64,000 bases of DNA. It comes from Candidatus Omnitrophota bacterium (GTDB taxonomy: Bacteria > Omnitrophota > Gorgyraeia > Gygaellales > Profunditerraquicolaceae). The notes under the pieces are model-generated. The model worked only from the letters and a program-made list of their open reading frames with translations, searched no databases and was not told where the DNA came from. Below are positions 1 through 64,000 of this stretch, piece by piece. How positions within the stretch are numbered: position 1 is the stretch's first letter; every line of letters starts with the position of its first letter. The translations under genes and the position numbers were made by a program. The stretch spans positions 77,955-141,954 of the forward strand of contig JAPLLX010000004.1 of assembly GCA_026387335.1 (NCBI GenBank), written 5' to 3'.

Positions 1-4
1 TTTT

Positions 5-2290
5 TTAGAAACCTACTTCGCTCTTCTTTCTGAAACTTAATACGCCGTGCTTTGAATATAAAATAGCCCCAAATATCACGACCACACAAAGCGCGATACT
101 AATTATAACACCAGCGTTAGTTATACGATAGTGAATAATTATAGGAGCGGCTAATAGCGAAACCATGTTGATTACTTTGATCATCGGGTTTAAGGCCGGG
201 CCGGAAGTATCCTTTAAGGGATCTCCAACGGTGTCGCCGACAACCGAAGCCTTATGCGCTTCGGAACCCTTGCCTCCGTATAAACCGTCTTCAATAGTCT
301 TCTTGGCATTATCCCAGGCGCCGCCGGCGGTAGCCATAAAGACCGCCAGAAGCTGTCCTGAAATAATTACGCCGGCCAAAAACCCGCCTAAAGCCTCAAC
401 CCTTAAGACCATCCCGATCAAAAGCGGGCTTAACACTGCGATTAAAGCCAAACCGACCAGTTCTTTCTGCGCCGATATCGTGCAGATATCCACCGCTTTT
501 TTATAATCCGGCTTGACTTTTCCTTCCATTAAACCCGGGATATGAAATTGCCTGCGCACTTCATCAACAATCAGGGCTGCTGCCCGGGCCACGGAATTAA
601 TCATCAGGCTGGAGAATAAACAGGGTATTGCCGCGCCGATAAGTAAACCGACAAAAACAATCGGCTCCGAAACCCGGATACCTGTGGTCAAAAGCCGTAA
701 AGACTCGGCTATACCCATCTGCGCCTGGACTTTGGTGACATCGGTCAAAAAAGCGCCGAACAAGGAAACCGCGGCGATTACCGCTGAACCTATAGCGACG
801 CCTTTAGTAATTGCCTTAGTGGTATTTCCTACGGCATCCAGGTCGGCCATGATCTGGCGGGCCTTTGGTTCCAAATGCGCCATTTCTCCGATACCGTTAG
901 CATTATCCGCGATAGGCCCGAATGAATCCATAGCCACGTTATTTCCGGTCAAGGTAAGCATACCGATACCGGTCATCGCTACGCCATAAAGGATAAACAC
1001 AACGGGTTGTCCCCAATAGATCACTATAGCAGCCATAATAGTAAGCGCGATAACTATAAATTGCCAAGCGCTGGACTCAAGGCCTATAGATAGCCCGCGT
1101 AAGATCAAGGTCGCCGCGCCCGTCCTGGATGAACCAGCGATTTCTTTTACCGGAGCGTGATGCGTATGGGTAAAATATTTGGTTATTTCGTCAATGACAA
1201 TAGCCAGAACTATACCCATGGCTACGGAGAAAAACGCCCTCCATTCGTGCATATAGTAATGGGCTAGAAATAAAAACGCGATTATTGAAATCGCGGCAGA
1301 TGAATAAAACCCGCGGTTTATACTCTTAAACGCGTCCTGACCTTTGCCGTCTTCTTTCTTGCTCCCCTTTACCAGATACGTACCGATAATTGAAGAAAGG
1401 ACTCCGATACCGCGCACTAATAACGGAAAGACTATCCACTTTAATTCTCCGGTGATAGAAACCAGCGCTAAACCTAAAATCAAACCGGAGACAATAGTTA
1501 CTTCGTAAGATTCAAAAATATCCGCGGCCATACCCGCGCAATCACCGACATTATCGCCTACCAGGTCAGCGATGACCGCGGCGTTTCTAGGGTCATCTTC
1601 GGGAATATTCTTTTCTACCTTACCTACAAGGTCAGCTCCGACATCCGCTGCTTTAGTATAGATGCCGCCGCCGACACGCATAAAGAGCGCCAGGAGCGTT
1701 CCGCCGAAACCAAATCCCAATAATACGTCGGGAGAAGCGATACCAAAAATAATAAATATCAGCGTGCCGCCTAAAAGCCCAAGACCGTCGGTAAGCATAC
1801 CGGTAATAGTACCGGTACGATAGGCTATCTTTAAGGCCTCGGCAAAACTTCTGCGGGAGGCGGAAGCTACGCGCACGTTACCTTCAACTGCCATGCGCAT
1901 ACCGAATTGGCCTACGGTAAGAGAGAAGAAAGCACCCATAACGAACGCCGCTGCCCTGCCTAAACCAACAATAAGGCGGACCAAATCCGGAGTAAGATTG
2001 CTGAAACGCTTCAGCGCTTCATCACTCGGAGGAATAACATAAACCGAAAAGAATAAGACGCCGGTAAGGACTAAAATTAAAGGAAGTATGCTTTTTAACT
2101 GACGGGAAAGGTAAGCGTCCGCGCCTGTGCGTATCGCGTTCCAGACATCCTGCATACCCTGAGTTCCTTTATCGTGAGCTAAAACCTGCTTGCGCAGGAA
2201 CAAAGCGTAACCTAATCCCATAAAGGCGATTAAAAGCACGCCCCAAATCGCCACCATCTCAAAAACACTCGCATTCATTAAACCTAACAT
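5..2290 (-). CDS. hppA: Membrane-bound proton-translocating pyrophosphatase (K+-independent type)
   Basis: 761 aa polytopic protein with the DNVGDCAG PPase motif; GNTTKA (Lys) variant suggests K+-independence; typical length. Confidence 0.88.
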   Translation of the reverse strand: MLGLMNASVFEMVAIWGVLLIAFMGLGYALFLRKQVLAHDKGTQGMQDVWNAIRTGADAYLSRQLKSILPLILVLTGVLFFSVYVIPPSDEALKRFSNLTPDLVRLIVGLGRAAAFVMGAFFSLTVGQFGMRMAVEGNVRVASASRRSFAEALKIAYRTGTITGMLTDGLGLLGGTLIFIIFGIASPDVLLGFGFGGTLLALFMRVGGGIYTKAADVGADLVGKVEKNIPEDDPRNAAVIADLVGDNVGDCAGMAADIFESYEVTIVSGLILGLALVSITGELKWIVFPLLVRGIGVLSSIIGTYLVKGSKKEDGKGQDAFKSINRGFYSSAAISIIAFLFLAHYYMHEWRAFFSVAMGIVLAIVIDEITKYFTHTHHAPVKEIAGSSRTGAATLILRGLSIGLESSAWQFIVIALTIMAAIVIYWGQPVVFILYGVAMTGIGMLTLTGNNVAMDSFGPIADNANGIGEMAHLEPKARQIMADLDAVGNTTKAITKGVAIGSAVIAAVSLFGAFLTDVTKVQAQMGIAESLRLLTTGIRVSEPIVFVGLLIGAAIPCLFSSLMINSVARAAALIVDEVRRQFHIPGLMEGKVKPDYKKAVDICTISAQKELVGLALIAVLSPLLIGMVLRVEALGGFLAGVIISGQLLAVFMATAGGAWDNAKKTIEDGLYGGKGSEAHKASVVGDTVGDPLKDTSGPALNPMIKVINMVSLLAAPIIIHYRITNAGVIISIALCVVVIFGAILYSKHGVLSFRKKSEVGF

Positions 2291-2308
2291 TTTGTTACTT
2301 CTCCTTTC

Positions 2309-2716
2309 TTATCCTTGAGTTGTTGCCGCAATATTCAAATTTCTTATTCCTGCTGTATTTAAAATATCCAGTACGCCTACGATATCCTTAAAACGCACCA
2401 GCCTGTCTGAACTGACAATAACGCCTAAAGACGGATCCTTTTCGTGCCTGGCAATGACCTTATCCTTTAATTCCTTACGGGTGACCATCGAACCGTCCAG
2501 ATATATTGTTCCTTCATTGGTTATAGTTATATTTAGCGGCCCCATCTCCTTGACCGGAAGGGCGCTGGCAGCCTGCGGAAGATTGACCTTCAGGCTGGAC
2601 TGTAAGATTAAAGGCGTGGTTATCATGAATATTATCAAGAGGACCAGGATAACATCGGTAAAGGGGGTTATGTTAATCTCGGCTATTAATCTTTGTTTAT
2701 GAGCGCGTAAGTTCAT
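2309..2716 (-). CDS. exbD: ExbD/TolR family biopolymer transport protein
   Basis: 135 aa, single N-terminal TM helix, ExbD/TolR-like N-terminal region (ITPFTDVILVLLIIFMITTP). Confidence 0.75.
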   Translation of the reverse strand: MNLRAHKQRLIAEINITPFTDVILVLLIIFMITTPLILQSSLKVNLPQAASALPVKEMGPLNITITNEGTIYLDGSMVTRKELKDKVIARHEKDPSLGVIVSSDRLVRFKDIVGVLDILNTAGIRNLNIAATTQG

Positions 2717-3330
2717 TTTTGTTTAACCGTCAATAAGTCCATTGTTTCGGAAGCGCACAGCTCCATATCGGTAATAAAATTATCGATTTTCTTGGTAAAA
2801 TAATTATAGGCGATAACCGCCGGGACCGCGACGCATAAACCCATAGCTGTGCAGGCCAACGACTCGGATATTCCGCTGATGACCACACTTATACCGCCGG
2901 AACCGCTCATAGATATATCGTGAAACGCCCGGATGATCCCTAAGACAGTGCCAAAAAGCCCTATGTAAACAGCGGTGCTGCCTATAGTGCCGACTATGCT
3001 GGTGAATTTTTCTAATTTAGTCGTCTCAATAGTTATTTCTCTCTCCATGGTATTGGATATAAGCATCTCATTATGGCCATGCAGATTAAGGCCCGAATAG
3101 ACTACGCTGGAAAACGGGGTATCCGTAGCTTTACAGGTCTCCAGAGCCTTAAGAATATCGCCCTTTGCCAACTCCCGGCTAACTCTTAACATAAAATCCG
3201 GCCTCTTGATCTTGGACCTTCTGCGGTAGTAAACATACCTTTCTATAATAATAGCTAACGATAAAACCGAACAAGCTAAAAGAACATAAATCGTCAGGCC
3301 GCCGCTTTTAAGCATCTGCCATATGGTCAT
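2713..3330 (-). CDS. exbB: MotA/TolQ/ExbB proton-channel family protein
   Basis: 205 aa, 3 TM, conserved C-terminal MotA/TolQ/ExbB core; 4-nt overlap with exbD. Confidence 0.75.
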   Translation of the reverse strand: MTIWQMLKSGGLTIYVLLACSVLSLAIIIERYVYYRRRSKIKRPDFMLRVSRELAKGDILKALETCKATDTPFSSVVYSGLNLHGHNEMLISNTMEREITIETTKLEKFTSIVGTIGSTAVYIGLFGTVLGIIRAFHDISMSGSGGISVVISGISESLACTAMGLCVAVPAVIAYNYFTKKIDNFITDMELCASETMDLLTVKQK

Positions 3331-3932
3331 CTGGAGCCTCCTCTGATATTTGTTTTTTTCTTAGTGTAGAAAAAACGCGTAAACCTGAAAGCCAAAAATA
3401 TTAATACCGCAAAGAGTATTAAAATAAAAACTACTTTTGTGTATTTAACAATTGCGGCGCCAAAAAGAGCCAACAGAAATATCCTTGGCAAAACCCCGGC
3501 TAACGTGCATAATACAAACGGTATAAACGCAATCCGGGTAATACCCGCGGCGATGGAAAAGACCTTAAAAGGGATTATCGGCAGGACTCTTCCGATAAAT
3601 ACGCTGGCTACCCCGTACTTTTTAGCAAATTCTTCCGCCTTATAAATATGCTGCGGCTTGATAAGTATGAACCTGCCGAATTTTAATAACACCGGCATAG
3701 CGGCATACCTGCCTAAGGCATATCCCACCATGGCCCCTAAGGTTGAACCCAGGGACCCAAAAATAAGCACCGCAGCCAAAGGTATACCTATTGCCCCGGC
3801 GCCGATTATAATCACCTCGGAAGGTATAGGGACTACGCAGGACTCCAAAAACATAGCCAGGAATACGCCTAAATCGCCGAACCTGACAATTAACGCGGTT
3901 AAATCATTCTGCAAAACAGCGGAATAATCCAC
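3327..3932 (-). CDS. DedA/SNARE-associated (VTT-domain) membrane protein
   Basis: 201 aa polytopic, DedA-like G-rich re-entrant region (GRVLPIIPFKVFSIAAG). Confidence 0.65.
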   Translation of the reverse strand: MDYSAVLQNDLTALIVRFGDLGVFLAMFLESCVVPIPSEVIIIGAGAIGIPLAAVLIFGSLGSTLGAMVGYALGRYAAMPVLLKFGRFILIKPQHIYKAEEFAKKYGVASVFIGRVLPIIPFKVFSIAAGITRIAFIPFVLCTLAGVLPRIFLLALFGAAIVKYTKVVFILILFAVLIFLAFRFTRFFYTKKKTNIRGGSR

Positions 3933-3941
3933 AAATGCCCT

Positions 3942-4319
3942 CTATTCTTTCGGTTTTTCCTGGCTCTCTTTATAAGAGAATACCACCCTAAGTTTATTCT
4001 TATCCAACTGGGCCAGTTCTACTTCTTTTGTCGGTTCCAGCGCTTTCTTCGGGCAGGAATCCACGCACTGCGCGCAATATATGCATCTGCTTAAATCAAA
4101 TACCGCCTCAAATTTATTATCGGCGACCTTATTAATGGTAATAGCGTTAGTCGGGCAGTCGCGCATGCACATTTTACAGCCGATGCACCTTTCGGGGTAA
4201 AACTTAAGCTTGCCGCGGAACCTATCCGGCATATCTAATTTTTGAGCCGGATACAAATTTGTAGCCGGTTTCTTAAAAATAGACCCGAGCACCTCTCTTA
4301 ACATCTTTCCCGGTCTCAT
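3942..4319 (-). CDS. nuoI: 2x[4Fe-4S] ferredoxin-like subunit (NuoI/HycF/EchF family)
   Basis: Two CxxCxxCxxxCP motifs ([24 protein letters not shown]); position in cluster. Confidence 0.85.
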
Positions 4320-5257
4320 CTAAAAAACATTCCTTTCATAGTCAGATTAAATAAAAGCTGCAGCAGGGCCAGCGGAACCAGGTATTTCCAGCAAAAGTTA
4401 ATCATCTGGTCCATACGCAGCCTGGCGACAACCGTGCGTAATAATGAAATCAGGCTTATAATAAAGAGGATCTTAATAATAAAAATCAGGAATCCTATAA
4501 CCGGATGGAGATTTAAACCAAAAGGGAAAAAAACTAAAGCTAGCAGCGCGCTTCCCACAATCATCTCCACGTCTAGGGTCATCCTCAAGAAAGCCAGCAT
4601 TCTTCCGCTGTATTCAGTAAACCCTCCGGCAACCACTTCTGTTTCTGCTTCCGGGATATCAAAGGGAACTTTTTCCAGCTTACCTAATAGACTGACTAAG
4701 GCTATGGCAAAACCCAATAGGTTAAACATCCAAACATAAGGATGGCTGGTATAAAAAACAGCTATCTCTCTTAACGACCAGGTATCTGCCAAAAGCGCCG
4801 AAGAGAGGATACCCATAAATAAAGGAACCTCGTAAGCGAATAATTGCATAAGCGAACGCACTGAGCCGATCCGGGAATATAACGAAGTTGAATACCAGCC
4901 TCCGATGAAGAAGGCCAATGTAGGCAGGGTTAATAGATACAGGACAACTATGACATCCCCGTTAAAAGAAAAAAGCGCGTCCGCCTTCCATAGAGGAATA
5001 TAAAAAAAGGCGGTTATGGCTGAAGCTAACGCGAATAGCGGAGCTATTTTAAACATCTTCGGGTTAGACGCAGCCGGCACAATATCCTCTTTGCTCAAAA
5101 GCTTGATAAAATCCGCTACCGGTTGAAACCAGGGCGGACCGACCCTGTTTTGCAACCGGGCATAGATCTTGCGGTCAATAAATTCCGCGATCCAGGCGAA
5201 ATTAATCAGAAAAACAAACCCCGGAAATATAAAAATATAAAATAATTCTCCTAACAT
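4316..5257 (-). CDS. nuoH: NuoH/HycD/EchB-family membrane subunit
   Basis: 313 aa polytopic, NuoH-like conserved loops; operon context. Confidence 0.85.
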
Positions 5258-5259
5258 AA

Positions 5260-6498
5260 TTATCCCGTTAACCCCTTTGCGCTTAGTTTTTTATTAAGCG
5301 CGGTAAAATCTATCCCCTGTTTCTTGTACCACTCTAGGCTGTAAGCATGTAAAGCCGGCCAGCTGATTATCTTACCCGTAGCGCTTTCCTGCTCTTTGAG
5401 AGCGATCAAGCGGTCGGTGCAGGAAAAACACGGGTCAATCGCCGCGATGACAATAGGCATATCCGCCAGGTATCTATCGCGCAGCATATGCTTCACCGCC
5501 TGGATATTGGCTAAAGTAGGCGCCCTGACCTTGACCCTATCCGGCTTCTCAGTGCCGTTGGCCCGGACATAATGCACGTCTTCTCCGCGCGGAGCTTCGT
5601 AACGGCTTAAGGCTTCTCCGGCGGGAATCTTACGCGGGGCCTTAATCGCTATAGGCCCGTCGGGTAAATTTTTCAGGGCCTGGCGGATTATTTTATAAGA
5701 TTCCATCAACTCTTTAACCCGGACCACTGTCCGGCCATAAACGTCACAACGCTCATCCGTAATCACCTTAAATTCTAATTCGCCATAGGCAGCGTAGGGA
5801 TCATCCGCTCGAACGTCGCGCTTAACACCGGATGCGCGGGCAGTCGGGCCTACCGCATCCAGGCGCAAGACATCTTCGCGGGAAAGAATTCCTACTCCGG
5901 ATAACCTTTTGATTATAGTTGACTCTTGCGTAGCAACTTCAATATAATACTTTGTCCTCTCTTCAAGTATATCTAAAGCTATAAGTATCTCCTGGGATTG
6001 CTCAGGACTTATATCGCGCCTTACCCCTCCTATTGTATTCATACCGTAATTAACCCGGTTGCCGGTAATCGAAGCAAGAATATCCATTACTACTTCCCTA
6101 TCCCTCCAGGAATACATAAGCAGGGTATCAAATCCGATTTCATGGCCGGCCACTCCCAGCCACAAAAGGTGGCTGTGAATTCTTTCTAATTCGCCGATGA
6201 TAGTGCGGATATACAGCGCGCGTCTCGGGACAGCTAATCCGGCAATCTCTTCAACCGCCTGAATAAAACAGGTAGAGTGTGAATGCGAACATATTCCGCA
6301 GACGCGCTCAATAAGGTAAATATCCTGGATGTAGGTTCTCTCTTCGGCAGCCTTTTCTATTCCGCGGTGGTTATAGCCTAAACGAATATCCACGCCGAGG
6401 ATCTTCTCGCCTTTAAGGGCCACGCTAAAACCTTCCGGCTCTTTTAATGCCGGATGCTGCGGGCCGATGGGAATCTTAAAATCTTTAGAATTATGCAT
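5260..6498 (-). CDS. NuoD-family / group-4 [NiFe]-hydrogenase large subunit (retains Ni-Fe cysteine ligands)
   Basis: 412 aa; N-terminal RVCGICSHSH (RxCGxCxxxH) and C-terminal DPCFSCTDR (DPCxxCxxR, identical in form to HycE) followed by about 45-aa tail; GPQHPA motif. Confidence 0.8.
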   Translation of the reverse strand: MHNSKDFKIPIGPQHPALKEPEGFSVALKGEKILGVDIRLGYNHRGIEKAAEERTYIQDIYLIERVCGICSHSHSTCFIQAVEEIAGLAVPRRALYIRTIIGELERIHSHLLWLGVAGHEIGFDTLLMYSWRDREVVMDILASITGNRVNYGMNTIGGVRRDISPEQSQEILIALDILEERTKYYIEVATQESTIIKRLSGVGILSREDVLRLDAVGPTARASGVKRDVRADDPYAAYGELEFKVITDERCDVYGRTVVRVKELMESYKIIRQALKNLPDGPIAIKAPRKIPAGEALSRYEAPRGEDVHYVRANGTEKPDRVKVRAPTLANIQAVKHMLRDRYLADMPIVIAAIDPCFSCTDRLIALKEQESATGKIISWPALHAYSLEWYKKQGIDFTALNKKLSAKGLTG

Positions 6499-6982
6499 TT
6501 TTGTCTACCCCCTGCTCTGTATCTAAAGCGGGTTTCCAGTCTTTTCTTAAAGGAAACTGATCAACCGGCCAATCATCAGTCAGCGGATAACGGTTCCCTT
6601 GCGGGAGGCCCTCAACCTTGGCTCCGAATAAATCCTCTAATTCCCTTTCATAGATCTCAGCTCCCGGGAAATAAGAAGTGACGGTTTTAATCAAAGGATT
6701 GGCTTTTGCTACGCTGGTCTTTAAATTGACCATGACTCTGGATTCGCCGGTCAAATGATATATAAATCCCAGCCTCTCCTGCTCATCCAGGCCGGTTATA
6801 GTGCATAAATGCGTAAGCTCTAATTCCTTGGCTAAATAAGCGAATACCGGCATAAAATTATCCAGGCTTACTTCAATAGACATGCGGCGCGGCCGGATTA
6901 TATTAACAGAACCTTCCAGATAATTAAATTTTTTTAGCAGTTCCTCTTTAATTTTTTCTTCCTGAGACATAGCTACCTCCAA
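6491..6982 (-). CDS. nuoC: NuoC/30-kDa subunit family
   Basis: 163 aa NuoC-like; overlaps the large-subunit start by 8 nt. Confidence 0.8.
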   Translation of the reverse strand: MEVAMSQEEKIKEELLKKFNYLEGSVNIIRPRRMSIEVSLDNFMPVFAYLAKELELTHLCTITGLDEQERLGFIYHLTGESRVMVNLKTSVAKANPLIKTVTSYFPGAEIYERELEDLFGAKVEGLPQGNRYPLTDDWPVDQFPLRKDWKPALDTEQGVDKNA

Positions 6983-7429
6983 CTATTTTTTAGCTTCCTT
7001 GTCTTCCAGGCTGGCTAAAAGTTTAACCACGCCGTCAATAATTGCCTTGGGGCTGGCCGGGCAACCCGGAATATACGCCGCGACAGGAATAACCTTATCT
7101 ATACCCGAAGCCACGTTATAACAGCCGCGAACTACACCTCCGGAACAAGCGCAGGCGCCTACCGCCACTACAAACTTGGGCTCCGGCATCTGCTCATAAA
7201 TCCGGCATAATCTGTCTTCTATCTGTTTAGTCACCGGCCCTGAACAAACTAGGACATCCGCATGGCGCGGTGTACCTTTTAACACCACCCCAAAACGCTC
7301 CAGGTCATAGCGGGGAGTAAGCGCGGCGATGATTTCAATATCGCAGGCATTGCAGGCCCCGGTGTTAAAATGCAGGATCCAGGGAGATTTAATCCTGGCC
7401 CAGGTAATTATTTTTTTAATCAGGCTCAT
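6983..7429 (-). CDS. NuoB-family / hydrogenase-type small subunit (CxxC variant)
   Basis: 148 aa; first cluster ligands as GACNACDIE (CxxC as in HycG/EchC, not CCxxE of true NuoB), GACACSGG, GCPA motifs. Confidence 0.8.
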   Translation of the reverse strand: MSLIKKIITWARIKSPWILHFNTGACNACDIEIIAALTPRYDLERFGVVLKGTPRHADVLVCSGPVTKQIEDRLCRIYEQMPEPKFVVAVGACACSGGVVRGCYNVASGIDKVIPVAAYIPGCPASPKAIIDGVVKLLASLEDKEAKK

Positions 7430-7439
7430 AACGCTCTTC

Positions 7440-7772
7440 CTATTTTCTTAATAATATGTATAAACCCATAATCCCGCCGATAATATAGAGCGCGGCCATA
7501 ACCAATATCCCCGCGTCGGCAATAGGCATAGTAGTAATAATCAGGGTAGCCACGTGCGCCAGCGTAAAGAAAAAGGCGAAAGGGAAAAAGGTGCTGTAAT
7601 CCGGCTGGGCAGTATTGTCAAAATTATTCTCCCCGCAGGCATAAGACTTAGAGCAGCCCGGCTTAAACTTATCGGAATGAAAGGCTATCTCCTTACCTAA
7701 ACGGTTTAAGATAAAGAGTAAAGCCAATATTATTATAAAAACAACCGCCGGGTTGATTAACCAATTATGCAT
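7440..7772 (-). CDS. nuoA: NuoA-family membrane subunit
   Basis: 110 aa, 3 TM, NuoA-like; cluster context. Confidence 0.65.
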   Translation of the reverse strand: MHNWLINPAVVFIIILALLFILNRLGKEIAFHSDKFKPGCSKSYACGENNFDNTAQPDYSTFFPFAFFFTLAHVATLIITTMPIADAGILVMAALYIIGGIMGLYILLRK

Positions 7773-7778
7773 AAAAAG

Positions 7779-8072
7779 TTACCCTTTCAGCCTTCTGACT
7801 TTCCGGACATCCAGTGAATTATTATAAATATGAATGCCTACGACTACCCCCACGGCTACCGTAATCATGACTACCTCTACTACTATCACCGTAATTACCA
7901 GGGCCTGAGCTAAATGCAGGTGCCCGCTTTTTGCGCCGGCGGCTATAATCAAAAGCGTTACGGCTTTAATCAAAATCTCTAACCCGATCAAGGCGCGCAC
8001 CAGATTATAACTGGCCATTATACAGTATATGCCGATGATAAAAAGCAGGACGACAAAAATCGCGCTAAGCAC
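7779..8072 (-). CDS. nuoK: NuoK-family membrane subunit
   Basis: 97 aa, 3 TM with conserved Glu-containing helices. Confidence 0.75.
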   Translation of the reverse strand: MLSAIFVVLLFIIGIYCIMASYNLVRALIGLEILIKAVTLLIIAAGAKSGHLHLAQALVITVIVVEVVMITVAVGVVVGIHIYNNSLDVRKVRRLKG

Positions 8073-8556
8073 TCTTCTTCCTTTCTTTAAATAATACCGC
8101 TACGCCAAAAACTCCGCCTAAGAGTATAATGACCTGGCCCAATAAATCCAACTGCCTCAGGTGCCACAATATGAAACGCGTATTTTCTCCGCTTTCCGGT
8201 AAGGGAAGCTGGACTTGGGAATGCGGGCCCAGCAAAACAAGTATCAGCCCTACGCCGATAAGAATAACCGGCAGGAGCCGGAAACGCGCGAACATAGACT
8301 TCATCCGTTCCAGGATTTCCTGATGCGTATACGGCTGGGTAAGGCTGACTACGCTCACGAATAAAACCGGGATTAACCCCGCGCAAACAGATAATTCAAA
8401 GACCGCCGCTAAATTGGCTTCCATCTTAAACATTATTACCGTAAGCACCGCGCTGGTAAGAGCCAGGCCTATAGCGGAACGCAAAAGGCTACGGGTCATT
8501 ACTGTCCATAATGCCGCGCTAACCAATAATATTAAACTGAGTAGATCCAGAAACAA
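8065..8556 (-). CDS. nuoJ: NuoJ-family membrane subunit
   Basis: 163 aa, NuoJ-like N-terminal TM region. Confidence 0.7.
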   Translation of the reverse strand: MFLDLLSLILLVSAALWTVMTRSLLRSAIGLALTSAVLTVIMFKMEANLAAVFELSVCAGLIPVLFVSVVSLTQPYTHQEILERMKSMFARFRLLPVILIGVGLILVLLGPHSQVQLPLPESGENTRFILWHLRQLDLLGQVIILLGGVFGVAVLFKERKKSA

Positions 8557-8557
8557 A

Positions 8558-9988
8558 TTACCCTCCGAATATGGAATTAAAACTTAAAATAAATCTATTC
8601 AGTATAAAAGGCGTAAAAATCCCTGCTCCAATAATCAAAGCCGCCAGTATTAACGCGGGGAAGGTGAGGCTGAATCCCGCTTCTTTTATATCCTTAAATT
8701 CAGCGTTGGGTTTTCCAAAGAAAACTTTCCTTTGTAAAATTAGAAAGTAGGTCAAGGTTAAAATACTGCCTAAGACCGCGATCACCGCGTAAGCCCGGAA
8801 ACCGGCCATCCAGAGCGCAATCACTATAACCAACTTGCTCCAGAAACCAGCTAATGGCGGAATCCCGGCGCAAGATAAACTTCCGATAATTGAAGTTAGG
8901 CTGGTTACCGGCATCTGTTTAGCTAAACCGCCCATCTCCTCTATATCTCTTGAACCAAGCTGACACTCAACCGCTGCGGAATTTAAGAAAAGCAGGGATT
9001 TAAAGGCGGCGTGATTAAAAATATGCAGGGCTGCTCCGGCTATACCTAAAACCGAGCCGCTTCCTACGCCTAAAATAATATAGCCGACCTGGCTGATACT
9101 GGAATAGCTAAGCATCCGCTTAAAATCGCTTTGGGTAAGCGCGGCTATTGCCGCCAGAATCGCCGAAAGAGCGCCCACCAACAAAAGAATGCTTTTTATT
9201 GCCGGGCTAAAACTAATCACCGATACCAATATCCTGATTAAAACATATACCCCGGCAATCTTAGTGACTACGCCCGCCAATAATACCGAGGCCGCAGCCG
9301 GCGCCGCAGTATAAGCGTCCGGCAGCCAACCGTGAAAAGGCATAAGCCCGGATTTAATAAACAGGGCCACAATAAATAAGCCTATCCCTAAGCTGATTAA
9401 AAAATCCTTATTATGATTAAGCAGGACTGCATGGATAACCGCAAAGCTGGTGCTCCCGGCAATGAGCATAAACAGAGCGATACCGGCAAGCATTAAAACT
9501 GTGGCTACTCCGGAAAGCAGAATATATTTAAATGCTCCTTCTAACCCTAAAATATCCCGGTTAAAGGCTATGAGAATAAAGGAAGAAATCGCGGTAATCT
9601 CTAAATATATATACAGAGAAAAAATATCCTGCGCTAACGCTACGCCGTTCATCCCGGCCACGGCAATTAAAATTATATTAATAAAATTAAACCGCCCTGC
9701 GCTATCTTTAAGGGTTTGCCGGGTAGCAAAAAGAGCGCTAAAAGAGACCAAACCGATACAGAATAAAATAACTTTGCTTAAACTATCAGCGCTCAACTCA
9801 AAGCTAAATATACTGCCGAAGGCGTGCGGGTTGATCTTCCAAAAAGCTGCATCCGGAATAAACACCGCAGCCATCTGGAGTAAAGATAGGCAAATAGCGC
9901 CTCCGAAAGCCAGCTTCCGGATTCCCTTAAGCGGCAGATTCAGGATAAGGACGCTAAAAAATGGGACCAAAATCAATAACGCGCTCAT
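8558..9988 (-). CDS. NuoM/NuoN-type antiporter-like subunit
   Basis: 476 aa, about 14 TM, Mrp/NuoLMN proton-pumping family signature regions (e.g. WLPDAY...). Confidence 0.8.
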   Translation of the reverse strand: MSALLILVPFFSVLILNLPLKGIRKLAFGGAICLSLLQMAAVFIPDAAFWKINPHAFGSIFSFELSADSLSKVILFCIGLVSFSALFATRQTLKDSAGRFNFINIILIAVAGMNGVALAQDIFSLYIYLEITAISSFILIAFNRDILGLEGAFKYILLSGVATVLMLAGIALFMLIAGSTSFAVIHAVLLNHNKDFLISLGIGLFIVALFIKSGLMPFHGWLPDAYTAAPAAASVLLAGVVTKIAGVYVLIRILVSVISFSPAIKSILLLVGALSAILAAIAALTQSDFKRMLSYSSISQVGYIILGVGSGSVLGIAGAALHIFNHAAFKSLLFLNSAAVECQLGSRDIEEMGGLAKQMPVTSLTSIIGSLSCAGIPPLAGFWSKLVIVIALWMAGFRAYAVIAVLGSILTLTYFLILQRKVFFGKPNAEFKDIKEAGFSLTFPALILAALIIGAGIFTPFILNRFILSFNSIFGG

Positions 9989-10006
9989 TTAAATATGCTC
10001 TTCTTT

Positions 10007-11842
10007 CTATAAAATAACCAACACTCCGAAGATAACCAGCATACCTACGAGGGACCAGGCTAAATAAATAGAGTAATTACCCGTGTGCAGCCTCCTGATC
10101 CCTAAAGATAAACCGTTCGCTAACCAAACGCTCAATCCATCGGAAAGCCAATTTACTGCTTTATCTATACCTAAACTAATCCGGGAAATAATATTTACTA
10201 TGCCTAAACCCCAATTATAGGGGTCAAAAAATCTTTTTTCGGCCAAATCATAAATTTTGGCCATAAACGGAGCGTAACGGATATGGTCCAGGGCGTGCAA
10301 ACCGCTTCCTTTAATCTTTACGCCAAAAAGGTGATTAGCTACGGCTAAAAATAAAACCGCGAAAGTAACTACTACCATCCAGATACTGGCAGGGAAACCG
10401 CTGAAATTATGCCCGGCTAACCTTATCCCTAGTATTGGCTGAATCAGGTGATTTAATGGCAGCTGGTTAAAAACGCCAAAGATCAGGCAAACGAGCGCGA
10501 TAACAATCATCGGGATCAACATACTAAAACACGCTTCCTTAGTCTTGGCGTTCTCCGGGCTAAGCTTGCCTAGAAAAGCAGCGTGGCCTAATTTTAAAAA
10601 TGACGCGGCAGTAAAAAATGAACCTAACACCGCGATAAAATAAAATATCCATCCCCGCTCAATCGCGCCCTCATAAACCAATTCTTTGGAGAAAAATCCG
10701 TTAAACGGCCAGACTCCGGATATAGCCACAGCGGTAATTAAGAAACAGGTAAAAGTTACCGGCATCTTCTTAGCTAACCCCCCTAATTTCTCTAAATTAG
10801 TCGTGCCTACCTGCTTTTCCACGCTGCCAGCGCTAAGGAATAACCCGCTTTTATACAACGCGTTGTTGATCATATGAAAAAGCCCGCCGACAATACCGGC
10901 CGGGACTGCCGTACCAATACCCAGGATCATATATCCTACCTGGCTAACGGCGTGATACGACAAGAGGCGCTTATAATCCTTCTGGATCAAAGCCATCAGA
11001 ACAGCCAGGATTATAGTTATCGCGCCTACCGTCATAAGCAAAATACTGACTCCGGATTTTGTAGTCATCTGAAACATATCCAGCGAGATCCTGGTCAGAA
11101 AATATATGCCTAAAAGCTTCTCTAACGCCGCCGGAACAAAGCTCATAAAAGGAAGTGGCGCGTCGGTAGCGGCGTCCGGAATCCAGCTATGAAAAGGCAT
11201 TGCCCCGCCTTTTGAAATCGCGCCGATCATAAGAAGTATAAAGGCCAGGTTCGTAACGCCATTATTTAAAGGAAGATTCATTCTGGAAATTGCCATTGTG
11301 CCGCTTAAATGCCCGGTCAGGGCAATACCCAGCATCATACATAAATCGGTTATACCTACGATAATAAAGGCTTTGGTGGCAGTCTTAAAAGCTTCCTTGT
11401 TCCCGACGGCGATCATCCCGAAGAGTAAGAGCAAGAAAGCCTCCCAGAAGAAAAAGAGGACCAGCAGATTATCGGATAAAAATACCCCGTTACTAAAAGC
11501 TATCGCCAAAAGGAAATAACCGTAGAACTGGCTAAGGAAATTCCTCCCCCGCATAAAAACAACAGAATATAAGGCGATAAAAAAGCCAAAAAACGCGGTA
11601 GCTAAAAGCATAAAGGAGCTAAACTGATATAATCTAAAGGATAATTCCAGTCCTGGGCTGATCCAGGGCAAAGTAAAGGTGAGCTTCTGTTGAAATAAGA
11701 AAATTGCCAGGAGTAAGCTAGCCAAACTGGAAAATACTAACAGGCTTTCTTTTATTCTCCGCAGTTTTTCCGGAAGAAAAAACATGATCACTCCGGAGAA
11801 TAAAGGAATAATTATTGTAAGTAGCAATGCCTTAGCTATCAT
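10007..11842 (-). CDS. nuoL: NuoL-type antiporter-like subunit with C-terminal extension
   Basis: 611 aa; NuoL-sized, HSWIPDA motif, long C-terminal helix/TM extension. Confidence 0.8.
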   Translation of the reverse strand: MIAKALLLTIIIPLFSGVIMFFLPEKLRRIKESLLVFSSLASLLLAIFLFQQKLTFTLPWISPGLELSFRLYQFSSFMLLATAFFGFFIALYSVVFMRGRNFLSQFYGYFLLAIAFSNGVFLSDNLLVLFFFWEAFLLLLFGMIAVGNKEAFKTATKAFIIVGITDLCMMLGIALTGHLSGTMAISRMNLPLNNGVTNLAFILLMIGAISKGGAMPFHSWIPDAATDAPLPFMSFVPAALEKLLGIYFLTRISLDMFQMTTKSGVSILLMTVGAITIILAVLMALIQKDYKRLLSYHAVSQVGYMILGIGTAVPAGIVGGLFHMINNALYKSGLFLSAGSVEKQVGTTNLEKLGGLAKKMPVTFTCFLITAVAISGVWPFNGFFSKELVYEGAIERGWIFYFIAVLGSFFTAASFLKLGHAAFLGKLSPENAKTKEACFSMLIPMIVIALVCLIFGVFNQLPLNHLIQPILGIRLAGHNFSGFPASIWMVVVTFAVLFLAVANHLFGVKIKGSGLHALDHIRYAPFMAKIYDLAEKRFFDPYNWGLGIVNIISRISLGIDKAVNWLSDGLSVWLANGLSLGIRRLHTGNYSIYLAWSLVGMLVIFGVLVIL

Positions 11843-13284
11843 TTAATCACTCCCAACATCTGCCCAACAGCTCCTTGCGCAAATTTATACGGGTAATAAA
11901 TCAAAAATCCGGCGGCCAGAGATAGCAGGGCTAAGCTAACCACGCTGGCCACCATTACGGGGCTGGCTTCCTTGCCCGCGACATTTACCTTACCCAGAAA
12001 GACCATATTAAATACTCGAAAAAGATAAATAATAGTCAAAAAGGCGCCGATTAAGAATATAAGCACCACCCAAAGCCTCCCCGAGGCTAACGCGCCGCTA
12101 AAAACCAGGTATTTACTGAAAAAACCTCCGAACGGAGGTATTCCCATTACTGAAAAAGCGCAAGCCAGGAACGCTATTGCCGTAAACGGCATAGTAGAAA
12201 TCAATCCACCCAACTTAGTAATATCTTTAGTCTTAGTATTTTGCTCTACTATCCCGGCGCAAAGGAATAAGCCGGCTTTGGCCAAACCGTGCATCAAAAT
12301 AAAAAGGAGCGCGCCTAAAACCGCGATTTCATTGCCGATGGCTAAACCAAAAAAGATAAAACCAATCTGGCTAATCGTAGAATAAGCGATGATCCTCTTT
12401 AAATCTGTTTCGATTAATGCCGCGCCCGCCGAGACAATCGCGCTTAGGCCGGCGATCAAAGGCAGAAGCGTATGCCATAAAACATCGGGAGTAATATTCA
12501 CGATAAAAATACGCGCGTAAACATAAACGCCTATTTTAACTAAGACCGCGGCGTGCAAAAGTGCTGTAACCGGGCTGGGCGCGACACCGGCGTCAGGTAG
12601 CCAGGTATGAAACGGCAGGGTCGCGGATTTAGAGAGTATACCGACCAGAATCAAGGCGACGACCAGATTGGAAATATTGCCTTGGGTCTTTAGGACTTCT
12701 TTAATAACAGGTAAATCAAAAGAGCCGGTCTGTTGATAAATACTGATGAAACCGATTAACATTATCAGGCTTCCAAAGACCGTCACTAAAAATGCCTTAT
12801 CCGCCTTTAAAACATAAGGCTTGTCTCTAAAGAACCCGATCAGCCGCCAGCTGGTTATGGCGGTGATCTCCCAGAATATATACATAAGGATCAGGTTAGC
12901 GGAGAAAACCAAACCCATCATCGAGCCTAAGAAAAGAGTGACCATACAATAATATTCATTCTGATTCTCGTAGTGGCTGACATAGCTGAATGAATACAAA
13001 ACAATGACCGCGCTGATCAGGCTGGATATACAAGCCATAAATACCGCGAGATTATCGGCAAGCAGGGTAAAATTAAGGCCGAGAGCGAACGGCTGTTGGA
13101 TAAGAATAGTTTTACCGGATAAGACAAAAGGAATGAGCTTTAAGGAAAGAATGAACGAACTTAGAATAAAGACAAAAGACAGTATATTTCTCAGGCGGCC
13201 AGAGAACTTAGCCACCCAAGGCAGGCAGAACGCGCCAATAACAGGAATAAAAATGATACCCAAAACCAAAGTACTATAATTCAT
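11839..13284 (-). CDS. NuoM/NuoN-type antiporter-like subunit
   Basis: 481 aa, FHTWLPDA motif, polytopic; first gene of the cluster. Confidence 0.8.
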   Translation of the reverse strand: MNYSTLVLGIIFIPVIGAFCLPWVAKFSGRLRNILSFVFILSSFILSLKLIPFVLSGKTILIQQPFALGLNFTLLADNLAVFMACISSLISAVIVLYSFSYVSHYENQNEYYCMVTLFLGSMMGLVFSANLILMYIFWEITAITSWRLIGFFRDKPYVLKADKAFLVTVFGSLIMLIGFISIYQQTGSFDLPVIKEVLKTQGNISNLVVALILVGILSKSATLPFHTWLPDAGVAPSPVTALLHAAVLVKIGVYVYARIFIVNITPDVLWHTLLPLIAGLSAIVSAGAALIETDLKRIIAYSTISQIGFIFFGLAIGNEIAVLGALLFILMHGLAKAGLFLCAGIVEQNTKTKDITKLGGLISTMPFTAIAFLACAFSVMGIPPFGGFFSKYLVFSGALASGRLWVVLIFLIGAFLTIIYLFRVFNMVFLGKVNVAGKEASPVMVASVVSLALLSLAAGFLIYYPYKFAQGAVGQMLGVIK

Positions 13285-13373
13285 ACTTCATCCCTTGTTT
13301 AGCATCCTTCTGAATCATTTCAGGCAGGCCCGAAAAACCTTGCAGAAAGGTCAGTTAAGACGAATTGGGTAGT

Positions 13374-13401
13374 ATTTTAGCAAAAATAGCCCAGCTGTCA
13401 A
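13374..13401 (-). promoter_or_regulatory. Candidate sigma70-type promoter for the hydrogenase/nuo-like cluster (TTGACA-N16-TAAAAT on minus strand)
   Basis: Minus-strand TTGACA (rc of 13396-13401), 16-nt spacer, TAAAAT (rc of 13374-13379), about 90 nt upstream of the first cluster gene. Confidence 0.4.
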
Positions 13402-13421
13402 GTTAAGTAATTAAATCTATT

Positions 13422-15614
13422 CTATTTTATAAACAACATTTCGCGATACTTAGGCAATTCCCAGGCGTCATCGGGAACTACGCACTCAAGCTGATCCACG
13501 TGTTTTCGGATATGCTCCATTAAGGGCTTGAGCTCCTTAAAATAAAGTTCCGCCCGCTTTTCATCGTTTGTTTTCTGCGCTTTCGCCAGCAGTTTATCCA
13601 TCTCCAAAGCATTGCGCCGGACATAGTAAATTTTTGAGACTACCTCGATAAGGTGTTCCTTTTTATCTTTTAACGCGCCTGCGTCAAGCGCTAAGCCTGC
13701 TGTTTTTTTCAAGGCTACCAATTCCTGCAAAGTGCGCGCCAATAACTTTTCATATCTATAGCCCGCCGGAACTACCGAAGCGTTGACCATTTCTTTTAAG
13801 GTATTCGCCTCAATCTCAAGGGTCAGGTTATACATATGAATCCAGATATGGTAACGGGCAATGAGCTCTTCTTTCGAGAATACTTTGTATTTTTCAAAGA
13901 GCGCTATATTTTTTTCTTTAGTTAAAGCCTCCAGGGCCTCATAAGTTGCCGCCATATTAGGAAGAGAGCGCTTCTTGGCTTCTTTAATCCACGCTTCCGC
14001 GTAATTATTTCCTTCAAAACGAATATCCTTGGTCTCTTTGGCTATCTCAGAGATAACCTTAAGGACCGCGGTATTGAAATCTTTGCCGCTGGAAGCTTTT
14101 TTAATCTTTTCGGCGACATAATCCAGGCTTTCGGCAATAATAGTATTAACTACCGCGATAGGTGTGGAGATATTCTGGGACGAACCGACTGCGCGGAACT
14201 CAAACTTAGCCCCTGTAAAGGCAAAAGGCGAAGTGCGGTTCCTATCGGTCGTATCTTTATTGAATTTCGGCAGGCGGCCGATCCCTAAGTCCATAATATC
14301 ATTCTTAGAAACCTTGGATTTTACGCCTTTTTCAATCATATTCAGTATTTCAGTCAATTGCTGGCCCAAGAATACGCTGATAATCGCCGGCGGAGCCTCA
14401 TTTGCGCCAAGGCGGTGTTCGTTACCAGCCATAGCCACGGATGCGCGCAAAAGATCGGCATGTAAATATACCGCGCGCAACACCGCAGCCAATAGCGCCA
14501 GGAATTGTAAATTATCTTCCGGGGTTTGACCGGGGTTGAGTAAATTGTTTCCCTTATCATCGGACAAAGACCAGTTTAAGTGCTTACCGCTTCCATTTAT
14601 CCCGGCAAACGGCTTCTCATGCAAAAGACAGACCATATCATGTCTAAGGGCGATTTTCTTCATTAACTCCATTAAAAGCTGGTTATGGTCTGCCGCCAGA
14701 TTTGACTCTTCAAAAATAGGAGCAAACTCATACTGATGCGGAGCGACTTCATTGTGCCGGGTCATCAAGGGAATACCCAGCTTATACGCCTCTTCGGCAA
14801 CCTCAAACATAAAATTAACTACCCTCTCCTTGATCGTTCCAAAATACTGATCTTCGAGCTGCTGGCCTTTTGGCGAAGGCGCTCCCACCAAGGTCCTGCC
14901 AGTCATCACCATATCCTGACGCAGATTATAGTAATTCTTATCAATAAGGAAATACTCCTGCTCCGGGCCGCAAGTGGAAAATACCTTCTTAATATCTTTA
15001 TGCCCAAAGAGCTTTAATAAACTTAACGCTGCTTTATTCAGCGCCTCGTCAGAACGTAAAAGAGGAAGTTTCTTATCTAACGCTTCGCCATGATAAGAGA
15101 TAAATATAGTCGGTATACAAAGGGTTTTGCCGAGCTTACTTTCAATGATAAATGCCGGACTTGACGGATCCCAGGCAGTATAACCCCGGGCCTCAAATGT
15201 GGCGCGGATCCCGCCGGAAGGAAAACTAGAAGCATCCGGCTCTCCCTGAATCAATTTATTTCCGGAAAACTTTTCAATTACTTTTCCGGGCCCGGTGATA
15301 GAAATAAAACTATCGTGCTTCTCCGCGGTAAGTCCGGTCATCGGCTGGAACCAATGGGTATAATAGCTGGCGCCCTTAGAAATAGCCCAATCTTTCATGG
15401 CGTTGGCTATCTCATTTGCCTGCTCCAAGGTTATGGTCCTACCTTCGGATATCCAGGTCTTAAAAGCCGCAAATGTATTTTTGGAGATATGCTTTTGCAT
15501 GGCCTTCATATTAAAAGTATTTTCACCGAAGTAAGAAGATACTTTTTGGGGAGCATCAACCTTATCCAGTTCTACGCTCTTAATTTTAAGTAAAACCTTC
15601 TGTCTCATACTCAT
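13422..15614 (-). CDS. glnN: Glutamine synthetase type III
   Basis: 730 aa, GSIII-length, N-terminal GSIII-specific region and catalytic core motifs. Confidence 0.8.
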   Translation of the reverse strand: MSMRQKVLLKIKSVELDKVDAPQKVSSYFGENTFNMKAMQKHISKNTFAAFKTWISEGRTITLEQANEIANAMKDWAISKGASYYTHWFQPMTGLTAEKHDSFISITGPGKVIEKFSGNKLIQGEPDASSFPSGGIRATFEARGYTAWDPSSPAFIIESKLGKTLCIPTIFISYHGEALDKKLPLLRSDEALNKAALSLLKLFGHKDIKKVFSTCGPEQEYFLIDKNYYNLRQDMVMTGRTLVGAPSPKGQQLEDQYFGTIKERVVNFMFEVAEEAYKLGIPLMTRHNEVAPHQYEFAPIFEESNLAADHNQLLMELMKKIALRHDMVCLLHEKPFAGINGSGKHLNWSLSDDKGNNLLNPGQTPEDNLQFLALLAAVLRAVYLHADLLRASVAMAGNEHRLGANEAPPAIISVFLGQQLTEILNMIEKGVKSKVSKNDIMDLGIGRLPKFNKDTTDRNRTSPFAFTGAKFEFRAVGSSQNISTPIAVVNTIIAESLDYVAEKIKKASSGKDFNTAVLKVISEIAKETKDIRFEGNNYAEAWIKEAKKRSLPNMAATYEALEALTKEKNIALFEKYKVFSKEELIARYHIWIHMYNLTLEIEANTLKEMVNASVVPAGYRYEKLLARTLQELVALKKTAGLALDAGALKDKKEHLIEVVSKIYYVRRNALEMDKLLAKAQKTNDEKRAELYFKELKPLMEHIRKHVDQLECVVPDDAWELPKYREMLFIK

Positions 15615-15637
15615 CTCTTCCCCCTTTGCATATTTAA

Positions 15638-16378
15638 TTATTTATTCTCTACGCCGGCCTTTTTACCTCTTATATCCTTGGCTAAAATAATAGCCTCGGC
15701 AACTTCCCGCATAGACTTACGCGAATCCATACTCTGCTTTTGTATTAACCTGTACGCCTCTGACGGAAGAATATTTGCTTCCTGAGATAAGATATCTTTA
15801 GCCCGCTCCACCAGCTTACGGGTAGTTAAAGCCTCTTCGGCGGAACGCGCCCTTAAATCCAGCTCGGCATTCTCAATCGCGATTGCCGCTTGGTTGGCTA
15901 ACGCGGTAAGAAGATCTAACTCCGGCTTAGAAAATACATGTTTTTTGGAAGTATAACAATTCAGGACCCCGATCACTCTTCCTTTTACCGCCAGAGGCAC
16001 GCAGGCCAATGAACAAAGCTTTTCTTTCTTGGCAATATCTCTATTTAAGTAGCGCTCATCATCATTAACATTCAAAACACACAACGATTTATTTTCTTTA
16101 GCCACAATACCGGCGATCCCTTCGCCCAGGTGAATATTAGGCTTCTTATTATAGGCCTCAGAAATAGATTGCGTTGCCCTGACTACCAGTTCCTTCTTAT
16201 CCGGGTCAAGCAGCATCAACGAAGATATCTTGGAATTCATTATTTCAGCGGTAACCTGAACTATTAAACGCAGTAATTCTTCCAGGTACATCCCGGAATT
16301 AATCAGGTTAGCTACCTTAGCTAACACCTCAATCTGCCTGGTGTAAATTTCATAACGCGTGGTCTTTTTTTGGGGCAT
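15638..16378 (-). CDS. GAF-ANTAR domain RNA-binding response/anti-termination regulator
   Basis: N-terminal GAF-like region and C-terminal ANTAR helix bundle (LSQEANILPSEAYRLIQKQSMDSRKSMREVAEAIIL). Confidence 0.7.
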   Translation of the reverse strand: MPQKKTTRYEIYTRQIEVLAKVANLINSGMYLEELLRLIVQVTAEIMNSKISSLMLLDPDKKELVVRATQSISEAYNKKPNIHLGEGIAGIVAKENKSLCVLNVNDDERYLNRDIAKKEKLCSLACVPLAVKGRVIGVLNCYTSKKHVFSKPELDLLTALANQAAIAIENAELDLRARSAEEALTTRKLVERAKDILSQEANILPSEAYRLIQKQSMDSRKSMREVAEAIILAKDIRGKKAGVENK

Positions 16379-16380
16379 TT

Positions 16381-17529
16381 TTAACTTTTATTTAAAAAGT
16401 TGCTTATCCTGCGCAATGCTTCTTTTAAATTTTCCAGGCTGGAGGCATAAGAAATCCTGATATAACCCTCTGCGCATTGGCCAAAAGCCGTTCCCGGAAC
16501 AACAGCCACCTTCTCTTCCTTAAGAAGTTTCTGAGAAAATTCTAACGACTGCAATCCGGTTTTCTTTATTGAGGGAAACACATAAAAAGCTCCCTGGGGC
16601 TTATTACAAACTAATCCTATCTGGTTAAGCTCATCTACCACCAACTCGCGGCGGCGGCGATATTCCCGTTTCATCTCTTCCACTGGTTTCTTTCCGCTTA
16701 CCAGGGCTTCCGCCGCGGCCATTTGACTAGTTATCGGCACGCACATAATCGTATACTGATGGATTTTAGTCATTCCCGCGATAATATCTTTTGGTCCGCA
16801 AGCAAATCCCACGCGCCATCCGGTCATCGCGAATGACTTAGAAAATCCGTTAAAATAAACAGTATTTTTCTTTGACCCGGGTAAGGTGGGAAAAGGAGTA
16901 TGCTCAAAGTCATAAGTCAGGTCGCCATAAACCTCATCCGAAATGCAAATAAGATTATGCTTCAATATCACTTTGCTTAAAGCCTCTAATTCCTTTTTAC
17001 GATAACTTACACCGGTAGGATTAGTCGGATAATTTAAAATTATACCCTTGGTCTTTTTATCAATCGCCTTTTCCAGTTTTTCAGGCGTCAACTTAAAATT
17101 ATCTTTTGTAGTGTCTATATATACGGCTGAGCCTCCGGCTAACTCGGTCACCGGGCCGTAAGAAACATAGCAAGGTTCTGGGATGATTATTTTATCCCCG
17201 GGATTGATTAGCGTCCTTAAAACCAGGTCCAAGCCTTCGCTTACTCCCACAGTTATCAGTATTTCATCATCCGGAGAATAATCCAGGTCATACTTGGACT
17301 TTAAATAGCGGTGCAATCCCAGGCGTAATTTATATAAGCCCTTATTTGAGGTATAGCTGGTAAAACCCTGCTCCAGCGAATATATGCCTGCCTCACGTAT
17401 TGCCCAGGGAGTGACAAAATCCGGCTCACCCACACCTAAGGAGATAACGTCTTTCATACCCAGGACCAGGTCAAAAAAAGCCCGGATCCCGGAAGGCTGC
17501 ATCTGGTCTACTTTTTTAGATATTTTCAT
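16381..17529 (-). CDS. PLP-dependent aminotransferase class I/II (aspartate aminotransferase-like)
   Basis: 382 aa; LGVGEPDF, SKSFAMTGWRVGF (PLP-lysine region) motifs. Confidence 0.8.
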   Translation of the reverse strand: MKISKKVDQMQPSGIRAFFDLVLGMKDVISLGVGEPDFVTPWAIREAGIYSLEQGFTSYTSNKGLYKLRLGLHRYLKSKYDLDYSPDDEILITVGVSEGLDLVLRTLINPGDKIIIPEPCYVSYGPVTELAGGSAVYIDTTKDNFKLTPEKLEKAIDKKTKGIILNYPTNPTGVSYRKKELEALSKVILKHNLICISDEVYGDLTYDFEHTPFPTLPGSKKNTVYFNGFSKSFAMTGWRVGFACGPKDIIAGMTKIHQYTIMCVPITSQMAAAEALVSGKKPVEEMKREYRRRRELVVDELNQIGLVCNKPQGAFYVFPSIKKTGLQSLEFSQKLLKEEKVAVVPGTAFGQCAEGYIRISYASSLENLKEALRRISNFLNKS

Positions 17530-17548
17530 TTCTTTACCTATGTCTAGT

Positions 17549-18034
17549 TTAATACGATATCGCTATCCTCTTATTTTCTTCCTTATGTTTTAAAATCACT
17601 CCGTCTTCCTTGTACTTCTTAAGCAAAAAGTGCGTAGTTGTCCCGCGGACATTCTCCAGACAAGAGAGTTTCTCGGCGACAAAACTAGAAACTGTATGTA
17701 TATTCTTGCCTTCTACGATAACCAAAAGGTCATACGTGCCTGAAATTAAATAACAGCTGGAAACCTCCGGGAACGAATAAATCCTCTCCGCGATCTTATC
17801 AAACCCGGCGTCTTTCTGCGGTATAATATTGACCTCAATGAGCGCGCGTAACCCCGCATCCTCATTCCTGACTAAATCTCTATTTACCACCGCTTTATAT
17901 TTTAAGATCACGCCCTCTTTTTCATATTTTTTAATCGCGCTCTTTATTTCCTGGGGCTTCTTCTTTAACATCTTGGCTATCTCCTCAGGAGTAGCTCGGC
18001 CGTCTTTTTCCAATATCTCCAATATTTCTTCCAT
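17549..18034 (-). CDS. Lrp/AsnC family transcriptional regulator
   Basis: 161 aa; N-terminal HTH (LDEIDRKIL-like) plus RAM domain. Confidence 0.8.
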   Translation of the reverse strand: MEEILEILEKDGRATPEEIAKMLKKKPQEIKSAIKKYEKEGVILKYKAVVNRDLVRNEDAGLRALIEVNIIPQKDAGFDKIAERIYSFPEVSSCYLISGTYDLLVIVEGKNIHTVSSFVAEKLSCLENVRGTTTHFLLKKYKEDGVILKHKEENKRIAISY

Positions 18035-18053
18035 TTAGCCCTCCGCTTTTTCG

Positions 18054-18770
18054 TTAAAGGTTACAAATCGCAGGCATATTTCTTTTATGCCCTGACCTGG
18101 CTATCATACTTTTGACTTTAGCGACTTTCTCTTTTCCCGCTCTCTGTTTTTGCCGGTGTTCCAATCTATAGAGTATATCATCTAATTCATTATAAGTTAT
18201 ACCCATCTCTCCTTCATCGGTCTGGCCCGGCCAAAGCCCGGCAGTAGGCGCCTTCGTAATGATATGCCCCGGAATACCCAGCTCTTTGGCCAGCAAGCGT
18301 ACATCTTTTTTTAATAAACCGGCTATAGGCAATATATCTACTCCGCCATCCCCGTATTTAGTGAAATACCCGGCCATTAATTCGGATTTATTTCCTGTGC
18401 CGCAGACCAGATAATTAAATTTATTGGCAAAATAATACAAAACCGTCATTCTTAAGCGCGGCCGCAAGTTGGCATAAGCTAAATTTGAGGCCTTAGGCAG
18501 GACTTTTAAGAAACTACCGTAAATACCGGATAAATCCACGGTCTTAGTCCTTACCTTAAGCTTTCCAGCTACTATTTTGGCGTCTTTTATATCCTGAGCC
18601 TGGCTCTGACAAGGCATAAATAGGCCCAATACATTCTCTTTACCTACCGCTTCTTTTGCCAAAGCGCAGACTACTGCGGAATCTATGCCTCCGGATAGCC
18701 CTAAGACAATACCTTGGGCATTTGCTTCCTTGACTTGCTTTCTTATCCAAACAACGATTTTATCTTTCAT
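18054..18770 (-). CDS. nadE: NH3-dependent NAD+ synthetase
   Basis: 238 aa; PP-loop SGGIDS motif. Confidence 0.8.
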   Translation of the reverse strand: MKDKIVVWIRKQVKEANAQGIVLGLSGGIDSAVVCALAKEAVGKENVLGLFMPCQSQAQDIKDAKIVAGKLKVRTKTVDLSGIYGSFLKVLPKASNLAYANLRPRLRMTVLYYFANKFNYLVCGTGNKSELMAGYFTKYGDGGVDILPIAGLLKKDVRLLAKELGIPGHIITKAPTAGLWPGQTDEGEMGITYNELDDILYRLEHRQKQRAGKEKVAKVKSMIARSGHKRNMPAICNL

Positions 18771-18859
18771 AGAAACGGTATCTTAACGTTGATTTGTAAT
18801 TTAAAGCTTATCTTACCTCAAATTGGGATGAGGGTCAAGGGTAAATAGGGATAGCCAGA

Positions 18860-19330
18860 CTAGCCTCTGGATATCTTAAGGATTTTGTATTTGAGGGTGC
18901 CGGCGGGGATTTTAATCTCAATTTTCTCGTTTAATTTGTGATTCAATAGTCCGCTTCCAATAGGAGAAGAAATAGAAATCTTACCCTGCTCGTAATCCGC
19001 CTCTTCCCCGGAAACAAGAAAATACTCCACTTCTTCGCCAGTATCTAAATCTTTAAGCCTTACTCTCGCGCCGATTAAGACTTCATCCGCAGAGATATTA
19101 TCATCCAGAAGACGCGCGCAAGAGAGTTTTTGCTCCAATTCGGCAATTCTTTTTTCATTTAGCCCTTGAGCGTCCTTGGCCGCGTCATATTCGGCATTCT
19201 CGGATATATCTCCGTGAGCCCGGGCCTCTCCTATAGCTTTAGAAAGAGCTTTGCGCTTGGTATTCTTCAGATACTCCAACTCCTCAACCAATTTTTGGTG
19301 TCCGGCTTTAGTCAAATATAAATCGGCCAT
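18860..19330 (-). CDS. greA: Transcription elongation factor GreA
   Basis: 156 aa; N-terminal coiled-coil with acidic tip and C-terminal FKBP-like domain typical of GreA. Confidence 0.9.
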   Translation of the reverse strand: MADLYLTKAGHQKLVEELEYLKNTKRKALSKAIGEARAHGDISENAEYDAAKDAQGLNEKRIAELEQKLSCARLLDDNISADEVLIGARVRLKDLDTGEEVEYFLVSGEEADYEQGKISISSPIGSGLLNHKLNEKIEIKIPAGTLKYKILKISRG

Positions 19331-19333
19331 AAT

Positions 19334-20017
19334 TTATTTTCCTTTACAGGCGTTGACGCAAACTCCGCAAATATACTGGTCAACCAGCTTTTGTTTCTGA
19401 AAATCCTTGAGTTTCTCAAAACACTTTAGATGGTCAAAGTCTCCCGGGCTTTCCTTAATTGCTTCTGCCGGGCATATTTTAACACACAAACGGCAAGCCC
19501 CGCAATCATCTTTTGTTTGCGTATCTGTCTTTAAGGGCATATCAGTTAAAATCGTAACCAGACGGAACTGGCTCCCTAATTTTTTATTTACCAGTAAATT
19601 ATTCCTGCCTATCCAGCCCAGGCCAGCTAAAACACCCAATTTTTTATGCGAAAGATGCGCCTTCTGGTTTTCCCAGTCTAAAATTATGGAAGCCGGGATT
19701 GGTAGGGTCCGAAAACCCTTATTTTGTATAAAATTTGCGATCCTTAACGCCGTCTGGTCTAAAGACGCGTTTACCGTGCGGTAGTGGTGGAAATAAAGCC
19801 GCGTAGGAGCGCAGGAAATCTCATCTAGTATACCCTGCGCTAACCTTAAGCCTAAACAAACAGCCTTATCTAATTTTACCAGGGATTTTTCAGACAGTTT
19901 AAAATCGCTCTTTATTCCCTGGATATCCGCTACCCCGAATAAAGAAATCCCTTGGGCAATAGCGAACTTCTTTAAAGCCGCGTAATTCTTATTTTTATCC
20001 ATTGGCCAGAGGGCCAT
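19334..20017 (-). CDS. 4Fe-4S protein, epoxyqueuosine reductase (QueG)-like, short form
   Basis: 227 aa; GWIGRNNLLVNKKLGSQFRL (QueG-like) and CGACRLCVKICP / CGVCVNAC ferredoxin motifs; shorter than canonical QueG. Confidence 0.5.
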   Translation of the reverse strand: MALWPMDKNKNYAALKKFAIAQGISLFGVADIQGIKSDFKLSEKSLVKLDKAVCLGLRLAQGILDEISCAPTRLYFHHYRTVNASLDQTALRIANFIQNKGFRTLPIPASIILDWENQKAHLSHKKLGVLAGLGWIGRNNLLVNKKLGSQFRLVTILTDMPLKTDTQTKDDCGACRLCVKICPAEAIKESPGDFDHLKCFEKLKDFQKQKLVDQYICGVCVNACKGK

Positions 20018-20026
20018 GGTTTGGCA

Positions 20027-21886
20027 TCATTTTGCCAAAGCCATGAACTTCCTTAAATAAACCATCAAAATTGATATTGCCGCCGGAGTCACCCCGGATA
20101 TGCGCGAGGCTTGGCCCAGGTTAAGCGGCTTGAGTTTATCCAGCTTCTCTTTTGTTTCCCGCGAAAGGCTGGGTATTTTTGTATAATCAAGCGCGGCGGG
20201 GATTTTGATTTTTTCCAGATTCTTAAATTTCTCCACATCCTTTAACTGCCGCTGAATAAACCCCTTATATTTTACCTCAATTTCAACCTCTTTAGCAATA
20301 GCGAATTCCGGGAGACTGACCCAAGACCGGATATCGTTTAAACTCACCTGCGGCCTTTTCAGCAACTCTTCCAGGGTCACTTCCTTCTTTAACCAAGCTG
20401 TATTCAGGAGAGCCAATGCCGCGTTAATTTTTGCAGACGGTTGTATCCGGGTATTTTTAAGGAATTTTATCCCTTTAGCGGTATCTTCAATCTTTTTCTG
20501 CGCCAGCTTATAACTTTCTTTGTCCAATAATCCTAAGTCATATCCTATTTTACTTAAACGCGTATCCGCGTTATCTTCACGTAAGATCAGGCGGTATTCT
20601 ACCCGGGAGGTAAACATCCTATACGGCTCATTTGTGCCTTTAGTAGTCAAATCATCAATTAAAACTCCTAGATAACTGGAGGCGCGGTCTAAAATGAGTG
20701 GCTCCTTTTTCCTTATTTTTAATGCCGCGTTAATTCCGGCAAGCAAACCTTGAGCTGCCGCCTCTTCATAACCGGTAGTCCCGTTAATTTGACCGGCTAA
20801 ATATAAATTCTTTACCAGCTTGGTCTCTAACGTAGGATACAACTGGGTGGGTTCAGCCATAAAATACTCTATACCGTAACCAAAACGGATTACCTTGGCC
20901 TCCTCTAATCCCTCGATAGAACGAATCATCTTAAGCTGGACATCTTCAGGCAAGCTGGTGGAAAGGCCATTAGGATAGACTTCATCCGTACTTAACCCCT
21001 GCGGCTCCAAGAACACTTGATGCCTCAATTTATCTTTGAACTTAACAATTTTATCTTCGATTGACGGGCAGTAGCGCACGCCGGTAGCCTTAATTATCCC
21101 TGAATAAAGCGGTGAACGATCCAAGTTCTCCAGAATAATCTTATGCGTCTGTGGGTTAGTGTAGGTGATATGGCAGGGAATTTGTTCCTGCGCAAGCTTT
21201 ATTGTTGAAAACGCAAACGGGCTGGGCGGATTATCGCCATATTGAATTATAAGTTTAGAATAATCTATTGTCTTTTTGTCCAGGCGCGGGCAGGTTCCGG
21301 TTTTAAACCTTAAGAGGTTAAACCCAAAAGACTTCAAATTATCAGCCAAGCCAATTGCCGCGCGTTCGTTAAGGCGGCCACCGCTATGGTGTTCTAAACC
21401 TATATGAATTAAACCGTCTAAAAAAGTTCCGGGAGAAAGTACCAACGCGCTCGCCCTGATCTCCTCATCTTTAGCGGTGACGACACCTCTGACCTGATTA
21501 TCCGTAACAATTAACTTCTTAGCTTCTCCTTCTTTGACCTCTAAGTTAGGAATATGCGTAACCAACTCTTGCATATGCCGATTATACAAATCCAAATCAA
21601 TCTGAGCCCGCGAAGACTGCACTGCCCGGCCCTTGGAAGCATTAAGAATTCTGAATTGTATACCGCAGGCATCAGCTGCGCGAGCCATCTGGCCGCCTAA
21701 AGCGTCAATTTCTTTGACCAGCTGGCCCTTGCCGACTCCTCCGATTGCCGGGTTACAGCTCATGCGTCCGATAGAATGAATATCCATCGTCAGCATAAGC
21801 GTTTTACAGCCCATTCGCGCGCTCGCCAATGCCGCTTCAATTCCCGCATGCCCCGCGCCCACCACTATAACATCGTAACTGTTCAT
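20027..21886 (-). CDS. mnmG: tRNA uridine-5-carboxymethylaminomethyl modification enzyme MnmG (GidA)
   Basis: 619 aa; N-terminal FAD-binding DVIVVGAGHAG and MnmG-specific conserved blocks. Confidence 0.9.
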   Translation of the reverse strand: MNSYDVIVVGAGHAGIEAALASARMGCKTLMLTMDIHSIGRMSCNPAIGGVGKGQLVKEIDALGGQMARAADACGIQFRILNASKGRAVQSSRAQIDLDLYNRHMQELVTHIPNLEVKEGEAKKLIVTDNQVRGVVTAKDEEIRASALVLSPGTFLDGLIHIGLEHHSGGRLNERAAIGLADNLKSFGFNLLRFKTGTCPRLDKKTIDYSKLIIQYGDNPPSPFAFSTIKLAQEQIPCHITYTNPQTHKIILENLDRSPLYSGIIKATGVRYCPSIEDKIVKFKDKLRHQVFLEPQGLSTDEVYPNGLSTSLPEDVQLKMIRSIEGLEEAKVIRFGYGIEYFMAEPTQLYPTLETKLVKNLYLAGQINGTTGYEEAAAQGLLAGINAALKIRKKEPLILDRASSYLGVLIDDLTTKGTNEPYRMFTSRVEYRLILREDNADTRLSKIGYDLGLLDKESYKLAQKKIEDTAKGIKFLKNTRIQPSAKINAALALLNTAWLKKEVTLEELLKRPQVSLNDIRSWVSLPEFAIAKEVEIEVKYKGFIQRQLKDVEKFKNLEKIKIPAALDYTKIPSLSRETKEKLDKLKPLNLGQASRISGVTPAAISILMVYLRKFMALAK

Positions 21887-21896
21887 CTTCTAAATC

Positions 21897-21911
21897 AGGG
21901 ACGGTTCTCAA
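21897..21911. repeat. Left inverted repeat AGGGACGGTTCTCAA (with hairpin 21897-21931 followed by T7)
   Basis: Exact reverse complement of 22484-22498. Confidence 0.7.
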
Positions 21912-21987
21912 GCCAAAGCAAAAGCGTCCCTTTTTTTATGTTAGAAATCAGTAAATTATGCGTCTATTGTACTAGGAGGTGGTAAAT

Positions 21988-22464
21988 ATGCCAAGAACAG
22001 CAAGAATTACCGTAGAAAATGGTTGTTATCATATTATCACAAGAGGAAATCAGAAACAATCTGTTTTCCTAAAGCCTCATGATTACGAAAAATATTTAAG
22101 CTTTCTTATGAGATATAAGAAGAAGTTCAAATTTAAGTTATACTGCTTTTGTTTAATGCCTAATCATGTGCACCTTATCATTGAGTTAAATAATCCTTCT
22201 ATTCTCAATAGAATTATGCGTGGTTTAAATTTAAGCTATACTCGATATTTTAATTTCAAATATAAAAAGGTTGGACACCTCTGGCAGGACCGATTCAAGA
22301 GTAAAATCATAGAAAAGGATGCTTACCTTTTAGAATGCATAAACTATGTCGAATCTAACCCAGTAAGAGCATCCTTGTCATCACACATAAATGAATATGG
22401 TTGGAGTAGTTATAATTTTAGGGGGACAAACAACGAACTAGTTGACAGTCTATTTTCTTTGTAG
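21988..22464 (+). CDS. REP-associated tyrosine transposase (IS200-like HuH Y1 transposase)
   Basis: HuH motif NHVHLIIE; HLWQDRF and YVESNPVRASL (RAYT Tyr helix) motifs; ATG at 21988 preceded by AGGAGG at 21974-21979 (tracker start at 21979 is an upstream GTG). Confidence 0.8.
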   Translation: MPRTARITVENGCYHIITRGNQKQSVFLKPHDYEKYLSFLMRYKKKFKFKLYCFCLMPNHVHLIIELNNPSILNRIMRGLNLSYTRYFNFKYKKVGHLWQDRFKSKIIEKDAYLLECINYVESNPVRASLSSHINEYGWSSYNFRGTNNELVDSLFSL

Positions 22465-22483
22465 GGGACGCTTTACGATTGAG

Positions 22484-22498
22484 TTGAGAACCGTCCCT
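22484..22498. repeat. Right inverted repeat TTGAGAACCGTCCCT (within hairpin 22465-22497)
   Basis: Exact reverse complement of 21897-21911. Confidence 0.7.
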
Positions 22499-22500
22499 GA

Positions 22501-23784
22501 TTATTCTTTGGCGAGCTTTATTAGGAAGGGTAGGATCTGGCGGCCAAGCATCTCTCCGATTGAGCCAAGCTTAGCTGCTTTTTCGGAAAAACTCATTGAG
22601 CCATCCGGTTTGATATTCCCGCCGCAGACAAGCAGAGGGACCGGATCCGCGGTATGCGCCTTGACTGCGCAAACAGTAGAGTGATCCGCGGTTATCGCGA
22701 TAATCGTATTAGCCAGGTCTATTTTACTTAAAAGGCTGGAGAAGAAATATTTGTCAATCGCCTCTATGCTTTCTTTCTTCTTCTGAAAATCCCCATCGTG
22801 CGCCGGCTCATCCGGGCCTTTAATATGCACATAAATCCCGTCATATTTTTGGATGGAGTCCAGGGCGATCTTGGCCCAGACAGGATAATCCACATCCAGG
22901 TGGCCGCTGGACTGCGGGACATCAATAATATCAATTCCCGTTAAGAGGGCGATCCCCTTTTCAACCGGCATCTGCACAAACGAACCGAATCTTAAATTAA
23001 ATTCTTCCTGAATTGGAGGAAATTTCGGCAGATGGTCTCCGGCATCTCTTGATAAAATTAAATTCCCGGGCATTTTGCCTTCGCTTATCCTTTTCTTATT
23101 TATCGCTGCCGCATTTAAAACCTGCATTGACTTCTCGGTAAACTCATTAAGCAGTTTAGCCGCTTCCTGGGCTTCCGGAGAGTTTTCATACCCGGGCATA
23201 GCTTCCGAAACCGCGACTATATTTTCAAATTTCTCTTTGGCTACCCCAAATACGCCCTCGCGGTCGTAAGCAGGGTCAGTATTAGTGATCCAGCCGGATA
23301 ATTTCTGATGCATGCCTCTGATCACTAAAATACCGCGGTGGCCGATCGTGCTTTTAAATTCAAAAGTAGCGCTGGAAAGCGTGACTTTAGAATTAATTTC
23401 TTTAGCTAAAGCTACCGCTTCCTCGGTAGTCAAATTCCTGCCCACCCGCCTGTCTTTAATAGTCTTTCCGTCTTCAGCGACTGTAGCAAAATTTACGCGG
23501 AAAGCCACATCCCCGTCATTGACTTCTAATCCTTCGGCGAATGATTCTAAGGGCCCGCGGCCGGTATAATATTTATGCGCGTCATACCCCAGCAAGCTTA
23601 TTACCGCGATATCCGATTCAGGAGCAATACCCTTACCGACAGGATAAACTATGCCGGTCTGGCCGATTTGGGCAAGGCGATCCATATTTGGGGTAAGCGC
23701 TGCCTCAAGCGGCGTCTTATCGCCTAACTGTTTTAAAGGCAGATCTCCTAAACCATCCAAAACTATATATAATATTTTTTTCAT
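22501..23784 (-). CDS. apgM: 2,3-bisphosphoglycerate-independent phosphoglycerate mutase, archaeal type
   Basis: 427 aa; alkaline-phosphatase-superfamily metal ligands; ApgM-like N-terminus (LDGLGD). Confidence 0.75.
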   Translation of the reverse strand: MKKILYIVLDGLGDLPLKQLGDKTPLEAALTPNMDRLAQIGQTGIVYPVGKGIAPESDIAVISLLGYDAHKYYTGRGPLESFAEGLEVNDGDVAFRVNFATVAEDGKTIKDRRVGRNLTTEEAVALAKEINSKVTLSSATFEFKSTIGHRGILVIRGMHQKLSGWITNTDPAYDREGVFGVAKEKFENIVAVSEAMPGYENSPEAQEAAKLLNEFTEKSMQVLNAAAINKKRISEGKMPGNLILSRDAGDHLPKFPPIQEEFNLRFGSFVQMPVEKGIALLTGIDIIDVPQSSGHLDVDYPVWAKIALDSIQKYDGIYVHIKGPDEPAHDGDFQKKKESIEAIDKYFFSSLLSKIDLANTIIAITADHSTVCAVKAHTADPVPLLVCGGNIKPDGSMSFSEKAAKLGSIGEMLGRQILPFLIKLAKE

Positions 23785-23785
23785 C

Positions 23786-26098
23786 TTAGCACTTTGAGAA
23801 ACCGCAGGCGTGGCACTTCATACAACCTTCTTCGTGGCGCAGAGCTCCTCCGCAGTCAGGGCATACTCCGACAATATCTCCCCCTGAAGAATTACCTGTA
23901 TCAGAAACAACCGGCTCATCATCATACGAATGTTTCATCGGAATAGACGTAGCCTCTAGGGTCGCTTTTACCGTTTGCTTATTTACCAGCCTGCGTTCAA
24001 CCACGCGGGCAATAGCATCGGCGCAGGAAAATATACGCTGCCCCTTTTCCCAGGAAGGTGAAGGGCAACGGATATTGCGTAACTGCTCCATAATGGATTT
24101 AACTTCGATTCCGGCGCGAAAAGCCAAAGAAACTAAACGTCCGATAGCTTCCAATTGGCTCGCGGCGCAACCGCCAGCCTTACCCATCTGAGTAAATAAC
24201 TCAAACGGCCTTCCTTCTTCATCCACATTTATCGTGACATAAAGATTCCCACAGCCAGTGGAGACTTTGGTCGTGGTCCCGATAATGACTTCCGGCCGCG
24301 GCCGGGGAGCAATCTCTTTCTTAGAATCCACGAGGGTAAGATTTTGAGACTTTGCGTCTTTCTTTTGCTCAGAAGAACCGATATTTAAAACCTGCTCTTC
24401 GCGGGATTTATCCCGATAAACCGTAATACCCTTACAATCTAACTGATAAGCCAATAAATAAGCCTTGCGCACATCTTCAACTGAAGCATCGTGAGGAAAA
24501 TTTATGGTCTTGGAGGTGGCGTTATGCACATATTTCTGAAATGCCGCCTGCATGCGCACGTGCCATTCGGGGGCTATATCATGCGCGGTAACAAATACCC
24601 TCTTTACATCTTCGGGCACGCCTTCAATATGCTGGATTGAGCCGCTCTCGGCGATCTTCTCCATTAATTCCCGGCTATAAAATCCTCTATCTTTGGCCAC
24701 CTCTTCAAACAAGGGTTCAACTTCCACTAATTTATCATTATCCATAACATTACGGTAATAGGATATGGCAAATAAGGGTTCAATTCCCGAAGAACAGGGG
24801 CCGGCTATAATACTTATGGTCCCGGTAGGGGCGATGGTCGTAAGTGTGGCGTTACGCATCCGGGTTGTGCCGTCTTTACGGTCATAAATACTCCCTTTAA
24901 AAGCGGGGAATGTGCCTTTAGACTTACCTAATTCCAAAGATTTCTTGGTGGCTTCATTCAGGATAAACGACATTACTTTTTCCGCTAAGGCAACCGCCTC
25001 ATCGCTATTATAAGGAATATTCAGGCGGATCAATAGGCTTGCCCAACCCATAACGCCCAGTCCGATTTTACGCGTGGCTTTGGTCGCCTTTTCAATTTGC
25101 GGCAGCGGGAATTTATTTACATCGATTAAGTTGTCCAGGAAGTGCACGGCCAACCGCGTAACCTCTTTTATTTTATCCCAATCAATTTCATAGCGCCCGT
25201 TTGTTCTTTTGCACATCTGGTCTAAGTTTAGAGAACCCAGGTCGCAGCTTTCATAAGGAAGGAGGACTTGCTCGCCGCAAGGATTAGTTGACTCATATTT
25301 TCCAAGTTTCGGCGTAGGGTTAAATTCATTCATCCGGTCAATAAAAATAATCCCCGGTTCTCCGTTTTTATGCGCCTGCTTGACCACTAAATCAAATACT
25401 TCTTTAGAACTGACTTGTTTTACGGGTTTATGCGTATGGGGATCGATCAAATCGTAATTTTCGCCCTTCTCAAGCTTGCGCATGAATTCATCAGTCATCG
25501 CGATAGATATGTTGAAATTAGTAATCTGCTTGTTATTTTCTTTGCAGGTGGAAAATTCCATGACATCCGGATGGTCGACCCTTAAGATCCCCATATTCGC
25601 TCCCCGGCGGGTCCCTCCCTGTTTTACCGCTTCGGTTGCCGCGTCATATACACGCATAAATGAAATGGGCCCGGAGGCGATGCCGCCGGTTGTCTTCACC
25701 ACAGCGTTCTTCGGGCGCAGGCGCGAGAAAGAAAATCCCGTGCCGCCGCCGGATTTATGGATCATCGCCGTAGTTTTTAAACTTTCAAAAATAGATTCCA
25801 TGGAGTCTTCAATCGGCAGGACGAAACAAGCGCTCAGCTGCCCCATATCTTTTCCGGCATTCATAAGGCAGGGAGAGTTAGGCAGAAACTCTAAGGAGCT
25901 CATCGCCCGGTAAAAATCATCTTCTAACTTCCGGATCTCTTTTTCACTTCCGCCGTAAAACTTATCCGCTACCGCTATAGCTTGGGCAACGCGCCTGAAT
26001 AATTCTTCGGGTGTCTCAATTGTTTTACCTTCCTCATCTTTCTTGAGATACCTCCTCTTTAAAACCGTTAAGGCGTTTTCAGATAGTTTGAGGTTCAT
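23786..26098 (-). CDS. nrdJ: Adenosylcobalamin-dependent ribonucleotide reductase (class II)
   Basis: 770 aa; class II RNR conserved blocks, C-terminal CxxC...CxxC zinc-ribbon tail. Confidence 0.85.
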   Translation of the reverse strand: MNLKLSENALTVLKRRYLKKDEEGKTIETPEELFRRVAQAIAVADKFYGGSEKEIRKLEDDFYRAMSSLEFLPNSPCLMNAGKDMGQLSACFVLPIEDSMESIFESLKTTAMIHKSGGGTGFSFSRLRPKNAVVKTTGGIASGPISFMRVYDAATEAVKQGGTRRGANMGILRVDHPDVMEFSTCKENNKQITNFNISIAMTDEFMRKLEKGENYDLIDPHTHKPVKQVSSKEVFDLVVKQAHKNGEPGIIFIDRMNEFNPTPKLGKYESTNPCGEQVLLPYESCDLGSLNLDQMCKRTNGRYEIDWDKIKEVTRLAVHFLDNLIDVNKFPLPQIEKATKATRKIGLGVMGWASLLIRLNIPYNSDEAVALAEKVMSFILNEATKKSLELGKSKGTFPAFKGSIYDRKDGTTRMRNATLTTIAPTGTISIIAGPCSSGIEPLFAISYYRNVMDNDKLVEVEPLFEEVAKDRGFYSRELMEKIAESGSIQHIEGVPEDVKRVFVTAHDIAPEWHVRMQAAFQKYVHNATSKTINFPHDASVEDVRKAYLLAYQLDCKGITVYRDKSREEQVLNIGSSEQKKDAKSQNLTLVDSKKEIAPRPRPEVIIGTTTKVSTGCGNLYVTINVDEEGRPFELFTQMGKAGGCAASQLEAIGRLVSLAFRAGIEVKSIMEQLRNIRCPSPSWEKGQRIFSCADAIARVVERRLVNKQTVKATLEATSIPMKHSYDDEPVVSDTGNSSGGDIVGVCPDCGGALRHEEGCMKCHACGFSKC

Positions 26099-26192
26099 TT
26101 TTTTAAGTCTCCTTTAGAAAAAAAATAAAAAGTCCGCTTTGATTTGAACAAGCAATAATAACACGCCTTCACGTTTCTTGTCAATGAAAAAT

Positions 26193-26238
26193 TACAATAT
26201 ATTGTATGATTAGTTTTAAGCTTATACAATGGATTGTG
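26193..26238. promoter_or_regulatory. Candidate tandem NrdR boxes upstream of nrdJ
   Basis: Palindrome TACAATATATTGTA (26193-26206) matches the NrdR core CwAtATaTwG; second half-conserved box TACAATGGATTGTG (26225-26238); centres 32 bp apart; 95-140 bp upstream of nrdJ. Confidence 0.45.
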
Positions 26239-26246
26239 TTCAGAGC

Positions 26247-27275
26247 TTACTTTATTGTCCGGCAGGATTCCCGTACCACTAACTCCGTCGGAAGAATTAT
26301 TTTTTTAACCGCTTCCCCTTTAGGGGACTTCATTAAGCGGTTTAATTCCTTGACTCCTTCTTCGGCCATCTTAATCAAAGGCTGCCTTACGGTGGTTAAA
26401 GCTACCGGCCCGTATAGCCCTGAAGGATTATCATCAAATCCTACAATAGATAAATCTTGCGGAATATTTTTCCCCAATTCCCTGGCTACCGCCATTACCT
26501 CCAGGGCCATAGAATCCGAGGCCACAAATACAGCGGTAGGAGGCTCGGGAATTTTAAATAATTTCTCGGCGGCCTGTCGCGCCTGCCCCCGGGAATAATC
26601 CGTTTTAAATATATATTCTTCTTTTACCGGTATATGTTTTTTCCTTAACTCGGCCACATAGCCTTCCAGGCGTTTGGCCGCGGCCTGAGTAGCTATATCT
26701 CCGCTTATATGGGCTATTCTTTCATGACCCAGGCTGACTAAGTAATCAACCGCGCTCCTGGCTCCGCCGGAATTATCGATAGCTACACAGCTTACCGGTA
26801 GATCCTCAACGTAATTATTAATCACCACGCAGGGGATATCCAGTTTCAGGGCATCTTCGATCTGAAAGCGGGTGCCGATTATATCCGAAAAAATTACCCC
26901 TCCCACCCCTCTTAAATTAAGCGGCTCCTTGGTGTGGCTATCGGTCAAATGCAATAGTAGATCCAGTTTAAATGCTTCGCAGAGTGTACCGGTCGCGCGG
27001 ATCAGTTCCAAAGCGTAGAACGAATAAAAAACCCCTTCATAACGGGGAATAAGCAGAGCGACCACATTGCTTTTACCTGTGGCTAACCTCTGGGCAAATA
27101 TGGAAGGCTGGAATTTTAATTCTTTTACGGCGTTGACTACCTTGGCGCGGTTTTTTTCCTTTACCGCTCCCACTTTGTTAATCACGCGCGATACCGTGGT
27201 TATGGAGACTCCGGCGAGGCGGGCGACGTCGGTAATGGATTTATTCCCGGAAGGAGTTTTCTTGGTGCGCGTCAT
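26247..27275 (-). CDS. LacI family transcriptional regulator
   Basis: 342 aa; N-terminal HTH_LacI (ITDVARLAGVSITTVSRVIN) plus periplasmic-binding-like sugar domain. Confidence 0.85.
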   Translation of the reverse strand: MTRTKKTPSGNKSITDVARLAGVSITTVSRVINKVGAVKEKNRAKVVNAVKELKFQPSIFAQRLATGKSNVVALLIPRYEGVFYSFYALELIRATGTLCEAFKLDLLLHLTDSHTKEPLNLRGVGGVIFSDIIGTRFQIEDALKLDIPCVVINNYVEDLPVSCVAIDNSGGARSAVDYLVSLGHERIAHISGDIATQAAAKRLEGYVAELRKKHIPVKEEYIFKTDYSRGQARQAAEKLFKIPEPPTAVFVASDSMALEVMAVARELGKNIPQDLSIVGFDDNPSGLYGPVALTTVRQPLIKMAEEGVKELNRLMKSPKGEAVKKIILPTELVVRESCRTIK

Positions 27276-28444
27276 TTAACTATATCGCCGATTTTAATCG
27301 GATCAGCTTCTCTTTTTATATCGCAGGCGGAGATATTGCGCCGGATCTGAATTGCCTCAATACCGGCAATGGCCCTCTCTCCTCTATATACTTTAAGGGT
27401 ATCTCCGATTTTTAGGCCGGCGTCCTGACCTAGATCTACAATAACAAAATTATTATCCCTGTTCACCGCCAAAACCTTGCCTACTACGCTAGCCTCAGCG
27501 TTTCCTGCCTTTAGCGCTGATGAATCCGGCTGCGGCCGCACGACTATTGCCGGTAACTCAACTGAATCTTTCTTCTCCTGCTTATTGAAGTATTCTGTCT
27601 TGGCCCCGCTTTTAATGCTGTCGATGCGCTGCTTAAGGCCGCCTATCTGAGTAACTCCTTCGGTAAGCATTATTTCCATCTCCGAGAGCCGGCGGGCTAA
27701 CTCATCCTTGCTTTCCTTAAGTTCCTGGACCCTTTTCTCTAAACTTATCTTGCGGGAATTAAGGCCCTGAAGTTCCCGGCTTAAGGCCGCGTTTTCATTC
27801 TTGATCGTCTTATAATTATCCTGGATCTGGGTCTTATCATTTTTCTCTCTGACCAATTCCTGAGCCAGGCTATCCATCAATTTCTGGTTGTACTCAAACT
27901 GCCGTTTTAAATCCGTATTTTCCCTTTTAAGGTTATTCAGGTCCAGCACCAGGCTGTTCTTCTCTCTCTGCACCTGTTCGTTGGCTATCTGTAATGATTT
28001 AAAATCGTCGCGTAAGGAGCTGATCTGTAATTCCAACTCTCCCTTTGTTTTCAATACCTCGGCCCAATAAGCGTCATTAGTTTGCGGGAGAGCCGATTCT
28101 TCCTGACGCGAGGCTGATGATTCTATTTGCGAGGCTTGTTCCTTTAATTGCTTGGCTAACTCTTCTTTGGCCTTATTCGCTTCTTCGTATTTATTTTCCA
28201 ACTCCTGTTTCTGTTGAGTAACATTCTCAAAATCCTTATTTAAAGAGGTTATCTTACTTTCATAACCGCGCAGGGAGCTGGTCAGCTTATCCACCTTGAC
28301 ATTGAGAGTCGTATTCTCGGTTTTTAAATCATCCCTCTCGCGTATAAGATTCTGCCGGACACTGAACGCCTGCACAAAAAGAATAAGGCAAACTAACGTA
28401 AATATAGCAAGGCCGATAATAATGAACTTTGCCTTCTGCTCCAT
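27272..28444 (-). CDS. Membrane-anchored coiled-coil protein, unknown function
   Basis: 390 aa; N-terminal TM helix, about 250-aa heptad-rich coiled coil, small C-terminal beta-rich domain. Confidence 0.5.
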   Translation of the reverse strand: MEQKAKFIIIGLAIFTLVCLILFVQAFSVRQNLIRERDDLKTENTTLNVKVDKLTSSLRGYESKITSLNKDFENVTQQKQELENKYEEANKAKEELAKQLKEQASQIESSASRQEESALPQTNDAYWAEVLKTKGELELQISSLRDDFKSLQIANEQVQREKNSLVLDLNNLKRENTDLKRQFEYNQKLMDSLAQELVREKNDKTQIQDNYKTIKNENAALSRELQGLNSRKISLEKRVQELKESKDELARRLSEMEIMLTEGVTQIGGLKQRIDSIKSGAKTEYFNKQEKKDSVELPAIVVRPQPDSSALKAGNAEASVVGKVLAVNRDNNFVIVDLGQDAGLKIGDTLKVYRGERAIAGIEAIQIRRNISACDIKREADPIKIGDIVK

Positions 28445-28510
28445 TTAGATTCTCCTCCTTGTCCACAGGGACACACCGGCGCAATACCAATTAGCGCCGG
28501 GTGTTACGGA

Positions 28511-29743
28511 TTATAACTGCGCAAAGACCCTTTGCATTACCAAACTTGCCGCTCCAAAAGCAACAGCATTCTCTCTGAGCTGAGAATAAAATATCTTTAA
28601 GTCTTCCGCTGATTCCCTGAAAGCCCAGTCTTTAACCGTAGAACTGACTTTCTTTAAGAACTCCTCGCCGGCCTCTTCCAGGCCTCCGCCTATGACAACT
28701 ACTTCCGGATTAAGCAGATTGACTAAAGAAGCGATTTTAATCCCGAGCATCTTCCCGGCTTTATCCAAAGCTTCACAAGCTGTACTGTTTCTCGCCCGGG
28801 CGGCGCTAAATACATTCTTCAAATTTATATTTTCTATAGGGACAGAGGTAAGCTTAATAAACTCTTGCTCCTTCTCTTTGTCCTTAAGTAAATTTTTCTT
28901 TACCTCTTCAACGATCCCTAAGTCTATATCCCAGCGTTTAAGAAAACAGGAATTCCCGGCCTTACAATTAAAATCATCCTGCTCTTTGTAATTATAAACC
29001 GAGGTTTCCCCGGCATACCCAAGTGCCCCGCGGTAGACCTCGCCATTGATCATTATACCGCAGCCTACTCCGGAGAACATATAAATAACGTTTTTATAAC
29101 CCTGCTCTAAATGCAGCCAGTGCTCGCCGAAACAGGCGCTGGTCGCGTCATTCTCAACCAAGGTGGGCAGATTAAACTCTTTCTCCATCAGGGCCCTTAA
29201 CGGCACATCCAGCGTCGCATAGGTATAATAATGGTCGGTCTTCTGCGGCCAATGTATAAGGCCATTGCCTTTATTGATCAAGCCGGCTATCCCTACGCCG
29301 ATACCCTGGATATTGGCGGTATATTCTTTTGAGCGCCGCAATATTTCACGCACAATATCCAAGACGCATTCCGAGATTTCTTTAACCGTTGGCTGGGGCC
29401 GAGCGCTTTGAGTCTTGGTGATTATGTTCCCTTTTAGGTCCACCAGGAGTCCGACCATACTCATAAGGTTCAGGCCCACTCCGATAACAAAACCCGCTTG
29501 CGGATTGAGATCCAAAAGGACCGGCCTTCTGCCGCCCTCAGAAACATCCAGATCTTTTTCAAAGACCAGATTATGTCTTATGAATTCATCAATATAGCTG
29601 GATATGGTTACGACATTTATACCCATATCCCGCGAAATATCCGGACGGCTTATGGGCCCGCGCTTCCTTAATATATCCAAAATCTCTATATTGCGTTTCT
29701 CTTTTTCGCTAAGTACTTCTTTTTGTAAGTCTATCTCACGCAT
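28511..29743 (-). CDS. ROK family transcriptional regulator (NagC/XylR-like)
   Basis: 410 aa; N-terminal winged HTH, ROK sugar-kinase-like fold with Cys/His-rich zinc region. Confidence 0.8.
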   Translation of the reverse strand: MREIDLQKEVLSEKEKRNIEILDILRKRGPISRPDISRDMGINVVTISSYIDEFIRHNLVFEKDLDVSEGGRRPVLLDLNPQAGFVIGVGLNLMSMVGLLVDLKGNIITKTQSARPQPTVKEISECVLDIVREILRRSKEYTANIQGIGVGIAGLINKGNGLIHWPQKTDHYYTYATLDVPLRALMEKEFNLPTLVENDATSACFGEHWLHLEQGYKNVIYMFSGVGCGIMINGEVYRGALGYAGETSVYNYKEQDDFNCKAGNSCFLKRWDIDLGIVEEVKKNLLKDKEKEQEFIKLTSVPIENINLKNVFSAARARNSTACEALDKAGKMLGIKIASLVNLLNPEVVVIGGGLEEAGEEFLKKVSSTVKDWAFRESAEDLKIFYSQLRENAVAFGAASLVMQRVFAQL

Positions 29744-29842
29744 AAATGCGCAATCCTTTTTCCGTGGCGATTATTCTTAGTTATTTATACTACCAATCAG
29801 ATTATAAGTCAAGTAATTTTAACGGGTAAGAAAGAAAGGCGG

Positions 29843-31444
29843 TTAATGCGCGTCAATCAGATCAACACTCCGCTCAGTTATGCCTTCCGGAGAAACCAAA
29901 ACCATAATTATGAGCTTGGTGCCGCCTGATTTATAGGAAGTTTTAAATTCAGGCTGGTTTATACCGGCCTTAACCCCACCCATATCGCCTGACCACAGAT
30001 ATTGTAATTCAACTTGTAAGCAGCCGCTAGGGCCCAAAGATGCGGAAGAAGAAACAGTCAACTCTTTATCTTTTTCGGGTAGGTACAAGCTGGCTTTCAG
30101 GTTAATTTTACTCATATCCAGGTTAGCATATTCTTCTTTTAATGCCGTATCCAGGCTGATTGTAATATTGTAGTCCAGGGGCTTAGCCTGCTCTATCTCG
30201 TTTAACCGGCTTTGAGCTAAAAGTAACCTTTCCTGGTCGATATCCTGACCTTTGGCCACTATTAGATCATAATATTCCTTGGCCGCGGGAGAATCCCCCT
30301 CCCATTGCTTTAAGAGTCCAAGTTGGTATAAGCTGGCTAATGTATAAGACGAAACAACGCTCTTCTGAGCGAGCGTTTCCAAATAACCCCTTCCGGCTTT
30401 AAGGTCTCTTAACATATAAATAAAAATAATACCTGTTTTATAAGTAAGCTGGTCGGAATAGCTGCTTTCCGGGAATGATTTAAGAAAATTAACATAAATA
30501 TCCTTGGCTGGCCCGAAAGCTTTAGCTTTCTCTAAGTTAAAGCCCCGCAAGTACATTAGCTTCTCATCAAAAGCTTTTTCGCCTCCGATTTCCTCTATCT
30601 TCTGAAATATCTCCTCGGCATAAAGCATATCGCAAGGCGCGTTATCCCGATAAGCGAAATCTTTAGCTATAGCGATTAATTCCGGGATTAATTTCTCTTT
30701 GGGGATGCCGCTTTTTAAGAGCCTTTGAATGTAGGAATTATAAATATTCTCGGCTAATTCCAAGTGGCCGTCTTTATAGAAACCTTCGGCGATAGCTTTT
30801 AACTGCGCGTCTTTTATTTCCGGCCCGGATAACTTAGCGGTATAGATCTTATATAATTCTTTGGCTTTTGAGTTTTCGCCGTAGACCAGAAGCTTATCCG
30901 CGATTTCCTTAATAGTGTTGATATCACTGTTTGCTTGCGCGTATTCCGGGACAGAACTCAGCAAATCCGTTAAGGCGGCATCGCTAAAAGTATCCTGCTG
31001 GTCTTTATGGAACTGATAAATCAGCAGCTTGGAATAAATATTCACCGCATCCTTAGAGCTGCTGGAAATTATGGCTTTCTGGGAGCTATTCACAATATCC
31101 TCGCGGTAATCATTGCCTTTAGCGAAATATTCATCCCAGGCCTTAGCCTCTTCCAAATATTTAAGCTGGGAATAACGCGTCAAGGCAACATAGTAATCCA
31201 GCAATGCCTGGACCGCTTTATTATCCGAACTAAGAGCCTTTAAGGATTCCGCGAATTCAGAATATTTATTATCCTTAAAGTATTTATCTTTTAAGGCGAC
31301 AAGGCAGGGGCTCTCTCCTGTTTTAGCCGCGCCGATACATTGAGTCAACGCGTTGGCCTCTTTTGTTTCCTGAGCATAAACTGCGGGTGAAGAAATAAAT
31401 GTAACTAGGAATAAAGCCGTGAGGAAAGAAAGATTTTTTCGCAT
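29843..31444 (-). CDS. Secreted protein with helical-repeat N-terminal region, unknown function
   Basis: 533 aa; cleavable signal peptide (AVYA-QE); helical repeats then beta-rich C-terminus. Confidence 0.45.
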   Translation of the reverse strand: MRKNLSFLTALFLVTFISSPAVYAQETKEANALTQCIGAAKTGESPCLVALKDKYFKDNKYSEFAESLKALSSDNKAVQALLDYYVALTRYSQLKYLEEAKAWDEYFAKGNDYREDIVNSSQKAIISSSSKDAVNIYSKLLIYQFHKDQQDTFSDAALTDLLSSVPEYAQANSDINTIKEIADKLLVYGENSKAKELYKIYTAKLSGPEIKDAQLKAIAEGFYKDGHLELAENIYNSYIQRLLKSGIPKEKLIPELIAIAKDFAYRDNAPCDMLYAEEIFQKIEEIGGEKAFDEKLMYLRGFNLEKAKAFGPAKDIYVNFLKSFPESSYSDQLTYKTGIIFIYMLRDLKAGRGYLETLAQKSVVSSYTLASLYQLGLLKQWEGDSPAAKEYYDLIVAKGQDIDQERLLLAQSRLNEIEQAKPLDYNITISLDTALKEEYANLDMSKINLKASLYLPEKDKELTVSSSASLGPSGCLQVELQYLWSGDMGGVKAGINQPEFKTSYKSGGTKLIIMVLVSPEGITERSVDLIDAH

Positions 31445-31445
31445 T

Positions 31446-32684
31446 TTATTTTCTCTTTTTGTTATTGTGTTTTAATTGCGGTTTTTTCCAAAACTCCCGG
31501 ATCACATAATAAGCCTTACGCGGAGTGCGTATATCCAGGCCGCTATTTGGGTCGCCGGATATGGCCACCAGGCCAAACCACTCTTCATTCATATTCTTAT
31601 TGCCTTCGGCCTGAATATCAAAATAATAGCTTCCGTTAGACCAGTTAGAGACCGTATCGTGGGCTTTCCAGGAATCAGGATTACTCTCGTCATGCTTCCA
31701 CCATTCATCAGACCATTCAAACATTGTCCCACCGAGACAATTGCCCGCTCCCCCTTTTACCCGGCCGAGATTCTCGTAAATCTGGCGCCACTGGGACTCT
31801 AAGAAAAAAGCCTGCATATTCTGGTTTTCTTTCTTTAAATACGCGTCATAGCAATCCGCGCCAAATTCCGAAATAAGAATTGGCTTATCAAATGTCGCCC
31901 TTAAGGACCGGAAAAGATTGCCGAAAGTCTTGCCCCGATAGATAATGCAAGCTACCAGATCCACATCCGGCGCTACTTTATTCGCGTATTCCAGACCCGC
32001 TAATTCACCGTTACCCAGGGCAACCGGGTGATTCGGATCGATCTTATGTATCTCTTTAGCAATCTCATTTACAAAAGAATAATAAGTCTTGGCCCGCATG
32101 GCTTTTTGTTTTTGCGGATCGGGTTCCTTATCAATCTCATCGCTTGACCAGGGATTAACGCTGCCTATGCAGGAATAATTATTCTCGTTCCCCAATATCC
32201 AAAGCAATACACCCGGTTCATCTTTAAGGGAAGCAACCATATCTAATACTTCTTTCTTTACTTTATCCTGAAATTTTTTATCGCCATAGAAAGGACAGGG
32301 ATATTCCCAAAAGCCCAGCCAACTGCCTATGATCGTACGGATACCGTATTTTTCGTATAAATCCCGGATTACCGTTTTTACCTCTTGCGTATCTTCGTGG
32401 GACTGGTAAAGCCTGATGGTATTAATACCCATCTCTTTCATCAGTTTACCATCAATAAGCCAGGGCTTATGCGGGTCAGACCACCAATCATGTTCATGAT
32501 TTTTACCGATAAGAATAGGATTATAGCAAACGCCTTTTACAATATAGCCCCTGCCGCCGACAATAAGTTGGTAGTCTTTATTCTTAAATTGTTGGATATA
32601 GACTGTCGGGCCCTTTTTACAGCCGGAAAGAGAGAATAAAAAGACGACACAGGCTACAAGATAAATAGGGACAGCGACCATTTT
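31446..32684 (-). CDS. Lipoprotein glycoside hydrolase, clan GH-A TIM barrel (GH5/GH72-like)
   Basis: Lipobox LSGC; YIVKGVCYNP, catalytic-like LGNEN and ISEFG motifs; start moved to the internal Met (tracker 32783) to avoid 56-nt overlap with the upstream gene. Confidence 0.6.
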   Translation of the reverse strand, partial: KMVAVPIYLVACVVFLFSLSGCKKGPTVYIQQFKNKDYQLIVGGRGYIVKGVCYNPILIGKNHEHDWWSDPHKPWLIDGKLMKEMGINTIRLYQSHEDTQEVKTVIRDLYEKYGIRTIIGSWLGFWEYPCPFYGDKKFQDKVKKEVLDMVASLKDEPGVLLWILGNENNYSCIGSVNPWSSDEIDKEPDPQKQKAMRAKTYYSFVNEIAKEIHKIDPNHPVALGNGELAGLEYANKVAPDVDLVACIIYRGKTFGNLFRSLRATFDKPILISEFGADCYDAYLKKENQNMQAFFLESQWRQIYENLGRVKGGAGNCLGGTMFEWSDEWWKHDESNPDSWKAHDTVSNWSNGSYYFDIQAEGNKNMNEEWFGLVAISGDPNSGLDIRTPRKAYYVIREFWKKPQLKHNNKKRK

Positions 32685-32727
32685 TCTGTTGAAAAAATGG
32701 TCGCTGTCCCTATTTAATGCGTTATTT

Positions 32728-33885
32728 TTATTCGTACTTGATCTCATCCAAATAGAAAGTAGCGCCTTCAGGATTATTATCAACGTTTGCCGACCAGCAG
32801 AAACCGCCGATAATATAAGACATATCCTTGCCCTTTAAATCAATGCTGTATTGCTTCCACTCTTTTTCCAGGATTACCGGGCCGATAACCGCGCTGTCTG
32901 AATCCGAGAATTCGCCCATTATGCCGCCAACCTTAAACTCTTCAATGCGCTCGCCGCCTTTTAAACCGCGGGCCCAAAAGGTAAGCTTGGTTGCTTTGGA
33001 TAAATCGAATCCTCCGTCAACAGTACCCCAGTTATTCGCCGGGTTCTGCCAGAATATGCCTGCCCAGCCTGAACCTTGCGCCTTAAGGCCATTGTAGATT
33101 ACTTTGATACAAGTATCCCCTAAATAAGGATCCTCTTTGGACGCGCCTTCATACTTTATATCGCCGTAATCACCCATCCAGCCCGAAGGAATAAAATGAT
33201 TCCTGGCTGAAGAGCGGTCAGAAAAAACATAGAAAGGCAAGGCTTCCTGTTTTTTGCTTTCCGGTTTTAACGCGGGATCCGACTCAAATTTAATATCATC
33301 GATGTAGAATGTCGCTCCCTCGGGATTTAAATCTGCGTTCGTGGCCCAGCCGAATCCGCCGTTAATATAGGAAACATCCCTACCGGCCAGATTGACGGTG
33401 TATTGCTTCCAGGTATCGGTCAATTCAATAGGGCCCATCTCTACAGCTGCTGTATCCGGATAGGTGCCCTTTATACCGCCGACCATCACCTTTTGTATCA
33501 CTTCCCCGCCTTTTAAGCCACGGGCCCAAAAGGTGAGTTTATTCATACCGCTTAAATCAAAACCGCCTTTTTTGTTTCCCCAGTTATTCGCCGGGTTCTG
33601 CCAATAAACGCCTGCCCAACCCTGATTCTGGGTTTTCTTCGCGCTATAAATAAACTGGATACTGGTCGTGCCGCCATGAGGATTATCCGCTGATTGATCA
33701 TTCATCTTTATATCGCCGTAATCACCCATCCAGCCCGAAGGAATAAAATGGTTGGTTTTGGCGTTTTTATCGCTATAAACCCCAAACTCCTTTGGCGTAT
33801 CTGTTGCTTGTTCTTGAGCCGAGGCCAAAATCGGCAGGGCTAAAAACAACACCGCTAAAAACATAACTAACCTTTTCATAAACAC
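32728..33885 (-). CDS. Secreted protein of two tandem about 170-aa repeat domains (possible carbohydrate-binding/beta-sandwich)
   Basis: 385 aa; signal peptide; repeated blocks FIPSGWMGDYGDIK...WQNPANNWG...LTFWARGLKGGE...NPEGATFY. Confidence 0.6.
   Translation of the reverse strand: MFMKRLVMFLAVLFLALPILASAQEQATDTPKEFGVYSDKNAKTNHFIPSGWMGDYGDIKMNDQSADNPHGGTTSIQFIYSAKKTQNQGWAGVYWQNPANNWGNKKGGFDLSGMNKLTFWARGLKGGEVIQKVMVGGIKGTYPDTAAVEMGPIELTDTWKQYTVNLAGRDVSYINGGFGWATNADLNPEGATFYIDDIKFESDPALKPESKKQEALPFYVFSDRSSARNHFIPSGWMGDYGDIKYEGASKEDPYLGDTCIKVIYNGLKAQGSGWAGIFWQNPANNWGTVDGGFDLSKATKLTFWARGLKGGERIEEFKVGGIMGEFSDSDSAVIGPVILEKEWKQYSIDLKGKDMSYIIGGFCWSANVDNNPEGATFYLDEIKYE
32731..33786. repeat. Intragenic tandem duplication (2 x about 530 bp)
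   Basis: Units about 33256-33786 and 32731-33237 share long identical stretches (e.g. TATATCGCCGTAATCACCCATCCAGCCCGAAGGAATAAAATG). Confidence 0.7.
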
Positions 33886-33959
33886 CTCCCTTTTTTAATT
33901 ATAAGTTATAAATTGTAAGTTGCGCGTTATTAAAATGTCTCCTTTCTCCTCCTGAATAA

Positions 33960-36230
33960 TTATCTCCAAAGCCTCTGATATGTATAATAAGCTTTTCTTA
34001 AATGCCGCAAAAACGGGCTCTCTTTTCCGTTGCCTTGAGACGCTAGCCCCAGCCATTCCTCATGCATGAAACCGTCGGGAAACGGGCCGGCCCATAAACC
34101 TTTGGTATCATGTATCGAAGGCTCATAGGCCTTCCACCATTCATCCAGCCATTCAAATACAACGCCGCCTATAGCATTCCCGGCGCCTAAACTATAGGCC
34201 ATATTATCTTCGATGTTCTCCCAGGAAGCCTTATGATACGCGGCTTGCCCGTCTTCTCCTTCTTCAGGAGTTTTTCCTTCGGCGTAAGCCGGACAGCCAA
34301 ATTCAGTAATGAAAGCCGGCCTATCCGCTTCTTCCTTCACGCTCTTCCATAAACGGCCAAAGCCATAATCTCCCCGGTAAGCATTGGTGCCGAATATATC
34401 GATATCGGGAGCGTCTTTACCGAATTTATCCAGGAATAAAATATCGCCGCTGCATATGGCCACGGGATGATCCGGGTCAATGGATTTAATTATTTTCGCT
34501 ACTTCATTAGCGAATTTAAAAAAGGCATCCGGTTCGGTATTAGCGTTACAGGCGTAACCGTAGACGTTCTCGTTTCCTAAAAGCCAGAATAATATAAACG
34601 GCTCATTCTTATATTCATTGACCATACCTTTTACTGATTCAATCATCTTAGTTTTTTGCTCTTCATTATTGTAATCGGTCCCCGGATTCCAGGCCGCGCC
34701 TGAACCCAAGGCGTATTTCCCGAGGAAATCGCCCATTATTACGCGGATCCCGTAATTTTCATACATATCCCGTAAAACTTTTTTATCGACTTTGCCCGGA
34801 TGATGATAAAGCCGTATGGTATTTACTCCCATACTCTGCATAAATTTAAAATCGCCTGTGGGGGTCTTTCTCGGATCAACATCCAAATAAGAATCATACG
34901 GGCCGTCAGCCCGGCCGTTCTGGTTAAAATCGTCCTCCATCCAGCTTGTCTGCGTCCCTTCGTCAGGAGACTGCCCTACTTTAGTCGGAGAATAAGTAAT
35001 ACCTTTAATTATATACGGCGAACCCTCTACCACAAGCTGCCAGTCCCCGTTTTCATATTTCGCTGCATAAACTTTCCCTTCTCCGGATCTTTTTATAATT
35101 TTTGTGAGATCCTGTTTGGGCTTAGTTGTTACTTTATCCGTTTTTCCGGACTTAACAAATTTTCCGGGGTTGGTAACCGCTATGTCATTAGCCACGTCAT
35201 TATCGTAGCCATTGATTATTTTGATATCCGCTCCCTCTAATTTATAGCCGAGCTGCGGATTATTACGCAGGATAAAGTTTATTTTGGCAATCGCGGCCTG
35301 GCCTACGTACCAAGGGGTATGCCAATAGGTCCAGCCGTAGCTAGCCGGATAATGCACGACTATTGAGTAATAACATTTAAGCGCCTGTTTTATTAATCCT
35401 GACTTTTCTAAGATCAGCGCGGTATAAAATAACCTTACTCCCTGCGGTTCAGACGCTGTTGCCCATTTTAAGAAGGCGGCTTCTAAATCCGGAGAATGCG
35501 AAAAATCCCAGATATCTCCCTCCAGGCGTTTTTCTTTTTGGGCTTTCTTTAGCTCCGGGTCCCACCTTACTGAACTGGTATTGGGATAAATGCCCTCTCC
35601 CACGGCAGCGATTAAGCCTTCTTGGTCCTTAACAATATATTTATAATCTCTTGTGCTAATATTTTTAAACTCGCCGTATTTCTCGTAATTTATAATATCT
35701 TCCGTCCCCGGGTCATAAAGAACCACTTTAGTGGGAAGCTGGCTCACCTTCTTCTTCTGCTCGACTTCAATGGAGCCGGTCTCAATCTTCTTAACGCTCT
35801 GCTCGGAAGCCAACTTTATAGACCAAAACCAGCCTCGCGGGTCCCAGGCCTGGGCAAAGGGATATTTGTTAATGATTAATTTAAATATTTTCTTGGCTTC
35901 CCCCGTCTTTTCCTGGCGCATTAAAGACTCTGCCTGGATAAAGTAGGCGGTGGCCACATCATTTAATACCTGGACATCTTCAATTTCATTCTTGGCCTTA
36001 GGCAGGGCCTTTAAAGTCGCCTCTTCTTTATCCGCCTCGTCTTTATATAGATCGATCAGCTCCTGCGTATATTTAAAAGTAGCTTCTATATCTTTTTTCC
36101 CGTGGGCTGCCCAAGATTTATTAATCAACTCACCGCTAGATGGCTTAGCGTTAACCACGGGGCTTTCAGCAAAAGAAATTGCCGCGCCTAAAAATGTTAG
36201 AGCCAAGATATAAGTAAAAATCTTTCTCAT
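33960..36230 (-). CDS. Secreted glycoside hydrolase, clan GH-A (paralog of 31446-32684) with N-terminal helical/TPR-like extension
   Basis: 756 aa; signal peptide; YIIKGITYSP, LLGNEN and ITEFG motifs parallel to the smaller paralog. Confidence 0.6.
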   Translation of the reverse strand: MRKIFTYILALTFLGAAISFAESPVVNAKPSSGELINKSWAAHGKKDIEATFKYTQELIDLYKDEADKEEATLKALPKAKNEIEDVQVLNDVATAYFIQAESLMRQEKTGEAKKIFKLIINKYPFAQAWDPRGWFWSIKLASEQSVKKIETGSIEVEQKKKVSQLPTKVVLYDPGTEDIINYEKYGEFKNISTRDYKYIVKDQEGLIAAVGEGIYPNTSSVRWDPELKKAQKEKRLEGDIWDFSHSPDLEAAFLKWATASEPQGVRLFYTALILEKSGLIKQALKCYYSIVVHYPASYGWTYWHTPWYVGQAAIAKINFILRNNPQLGYKLEGADIKIINGYDNDVANDIAVTNPGKFVKSGKTDKVTTKPKQDLTKIIKRSGEGKVYAAKYENGDWQLVVEGSPYIIKGITYSPTKVGQSPDEGTQTSWMEDDFNQNGRADGPYDSYLDVDPRKTPTGDFKFMQSMGVNTIRLYHHPGKVDKKVLRDMYENYGIRVIMGDFLGKYALGSGAAWNPGTDYNNEEQKTKMIESVKGMVNEYKNEPFILFWLLGNENVYGYACNANTEPDAFFKFANEVAKIIKSIDPDHPVAICSGDILFLDKFGKDAPDIDIFGTNAYRGDYGFGRLWKSVKEEADRPAFITEFGCPAYAEGKTPEEGEDGQAAYHKASWENIEDNMAYSLGAGNAIGGVVFEWLDEWWKAYEPSIHDTKGLWAGPFPDGFMHEEWLGLASQGNGKESPFLRHLRKAYYTYQRLWR

Positions 36231-37075
36231 CCGACAACCGCTCCTTGGGTCACTCCTTTAACAATATACTTCTGCATCAAAAGATAAAGCCCTATTATGG
36301 GCAAGACCGCAATAGTCAGCCCGGCCATTAACAGCGGATAACGCGTGACGAACTCTCCCTGAAAAGTCATCAGGGCGACCTGTAGCGGCATAAGCGGCCG
36401 GGAATCAAAGATAAGCAGGGCAAGAATAAATTCATTCCAGACATTCAGCGCGTTTAAGACGACGACTACCGCCAATACCGGCTTAGCCAAAGGCAGGGCC
36501 ACGTGCCACCAGATGCCGAACTTGGAACAACCGTCGATACGGGCGGCGTCTTCCAGCTCTTTGGGCATCTTATCAAAAAAAGTTTTCAGCAAAAATATAC
36601 TGGTAGATAAACCCACGTTGATCATACACAAAATATAGCCTATAGGAGTGTTCCTTAAATGTAATTTATTTAAAAGGACATAGAGGGCCACGAAACTCCC
36701 TTGAATAGGGATCATCATTGCCGCGATAAACATAAAGAAAATTATGTTCTTGCCGGGAAACTTCAGACGGGAGAAAGCGTAAGCAGCCATGGAAGAAATA
36801 ATGATTATTCCGATAACAACTACGGTAGTATAAAGAAGACTATTTAAAAAATATCTGCCGAACCCGCCCTCTATCCAGGCCTGATAATAATTTTCAAAGT
36901 GGAGGACTTTAGGAATAAGCGACATATCCTTAAAAATCGTCTCTTGGGTTTTTAGGCTCGAGGAAATCATCCAGAGTAAAGGAAAAAGGCAGGTCACTGC
37001 TACGGTCAGCATGAATAAATGGATAACCAGATTTACGCTTATTTTCTTGGACTTATAATAAAGAGAAGACTTCAT
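36227..37075 (-). CDS. Carbohydrate ABC transporter permease (MalG-like)
   Basis: 282 aa, 6 TM, EAA loop (EAARIDGCS). Confidence 0.85.
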   Translation of the reverse strand: MKSSLYYKSKKISVNLVIHLFMLTVAVTCLFPLLWMISSSLKTQETIFKDMSLIPKVLHFENYYQAWIEGGFGRYFLNSLLYTTVVVIGIIIISSMAAYAFSRLKFPGKNIIFFMFIAAMMIPIQGSFVALYVLLNKLHLRNTPIGYILCMINVGLSTSIFLLKTFFDKMPKELEDAARIDGCSKFGIWWHVALPLAKPVLAVVVVLNALNVWNEFILALLIFDSRPLMPLQVALMTFQGEFVTRYPLLMAGLTIAVLPIIGLYLLMQKYIVKGVTQGAVVG

Positions 37076-37080
37076 AGTTT

Positions 37081-37953
37081 TTAAGCCTTGGCTTTCTTAT
37101 TAACCAAATACTGGGCAAAAGAAATCATGCACAAAATTACGCCGAAAGTTATACCCTGGGCGCAGGCGTAGCCAAAACGACTAGAACCGCGCATGGAAGC
37201 CAGTATCCTTAATACCGGCACCTCCGTGTGGTAGCCCGGGCCGCCGCCGGTCATAGTATAAATAAGGACAAAAACCTGCATCGTCCCTAAAATCGTGAGT
37301 ATCGCCACCAGCACGACAACCGGTATCATAAGCGGAACGGTAACATTCTTAAAAGAATTCCAGGCGTTTGCTCCGTCCACGCGCGCGGCTTCGTAAAGCT
37401 CACGCGGAATAGTCTGCAGCCCGGCCAAAAACAATAAAAATCCCCAGCCAAAACCTTTCCAGCAATGCACAACCGCGACAGTAGTTAAGGCCGTATTCGG
37501 GTCAGAGAGCCAGTTACGGGTTAAATTCGTAAAACCAAAATGGGTGAGCCAATGGTTTAATATCCCGTAATTGCCGTTTAAGATCCACTGCCAGACCAGG
37601 CCGACCACTACTTCTGACAATACCGGAGGGATAAAAAATATGACCCGGTAAAAATTCTTCATCCGGATTTCGCGGTCACAGGCCCAAGCTAATAAAAAGG
37701 CGAGCGCGTTCTGAAAAGTAAGCGCTATAAGGGTGATGTAACCTGACTGCCATAAAGACTGCCACCATATTTTATCGGCGATAATCTCCTTAAAATTGCT
37801 TAAACCGACAAATATCTTGGTGGGCAATATCCCGTCCCAGTCAAAAAACGCGAGTTGAAAGACCGAAATGAAAGGAATTATATAAAATACGGCGAAAATC
37901 AGTACCGCGGGAAAAACAAATAGGTAATTTTCTAAAGTGGTTTTTAATCTCAT
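37081..37953 (-). CDS. Carbohydrate ABC transporter permease (MalF-like)
   Basis: 290 aa, 6 TM, EAA loop (EAARVDGAN). Confidence 0.85.
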   Translation of the reverse strand: MRLKTTLENYLFVFPAVLIFAVFYIIPFISVFQLAFFDWDGILPTKIFVGLSNFKEIIADKIWWQSLWQSGYITLIALTFQNALAFLLAWACDREIRMKNFYRVIFFIPPVLSEVVVGLVWQWILNGNYGILNHWLTHFGFTNLTRNWLSDPNTALTTVAVVHCWKGFGWGFLLFLAGLQTIPRELYEAARVDGANAWNSFKNVTVPLMIPVVVLVAILTILGTMQVFVLIYTMTGGGPGYHTEVPVLRILASMRGSSRFGYACAQGITFGVILCMISFAQYLVNKKAKA

Positions 37954-39254
37954 CTCTTTTTGGCTAATTCGCGCTCTTTTATTTTCTGCACTTCGGCCGC
38001 TACCTGCTCAGGAGTTTTTTCGCCGATGATTATAGATTGGATTCCTTTATCCAGCGACTCAATTACCGGAGAAAATTCCGAAACCCCCCAGACATTCGGA
38101 TGCGTGGCATAATCCATAGCCCGGGCAAAATTGGCCATAACATCTGAAATTTTATTTACGCTCTCCTTATTTGCCGGAAGATTATTGGTGCTCTCCGCCA
38201 GATACGCCTGCTGCGGCGCTTCAGTAAGCCAGCGCAAAAATTTCACCGCCTCTTCTTTATTTTTTGAACGGGCGTTGATCATGAAAGACGAACCTGCCCC
38301 GCCCCAGATAGCCATCGGAAATTTATCCGAAGCCTTAGGCGGAAGGAACGCGCCGTATTCAAGATTCGGGTTCATTCCCTTATAGACATTCACGCACCAG
38401 GAACCGTTAAAGGCAAAAACCGCTTTGTCATTGGCAAATAATTGCTCGGCCGTTTTATTGACCATCGTAACCAACCCGCTGGCCAAGAGGCCGGATTCCT
38501 GCATATCTTTAAATAAAGATAAGACCTTGATCCAATCCGGATCAGTATAAGGAACCTCGCCCTTTATCGTCGCGATGACCTTATCTTTGCCCATTATATT
38601 AAAAGCGTAATTATTGGCTAAGCAATCGATCATCCAGATCTCGCCCCATCCGGAAACTAACCCCTGCAAATTAGCCGCTTGGATTTTCTTGCCGATTTCT
38701 AAAAATTCTGAGAAATTCTGCGGAGGGCGGTTAGGATTAAGCCCTAATTGCCTGAATAAAGACTTATTATAGACCATTTGTATGGTCATTATATCAATCG
38801 GTGTCCCGTAGATACCCGGCGCGACACCGTAACTGTTCCCTTCGCTGAATTCATTTACCGCTAAGGCCTTGGCAAAAAAACTATTCTTCCACTTAGCGTT
38901 ATCTTCCAGCATGTAAGGAGTAAGATCGAGGATAAAACCGGCTTTGATGAATGAAGAAAAATCCCTTTTTTCACCTAATATCCCGAAAACATCGGGCAGG
39001 TTTGAGCCTTGAGCTGCCGCGCGCACCTTCTGTGAATAGGCGTCGGATGGAGCGTAAAGTTCAAAGTCTACTTTTATTCCGGACTTAGCTTCGTATCTTT
39101 TAGCCAGCTCCCTGAATGCCGGTTCACGGTCAGTCATCCAGTGCCATACCGAAATAGATTTCCCGGAATTAGATTTAGAGGAGCAACCTGCGGTCAGAAT
39201 TAAAGAAATTAACCCTAAAACTGCGAATAATCTTCCTTTACCCATAGTTGTCAT
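37950..39254 (-). CDS. Extracellular solute-binding lipoprotein, family 1 (sugar ABC transporter)
   Basis: 434 aa; lipobox LTAGCSS; SBP_bac_1-like. Confidence 0.85.
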   Translation of the reverse strand: MTTMGKGRLFAVLGLISLILTAGCSSKSNSGKSISVWHWMTDREPAFRELAKRYEAKSGIKVDFELYAPSDAYSQKVRAAAQGSNLPDVFGILGEKRDFSSFIKAGFILDLTPYMLEDNAKWKNSFFAKALAVNEFSEGNSYGVAPGIYGTPIDIMTIQMVYNKSLFRQLGLNPNRPPQNFSEFLEIGKKIQAANLQGLVSGWGEIWMIDCLANNYAFNIMGKDKVIATIKGEVPYTDPDWIKVLSLFKDMQESGLLASGLVTMVNKTAEQLFANDKAVFAFNGSWCVNVYKGMNPNLEYGAFLPPKASDKFPMAIWGGAGSSFMINARSKNKEEAVKFLRWLTEAPQQAYLAESTNNLPANKESVNKISDVMANFARAMDYATHPNVWGVSEFSPVIESLDKGIQSIIIGEKTPEQVAAEVQKIKERELAKKR

Positions 39255-39266
39255 TCCAGCCTTTCT

Positions 39267-39323
39267 TGATTTCGATATGCCTCAGGCGTTTATATCGAAA
39301 TCACACTTGCCTCTGGCAAGTGT
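39267..39323. promoter_or_regulatory. Two adjacent inverted repeats in the 5' region of the ABC transporter operon (candidate operators / 5'-UTR structure)
   Basis: GATTTCGATAT-N13-ATATCGAAATC (39267-39301) and ACACTTGCC-TCT-GGCAAGTGT (39303-39323), 13-70 nt upstream of the SBP start. Confidence 0.3.
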
Positions 39324-39409
39324 ATTGAATTTCTTCCTTACCTATTATAGGTGAGAACATAAAATTTAACATATTTTCAAAACAAAAGCAAGGTTTTTTA
39401 AGCTCTTTT

Positions 39410-40096
39410 TTAAACTCTTAAAATTCTGGACAAACCCATAAGATCTGCCCTTTCTAAGTCCATGCCGATACGATATCCGTCACCGTCACGGCCTGACCAG
39501 ACTGCCAGCCCCCTGGCGTAAAGCGGCTCTCCTTTATCCGGTACATGCAGCCAGGCCTCCAGCGGAGTATTCACTTTCAGCTCCTGCTTAAGCGCCAGGC
39601 CTAGGCCTTTAGCGCTTATGTCGCTGGTTTCAGCCTGCATCTCTACCCCACTATTAAGATCAAGGAGCGTTGCCGGAAGCCTTACGTTAAACCTCTGGAA
39701 TATCCTGCGGTCTTCCATATTCTCGCCTCCTTCTTTTTTCGCCAAACTACTCTCCCCGCCTTTTATAATCTCCATCGGGACGCTATCATAAACAAACTTG
39801 TAGATCTTCTCTTTATCCGGGCCAAGTAAATCCGTAAAATAAAGGCCGTAGGTATTATAGCCTTCTACCTGCTTGTGCCAGGCGACCCAGGCCTTAGCCC
39901 GGATAGAAACTCCTTCGGATAGGGTAAGGTCAAACTTTACGTAGGTATCCAAGGCAAGTTTTAAATTCAAAATAACTTGCATGCCTTTAAAATTAATATC
40001 CTTAATCTGACAGGCTACTTCAGAGAGAGCGCCATCCAGCTTAATCTTGGCCTTTTTATTTACCTGCCATCTTGATAATTTCCTGCGTTCCTGCAT
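39410..40096 (-). CDS. Tandem PilZ-domain protein (c-di-GMP receptor-like)
   Basis: Two halves each with RxxxR and D-I-[SN]-x-x-G motifs (ERRKLSR...KDINFKG; DRRIFQR...SDISAKG). Confidence 0.6.
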   Translation of the reverse strand: MQERRKLSRWQVNKKAKIKLDGALSEVACQIKDINFKGMQVILNLKLALDTYVKFDLTLSEGVSIRAKAWVAWHKQVEGYNTYGLYFTDLLGPDKEKIYKFVYDSVPMEIIKGGESSLAKKEGGENMEDRRIFQRFNVRLPATLLDLNSGVEMQAETSDISAKGLGLALKQELKVNTPLEAWLHVPDKGEPLYARGLAVWSGRDGDGYRIGMDLERADLMGLSRILRV

Positions 40097-40453
40097 TTAT
40101 GCGCCTCTCCACCATTGTTTAACTAACTCGCCGGGAAAATTCTCCTGAACATACTGGCCTATCCTGTTCTTTACCGCTTCTTCAATCCGGTTAAAAGAAA
40201 GGCCATAGATATTTCTTTCGCGCGCGTTATCCTGCCAAGCTACGTGCGCTCCGGCATTAAATACTAAATCTTCAGCCAGAGCCAGATTAAAATTTGAGAA
40301 AGCTTCGGGAAAAAGATTCTTGTTCAAAGAAACGCGCATACCGCGGGTGCTGATGTCTTCCACAACACAAGGAATAGGCCTGACCCCTTCTTCAAAGGTC
40401 AACTCTGCTTCTTGATTGATCTGCCACCGCGCTACGCTTCTACGTTCTTCCAT
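40097..40453 (-). CDS. PilZ-domain protein
   Basis: 118 aa; ERRSVAR (RxxxR) and EDISTRG (DxSxxG) motifs. Confidence 0.65.
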   Translation of the reverse strand: MEERRSVARWQINQEAELTFEEGVRPIPCVVEDISTRGMRVSLNKNLFPEAFSNFNLALAEDLVFNAGAHVAWQDNARERNIYGLSFNRIEEAVKNRIGQYVQENFPGELVKQWWRGA

Positions 40454-40535
40454 CGCCCCTCTTTGCCCTAACCTACTGAGGCAAGCTAACTTACCACCAT
40501 TATCCTTCTATTTGCCCAATTCTGCAACAAATAAA

Positions 40536-43500
40536 TTATTTTATTTCATCCGTCATTTTTTTCCCAGGCGGCGCGTGTATTAACCTTAAAAGAAAAAGCC
40601 CTATTTCCCCCAACAGCTCTCTACCTAACTGCCAGCTTATCTTATTACTATTCATTGTAACCGGGCTAGAGATTGATACTCTCCTTATTTCAACATTTAA
40701 TCTTCGGGTATCTATTGCCTGTTCGGGCTGCGGCCCGGTTTTTACTTCCCCGCGCGTCGTCGCCATCGCTCCAAACAGACCCACCACCGGCGAGCTGGAA
40801 AGGATAAGGTAAATTTCCGAGCCTAATTCCTCTTGCAGCGATTGCGCGCCTAATCTAACATTCTCGCTTTCATCACTCTTCCACTGCTGGATATAATCAA
40901 TTATTAACTTCTTAATGGCTAAACTTTCTGTTTCTCGGAATAACCGGCTAATCTTTGGAGCATCATTCTGGTACTTAAGCATACCGTGCATCTTCCAACC
41001 AAGGTTCCCTGAAAAATTCCCCCATATTCTTTCGGGTTCTATTTCAACTAAATAATCCAAAGCCGTATTGGTTCCTCTCTCCCCTTGATGATCCAGGGCG
41101 ATTTTATCAAGTATCCTCAAAGCTTCTTTCATATTCAACTTTTTAATCATTTCAGCGATTCTTTCAATACTGTTGTATTTAATTAAAATACTACCGCTGT
41201 TTTCCCTGAAGAAGAGAATCGCCTCAACAGCTTCCCGATAAGGAAGTTCAGCTAAAAGGGCCATTGCTTCCATCTGGATGACATCTTCTTTAGCGCCCTG
41301 ATAATCTTTGAGCTTGCCAATAACTTCCTGAATATCCTTTCTATTATTAAATATACTGTGCATATTCCTTATCTCTTGCCAAATGTCGTTAAATTTTAAA
41401 AGTTCATCTAAAGTATGAGGTATTTTCCCTTTATAGTATTTACGCCTATTCTCTTCCCAGGGAAGAAAGGTATAGAAGTTTTTATACCCAGGAACACTAT
41501 CTCCAATGTTTAAAGTAGCCAGGATCTTATTCTGATGAAGCCACATGAATTCGGCAATACCGCATTCATCGCCTTTATAGAATTGTGTCTCGGGGGAATG
41601 TGCGGCCATGATAAAATCGGTATAGTATGTTACTGCCGGAGTACTTAAATATAGGTAAACATCTGGCTTAGCGCTTTGTAGAAGTTCTATAAAATCCTTA
41701 AGCATCACTCTTACATAACCAAAGAAATTGCCCCTGATTACCCACCAGGTCTTTCCTTCCTTACTCCTATAGAGCAAGATTTGGTATTTCTTTGTTGAAG
41801 CGGCTCTTAATTCCTCTAAGGTTGGCGGTTGGATAAGAAAAGGCTTTTGAATATCGCCGTAGTCCAACTTAAGGGCAGCTGGATTATCAAATTCTTTGAG
41901 TACTTCGGTAAGAGTACCCGGACCTTCCTTTCTTACCTTTGGAAGTATTATTTTTGGCTTCGCAGAAGACAGGAAAAATCTTTTTTGAAATTCTTCGCTA
42001 AAATTACGTTCGATTATCTGCCAATCAAGTTCTAACGCTCTGCCTCCCGAACTACCATCGTAATCGTAAGGCGACTTCTTGAGTTCGTGGGGGAAAAATA
42101 AAATTTTTATTCCATCGATATCTTCTGTTATGTAGCCCTGTAAGTTAAATAATTTGTTTTCTTTACTAACTGGCGAGCTGGACTGCGGCGCTAGGGGTAA
42201 GCCGGAATTAATTGTTGCGGGCACTCCGCTAACATCAACCTCGCTATCCTTAATAAGCACAAAATTCGTATCAGCTAAAAGGTCTTGAACGTGGATAACC
42301 CCTTCTTGACTGCGCGTATAAAGATATATACGTGAATTTTTAGGCTTCTTTGAAAATTCCAGTACAGGAGCGATAAGCCGGCCATTTTCTTTCAAATGAG
42401 GAAGAATATTTTTAATTCCTCCTTCTGTTATAGCCGCGCTAATTACAATCACATCGAATACCTCACGAAGATTCCTATTCAAATAGTCAAATACGTTTTC
42501 GGTGATTACCTTTACATTAGTAACGCGCTGCCGGACGAGGTTTTCTCCAGCCTCTTTTGCCACTTCTTTGATCAATTCAATACCTATTACCTCTCCCTCT
42601 CGCCCCACCTGGCGGCTTAAGATTGCCAGCGAATATCCGCATCCAGAGCCAACCTCAAGAACACGTTCGCCTAATTTAGGATTAACATTAATCAGCATCC
42701 AATAGATTAACGCAGGCTGTGATGTTGTAGAATCATTGCCAGAAAGATTAATTGCTTCATTGAGATGCGCAAGATGTCGCCGGGCCTGCGGTACAAAGTA
42801 GAATCTCTTTACGGCGCGGAAAGCTTTCCAAAGACGCGGACTATATTTAACCCATAAACCCAAAACCGACTTAACATTTATTAATAGCCTCTTCTGAGAC
42901 CGACTTGCTTGAATACGCTCGGACAACCTATTAAACCATTCTCTTACCGGCGAACTGGAGCGATCAAACGGTGAGGCGGCGGGTTTGGTTGCCGGCGAGC
43001 CGGAGCCGCTATCTTTCCCCTTTTTCTTCTTTTGGCTTGCCTCAAGACGCAGGTTGACGATACAGAGTTTCTCTTCTACTTCATCCAATATTAGCCTGAG
43101 TTCTTGGATTTTTGAATCATGGTTACTGACTTCTGCCGAGAGTAGCGCCCTGTCTTCCTGAAGAACCTGATATCTCATTTCGTATGTGGGAAGTAAACTT
43201 AAAAACTCATCACGCGCATAATTCTGATAATTACTCCTGAACATAGCGATGGCTTGTTTAAAACCTAAGATGATTTCGCTTAGTCTCTGGATTTTCAACT
43301 CAACTTTTTGGATACGTAAAGACAACTCCTTTTGTCTCCTTTCCCATGCCTGGCGGTCCTGACCAGATAACTCCTGCTGGACACGCTGTAATTCTTCCAA
43401 TTTTTCCCTACCGGTTATAAGTTGATATTCCAGCGCAGCTGCCTGCTCTTTAAGTCTAGAGATAGCTTTCTTGTTAAGGGGCTTTTGGTAAAATACTGTC

Positions 43501-46500
43501 CTATCGAATAGTTCTACCCGATAAGAACCACCTAAACGTGGATTAATAATAATTACAATCCTCTTCATTGTTCTGTTCGATAATTCAATGGTCCGGTCTA
43601 GGACAACTTTGGGCTCTCTGCGCCGGTGCTGTCTATAAATCGGCGAGCTGGAGCGGTCCACCGGCGAGCTGGAGACAATGAATTCTTCCCATAATATCGG
43701 TTCTTTCAAGCGGTCATCCCGGCTGACAATCAAACCATGCCTATTCCACAATAAACGATCCAACTCATCATTCAATCTTCCAAAATCATAGATTCTATCA
43801 GGGCCAACTAAGGGTAATAGAAGCCTTAAGTACGCTTCCGTATTACTGGTAATATTAAAATTGTAACCAAAGAATACCCCTTGTAATTGGTAATCTTTGA
43901 TTGCCGTTATGATACCTAGGGCTTTAGCTATACCTTTATATACATCGTGGGGGCCGATATGAAGAGGCAATGGCAAAAACTTGTGATTTTTTATTCCTAC
44001 AAACACACACAAGCTACATCCACTGATACAAGTGGTATAAAGAGCTTCTTCAGCATCATCTTCTATCAATAAATTGTTCGGGTAAATCTCATGCATCATT
44101 TGGCCATCATCGAATTGACGAAACTTTCGGTCAAATTTTACAAAATCCTTTCCGTCAAAGAAATACGAACAACCTCGTTTTAGTTCATTATTCACTACCA
44201 TAGCATCTAAACTAAGGTCTATTAAATACCTTCTGCCCATATCAATAAGATTCTGCCTCGGGGATTCGCGGCTTGCCGACGAGCTAGCGGATTCTTTTCT
44301 CCCACTGAATAACCTGTTATGTTCTTCAAAAACAACCTCTTCGACGCGCGTGTACTGTTTCCAAAGCTTGATGGACAAGACATTCGCCATCCATAAAAGA
44401 CTTAGGGTATTCAATCTTTCCTTTTTTTGTCGCAACGAATCTCCAACGGTATCTCTTATTTGCTCCATTTCTTCGGAATTGAGCGGCGGTATCAGCTTAG
44501 CAAAAACATTGCTTATGGCTTTTTTCACTTGCTTCACCGGCGAACTGGACTGAGCCAGTGGCGAGGCAGTAGAATGTAAACAAGACTCCACTACTGACTC
44601 CAATATTTCTATTTGTTTTTGTTCTGGTAATGTAAAAAGGTAGGGGCTAATTAAAAAGCGCATTAAGGAATGGTCGGCTATAAGAATATACTCCGGAGGC
44701 GCAGTAGCCATATAATACCTAGTCAATATAAAACGCTTTGCTAACTCTTTCCTTATCCCGGAAATAGCCAGGCCATAATCATCGCCATACAGTAAAGAGA
44801 TTGCCTTGGTTAATCTTAATGGCCGCATTTCGCTAAGCTTGGAATGTTCCTCTCGAACAAAACTATCAATTAAGTCAAATTCTACTTTAAACCTTTCAGT
44901 TAATGCTTTCGTTATTCTGCCGATATCAGCCGCATCTATCCTTTTCATCTTAGGAAACAATCTAACTGATAATAATTCATTCAACACTGCTATTTTTATC
45001 TTATCTTTTATATCACTAGAGACGTCTATCGGCGAGCTGGTAGGACTAGAAATTTGTTGTGGGCTTAAAGCCTTAAGGCCTACTGCTATTGCCTCTTCTA
45101 TTTTTCCAACATATTCATCGAGGTTTATGGGATCTAGAATCGTAGTTAGCGTTAAATCAGGTAGGTCGAGTTTGCCGGCAGCCATTAAAGTGTTCAGGGT
45201 TAACTGAAAGCGCAAGGAAATACCTGGCTTAAAACATTCTTTATTTAACCACTTTAAAAAGGATACGAATTCCTGCGGGGTAGAGCAAGGCGGGATAAGA
45301 ATACTCTCTTCTTCCTGTGTGTCAGTCCTGTCAAAACTTATTAAACCCGAATATTCCAAAGCAAAAATTCTATCATCGAAAGCACTCTCTTTCTTATAAT
45401 CTAATTTTGCGCTTATAGTTAGCGGTAACCTGGAATACCGGGCGCCAGGATCAATTTCTTCAAAGAAAACCTGAAGCAGCCTGATTTCTGGCTTAGAGAC
45501 GATCAGATGCCCGGTAGTTTGGCAAACGCGGAATATTTTTTTCAATGCCTCTATATCGTTTATTTCTTTCAGTAAGAGAGGGTAGATTATTCTTTCTTGA
45601 TAACCAGAATTTAAAAATGCACCCCTGAATTTCACGGTGTGGTTTGCTATGCCTTTTAATAACTCTAAATCTTTTACTCGCTTTAACCAAGAGGGAAGAG
45701 TTGTCTGTTCGTAGCTACTAGTATAATCGCCTCTTTTCCTGTGGTCAGAGATCAGCAAACTAACTATCCTTAATTCTTTTATGTCTTTTATTAATCTTAA
45801 CCAGGAATAAAGCGGGCACCTTTCATAACTCCAGGAATCACCATAATTTTCTCTAAAATCAAAAATAAGGGCACTAACTATCTCTAACCATTCTATCCCC
45901 TTATCCTCTAAGTATTTTCTCCATCTATGAGAAATGCCTGCATAATGACGTCGGGCATCAGGATTCTCTTTGTATCCCTCTATAAAATCATCTTCGAGCG
46001 CTTTCAATAATTCTTCTTTTCCTACTGGCGAGCTGGAGCGGAAAATCTCTCCTAGCTTAATCATAAACTGCGAGCTGGGGAAAACGGTACTTTCAGGCGT
46101 CACGACTGGTTTAAGATGCCTTAAAATTTCTTTCCAGTCAGCCCAGGGATGAAATTTGTTATAGAAATTGGGGTGCTGTAAACGGTCGTCAGGTAATTCA
46201 TTTAGATTACTTACGCTAATATAAAAAACATTCCCCGGGCCAAAAATGAGACGGGTAGTCATATAACCGAATTTAGAGGATTCGAAGAGTTGCTGACCGC
46301 GTCCCATAGCCGAAATATAATTATCGTATGCATCAAACTCTTCTTTCGACAAATTCTCCTGAATTTTCTCCCAGAGTTCCCGCTGGTATCTAAATAGCCT
46401 TTTGAATCTTTCATGAATTTTGTTTACCTTGTCATCCTCAAAGATTTCCGCTTTGCTAACACATAACGGTACGACAGCAAAAGTCTTTATCAAATCGGTA

Positions 46501-49500
46501 TAGTGCGCAAGATATCTTTTAAGTATATTTTCTATAGCCCTAGGGTTTGCTGAATTCAGAAGCACATTAGCCACCTCAGGAGAAAGTAAATTATAGGAAA
46601 TGCCAGCTGTCTTAAGCAGACGCTCTTGAAGAATTTCCTGGATACGTCTTTTAGTATTAGCATCTCCGGGTAGCCACCCTTTTGTGAGGAAGTGGTCTAA
46701 CTCCACTCCCTTCTCCCTTAATTCTTCCAAAACATACTTCAAATAAGGGTAAAATGATGGGTCATTATTGTGATCGAGCCTGATCATTATCCCGCTGGGG
46801 AGTGCCTTTTTGAGTAGCTGGATAATATCATTTGCCAGATCTTTAGGCATATGGATTATCTTCTTGCGCGAAGAATTAACAATACAGTGAATGCAGCCGT
46901 GATAACAACCATCCGAAAGGCGAAGAATCGTATTCCCCTGCTGTATCTCAAAGTTGTCAAGAAATACAGCGCATTCCTTTGTCATTTCCACCGGCGAGCT
47001 AGCAAGCGGGTATAGTTTATTTCTAATTTTCTCCAATTTTTCCTCATAAGAAAGACCAGATATCATCTCCAGCAGGCTATTGAATGAACCAGATTTAATT
47101 CTTTCACGCGCTTCCGCCATTAGCTGCTTATTGCTCCAGTAAGTATAAAATTCATTTAAGTGTATTGTATGTTCTTCCGGGTCGGTTCCAAAATAGTATT
47201 CCAAAGATAAATACATCTTAACCCAAGATAGATTATCTCCGAGTCCGGGCTCCTGAATATATACAAATGTTTTATCCAGATCCCGCTTTGCTATGTCTAG
47301 ATATTCGCTACTACCAACAGACCGTAAGTCTATATAATGGATAGTCGCTTCGGCACCCGGATCAACAAAATGTATCTTTACGAATGGTGCGTACCTGCTT
47401 ATCTCTTTGACTCCGTGATTTTTCAATTTCGAGATAATATTACTAGTTAAATCCCGCCAGGATTCAGAATAATTCATCGGTAATAGAAAATCGATATCGT
47501 CCACGGCCGCCAAAGGAACAAAACCAGATTCATCTTGCAAATAACGACAACTTCCCACTAACTTAATTCCACTGCGCACCATTTTAAGAATAGACTCAAG
47601 CAATCCTGTATTTAGCCAATATCCTTCGTCTCTTTGTATTACTAAAGCCGGCGAGCTGGAAAGGCCCTTACTCAAGCGACTATCCGCCCTAACCGCTTCC
47701 TTATCCAATTCCTTAACGAACAACTCAATATAAATCTTATTAAAGTAGCCCATTAGATAATCTTTGAGTTCGTCGTTCAGGGCGCGCGACTCCTCAATAA
47801 TATTCCTTATATCCTCGGCGTAGTCTGTTGCGCGTTGAGCAGTCCATTGAAAACGCGGTAAGGTAAGATTATAAATGCGGTCAAAAACCTTAATTATTTG
47901 CGCTGCTGCGTGATAGGACGATCTCCCTGCTAGAATCCTATTTAAATACTCTTTTTCTGTTTCACCCGGCCTCTTGGTAACAATTTCTAAAATTCTATAA
48001 ATCTGATTAGTCTTTCTAAAACTAAAACCTGAATTAATAAATAGCCTGATATAGAGTTGTATCCATAACCAAGGCACCGATTTTCCTTCATCCCGATATT
48101 CCTCAATAACATCATGCAGCAGGGTGGCAGCAATATATACATTTAAAGGCAATCCTAAGGCAATGAGATTATTTTTAAATTTCTCACTTTCCAGGATTTT
48201 ATCTACCTCGTCTAAGGTAACGCCTAAAGGATGCATAAAGTAGGGATAGTTCAGGAACTCACGGACGCCATGACGATGTATGCGTTTGGCAAATTTATAA
48301 GCAAAAGAAGGAAGCATTATGTCCCATCCGGACATTATTTTAAAAAGGTTTTGTTCTAGCCTTGCATAGTTCTCCTTAAACCACGCCTCAAAATCAGTAA
48401 TGGGCCAGTATTGATAAAGAAAGATGTCAATAGAGTGAATGCCTTTTTCTAAAAAGGTAGCTTTGGCTTTGTGTATTAGTCTTAATTCCGGGAAGAAACG
48501 AAACCGCTTTTTTCCAGTGGTCAATAAATACCCTCCTGGCCTTAGCCTACGATATAATTCAGAGGCAATAATGAACGTATTAATAGGAAGATGGCCCTCT
48601 TGCTTATCTTCAAGAATATACTCTAGGTAGTTATAAAGAATAAGGTAAAAAATTTCCTCCTCTCCTAAATCTGTTTGAATCTTAACGAAATCGTTTACCT
48701 CTTTTTTAACTTTCCAGGTTCCGTCTGCTACTTTATTAAAATATTCCTCACGAAAATCTTCTATTTCTTTAGCGCTAAAACTATTTTCACTTAAGGATTG
48801 AAAATGTTCCTCAAGATATGCGCCTTCGAATGCTTTATCAAGATCTTCTCTGCTAGAATCAAAAGCAATAACCTCAAAGTTACTCTGCCCTAGCTTTATA
48901 CCCTCTTTCTTGACGCATACCAAGAAAGCAATCACCATACGGTGAGGCTCAGCTAAGGTAAAGAGGCCGCCTATTTTACGTACCGCTCCCCAACTCAACG
49001 CCCGAATCTTCGGGGTATCTCCATTCTTAAGGCTATCTAAAATAAGCGGATAAACCTTGAGAAGCTCTCCAAATACGCCTCCTTCTTTCCCTTCAGGCCC
49101 CGTATTAAATAAGCAAAATCGATATTTATTTGACGTCTCCGCCGGCGAGCTGGTGCCATATGGAGCTATAATAAGATGTGGCGGTGAAAATCTATCTTTA
49201 ATCATCTCTTCTGTGATAACGATTTCACCTTCTATAATTTTATCTTGGAGGTAATTTAAGAATTCTCTTAAATCAATCAAATCTTCCTTAGACAGCTTTT
49301 CGATATTACTAGGATAGGTAAACCGGGAAGGAATATTGATTAATTGTAAAATCCAAAAGCCCTCACGATATCTTTTTTCAAGATCACAAATTAGTTTATC
49401 TATATAAGCACATAACCCGGAGCGACCCCACCAAAAGCCTTCTTCACAAGCACAGATTCCTATTATTTTTCTTTCCCGGCCGCTTTCAATACATATATCC

Positions 49501-52500
49501 CAAACCTCATTAAAAGGGTAAAGAAAATTAACATTCTTTTCCCTATGATTGAAAAGTAATTCTCTGTACTTATCCCCTATATCACCAATAGAGATTAGTC
49601 CGGTATCAGTAGATAATGCCTTACGATCGACTATTAAATTAACATCTATATCTTCTATATCTTTCATGTTAACCCGTCCGTCTTGCGCCCGGTAGAGCGC
49701 ACTGCCAAATAATTCTACATTTTTTATGGCTTCTGGGATACCCAAGCATTCTTTAGTTATTTTAGATATCTCTTTAAGAACCGTCCAAAGTTTATAGATA
49801 TTTAACCATGGCTCTGCATCCTCTTGTTCTATGAGAGGTAGTTTTTTGGCTTCTTCCCAGTTTTTAGGTATAGCGGAGCGAACCACTGGGCTGGAACCAA
49901 CTTTGCTTAATTCACATAAGCCTATCAACACGTGAATATCCAGCTTGTGGAAGGAGGCAAGGCCGGGGAATTTCGAGCTTCGGAGTTTAAGCAGGAGATC
50001 TCTGGCTAAGTAGGGATAGTTAGCTATAAGCCTTCGTGCAGCAAGATAGGCTGCTAACGAAGCGTTGGAATCCCCTACTTTTATAAGGAAGTCGTAGATT
50101 TCATAGGCTAAGCCTATGTCTATCCCTTCTAACTCCTCTGCTATTTTGCTGGCTTCGTGAATGTCATCCCAAATTCCGTTAAAATTACCTTCGCCACTCT
50201 CTGTATCATCCTTGGCTCTTTGGGCATAAGCTATAGCATCTAATTGTAGTCTCTTTGCAGGAGACGGGTTGATGAGGTTTACTACTGGAGAACTGGATAA
50301 AACAAAACCAGGCTTCCTGGCCCGTAATTCCAACATTTTACTTATGTCTAAATTCTGACTTTTAACCCTGGCATTTTTTATTTCAATATTTGTAAAACCT
50401 TCAAACGCCTTCCCTAAAGATTCATAGTCGAAGAACCGATAAATAATTTCTTTGTGAATAACGAACAGGTCTTCATTAATCCGCAAACCCCTGCCATATC
50501 TTTTATCGGATTTAGAATACACTATAACAAAAACCTTCCCTCCCGGCTTAAGCACCCGCCGGATTTCATCAACTGTGTGTCTCATCTGGCTATCATTTAA
50601 AAAATAGAGGCTGGCATTGGCAATGACTACATCAAATTCTTCATCAGGAAAGGGGAAAGGTTTTAGAAAATCTTGGATACGGGCAAACAACCTGTCCGTG
50701 ATATTATGTTTACTTGCTTCCTTAGACATATAATCTAGGCAAACTGGAGAAATATCCGTAGCTGTTACCAAACAACCCATTTGCGCTAAAATAACGGCGT
50801 CCTGCCTGCAGCCGCAACCTAAATCAAGCACCTTTTGGCCTTTTTTGATCAACTCTTCATTTAACAGCCTACCTAAAAATTCGCTCTGAGGTAATCTTCT
50901 ATTTTTCCAGATACGGGACCATAAAACTTCATGCCTGTTATAAAGCTCTTCCGTATTCACCGAGTTAATTGACGAGCTGGTGCCGTTATTTAATTTGTCC
51001 GCAAGGAAATTAACCAATTCCTCAGAGGCGTCTATAACTTTTATGTCTTTACCTAAAATCTCCTCAATTAAATCTTTGATAGAACTGTAGTGGCTACATC
51101 CTAAAATCAAAACTTTTATCCCCAATGACTTTAGTTCTTCCAAAGGTTGCTTAATTAATCTTTTTATTTCGGCTTTCCCCCAAGCTTGAATTGCTACATG
51201 CTCTCCCTCTCTCATGGTGCGTTCTATTGTTTTTACTACCGCATCGGGAAGAGCCTTGGAAAATACGCTTAGTTCGCTATTCCCTCTTATTAAAGCATCC
51301 TCAAATGCGCCGCTTTGAATAGTCCGCGCGGTAGCAATTACTCCAATTTTTTTACTCTGGGGTAATTCTAGGGCTAGGGCAGCTTTTACCGCGGAATCAA
51401 TGAAACCGAATACTTCTATGCGGTATTTTTTAAGCAATTCTCGTGCCTCTTCCGGAAAATGGGCCGTGATCGTTCCGCAGGCAATAACAATTTTAAAAGG
51501 ATCGTATTTTTCTATGATATCTCTGATTGCCTCGCAGGTAAGGCGCTGGATTTCTGCTGCGGGCTTAGAGCCAAGAGGCGCTTGCTGCATATTCCAGTAA
51601 TATATATACTTGTGAGGTAATCGCCGACGAATCTCATCGAATCCCTTCCTACCGCCTTCACCCGAATCTAAAACCGCTATTGAACCGTTCCTTCTCACCG
51701 TTGAACTGGAACGGCAAGTCAGTTCATTCATCAACCAAATGGTCGCGGGTATGCGCTTAAGGCCATTTATTAAAGGAACGCAAATCTGGTTGCTGCTATC
51801 CGGGTCATACTCATCTACTGAAAAACTTAATTTCCCTTGAAGTAACTCAAAATCATTACCTCTACGGCCAGCCCTATCTCCTATTTTTACTATAGCGTCA
51901 ATGGGAACCCCTAACCTCAAAGATAAATCTTTTAGAGGTAACCCCTTATTTACCTCTAGAGGTAAAATTTCAATGGCTATGCTTGTTCCTTTTGCGTGAG
52001 CAGCAATTTGATACTTTAGAAATAATTCTTCCAGGTGCCTCTGTCTGTAGGCTATCAGATTCTGTTTAGGCGGAACAAGGGTAATTTTATGATCAGTCAG
52101 GGACGCGGACCAATAACTAAAATCTAAGGCATCTGAATATTTAGGTTTTGTAAAATATGCCTGCCAGGAAGGCTCTCGACAAACTAACGCCGGTCCTGTC
52201 TTTATGAATCTTGCGATCTCTTTACGCAACTCATCAGCGAATATTATTTCATAATAAATTTCTCTTGTTCCCATATTATAACCGACTGCCCCGCCCGAAT
52301 GATAGAGATGAACCCTATTGAGTTTTTCACCATTTAGTATCCACGGTTTTAATTGTGGCCTTAAGACAGTTTCTATATACTCCGGCGAACCGCCTGTTGC
52401 TATCGCAAAGTCTTTTTCTATCTCCAGATTTCTATCCATCGCTGCAAACATTTCAGCCTGAAATATGCCTTCAAAGAGCGTCCCATCAAAATCGCTGATT

Positions 52501-55500
52501 ATTGCTCTAAAGTACTCGCCAATGGCGCTATCAAATCTTTCTTGCATAATTTTACGTAACTCTAAATCATTTGCAGCGGCAGAAATATTCTTATGAATCG
52601 GCGAACTGGTGGGCTCTATGCCCTTGGCTTGCTCATCGCTAGGCTCAAAAGGAACCCAAGGACTGAAATTAGCAAGCATAAATTCTAATAACTCAATTAA
52701 AATCTCTTCTTTCCAGTTATCGCAGAGTTCAAAGAAATAAGGATGGATAAATATGGCAGGAGGGTTGATTTTGACGTTAGCGGTATAAGGTTGCTTAGTT
52801 TCGGGGTCTAGGCCTAATTCTTCCTGGCCAGGGGTAATCATCAAAATGAAGCTAAATTCCGGCGGCCCCCGGATTATATTATTACCTTTATCCGGCATCA
52901 ACCTCTGCGCATCTATCTGCCAGATATCAAAACTTGCGCCTTTATCTATCAGGGTTAGAACATATTTATTCCCGATTAATTTAACTGTCACTAACGATGC
53001 AATCTTTATTTCGCCATATTGATTCACTGCTTCGGCGCGCCTATCTACTGGAGGTATAGAGCTATGCGCCGGATTAAAAATCCGTTGTTTCTCTACCGCT
53101 GAGCTAGTGTTATTTTTCTTGCGGTAGATATATCCTTCGCCGATTTCATCTTCATGATACGCCGCAAGAATACCTTCTTTAACCAGCCCGCTGAAACTTG
53201 GTTCTTCCATTCCGCTTACAAATATAAACCCTTCCTCATTCAAAGAGGAAACTAACGCTTGAGCAGCATGATATCTTATTTCTTCCTCTAAATATTCAAA
53301 CACCCACTGGCAGAATATTACATCCGTATCTTTAATGATTAAACCGGATTTGTTATCTTCTAAATCCAGATAGGAGAAGTTTACTAATTCTCTAACTTCG
53401 GGCTTCAATCTATAAATATCTCCCTTAGAGTTAAAATAATCCCTTAATTCGTAACCGTAAGGCAGACCTTCCTCTATACCCCTGTTTCTCCCTACTACCA
53501 CTTCTTCAACAAGATATTCCCCTCTTCGCGCTTCCTCTAACAACGCAAGGTTATTAGCTGTAGCAAAAATCTTGATATCCCAATTACCGATATTCAGCAT
53601 ATAATCCCTAAATAATTTAGCCACTATGACCGCTATTGCGCCGGCTTCCATTCCTAAGCCGCAACCCGTAGACCACAAGTATAGAAATTTATTTTCCTTA
53701 GACGCCCTCTCTTCAATCATGGATTTTAGAATATTTTCTAAATATTTAAAGTGGGTTGAGTAATTCCAGAAGAAAGTAGAACCAAAAATCTGATAAGGAG
53801 TCTCAAACGCTTTCCTCCTCTGGATTACCTCTTCCTTTGTGCTATATCCCTCTACCGACGAGCTGGAGATATGTAGTAACACTTTATTAAGCTTAAGGTT
53901 AGCTACGATGTACGGCGCATCAATAACGACTACTGCCCGGGGATCGTCCAGCGGCTTATCTGATATTTGAAAAATTCTAAAATCAGATGCCGTGCCTTTA
54001 TTCTTCATCCGGCTCTCAAATGCCTGGCGTCCATTTTGGCCTTTTAAAAATACGGGGACTTTGCCCTGTTCATCTGTCTTACCAAGAATGCATTTGGTAC
54101 CTCTAAATTCGGGATCAGGCGTAAATCCTACTTTTTGAAGGACTTTAGCCATAAAAGGATGGTATACTGAAGATGTTTGATGCAGCGTATAGTCTTTTAA
54201 TTCTGCTGTTTGCGGAATAATATTAAACAAAGCGTACAAAAATAAGTAAGAATATCTTTCCTGACGAAAGCCGACAGATACAAACCAGTGGTGCGGCTCA
54301 ATTGTCCTGGTATCGCTATAGGCATAAAAACTTAAGTATCCTATATGTCTATCCTGGTTATACCCCAATTGAAAATTGAGATTAAAAAAGGATTGATTAT
54401 GTTCCATTTCAACCCCGATTCTTTCAAGTAAAACCTCTATGGGTTCTTTCTTTTTGCGAAAAAGGGTAAATTCCTTTATAACGCCCTCTTCCGTGAGTGG
54501 CGAGCTGGAATCTCTGACGAATAACTTATAATCCTCTTCATTAATAACTGTATAACCCCTGCGCCTTAAACTATCATCCAGGCTAAGGGCATAGCCATTT
54601 TGAAAATCTGAGCGGGCTGCCGGGATTGCCCGGCGGAATTCGGTTATTATCCTATCGTTATGGGGAAAACCTTTGATTGTCTCCAGAAACCTCTGGTCCA
54701 GGCGCTCGCCTAAGAACCCGAATAAGGACTGCCTCCTTAATAGCGAGCCATTACTCTTTTGATAAACCAATACCGCTAAGATTTCCGGCGTTTCAATATC
54801 GTTATTCCCGACCAATAAAATTCCGCCTTCGCTTAAAGATCTTGCCAAAGCAGCAACATTGTCTTCGAAATCATCCTGGTTGAACCAGCGGATGACATTC
54901 ATACACCTGGCTACATCGGCCCGCAGCCTGGTATAAACCACTGAACGGAAATCCGTCTCGATAAAATCAATTTTTCCGACATCAGAACAGCAAACATCCT
55001 CAAAGGCTTCTTCATTACTGTCCAAAGCAATTACTTTTGCCTTCTTATCTTTAAGCGCTGTTCTTGCGTAGTTATTTAATTCAATTGTAGTAATCGCTCC
55101 CTTTCCGCAGCCCACATCTATAATAACCAGCTCTTTCCTGTTATTTAAACCCATAGCCGAAAGCAAATAACCGAACAGATAGCTATCTAAAACCTTTAAA
55201 CGCCCGGCTACAGTCTCCATCGCCCCGACATTAACCGAACTGGAGGAATGGGTTTTTAAGTAATCCAGGGTATTCTTTAGATGCTGGACAAGCTGCTTGA
55301 TTTCCAGTCCTTTTATCTCATCCTGGTCAAAGGTATATTCATTTATATCAGCGATGGATATTTCGCCTGAATGCAGCTTTTCAATAAAGACTGGAGCTTC
55401 CCGGGGATTTCTAAAATCGATTTCGTTTTTATTTCTATTTAATTTAGCAACAAAACCAGCTAGATAAATTGTTAAGTATAGAGCCGACATCTTGGTAGTT

Positions 55501-58500
55501 ACATACACCGACGAGCTGGAGCGAATCGGCGAGGCCGAAACTACTTCATGGCTATCCCCTTCAATCTTACCTTTGTGCATATTAACGAAGTCTCTAACCT
55601 TATAAACAAATAAACTGCCTGCTCTATTGAATATGGTAGTATCGGGTAAGCTAATCCAGGAAAGAGTATCCATTTCATCGCCAGGGGGAATAGCCAAGAT
55701 TAAATCCGCTCCGACAAACAGTGCGACTTTAAGCATATACCTTGCTAGCCCCGGATACGGCCTTATGGCATAGATAACGTCTGCATCTTTATATAATACA
55801 AGATCCGGCTGATATATATCATCTAACGCTGTGTCAATTCCGGGATAGCGCACTTTAACTTCCTTTAGCGCTGCTGGCGCAATATCAGTTACTATTATCC
55901 TTGTGTCGGAAGGAAATACCTCCCTGAGCCTTCCTGCGGCTTCAGTATATTGCGAGATACCGATTTCAATAATTTTTTTCGCAAGGGGATAATTATGGAA
56001 TATATAACTAGAGGTAAATTGCCATATATCGGCTGGAGAAGATGTTTTTTCCCAACCCCAACCGGCAGCAGGAGGAGGCCATGTACGATAAAAGATTTGA
56101 TTCGCCTTTAACGGCGGTAAACCTGCTTCATTACCCCAGGGGTCAAACGGCAGTCTATCCGGAACAAAGATAAACGGTGAGAATACTGAAGGATCCAGCT
56201 GGCGCCGCTGCCGGGCTAATTCAGCAGGAGACCTTAACGCATTTTTGACCCTGGAATCCATCGGACTGCTGGATAGAAGGCTGGAATAATCAGCGTAAAG
56301 ATTTTCCCTGACGATTTTATACTTACCATCGCCTAACTTCTGCTCATACTGGACTAAGGTCTCGTTTAGCTGCGGCCAGACATAAGCAGTCATGTATTTT
56401 ATTTCTATATCTTTAGGCGCAGGATCTATTATTATTTTTCTCTCTTGCCCCTTAAAGAATCGCTGATTAAAGGACTGTCTGAGCCTATTAGCAAATACCG
56501 TAGGCTGGTCCTGGTGAGCAATAAGGATTTGCTCACTATCTTGAAAGATACTTCTTATGCCATATGTGGTCTGCTTATTCCATTCTTCAATAAGGGTTCC
56601 TTTTTTAAAGTCATCGAGATCTATATGCCCCAGATAAATACCTGCGTCCTTTACAAAAAATATCGCCAACGGACATCCTTTACAAGTAAATGACATAGAT
56701 TCATTAGCAAACCAGAAACCGGAAGATATGCCGCACTGGAGATTAAGCTCAACGCTAATCTTAGGTCTGGATAATACCAGGGATCTCACAGGGCTAGAAG
56801 AGATACAGGGTCCTTCTTTCAGGAAATCCGCAAAAATAGCAAAGAGTTCGTTATATATAACGCCTCCCAGGTGGCCTCTCTTGGCCAAGGCCAACAGGAT
56901 TTTATCTTTGGGAGTTCCGATTAGGTTGGCTGTCTCAAAAACGCAGGGCCAGGATACAATATGGTCACCGAGGGCGCCTACTATTAAACAAGGTTGGGTG
57001 ATTTGACTAAGGTCTACGCGCCTTCCTCCCACTTCAAAAAGGCCTTTGGCAAGAAGATCGCGTTGAATGATATCTTTAAGATAACGCAGGTGGGCTGAGC
57101 CGACGTGCCGGGCAGTTAGGTAGCTCCACAAAACCAGGTAATTATCGGACACTTGGCCTTGCCAATACCGATTAAGTAGATTAGCAATGCCCGCATGAAC
57201 GATTTCCTCATTTTTTAGAGGCTGAATAAGGTTGAAGAAAGTATCCAGGCTAAGGCCGGGAAAAATTCCTCCGCTCTGTTTAAAGATGTCATCCACAACC
57301 CCGCTCTCAAGGGCTGCCTGGGTCAGGGCATAGATGAGGCCACCGGCATCTTTACCGACTTTAACTGTCGCTGCGCCGGTAAAAATCGTTAATTTCCTGA
57401 CTAGTTGAGGATAAAGACTGGTAAAAACCAGGGATAGCGTTCCTCCAATACAGTAGCCGCCAACGTCAATCTTATCTTCACCGGTCAATTGCTTAATCTT
57501 CTGGTAGGAATTAAGAATCTCCGCGATATAGTCCTCAAAAGTAGCCAGGTCTTTATTCTCCTGAGTTACTCCCTGCCAATCAGTCAGGTAGACTTCAAAA
57601 CCGCGTCCAAGGAGATACTGAATCATACTTCTGCGGATAAGGTCAAAGATATGTGAACCGCCGATCCAGGAATAGATTAAAAGCAGAGGCGTCTTATTGT
57701 TAAGTTTTTCAGGCATATAGCGCTTAAGATGCAGTAATCTGGACTTATAGACAATCTCAGAAGGTGTTTTTGTCAGGCTTTCAGCCCCTAGGCCGTTGTG
57801 GGTGCGTCGAATCTCGGGGAACTGGTTAAATAACTCATAGCTATCGCTAAAATATAGCCGTTGTCCTTCTATGGACCTGGTAAAATAATCAGCATTAAAC
57901 TTCAGGGCCTGGCTTAAAAGGAGCTGGTAAACCGCTGGGTAGTTAAAGTAATGGGCCTTAAATAAAGGAACGATATCTTCATTTAAAGAGTTTAAAGCAT
58001 TGATGTAATATCTACCGAAATGAGATACGCCGCTATATCCAATCTGTGTGTAGATATCCTCAAAGAAATCCTGGATGAGCTGACGGTAAATCTCGCTATA
58101 TTCTTCCTCGGACTTATGCTCAATCTTAGTGACCATATCGCTGTCAGCGGGTACGATTGTAATACTGGACGAACTCGTGCAAACCGTTGCCCCCACCGGT
58201 GAGCTGGAACCATAAATATATTTCATTGTCCCGATTACTTCTGATAATGCCTCATTATGGGCCTTCCCTTCAAATATGACCTTCCAATACCGGGCTGCCA
58301 ATTGAAAATCTGCTTTATTTGCCGCCCAACAGTAAGAATTAAACTCTTTATAATCCTTTACTTCCATCTTGAAGCCTTTATCCGTCTTAAAGTCTTTATA
58401 CTTTATCAATCTATCTAAAACTCCATCTATTTCCTTATCGGATAACGGTGGAATCGGCTCTTCCGGCCGGGAATTTAACGTTTCTTTAAAAAGCCGTGGA

Positions 58501-61500
58501 CGATACCATCCGGCAAAAATTACTACATTCTTATTATCCGATTCAAGCCCAAGGTTGCGCCATTTAAATACGCTCCAGTCTCCGAAGGCATTATCAATGC
58601 CTTGCTCTCTTAATGCTTTTCTTATATCAAACCGTATTTTAAACATGTCGGATAACATCATCAAGGGCATCCCTGTATTTACTTTCTGCTGAATAATAAC
58701 CCCATTAATATAAAGCTTAGGCGCAAATCCCTGAATTTTAACCAATTGCCAGCTATCTATATTTACTGCCCGGGCTCCTACCATCTCTGTAATCAACTCC
58801 ATACCGACAGCCTTCTGAGGATACATCATTGAGCCGAGGCCGCTGGGTATTTTAAATACCACTCCGGGATACCTATCTGCTGTATACACTTTCATCAGGC
58901 AGCCTTCGTCTATAAACTCAACCCCTTCTTTTCTTTGTCCGGCTTCGGAAAGGGTGGCGGTCACCTCATTTAAGTTCGTTAAAAACATTCTTTGTTCATC
59001 TACCACCGCATCTACCGGCGAACTGGAGTAGATAAGCCGCAGGCCCTTGTTTTTAACTTTAATATTCTCTCTTATTTGCTCAATCCTGTCCGACCATTCC
59101 GGCTCTATTTCCAATGCTTTTCTTAGGTCTTCTTCCGCCAATTTCTCTTTCCCTAATGCCACAAAACAATCAGCCCGTTTAATATAAGCCCTGCTCTCTT
59201 CTGGATTAATTTCCAAGGCTTGATTAAGGTATTCCACGGAAGTCCTTACATAGGATTTAGGGAAACCGGGTTTATCTACGCCTTTTAATATGAAATCGGC
59301 TGCGTGGATAAACCGCAGCGCTGACCATTCCGTAAGGCTTAGCTCTTTAAATTTCTTGTGTAGGCTATACTCAATAAAATCGTCCTGCAACACCCAATAA
59401 TTATCCCTCTTGATAAACAGCTTATTTATATCAAACACATCGCTCGTAAACCCATAAATGAAGTCTGCCATTACTTTTCTTTTGTCGGATAACTCAAAGA
59501 GCGACGCAGTATGAAAAAACATTTTTTCGGCGTTACAACTTTCTCTGACTAGGATTAAAGAACTATTAAATCCGACGGCTTCTCCGATAATATAGAAAAT
59601 CTCCGCTAACGAAAAGGGAGTAGCTGCCTTAAAACGAATAGCGGACTGCAGATTAAAGTTATGTTCGGAGCGCTTGAACTTATCGTTCAGAGTTAAAAAT
59701 ATTTCATTTAAGACAACTCTTGCCTCAATATCAACCAACTTCTCTTGATCTATTCTCCCTTCTTGAAAATCCTGCCGGGCTTTTGTTAATGCCGCGTAAC
59801 TGCGTTTTAATAAGGGAATCCCTTTCTTATCCCGGAGAGTATCTATCCAACCCTTAAAATCCTCAAAAGCCTTATCGCTATAACCTAATAGCCTTATTAG
59901 TTCTTCAGCCTTCAGGTATGGCAACTGCAGGTCAAGCTTAATAACATTATTAATTTTTGACAGAGGGCTGGAAGCGGGCAAAAGGCAATTAAAGCCGTCG
60001 GCGGTTAACACCTTATAAACATACTCCGGCGTAATTTTAATATCTTCCAACAGACCGTAATCCGTAATATCCCAACAAGTATATTTAAGGTTTCTATCGG
60101 CTTTCTGTAAAGTATATAAAAACATTCTGTTTTTGCTAAAAACCACTTCCCTGCCCCTGGTCTCATCCACGAGATGGAACAGTAATTTTTTATCCAGATA
60201 AAGCTTTCTTTTTATCTCATTTCCATTCCTGTCCCGGCCTTCTATAATTTCCTCTATAGGCCAAGAACGATCCGGGACATTACCTTTCTCTATTATAATG
60301 GATTTCTCCTTATCTCCTCTTAGCATCCTGGCAATATCTTTCATCCTCCCCATCTCTATCTTTACCTCCCAGGCCAATGCATAGGCTAAAGTATAACTTC
60401 TTTCCACTTCGTATCCGCGGATCACATACCCGGATGGCCCGACTACCAGAATATAAGTCTTATCCCGGCTTTGGTCTATATACATAATATGGCAATAATT
60501 ATTGGCTTCACGATAAACCAGGCCTTCTTTTAAGGTCTTCCGGATAATCTCCCTCACTTCTGGCTCATTAGTGATTATGCCGTTTTTGGTTTGGGCCCCA
60601 AAATACGAAAGGCCGTTAGGCTGGAATTTGATTATATGTTCTTTGATATATTCCCAGCCAAAAGGATTTTTCCGCTCCTGGCTGTTGTAGCCTCTAAAGA
60701 GTACGCTAACATCTTTAGCCTTGATAATATCCTGCAAATTTCCGTTTTTAGGGAAATTTAAATCAAAACCTTTCCTACTTACGGCTTCTTCCAGGCTAAA
60801 CCAACCGCTCAGCCTTTTAGAAAATTCCGCTTCTTGAAAAGCCCGGATTACTTTAGCCCTTGCCTCCTGACCATCTGACTCTTCCCGCAAGATACTCAGT
60901 ATAGTCTTCTCTATCCCGGTGACCCTTTTCTCGTAATCATTCTCGTTTTCTTCCTTTCCCGCATAAAAGTAAAATTCCGCGGGTTCTGTTTCCTTTAATC
61001 CTCTGTTCTTTAGTGCCCTTTTAATCTCTTCTTTGCCTTCTTTAACCTGTTCAGCCTTTTGGATATTGCCTACATAAACTACCAAAAGCAGCTCTTGCGC
61101 ATCAAAAATTGAAAACACCAACTGACCGTTTAAGCAACTAAAGCTCTCCCTATATCCGGACTTCCTGGCTAGCTCCTCTAACCTAAGGCTGGTTTCTTCA
61201 GAATCTATATCCCAACCGTTGATTAGAGATTCTACTAATAAATCCTTGGCGCTATATGTAAAATCTATTACCCCTTTATCAAACAGATAAGAATATTGAG
61301 GATAGTATATATAAAGATCCGGTAATGATTCTTCGGCTATATCCGCCATTTTATTCTTAAGGATAAGGGTTAGTTCTACATAGAGCTTAAAATCTCTTTC
61401 ATCCCGCTCTCTAGTTTTATCTTTCTTATCCAATTTCTTACTTTCCCGTTCCTTTAATTCTAATAACCCGGCAAGACGGTTCCTCAAAGCATCTTTGTCT

Positions 61501-64000
61501 AAAATTAAACTTCTTAAGATAAGAAGAATTTCATCTCTAATGAAATACTTCTGCTTTCTCATCTCTATTAATCTATGCACAAATATACCCCAGGCATCTT
61601 CGCCTTTAAGTAAACCGATTACCTGCGTATCTAATTCGTTGTCATCGGGAAATTTAACTTTAAGCTCAAGCCAGAGGTCTACTGCTTTAGCTATACTCCC
61701 TGCCCCCAGTTTTATATAGGCCTTAACTAATGCCTTCTCTAATGACTTTTTATAAGACTTGGGAAATCTTATATCCGTAAAGATCTGGTTGGCCCTAAGA
61801 CCTTCAGCCTTGCTAACAAATGCTTCATATGAGCCTTTGAGTTCCGCTTCTTCCCAATAAGAAAACACCTCGTTATAATGAAACTCTGCCAGGATGGTTA
61901 TGTCAAGACGTTGCCTTTCTGCAATATTTTTGGCTTTTTCAAAATACTTTCTTGCCTGTTCAAAGTTCTTTTCTTTAACCGAAACTTGGCCTAACGAATT
62001 CAATGCCGAAATCGTTAAAGTCAGGCTTTTTAACTTTTCCGCGTACTCTTCTAACAATAATGCGAGTTCTTTGGTTTGGACTAACTTATCGTCTACGTAA
62101 TATGTACTAATTAAATGGAGTAAGTTGTGTATAGTTTTATTCAGCCCATCCGTATCCCTGTCTTCAAAAGCGTATTTATCAATCCGGCTGCGGATTTCTC
62201 CGGCCTCGTCTTTTACCGGCGAGCTGGTGGCAACACCAAAACCCCCAACTATTGCGCCTACCGAAGAGCTGGCCTTATTATCAACCCGGGCAAAAAACTC
62301 ATTAAATTCTCTCGCGTAAGTTGCGGCGGTAAATAATGCGTTGATAACACTCTTAAGCCGCACTGAGGTAGCCTGGTAAGTGCCGAATTTAAGCCGTTCG
62401 TATTTCCACATCTCAATAGCTCTAAATACTATTTCACGGTATGCTTCGGGAGACCGATTCTCAGGAATCAAGGTATTACCTTCTAAATTAATCGGAATCC
62501 CCTGGCTGTGTATGGTGCCTGCGCGGTATGGAGGCGCTAAAACTAATGCCCTGGGAGCCGGGACCTCAGTAAAACCGCTTGCCTCGCTATCCTCGTCAGA
62601 ATCTAAAACTATTATATCTAAAGCCGCTAACATCGCCTGCTTTACCTTAGAGTCAAAATTATCTATAAAAATAAAATTTCCCTGGCCGCTCTTCTTTTCT
62701 TTTAATAATTTTTTCTGGAGGCGGCGTAATCTTTTTGCTATATCTACGCTCCGGCCATCCGTATTCAGGATAGCGCCGCCAATTAATACATCTGCGCCTG
62801 CATTAATCCAGGCCCTAATATTATCTTCCCTCCAGGCCCTCTCCAGGTTAATTTTTTCAGGTGTCAGGCGGCCGACATAACCTATGGTCAACCTGTTAGG
62901 GTCTAAAGCAAAAATCTCCCTATATTCATGCATAATATCTTTTTCTGCATCTAAATACCTCACTGTCGCAGCCCTCGGGTCTTCCGGCCTGCAGCCTTCG
63001 TCTTCCCATCTTACATAAGCCCGTACCCTGGCCTCCTCTTCAATAAGCGCTTTTAAAAATTCCTCTTTCGCTTTTTCCCCGCTTTTCAATACCTGTATAG
63101 CTGTAGGCCGAATAGAATCAACCTCTCCTTCCTTAAAAGTATGTCCTCTGACTAACATATTTAAATAATCAAGGAATAATTTTTCTAACCATTTAAGATA
63201 AGTGCCGTTAGTTACGCCGATAATATCCAGTTCGCAATCAAATAACCTCATAACGTCAAGCGCGTGCTTATAAGATACTGCGCCTCGCCAATTCGCGGTG
63301 CGTAAACCACCGGTAGTGATATCTAAAAATTCTTTTCCGCTACAAGGATCTCGGCGCAAGAAAATCTTATCCAGAAGCCAATCATCGCTAATCCCGGTCA
63401 TCCACTTTACAGCCTGCCTATTCCCCCATGTATTTTCATAACAATGACGATTAAAATAAGTATGCGTTACCATAGCCTTTAAAGCCTGCTGCTTAAGGTT
63501 GACTATCGTAGGTAATAAATCCGGCATGGCAAATTTTAAAAGGCCGTTATTATTTTCATCGTCAGATATATCTATGAAAACATTAACTAATGCCGACTGA
63601 CCGTCATTGGCAAAAATTACCACATCTTTGCAATTTAGGCCATTCTGCTCTATAAACCAGGCTATAAAACGTAAGGTTGCGAGGCTGTAGAAACGACTGA
63701 AATCTCCCCAGCTTATCTCATTATCAGGAGCCTCATAATCATATACTACTTTGGTATAGTTATGGTTAAGTCCTTCGGGCATATGTTTTAGGAAAACTGC
63801 CTCAGCCCCTGCGGGGCTAACTCCTCTTTTAACTTCAACTTTCACCTTCTCCCCATTAAATTTACCATCAAAATCCATCATAAAATCTGCTTCGGCCAAA
63901 CGCCTAACATTATTGATTTCCGTAGAATTATTCTGGCCAAAGTGTAACTCGCGTAAAGCGCCGGATTTATCCCGGATGTATCCATAGTCAGCTTCAATAT
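40536..64000 (-). CDS. Giant multi-module protein (>7,800 aa, 5'-partial in window): chain of diverse enzyme-like domains separated by SSSPV linkers
   Basis: Single uninterrupted frame of 23.4 kb; frame still open from 63900 to the window edge with no start codon, so the TTG at 63899 is internal; multiple recognisable catalytic motifs (see the domain sub-features). Confidence 0.85.
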   Translation of the reverse strand, partial: IEADYGYIRDKSGALRELHFGQNNSTEINNVRRLAEADFMMDFDGKFNGEKVKVEVKRGVSPAGAEAVFLKHMPEGLNHNYTKVVYDYEAPDNEISWGDFSRFYSLATLRFIAWFIEQNGLNCKDVVIFANDGQSALVNVFIDISDDENNNGLLKFAMPDLLPTIVNLKQQALKAMVTHTYFNRHCYENTWGNRQAVKWMTGISDDWLLDKIFLRRDPCSGKEFLDITTGGLRTANWRGAVSYKHALDVMRLFDCELDIIGVTNGTYLKWLEKLFLDYLNMLVRGHTFKEGEVDSIRPTAIQVLKSGEKAKEEFLKALIEEEARVRAYVRWEDEGCRPEDPRAATVRYLDAEKDIMHEYREIFALDPNRLTIGYVGRLTPEKINLERAWREDNIRAWINAGADVLIGGAILNTDGRSVDIAKRLRRLQKKLLKEKKSGQGNFIFIDNFDSKVKQAMLAALDIIVLDSDEDSEASGFTEVPAPRALVLAPPYRAGTIHSQGIPINLEGNTLIPENRSPEAYREIVFRAIEMWKYERLKFGTYQATSVRLKSVINALFTAATYAREFNEFFARVDNKASSSVGAIVGGFGVATSSPVKDEAGEIRSRIDKYAFEDRDTDGLNKTIHNLLHLISTYYVDDKLVQTKELALLLEEYAEKLKSLTLTISALNSLGQVSVKEKNFEQARKYFEKAKNIAERQRLDITILAEFHYNEVFSYWEEAELKGSYEAFVSKAEGLRANQIFTDIRFPKSYKKSLEKALVKAYIKLGAGSIAKAVDLWLELKVKFPDDNELDTQVIGLLKGEDAWGIFVHRLIEMRKQKYFIRDEILLILRSLILDKDALRNRLAGLLELKERESKKLDKKDKTRERDERDFKLYVELTLILKNKMADIAEESLPDLYIYYPQYSYLFDKGVIDFTYSAKDLLVESLINGWDIDSEETSLRLEELARKSGYRESFSCLNGQLVFSIFDAQELLLVVYVGNIQKAEQVKEGKEEIKRALKNRGLKETEPAEFYFYAGKEENENDYEKRVTGIEKTILSILREESDGQEARAKVIRAFQEAEFSKRLSGWFSLEEAVSRKGFDLNFPKNGNLQDIIKAKDVSVLFRGYNSQERKNPFGWEYIKEHIIKFQPNGLSYFGAQTKNGIITNEPEVREIIRKTLKEGLVYREANNYCHIMYIDQSRDKTYILVVGPSGYVIRGYEVERSYTLAYALAWEVKIEMGRMKDIARMLRGDKEKSIIIEKGNVPDRSWPIEEIIEGRDRNGNEIKRKLYLDKKLLFHLVDETRGREVVFSKNRMFLYTLQKADRNLKYTCWDITDYGLLEDIKITPEYVYKVLTADGFNCLLPASSPLSKINNVIKLDLQLPYLKAEELIRLLGYSDKAFEDFKGWIDTLRDKKGIPLLKRSYAALTKARQDFQEGRIDQEKLVDIEARVVLNEIFLTLNDKFKRSEHNFNLQSAIRFKAATPFSLAEIFYIIGEAVGFNSSLILVRESCNAEKMFFHTASLFELSDKRKVMADFIYGFTSDVFDINKLFIKRDNYWVLQDDFIEYSLHKKFKELSLTEWSALRFIHAADFILKGVDKPGFPKSYVRTSVEYLNQALEINPEESRAYIKRADCFVALGKEKLAEEDLRKALEIEPEWSDRIEQIRENIKVKNKGLRLIYSSSPVDAVVDEQRMFLTNLNEVTATLSEAGQRKEGVEFIDEGCLMKVYTADRYPGVVFKIPSGLGSMMYPQKAVGMELITEMVGARAVNIDSWQLVKIQGFAPKLYINGVIIQQKVNTGMPLMMLSDMFKIRFDIRKALREQGIDNAFGDWSVFKWRNLGLESDNKNVVIFAGWYRPRLFKETLNSRPEEPIPPLSDKEIDGVLDRLIKYKDFKTDKGFKMEVKDYKEFNSYCWAANKADFQLAARYWKVIFEGKAHNEALSEVIGTMKYIYGSSSPVGATVCTSSSSITIVPADSDMVTKIEHKSEEEYSEIYRQLIQDFFEDIYTQIGYSGVSHFGRYYINALNSLNEDIVPLFKAHYFNYPAVYQLLLSQALKFNADYFTRSIEGQRLYFSDSYELFNQFPEIRRTHNGLGAESLTKTPSEIVYKSRLLHLKRYMPEKLNNKTPLLLIYSWIGGSHIFDLIRRSMIQYLLGRGFEVYLTDWQGVTQENKDLATFEDYIAEILNSYQKIKQLTGEDKIDVGGYCIGGTLSLVFTSLYPQLVRKLTIFTGAATVKVGKDAGGLIYALTQAALESGVVDDIFKQSGGIFPGLSLDTFFNLIQPLKNEEIVHAGIANLLNRYWQGQVSDNYLVLWSYLTARHVGSAHLRYLKDIIQRDLLAKGLFEVGGRRVDLSQITQPCLIVGALGDHIVSWPCVFETANLIGTPKDKILLALAKRGHLGGVIYNELFAIFADFLKEGPCISSSPVRSLVLSRPKISVELNLQCGISSGFWFANESMSFTCKGCPLAIFFVKDAGIYLGHIDLDDFKKGTLIEEWNKQTTYGIRSIFQDSEQILIAHQDQPTVFANRLRQSFNQRFFKGQERKIIIDPAPKDIEIKYMTAYVWPQLNETLVQYEQKLGDGKYKIVRENLYADYSSLLSSSPMDSRVKNALRSPAELARQRRQLDPSVFSPFIFVPDRLPFDPWGNEAGLPPLKANQIFYRTWPPPAAGWGWEKTSSPADIWQFTSSYIFHNYPLAKKIIEIGISQYTEAAGRLREVFPSDTRIIVTDIAPAALKEVKVRYPGIDTALDDIYQPDLVLYKDADVIYAIRPYPGLARYMLKVALFVGADLILAIPPGDEMDTLSWISLPDTTIFNRAGSLFVYKVRDFVNMHKGKIEGDSHEVVSASPIRSSSSVYVTTKMSALYLTIYLAGFVAKLNRNKNEIDFRNPREAPVFIEKLHSGEISIADINEYTFDQDEIKGLEIKQLVQHLKNTLDYLKTHSSSSVNVGAMETVAGRLKVLDSYLFGYLLSAMGLNNRKELVIIDVGCGKGAITTIELNNYARTALKDKKAKVIALDSNEEAFEDVCCSDVGKIDFIETDFRSVVYTRLRADVARCMNVIRWFNQDDFEDNVAALARSLSEGGILLVGNNDIETPEILAVLVYQKSNGSLLRRQSLFGFLGERLDQRFLETIKGFPHNDRIITEFRRAIPAARSDFQNGYALSLDDSLRRRGYTVINEEDYKLFVRDSSSPLTEEGVIKEFTLFRKKKEPIEVLLERIGVEMEHNQSFFNLNFQLGYNQDRHIGYLSFYAYSDTRTIEPHHWFVSVGFRQERYSYLFLYALFNIIPQTAELKDYTLHQTSSVYHPFMAKVLQKVGFTPDPEFRGTKCILGKTDEQGKVPVFLKGQNGRQAFESRMKNKGTASDFRIFQISDKPLDDPRAVVVIDAPYIVANLKLNKVLLHISSSSVEGYSTKEEVIQRRKAFETPYQIFGSTFFWNYSTHFKYLENILKSMIEERASKENKFLYLWSTGCGLGMEAGAIAVIVAKLFRDYMLNIGNWDIKIFATANNLALLEEARRGEYLVEEVVVGRNRGIEEGLPYGYELRDYFNSKGDIYRLKPEVRELVNFSYLDLEDNKSGLIIKDTDVIFCQWVFEYLEEEIRYHAAQALVSSLNEEGFIFVSGMEEPSFSGLVKEGILAAYHEDEIGEGYIYRKKNNTSSAVEKQRIFNPAHSSIPPVDRRAEAVNQYGEIKIASLVTVKLIGNKYVLTLIDKGASFDIWQIDAQRLMPDKGNNIIRGPPEFSFILMITPGQEELGLDPETKQPYTANVKINPPAIFIHPYFFELCDNWKEEILIELLEFMLANFSPWVPFEPSDEQAKGIEPTSSPIHKNISAAANDLELRKIMQERFDSAIGEYFRAIISDFDGTLFEGIFQAEMFAAMDRNLEIEKDFAIATGGSPEYIETVLRPQLKPWILNGEKLNRVHLYHSGGAVGYNMGTREIYYEIIFADELRKEIARFIKTGPALVCREPSWQAYFTKPKYSDALDFSYWSASLTDHKITLVPPKQNLIAYRQRHLEELFLKYQIAAHAKGTSIAIEILPLEVNKGLPLKDLSLRLGVPIDAIVKIGDRAGRRGNDFELLQGKLSFSVDEYDPDSSNQICVPLINGLKRIPATIWLMNELTCRSSSTVRRNGSIAVLDSGEGGRKGFDEIRRRLPHKYIYYWNMQQAPLGSKPAAEIQRLTCEAIRDIIEKYDPFKIVIACGTITAHFPEEARELLKKYRIEVFGFIDSAVKAALALELPQSKKIGVIATARTIQSGAFEDALIRGNSELSVFSKALPDAVVKTIERTMREGEHVAIQAWGKAEIKRLIKQPLEELKSLGIKVLILGCSHYSSIKDLIEEILGKDIKVIDASEELVNFLADKLNNGTSSSINSVNTEELYNRHEVLWSRIWKNRRLPQSEFLGRLLNEELIKKGQKVLDLGCGCRQDAVILAQMGCLVTATDISPVCLDYMSKEASKHNITDRLFARIQDFLKPFPFPDEEFDVVIANASLYFLNDSQMRHTVDEIRRVLKPGGKVFVIVYSKSDKRYGRGLRINEDLFVIHKEIIYRFFDYESLGKAFEGFTNIEIKNARVKSQNLDISKMLELRARKPGFVLSSSPVVNLINPSPAKRLQLDAIAYAQRAKDDTESGEGNFNGIWDDIHEASKIAEELEGIDIGLAYEIYDFLIKVGDSNASLAAYLAARRLIANYPYLARDLLLKLRSSKFPGLASFHKLDIHVLIGLCELSKVGSSPVVRSAIPKNWEEAKKLPLIEQEDAEPWLNIYKLWTVLKEISKITKECLGIPEAIKNVELFGSALYRAQDGRVNMKDIEDIDVNLIVDRKALSTDTGLISIGDIGDKYRELLFNHREKNVNFLYPFNEVWDICIESGRERKIIGICACEEGFWWGRSGLCAYIDKLICDLEKRYREGFWILQLINIPSRFTYPSNIEKLSKEDLIDLREFLNYLQDKIIEGEIVITEEMIKDRFSPPHLIIAPYGTSSPAETSNKYRFCLFNTGPEGKEGGVFGELLKVYPLILDSLKNGDTPKIRALSWGAVRKIGGLFTLAEPHRMVIAFLVCVKKEGIKLGQSNFEVIAFDSSREDLDKAFEGAYLEEHFQSLSENSFSAKEIEDFREEYFNKVADGTWKVKKEVNDFVKIQTDLGEEEIFYLILYNYLEYILEDKQEGHLPINTFIIASELYRRLRPGGYLLTTGKKRFRFFPELRLIHKAKATFLEKGIHSIDIFLYQYWPITDFEAWFKENYARLEQNLFKIMSGWDIMLPSFAYKFAKRIHRHGVREFLNYPYFMHPLGVTLDEVDKILESEKFKNNLIALGLPLNVYIAATLLHDVIEEYRDEGKSVPWLWIQLYIRLFINSGFSFRKTNQIYRILEIVTKRPGETEKEYLNRILAGRSSYHAAAQIIKVFDRIYNLTLPRFQWTAQRATDYAEDIRNIIEESRALNDELKDYLMGYFNKIYIELFVKELDKEAVRADSRLSKGLSSSPALVIQRDEGYWLNTGLLESILKMVRSGIKLVGSCRYLQDESGFVPLAAVDDIDFLLPMNYSESWRDLTSNIISKLKNHGVKEISRYAPFVKIHFVDPGAEATIHYIDLRSVGSSEYLDIAKRDLDKTFVYIQEPGLGDNLSWVKMYLSLEYYFGTDPEEHTIHLNEFYTYWSNKQLMAEARERIKSGSFNSLLEMISGLSYEEKLEKIRNKLYPLASSPVEMTKECAVFLDNFEIQQGNTILRLSDGCYHGCIHCIVNSSRKKIIHMPKDLANDIIQLLKKALPSGIMIRLDHNNDPSFYPYLKYVLEELREKGVELDHFLTKGWLPGDANTKRRIQEILQERLLKTAGISYNLLSPEVANVLLNSANPRAIENILKRYLAHYTDLIKTFAVVPLCVSKAEIFEDDKVNKIHERFKRLFRYQRELWEKIQENLSKEEFDAYDNYISAMGRGQQLFESSKFGYMTTRLIFGPGNVFYISVSNLNELPDDRLQHPNFYNKFHPWADWKEILRHLKPVVTPESTVFPSSQFMIKLGEIFRSSSPVGKEELLKALEDDFIEGYKENPDARRHYAGISHRWRKYLEDKGIEWLEIVSALIFDFRENYGDSWSYERCPLYSWLRLIKDIKELRIVSLLISDHRKRGDYTSSYEQTTLPSWLKRVKDLELLKGIANHTVKFRGAFLNSGYQERIIYPLLLKEINDIEALKKIFRVCQTTGHLIVSKPEIRLLQVFFEEIDPGARYSRLPLTISAKLDYKKESAFDDRIFALEYSGLISFDRTDTQEEESILIPPCSTPQEFVSFLKWLNKECFKPGISLRFQLTLNTLMAAGKLDLPDLTLTTILDPINLDEYVGKIEEAIAVGLKALSPQQISSPTSSPIDVSSDIKDKIKIAVLNELLSVRLFPKMKRIDAADIGRITKALTERFKVEFDLIDSFVREEHSKLSEMRPLRLTKAISLLYGDDYGLAISGIRKELAKRFILTRYYMATAPPEYILIADHSLMRFLISPYLFTLPEQKQIEILESVVESCLHSTASPLAQSSSPVKQVKKAISNVFAKLIPPLNSEEMEQIRDTVGDSLRQKKERLNTLSLLWMANVLSIKLWKQYTRVEEVVFEEHNRLFSGRKESASSSASRESPRQNLIDMGRRYLIDLSLDAMVVNNELKRGCSYFFDGKDFVKFDRKFRQFDDGQMMHEIYPNNLLIEDDAEEALYTTCISGCSLCVFVGIKNHKFLPLPLHIGPHDVYKGIAKALGIITAIKDYQLQGVFFGYNFNITSNTEAYLRLLLPLVGPDRIYDFGRLNDELDRLLWNRHGLIVSRDDRLKEPILWEEFIVSSSPVDRSSSPIYRQHRRREPKVVLDRTIELSNRTMKRIVIIINPRLGGSYRVELFDRTVFYQKPLNKKAISRLKEQAAALEYQLITGREKLEELQRVQQELSGQDRQAWERRQKELSLRIQKVELKIQRLSEIILGFKQAIAMFRSNYQNYARDEFLSLLPTYEMRYQVLQEDRALLSAEVSNHDSKIQELRLILDEVEEKLCIVNLRLEASQKKKKGKDSGSGSPATKPAASPFDRSSSPVREWFNRLSERIQASRSQKRLLINVKSVLGLWVKYSPRLWKAFRAVKRFYFVPQARRHLAHLNEAINLSGNDSTTSQPALIYWMLINVNPKLGERVLEVGSGCGYSLAILSRQVGREGEVIGIELIKEVAKEAGENLVRQRVTNVKVITENVFDYLNRNLREVFDVIVISAAITEGGIKNILPHLKENGRLIAPVLEFSKKPKNSRIYLYTRSQEGVIHVQDLLADTNFVLIKDSEVDVSGVPATINSGLPLAPQSSSPVSKENKLFNLQGYITEDIDGIKILFFPHELKKSPYDYDGSSGGRALELDWQIIERNFSEEFQKRFFLSSAKPKIILPKVRKEGPGTLTEVLKEFDNPAALKLDYGDIQKPFLIQPPTLEELRAASTKKYQILLYRSKEGKTWWVIRGNFFGYVRVMLKDFIELLQSAKPDVYLYLSTPAVTYYTDFIMAAHSPETQFYKGDECGIAEFMWLHQNKILATLNIGDSVPGYKNFYTFLPWEENRRKYYKGKIPHTLDELLKFNDIWQEIRNMHSIFNNRKDIQEVIGKLKDYQGAKEDVIQMEAMALLAELPYREAVEAILFFRENSGSILIKYNSIERIAEMIKKLNMKEALRILDKIALDHQGERGTNTALDYLVEIEPERIWGNFSGNLGWKMHGMLKYQNDAPKISRLFRETESLAIKKLIIDYIQQWKSDESENVRLGAQSLQEELGSEIYLILSSSPVVGLFGAMATTRGEVKTGPQPEQAIDTRRLNVEIRRVSISSPVTMNSNKISWQLGRELLGEIGLFLLRLIHAPPGKKMTDEIK
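42255..42810 (-). other. Giant ORF module: protein-L-isoaspartate O-methyltransferase (PIMT)-like
   Basis: FYFVPQ, TTSQP (compare PIMT TISQP), RVLEVGSGCGYSLAILS (compare VLEIGTGSGY; 42631-42665), DVIVISAA. Confidence 0.6.
43665..44220 (-). other. Giant ORF module: CheD-like (chemoreceptor glutamine deamidase-like)
   Basis: TCISGCSLCVFV (compare CheD LGSCVAV) and HKFLPLPLHIGPHD (compare H.MLP); 43996-44048. Confidence 0.3.
46050..46980 (-). other. Giant ORF module: radical SAM core
   Basis: LSDGCYHGCIHCIVNS: CxxxCxxC (46881-46920). Confidence 0.5.
47010..47640 (-). other. Giant ORF module: minimal nucleotidyltransferase 2
   Basis: LVGSCRYLQDESGFVPLAAVDDIDFLL: GS-x(n)-DxD. Confidence 0.45.
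47700..48285 (-). other. Giant ORF module: RelA/SpoT-type HD hydrolase domain
   Basis: YFMHPLGV (compare YITHPLAVA), AATLLHDVIEE (48100-48135), IIKVFDRIYNLTLP (compare LIKLADRLHNMRTL). Confidence 0.6.
49200..49800 (-). other. Giant ORF module: minimal (Pol-beta-type) nucleotidyltransferase 1
   Basis: LFGSALYRAQDGRVNMKDIEDIDVNLIV: GS-x(n)-DxD signature (49633-49710). Confidence 0.5.
50400..50940 (-). other. Giant ORF module: class I SAM methyltransferase (TehB/TPMT-like)
   Basis: WSRIW, VLDLGCGCRQD (50801-50840), FDVVIANASLYFL, VLKPGGKVFV. Confidence 0.55.
51000..51690 (-). other. Giant ORF module: glutamate racemase (MurI)/Asp-Glu racemase-like
   Basis: IAVLDSGEGG (compare IGVFDSGVGG), VIACGTITAH (compare IACNTAS), IGVIATARTI, VLILGCSHYS. 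Confidence 0.55.
51795..52530 (-). other. Giant ORF module: HAD-superfamily (IIB-like) phosphatase
   Basis: Motif I AIISDFDGTLFEG (52441-52530 region), ATGGS, motif IV VKIGDRAGRRGNDFELL. Confidence 0.55.
53220..53850 (-). other. Giant ORF module: CheR-like methyltransferase
   Basis: FFWNYSTHFKYL, LWSTGCGLGMEAGAIAVIV (compare CheR IWSAGCSTGEEPYSIAM), IFATANNLALLEEARRGEY. Confidence 0.5.
54720..55215 (-). other. Giant ORF module: class I SAM-dependent methyltransferase
   Basis: Motif I VIIDVGCGKGA (55094-55127), acidic beta2 end (ALDSNEE), motif III-like LSEGGILLVG. Confidence 0.6.
55590..55995 (-). other. Giant ORF module: Rossmann-like UPF0146-type domain
   Basis: IIEIGISQYTEAAGRL...IIVTDIAP...DDIYQPDLVLYKDADVIYAIRPYPGL. 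Confidence 0.35.
56805..57741 (-). other. Giant ORF module: PhaC-like alpha/beta-hydrolase with Cys lipase box
   Basis: VGGYCIGGTL (GxCxGG box, 57441-57464), PLLLIYSWIGGSHIFDL, GDHIVSW (PhaC-like DHIxxW His motif). Confidence 0.6.
59070..59220 (-). other. Giant ORF module: TPR repeats
   Basis: YLNQALEINPEESRAYIKRADCFVALGKEKLAEEDLRKALEIEPEWS. Confidence 0.5.
62460..63899 (-). other. Giant ORF module: GT-B fold glycosyltransferase-like (GT4/GT5-like)
   Basis: DVVIFANDGQSAL (compare DVVHAHDWQTAL), YVGRLTPEKINL (compare VGRLxxQKG), acidic E-x7-E-like region. Confidence 0.5.

What the first reader, a model, noticed from the sequence alone, without database searches (positions are those of the whole stretch)
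47010..49800. SpoT-type HD hydrolase flanked by two minimal nucleotidyltransferase domains
The HD segment carries the hallmark RelA/SpoT hydrolase motifs. These are HPLGV, AALLHDVIEE (48100-48135) and the FDRIYNL helix that corresponds to ADRLHNM. A GS...DxD Pol-beta-type nucleotidyltransferase lies on each side (49633-49710 and about 47484-47562). NTase plus HD is the arrangement of GlnD/GlnE-type adenylyl/uridylyl-transferases and of (p)ppGpp enzymes. Three PilZ domains sit directly downstream of the giant gene. Together these suggest nucleotide-signal handling or protein nucleotidylation.
Basis: partly seen in the sequence, partly recalled or inferred. Interest (0 to 1): 0.6.

Follow-up and report, generated by a model that had tools for sequence, protein, structure and literature searches.

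The report
Alarmone-hydrolase bead in Omnitrophota giant protein
Inside a 7,787-residue multi-enzyme protein of an Omnitrophota bacterium sits a genuine RelA/SpoT-type (small-alarmone-hydrolase-like) HD domain; its fixed partner is a previously unnoticed CheR-like methyltransferase-fold domain, and the two nucleotidyltransferase-like domains beside it are separate modules whose position next to it is not conserved.

Summary
They lie in a 23.4-kb ORF (40536..63899, minus strand) of a Candidatus Omnitrophota MAG.

The HD segment is a true RSH hydrolase domain. All six RSH motifs (HD1-HD6) are present and invariant across 17 homologues. The family profile hits only Rel/SpoT/SAH/MESH1 structures (best E = 2e-17). 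The AlphaFold model superposes on MESH1/SAH (TM up to 0.72).

NTase2 folds confidently (pLDDT 87.5), and its top 50 PDB matches are all Pol-beta-superfamily nucleotidyltransferases. NTase1 is a paralogue of its catalytic core (hhalign 88%). Neither reaches any Pfam, NCBIfam or PADLOC model.

A recurrent SSP[VIAML] linker (23 copies against 0.4 expected) puts NTase1, HD and NTase2 in three separate beads. In about 20 homologues and three other giant genes the HD is always fused to a CheR-fold domain and never accompanied by either NTase. Neither NTase resembles the RSH synthetase, GlnD or GlnE.

Best reading: a Mn2+-dependent (p)ppGpp/(p)ppApp-type 3'-pyrophosphohydrolase in a new CheR-fold+SAH architecture, sitting beside two independent orphan NTases. 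Interest is moderate.

The parts
40536..63899 (-). Giant ORF of 7,787 aa: a beads-on-a-string multi-enzyme protein. Pfam finds CheR, alpha/beta-hydrolase, several class-I methyltransferases, HAD, Asp/Glu racemase, radical SAM, PCMT and TPR. No signal peptide or convincing TM helix.
   Evidence: taxon Candidatus Omnitrophota
49149..49895 (-). NTase1 bead (aa 4669-4917), bounded by GSSPV and TSSPA linkers. Putative Pol-beta-type NTase with G4732/S4733, D4750/D4752 and a candidate third carboxylate E4820.
48360..49094 (-). CheR-fold methyltransferase-like domain 'BN' (aa 4936-5180), in the same bead as the HD domain. It keeps the motif-II Asp and the CheR beta-subdomain. The motif-I GxSTGEE loop is replaced by SxGGV...AEAHR.
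   Evidence: Pfam CheR E = 1.4e-4 for the window copy, and 6 of 16 family members hit CheR with best E = 6e-7; profile against PDB CheR 5ftw E = 1.2e-8; Foldseek matches to CheR 5y4r/5xly/5ftw/1bc5 at E about 1e-6
47664..48326 (-). RSH (RelA/SpoT-homologue) HD hydrolase domain of the SAH/MESH1 type (aa 5192-5412). Motifs: HD1 R5213, HD2 H5223, HD3 H5262-D5263, HD4 E5266-E5267, HD5 D5340-R5341, HD6 N5344.
   Evidence: motif definitions from PMC9293644
46992..47648 (-). NTase2 bead (aa 5418-5636), bounded by SSSPA and ASSPV linkers. Pol-beta-fold NTase core plus a C-terminal helical domain, with G5449/S5450, D5468/D5470 and a candidate third carboxylate D5524.
   Evidence: AF2 pLDDT 87.5, pTM 0.85; the Foldseek PDB top 50 are all Pol-beta-superfamily NTases, with TUT7 at E = 8e-4 and probabilities 0.8-1.0; GS and DxD invariant in 6 homologues, D5524 present in 4 of 6
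46035..46967 (-). Radical-SAM bead (aa 5645-5955) with CxxxCxxC at aa 5665 (CYHGCIHC). It is the next bead downstream and not a conserved partner of NTase2.
   Evidence: Pfam Radical_SAM E = 1.7e-5, below the gathering score; no similarity in NTase2-family proteins; cysteine motif confirmed
49902..50285 (-). Helical bead of unknown function (aa 4539-4666) preceding NTase1.
   Evidence: bounded by linkers; no family hit; no homologues among the 29 relatives
39410..40453 (-). Two PilZ genes carrying three PilZ domains, 82 bp downstream of the giant ORF on the same strand.
   Evidence: Pfam PF07238 E = 5.8e-12 (one domain) and 2.2e-24 (two domains); annotated as a PilZ domain-containing protein in NCBI

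Best explanation
The 2.8-kb interval covers three independent beads of a cytoplasmic, 7,787-residue multi-enzyme protein of an Omnitrophota bacterium. The beads are separated by a lineage-typical SSP[VIAML] linker.

The central bead (aa 4917-5415) is a conserved two-domain unit. A CheR-fold, class-I-methyltransferase-like domain is rigidly packed against a small-alarmone-hydrolase (MESH1/SAH)-type RSH HD domain.

The HD domain most likely binds Mn2+ through H5223, H5262, D5263 and D5340. It would position a purine nucleotide with R5213 and N5344, and use E5266/E5267 to activate water. The predicted reaction is cleavage of the 3'-pyrophosphate of (p)ppGpp or (p)ppApp, or of a related 3'-phosphorylated nucleotide as MESH1 does with NADPH.

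The two flanking beads are paralogous, orphan Pol-beta-fold nucleotidyltransferases with intact GS and DxD catalytic motifs. They probably transfer an NMP from an NTP to an unknown acceptor, and they act independently of the HD domain.

Shown: domain identities, residue conservation, bead boundaries, and non-conservation of the NTase-HD adjacency. Inferred: metal, substrate, catalytic activity, independence of function, and cytoplasmic location.
For: HD identity:
- The window copy alone gives only weak PDB hits, but all four are small alarmone hydrolases aligned on LLHDVIE and DRIxN.
- 17 homologues keep R, H, HD, E, D and N invariant.
- The family profile hits 23 PDB sequences, all Rel/SpoT/SAH/MESH1/(p)ppApp hydrolases, with best E = 2.2e-17.
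- 11 of 17 members hit PF13328 HD_4.
- The profile finds canonical Rel/SpoT proteins at E about 1e-16 in a 5.8-billion-sequence database.
- hhalign against the Rel HD domain gives 99.4%.
- The AF2 model (pLDDT 85.9, pTM 0.85) superposes on MESH1 5vxa (TMt 0.72, rmsd 3.8 A), PaSAH and RelH.
- Motif roles come from PMC9293644. The spacings HD1->HD2 = 10 and HD5->HD6 = 4 are identical to RelH-Cg.

CheR-fold partner. It is adjacent to the HD in every homologue with enough sequence and in three other giant genes. No linker motif lies between the two domains.

NTases.

Bead independence:
- SSP[VIAML] occurs 23 times against 0.40 expected, and it falls exactly at the domain borders.
- NT1 and NT2 are absent from all BN-HD-bearing homologues, including proteins of 3.3-8.0 kaa, and within about 2,000 aa either side in L002-L004.

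Location: no TM helix or signal peptide.
Against: - The window's own HD copy falls below every Pfam and NCBIfam threshold.
- It carries substitutions relative to canonical RSH: HD4 is Glu-Glu instead of Glu-Asp; 'RxNGEPY' has become 'REFLNYPY'; 'DRLHN' has become 'DRIYN', although one family member also reads DRLYN. It could therefore have altered specificity or be a binding-only domain.
- No activity data exist for any member of this family.
- NTase fold matches are modest (E about 1e-3, TM 0.26-0.39).
- The third carboxylate of NTase2 is missing in 2 of 6 homologues.
- NTase1 was not modelled.
- Upstream neighbours of NTase2-family modules are nucleotide phosphohydrolases in 3 of 5 cases: RSH-HD here, a generic HD in P0012 and NUDIX in P0023. 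This hints that NTase2 may not be fully independent of a neighbouring hydrolase.
- Homologue sampling is thin: 29 cluster representatives.
Confidence: 0.7

Rival explanations
1. One reading: NTase-HD-NTase is one integrated nucleotide-signalling enzyme. It would be either GlnD/GlnE-like (nucleotidylation and de-nucleotidylation of a protein) or Rel-like (alarmone synthesis by an NTase-fold domain and hydrolysis by the HD).
For: - The three domains are physically adjacent in this protein.
- The order HD -> NTase2 mirrors HD -> synthetase in Rel/SpoT.
- NTase2-family modules are preceded by a nucleotide phosphohydrolase domain in 3 of 5 cases.
- PilZ genes lie downstream.
Against: - Linkers separate the three domains.
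- The adjacency appears in none of about 20 BN-HD homologues and none of the three other giant loci.
- There is no match to GlnD, GlnE, MNT or RelA_SpoT models.
- hhalign of NT2 and NT1 against an RSH synthetase profile with correct motifs gives 1.6% and 0.5%.
- The NT2 profile finds nothing in the PDB, including Rel structures.
- The GlnD HD belongs to the generic PF01966 type, not to RSH (general knowledge).
Confidence: 0.08
2. The HD domain is a catalytically dead or re-purposed RSH domain, comparable to the pseudo-hydrolase of E. coli RelA. It would serve as an alarmone-binding regulator or structural partner of the CheR-fold domain.
For: - The window copy is too divergent to reach any Pfam HD model.
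- The second HD4 residue is Glu here, and Gly or Ala in two homologues.
- The tight predicted packing with BN (pTM 0.85) suits an allosteric module.
Against: - All four metal ligands, the HD4 Glu, the HD1 Arg and the HD6 Asn are invariant across 17 sequences that are only 22-34% identical to the window copy. That pattern indicates selection on catalysis.
- True pseudo-hydrolases lose the HD dyad (general knowledge of RelA).
Confidence: 0.15
3. The giant ORF is a polyprotein. SSSPV sites are cleaved, releasing free enzymes: a stand-alone CheR-SAH protein, two stand-alone NTases, a radical-SAM enzyme and others. On this reading, neighbourhood within the ORF carries only operon-like meaning.
For: - The linker motif is extremely over-represented, has a near-fixed sequence, and sits exactly at domain borders.
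- It recurs in other Omnitrophota giant genes.
- The beads are unrelated enzymes.
Against: - No protease specific for such a site was identified.
- Ser/Pro-rich linkers are common in uncleaved multidomain proteins.
- The literature read here treats these as single giant proteins.
- No experimental data exist.
Confidence: 0.1

Closest known systems
Small alarmone hydrolases (SAH) / MESH1 of the RelA-SpoT-homologue superfamily (e.g. human MESH1 5vxa/3nr1, P. aeruginosa SAH 6yvc, C. glutamicum RelH 7qod)
   Same: - Single all-alpha HD domain of about 200 aa with no synthetase, TGS or ACT domains.
- All six HD motifs present.
- Best structural matches (TMt 0.62-0.72) and profile E = 1e-11 to 1e-13.
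   Different: - Not a stand-alone protein. It is permanently fused to a CheR-fold domain and embedded in a 7.8-kaa polypeptide.
- A longer insertion lies between HD2 and HD3 (39 residues against 24).
- HD4 is Glu-Glu.
- About 20% identity to solved SAHs.
- Substrate untested.
Long bifunctional Rel/SpoT enzymes (e.g. RelSeq 1vj7, Rel-Mtb 5xnx)
   Same: The hydrolase domain is homologous: best profile E = 2e-17, and hits at E about 1e-16 in the 5.8-billion-sequence database.
   Different: - No RelA_SpoT synthetase, TGS, or ACT/RIS domains.
- The NTase-like domain that follows the HD is unrelated to the synthetase at profile level.
CheR chemoreceptor glutamate O-methyltransferases (1af7/1bc5, 5ftw, P. 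aeruginosa CheR1 5xly/5y4r)
   Same: The BN domain shares the class-I MTase fold, including the CheR-specific beta-subdomain region 'A..G.Y....yF....y.vk...r..i.F'.
   Different: - No CheR N-terminal helical domain was detected.
- The motif-I SAM loop is replaced.
- The post-III 'RNVxIYF' reads 'YNxxEYxxE'.
- It is fused to an HD domain.
- SAM binding and the methyl acceptor are unknown.
Pol-beta-superfamily nucleotidyltransferases with a helical C-terminal domain (TUT7 5w0o, GLD-2 6lbj, Cid1 4fh3, Pol beta; NTase-like protein 5uvd)
   Same: - An alpha-beta-GS-alpha-beta(DxD) core followed by a helical domain.
- The third acidic residue lies about 54 aa after the DxD, similar to my recollection of Cid1/OAS-type spacing.
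- These are the top 50 Foldseek hits.
   Different: - Only fold-level similarity (E about 1e-3, 10-19% identity, TM 0.26-0.39).
- No Pfam family is reached.
- The GS-to-DxD spacing is 16-17 residues rather than the 9-13 I recall for minimal NTases.
- The acceptor substrate is unknown.
Multi-enzyme giant proteins of Omnitrophota (West-Roberts et al. 2023, bioRxiv 10.1101/2023.11.21.568195; 2026 preprint 10.64898/2026.06.07.730766, class 1 'multi-enzyme metabolic clusters')
   Same: - Omnitrophota origin.
- Many unrelated enzyme Pfams tile one very long polypeptide. They include methyltransferases, HAD, radical SAM and 'HD-domain' content.
   Different: - At 7.8 kaa it is at the small end of the range.
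- It has no TM segments, HEAT repeats or dockerins.
- Neither paper mentions an RSH-type HD, a CheR-HD unit, these NTase families or the SSSPV linker.

Membership tests
RSH superfamily hydrolase domain (HD_4; SAH/MESH1 type) | HD1 Arg that stacks on the base | tested here: met
   R5213 is invariant in 17 homologues; definition from PMC9293644
RSH superfamily hydrolase domain (HD_4; SAH/MESH1 type) | HD2 His, HD3 His-Asp and HD5 Asp-(Arg/Lys) as Mn2+ ligands | tested here: met
   H5223, H5262-D5263 and D5340-R5341; H, HD and D are invariant. The HD1->HD2 spacing of 10 and HD5->HD6 spacing of 4 match RelH-Cg.
RSH superfamily hydrolase domain (HD_4; SAH/MESH1 type) | HD4 Glu-Asp pair for nucleophilic attack | tested here: inconclusive
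   E5266 is invariant. The second residue is Glu (E5267), not Asp. Across the family this position is Asp or Glu in most members, and Gly or Ala in two.
RSH superfamily hydrolase domain (HD_4; SAH/MESH1 type) | HD6 Asn | tested here: met
   N5344 is invariant
RSH superfamily hydrolase domain (HD_4; SAH/MESH1 type) | Significant sequence match to the family model or to solved members | tested here: met
   The family profile matches 23 RSH structures, best E = 2.2e-17. 11 of 17 members hit PF13328. hhalign against the Rel HD gives 99.4%. Caveat: the window copy alone reaches no Pfam model and only E = 0.009 against PDB 7p1y.
RSH superfamily hydrolase domain (HD_4; SAH/MESH1 type) | All-alpha HD fold superposable on MESH1/SAH | tested here: met
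   AF2 pLDDT 85.9; Foldseek matches to 5vxa TMt 0.72, 3nr1 0.70 and 6yvc 0.70
RSH superfamily hydrolase domain (HD_4; SAH/MESH1 type) | Mn2+-dependent 3'-pyrophosphohydrolase activity on (p)ppGpp/(p)ppApp | not testable with these tools
   biochemistry required
Long bifunctional Rel/SpoT | RelA_SpoT synthetase domain (PF04607) after the HD, plus TGS/ACT regulatory domains | tested here: not met
   No such Pfam hits in the giant protein. NT2 and NT1 against the synthetase profile give 1.6% and 0.5%.
GlnD/GlnE-type nucleotidyltransferase-HD enzymes | GlnD/GlnE-family NTase domain functionally coupled to an HD domain in a conserved architecture | tested here: not met
   No GlnD, GlnE or NTP_transf model matches. 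The HD is of RSH type. The NTase-HD adjacency is absent from all homologues.
Pol-beta-superfamily nucleotidyltransferase (NTase2, aa 5418-5636) | hG[GS] motif followed by DxD/E on the next strand | tested here: met
   G5449-S5450 and D5468/D5470 are invariant in 6 sequences. In the model, the GS lies between strand 29-31 and helix 33-36, and the DxD lies on strand 51-56.
Pol-beta-superfamily nucleotidyltransferase (NTase2, aa 5418-5636) | Third catalytic carboxylate on a neighbouring strand | tested here: inconclusive
   D5524 lies on strand 99-107 of the model. It is present in 4 of 6 homologues.
Pol-beta-superfamily nucleotidyltransferase (NTase2, aa 5418-5636) | Alpha/beta NTase fold | tested here: met
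Pol-beta-superfamily nucleotidyltransferase (NTase2, aa 5418-5636) | Membership of a curated NTase family (NTP_transf_2, MNT, CD-NTase, AbiEii and similar) | tested here: not met
   No hits in Pfam, NCBIfam, PADLOC or by PDB profile
Pol-beta-superfamily nucleotidyltransferase (NTase1, aa 4669-4917) | GS...DxD motif and NTase fold | tested here: inconclusive
   GS, DID and E4820 are invariant in 3 sequences. hhalign to the NTase2 core gives 88%, E = 3e-6. HMM cross-hits fall at 5e-3 to 3e-5.
CheR methyltransferase (BN domain, aa 4936-5180) | Class-I MTase fold with the CheR beta-subdomain | tested here: met
   Foldseek matches to CheR at E about 1e-6, TMt 0.50-0.53; profile against 5ftw E = 1.2e-8; 6 of 16 members hit PF01739
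CheR methyltransferase (BN domain, aa 4936-5180) | Intact SAM-binding motif I (GxSTGEE-type loop) and the CheR N-terminal helical domain | tested here: not met
   Motif I is replaced by 'SxGGV...AEAHR'. The motif-II Asp is retained. No CheR_N Pfam hit was found.
Omnitrophota multi-enzyme giant proteins | Omnitrophota origin; one very long ORF tiled by many unrelated enzyme domains | tested here: met
   NCBI labels neighbouring proteins Candidatus Omnitrophota. The 7,787-aa ORF carries at least 10 distinct enzyme Pfams. Description taken.

The most novel reading that the evidence does not exclude
The CheR-fold+SAH bead is a new kind of RSH enzyme found so far only in giant genes of Omnitrophota-type MAGs. 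In it, a methyltransferase-like domain gates an alarmone (or NADPH/PAPS-type) hydrolase, or is gated by it. This would link protein or small-molecule methylation to the stringent response. It could be controlled by the c-di-GMP-binding PilZ proteins encoded immediately downstream, by analogy with MapZ-CheR1. In addition, the SSSPV junctions might be processing sites that release the beads as free enzymes.
Probability: 0.15. Interest if true: 0.7.

Novelty: new variant of a known kind. Interest (0 to 1): 0.42.

Why it matters
RSH hydrolases control (p)ppGpp and (p)ppApp levels. Known small alarmone hydrolases are stand-alone proteins, or antidotes to toxic synthetases.

A hydrolase permanently fused to a CheR-fold domain, found only inside giant multi-enzyme proteins of Omnitrophota-type MAGs, would be a new RSH architecture. 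It would also be one of the first functionally interpretable beads in these enigmatic proteins, and its prediction can be tested directly in vitro with a 500-residue construct.

The result also shows that neighbouring domains in these giants need not be functionally coupled. The SSP[VIAML] linker gives an objective way to cut such proteins into units for annotation. The two NTase beads define orphan families that current profile libraries miss.

Tried and rejected
- **Direct family scans.** Pfam, NCBIfam and PADLOC scans of the three segments found no HD or NTase family, even at E <= 10. Identification needed homologue-based profiles.
- **Single-sequence word-index search of module B.** It returned nothing, not even the protein itself.
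- **Alignment-seeded word-index search.** It returned only canonical Rel/SpoT proteins. That confirms RSH membership but says nothing about the architecture.
- **Genome scan.** A 4-sequence alignment worked.
- **NTase2 as a divergent RSH synthetase.** Rejected by hhalign at 1.6% and 0.5%.
- **Radical SAM as a conserved partner of NTase2.** Rejected, because the NTase2-family proteins show no similarity to it.
- **Downstream PilZ as a MapZ-like CheR regulator.** No detectable similarity to MapZ or any solved PilZ, so it remains speculation.
- **Loose 'GS...DxD' motif as evidence in itself.** Rejected: 5 observed against 4.1 expected.
- **Literature.** Searches for the SSSPV linker and for CheR+SAH fusions found nothing relevant.

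Full report
**Setting.** The interval 47010-49800 lies inside one open reading frame of 7,787 codons on the minus strand (40536..63899). Exact-sequence look-ups of five neighbouring proteins show that the window comes from an NCBI metagenome-assembled genome labelled Candidatus Omnitrophota bacterium (MCX5695799-835, 328-kb contig).

Pfam finds many unrelated enzyme domains along the ORF: CheR, alpha/beta-hydrolase, several class-I methyltransferases, HAD, Asp/Glu racemase, radical SAM, PCMT and TPR. There is no signal peptide or convincing transmembrane helix. This fits the multi-enzyme class of very long Omnitrophota proteins described in two preprints. Neither preprint mentions RSH-type HD domains, CheR, ppGpp or these nucleotidyltransferases.

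The loose GS...DxD pattern is no rarer than chance in this protein (5 observed, 4.1 expected), so the motif alone proves nothing. Conservation in homologues provides the real test. The three PilZ domains just downstream are real.

**Finding relatives.** The segments reach no HD or NTase model in Pfam, NCBIfam or PADLOC, even at E <= 10. A word-index search found no homologues.

A single-sequence PDB search of the central segment gave only four weak hits (E = 0.009-0.2). All four are small alarmone hydrolases, aligned on LLHDVIE and DRIxN.

An exhaustive HMMER scan of 1.84 billion cluster representatives with aa 4539-5640 found 29 relatives. Many are themselves 3-8 kaa long.

**The HD domain.**
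- In a 17-sequence alignment the invariant residues are R5213, H5223, H5262, D5263, E5266, K5337, D5340 and N5344.
- According to PMC9293644, RSH hydrolases are defined by six motifs: HD1 Arg and HD6 Asn (base binding), HD2 His, HD3 His-Asp and HD5 Asp-Arg/Lys (Mn2+ ligands), and HD4 Glu-Asp (nucleophilic attack). In RelH-Cg these are R24, H34, H58/D59, E62/D63, D122/K123 and N126.
- The window copy has all six with the same HD1->HD2 (10) and HD5->HD6 (4) spacings. The one change is Glu for Asp at the second HD4 position.
- The family profile hits 23 PDB sequences, all of them Rel, SpoT, SAH, MESH1 or (p)ppApp hydrolases (best E = 2.2e-17).
- 11 of 17 members individually hit PF13328 HD_4.
- The profile retrieves canonical Rel/SpoT proteins at E about 1e-16 from 5.8 billion sequences.
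- hhalign against a Rel HD alignment gives 99.4%.
- An AlphaFold model of aa 4920-5416 (pLDDT 85.9, pTM 0.85) superposes its C-terminal half on MESH1, PaSAH and RelH, with TM normalised to the target of 0.62-0.72.

More precisely, the domain is of the single-domain SAH/MESH1 kind.

The 245 residues upstream of the HD (aa 4936-5180) form a CheR-fold domain.
- Pfam CheR gives E = 1.4e-4 for the window copy, and 6 of 16 relatives hit it (best E = 6e-7).
- The profile matches CheR structure 5ftw at E = 1.2e-8.
- The top Foldseek hits of the model's N-terminal half are CheR enzymes at E about 1e-6.
- It retains the motif-II Asp and the CheR-specific beta-subdomain, but its motif-I loop differs. SAM competence is therefore uncertain.
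- Local HMM searches show that this domain and the HD are adjacent in every relative with enough sequence, and in three further giant genes from species-representative genomes. Two of those are labelled Omnitrophota and one Planctomycetales.

**The NTase-like domains.** The downstream one (aa 5418-5636) has five relatives with invariant GS and DxD. Its model is confident (pLDDT 87.5, pTM 0.85). All 50 listed PDB matches are Pol-beta-superfamily nucleotidyltransferases (TUT7, Pol beta/lambda, GLD-2, Cid1, PAPD1, 5uvd), at modest scores (E about 1e-3, TM 0.26-0.39, probability 0.8-1.0). A candidate third carboxylate, D5524, is present in 4 of 6 sequences.

The upstream one (aa 4669-4917) has two relatives with invariant GS, DID and E4820. 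It is homologous to the catalytic core of the downstream domain (hhalign 88%, E = 3e-6).

Neither family reaches any curated NTase model. Both are best described as orphan Pol-beta-fold families.

**Are the three coupled?** Several results argue against it.
- The motif SSP[VIAML] occurs 23 times in the protein against 0.40 expected (maximum 4 in 300 shuffles). It falls exactly at domain borders, giving these beads: 4669-4917 (NTase1), 4917-5415 (CheR-fold+HD), 5415-5634 (NTase2) and 5634-5956 (radical SAM). The same motif recurs in the other Omnitrophota giant genes.
- No relative carrying CheR-fold+HD carries either NTase, including proteins of 3.3-8.0 kaa. No NTase lies within about 2,000 residues in loci L002-L004.
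- The NTases are unrelated at profile level to the RSH synthetase domain (1.6% and 0.5%, against 99.4% for the positive control). They also match no GlnD or GlnE model.
- The radical-SAM bead after NTase2 is likewise not a conserved partner.

One observation points the other way. NTase2-family modules are preceded by a nucleotide phosphohydrolase in 3 of 5 cases: the RSH-HD here, a generic HD in P0012, and NUDIX in P0023. The sample is too small to weigh.

**Mechanism proposed.** The central bead is predicted to be a Mn2+-dependent 3'-pyrophosphohydrolase acting on (p)ppGpp or (p)ppApp, or on a MESH1-like alternative substrate. The attached CheR-fold domain would modulate it or supply a second activity. 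The two NTases would act independently on unknown acceptors.

Domain identities, residue conservation, bead boundaries and non-conserved adjacency are shown. Metal, substrate, activity and location are inferred.

**Rivals.**
- An integrated GlnD/Rel-like enzyme (largely refuted by the co-occurrence data).
- A binding-only pseudo-hydrolase (argued against by the invariant ligands).
- A polyprotein processed at SSSPV sites (untested).

**Verdict.** The finding is a new architectural variant of a known enzyme family, set in a known class of giant proteins. Interest is moderate. The most testable novelty is the CheR-fold+SAH unit.

Noticed in passing
window 40536-63899 (whole giant ORF); also L003 and L004: A near-fixed linker motif SSP[VIAML], mostly SSSPV, occurs 23 times against 0.40 expected by shuffling, and 'SSSP' 14 times against 0.06. 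It falls exactly at domain borders. The same motif recurs 8-9 times in about 4,470 aa of two other Omnitrophota giant genes. It could be a flexible linker, a processing site or a modification site. Nothing on it was found in the searchable literature.
   Followed up: partly
P0012 (aa 2409-2841), P0023 (aa 679-1086), window 46992-48326: Modules of the NTase2 family are immediately preceded by a nucleotide phosphohydrolase domain in 3 of 5 cases: RSH-HD here, a generic PF01966 HD in P0012, and NUDIX in P0023. The pairing may be recurrent, but the sample is too small to test.
   Followed up: partly
window 39410-40453 and 48360-49094 / 53205-53780: The giant protein carries two CheR-type domains: a canonical Pfam CheR at aa 3374-3565 and the divergent one fused to the HD. 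Three PilZ domains are encoded 82 bp downstream. Among the best structural matches of the divergent domain is CheR1 bound to the c-di-GMP-loaded PilZ protein MapZ (5xly/5y4r). The downstream PilZ shows no sequence similarity to MapZ, so a regulatory link is only an idea.
   Followed up: partly
window 46035-46967: The bead after NTase2 is a radical-SAM-like domain with an intact CxxxCxxC (CYHGCIHC at aa 5665). It scores below Pfam's gathering threshold (E = 1.7e-5).
   Followed up: partly
window 40536-63899: The giant protein itself did not come back from either search: the word-index search of the 5.8-billion-protein collection found nothing, and the best hit in the 1.84-billion representative library is only 38% identical. 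Its neighbours, by contrast, are present as NCBI proteins MCX56957xx-58xx. The giant gene may be unannotated, split, or called with another start in the source record.
   Followed up: no
L002 (CAZAXH010000015.1): A contig labelled 'uncultured Planctomycetales bacterium' carries the same CheR-fold+HD unit inside an open frame that fills the whole 13.4-kb locus. It has only one SSSP linker, against 8-9 in the Omnitrophota loci. The cause may be a mislabelled bin, or this giant-gene type may extend beyond Omnitrophota.
   Followed up: no
window 49902-50285: A 128-residue helical bead (aa 4539-4666) between the methyltransferase bead and NTase1 has no family match and no homologue among the 29 relatives.
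   Followed up: no
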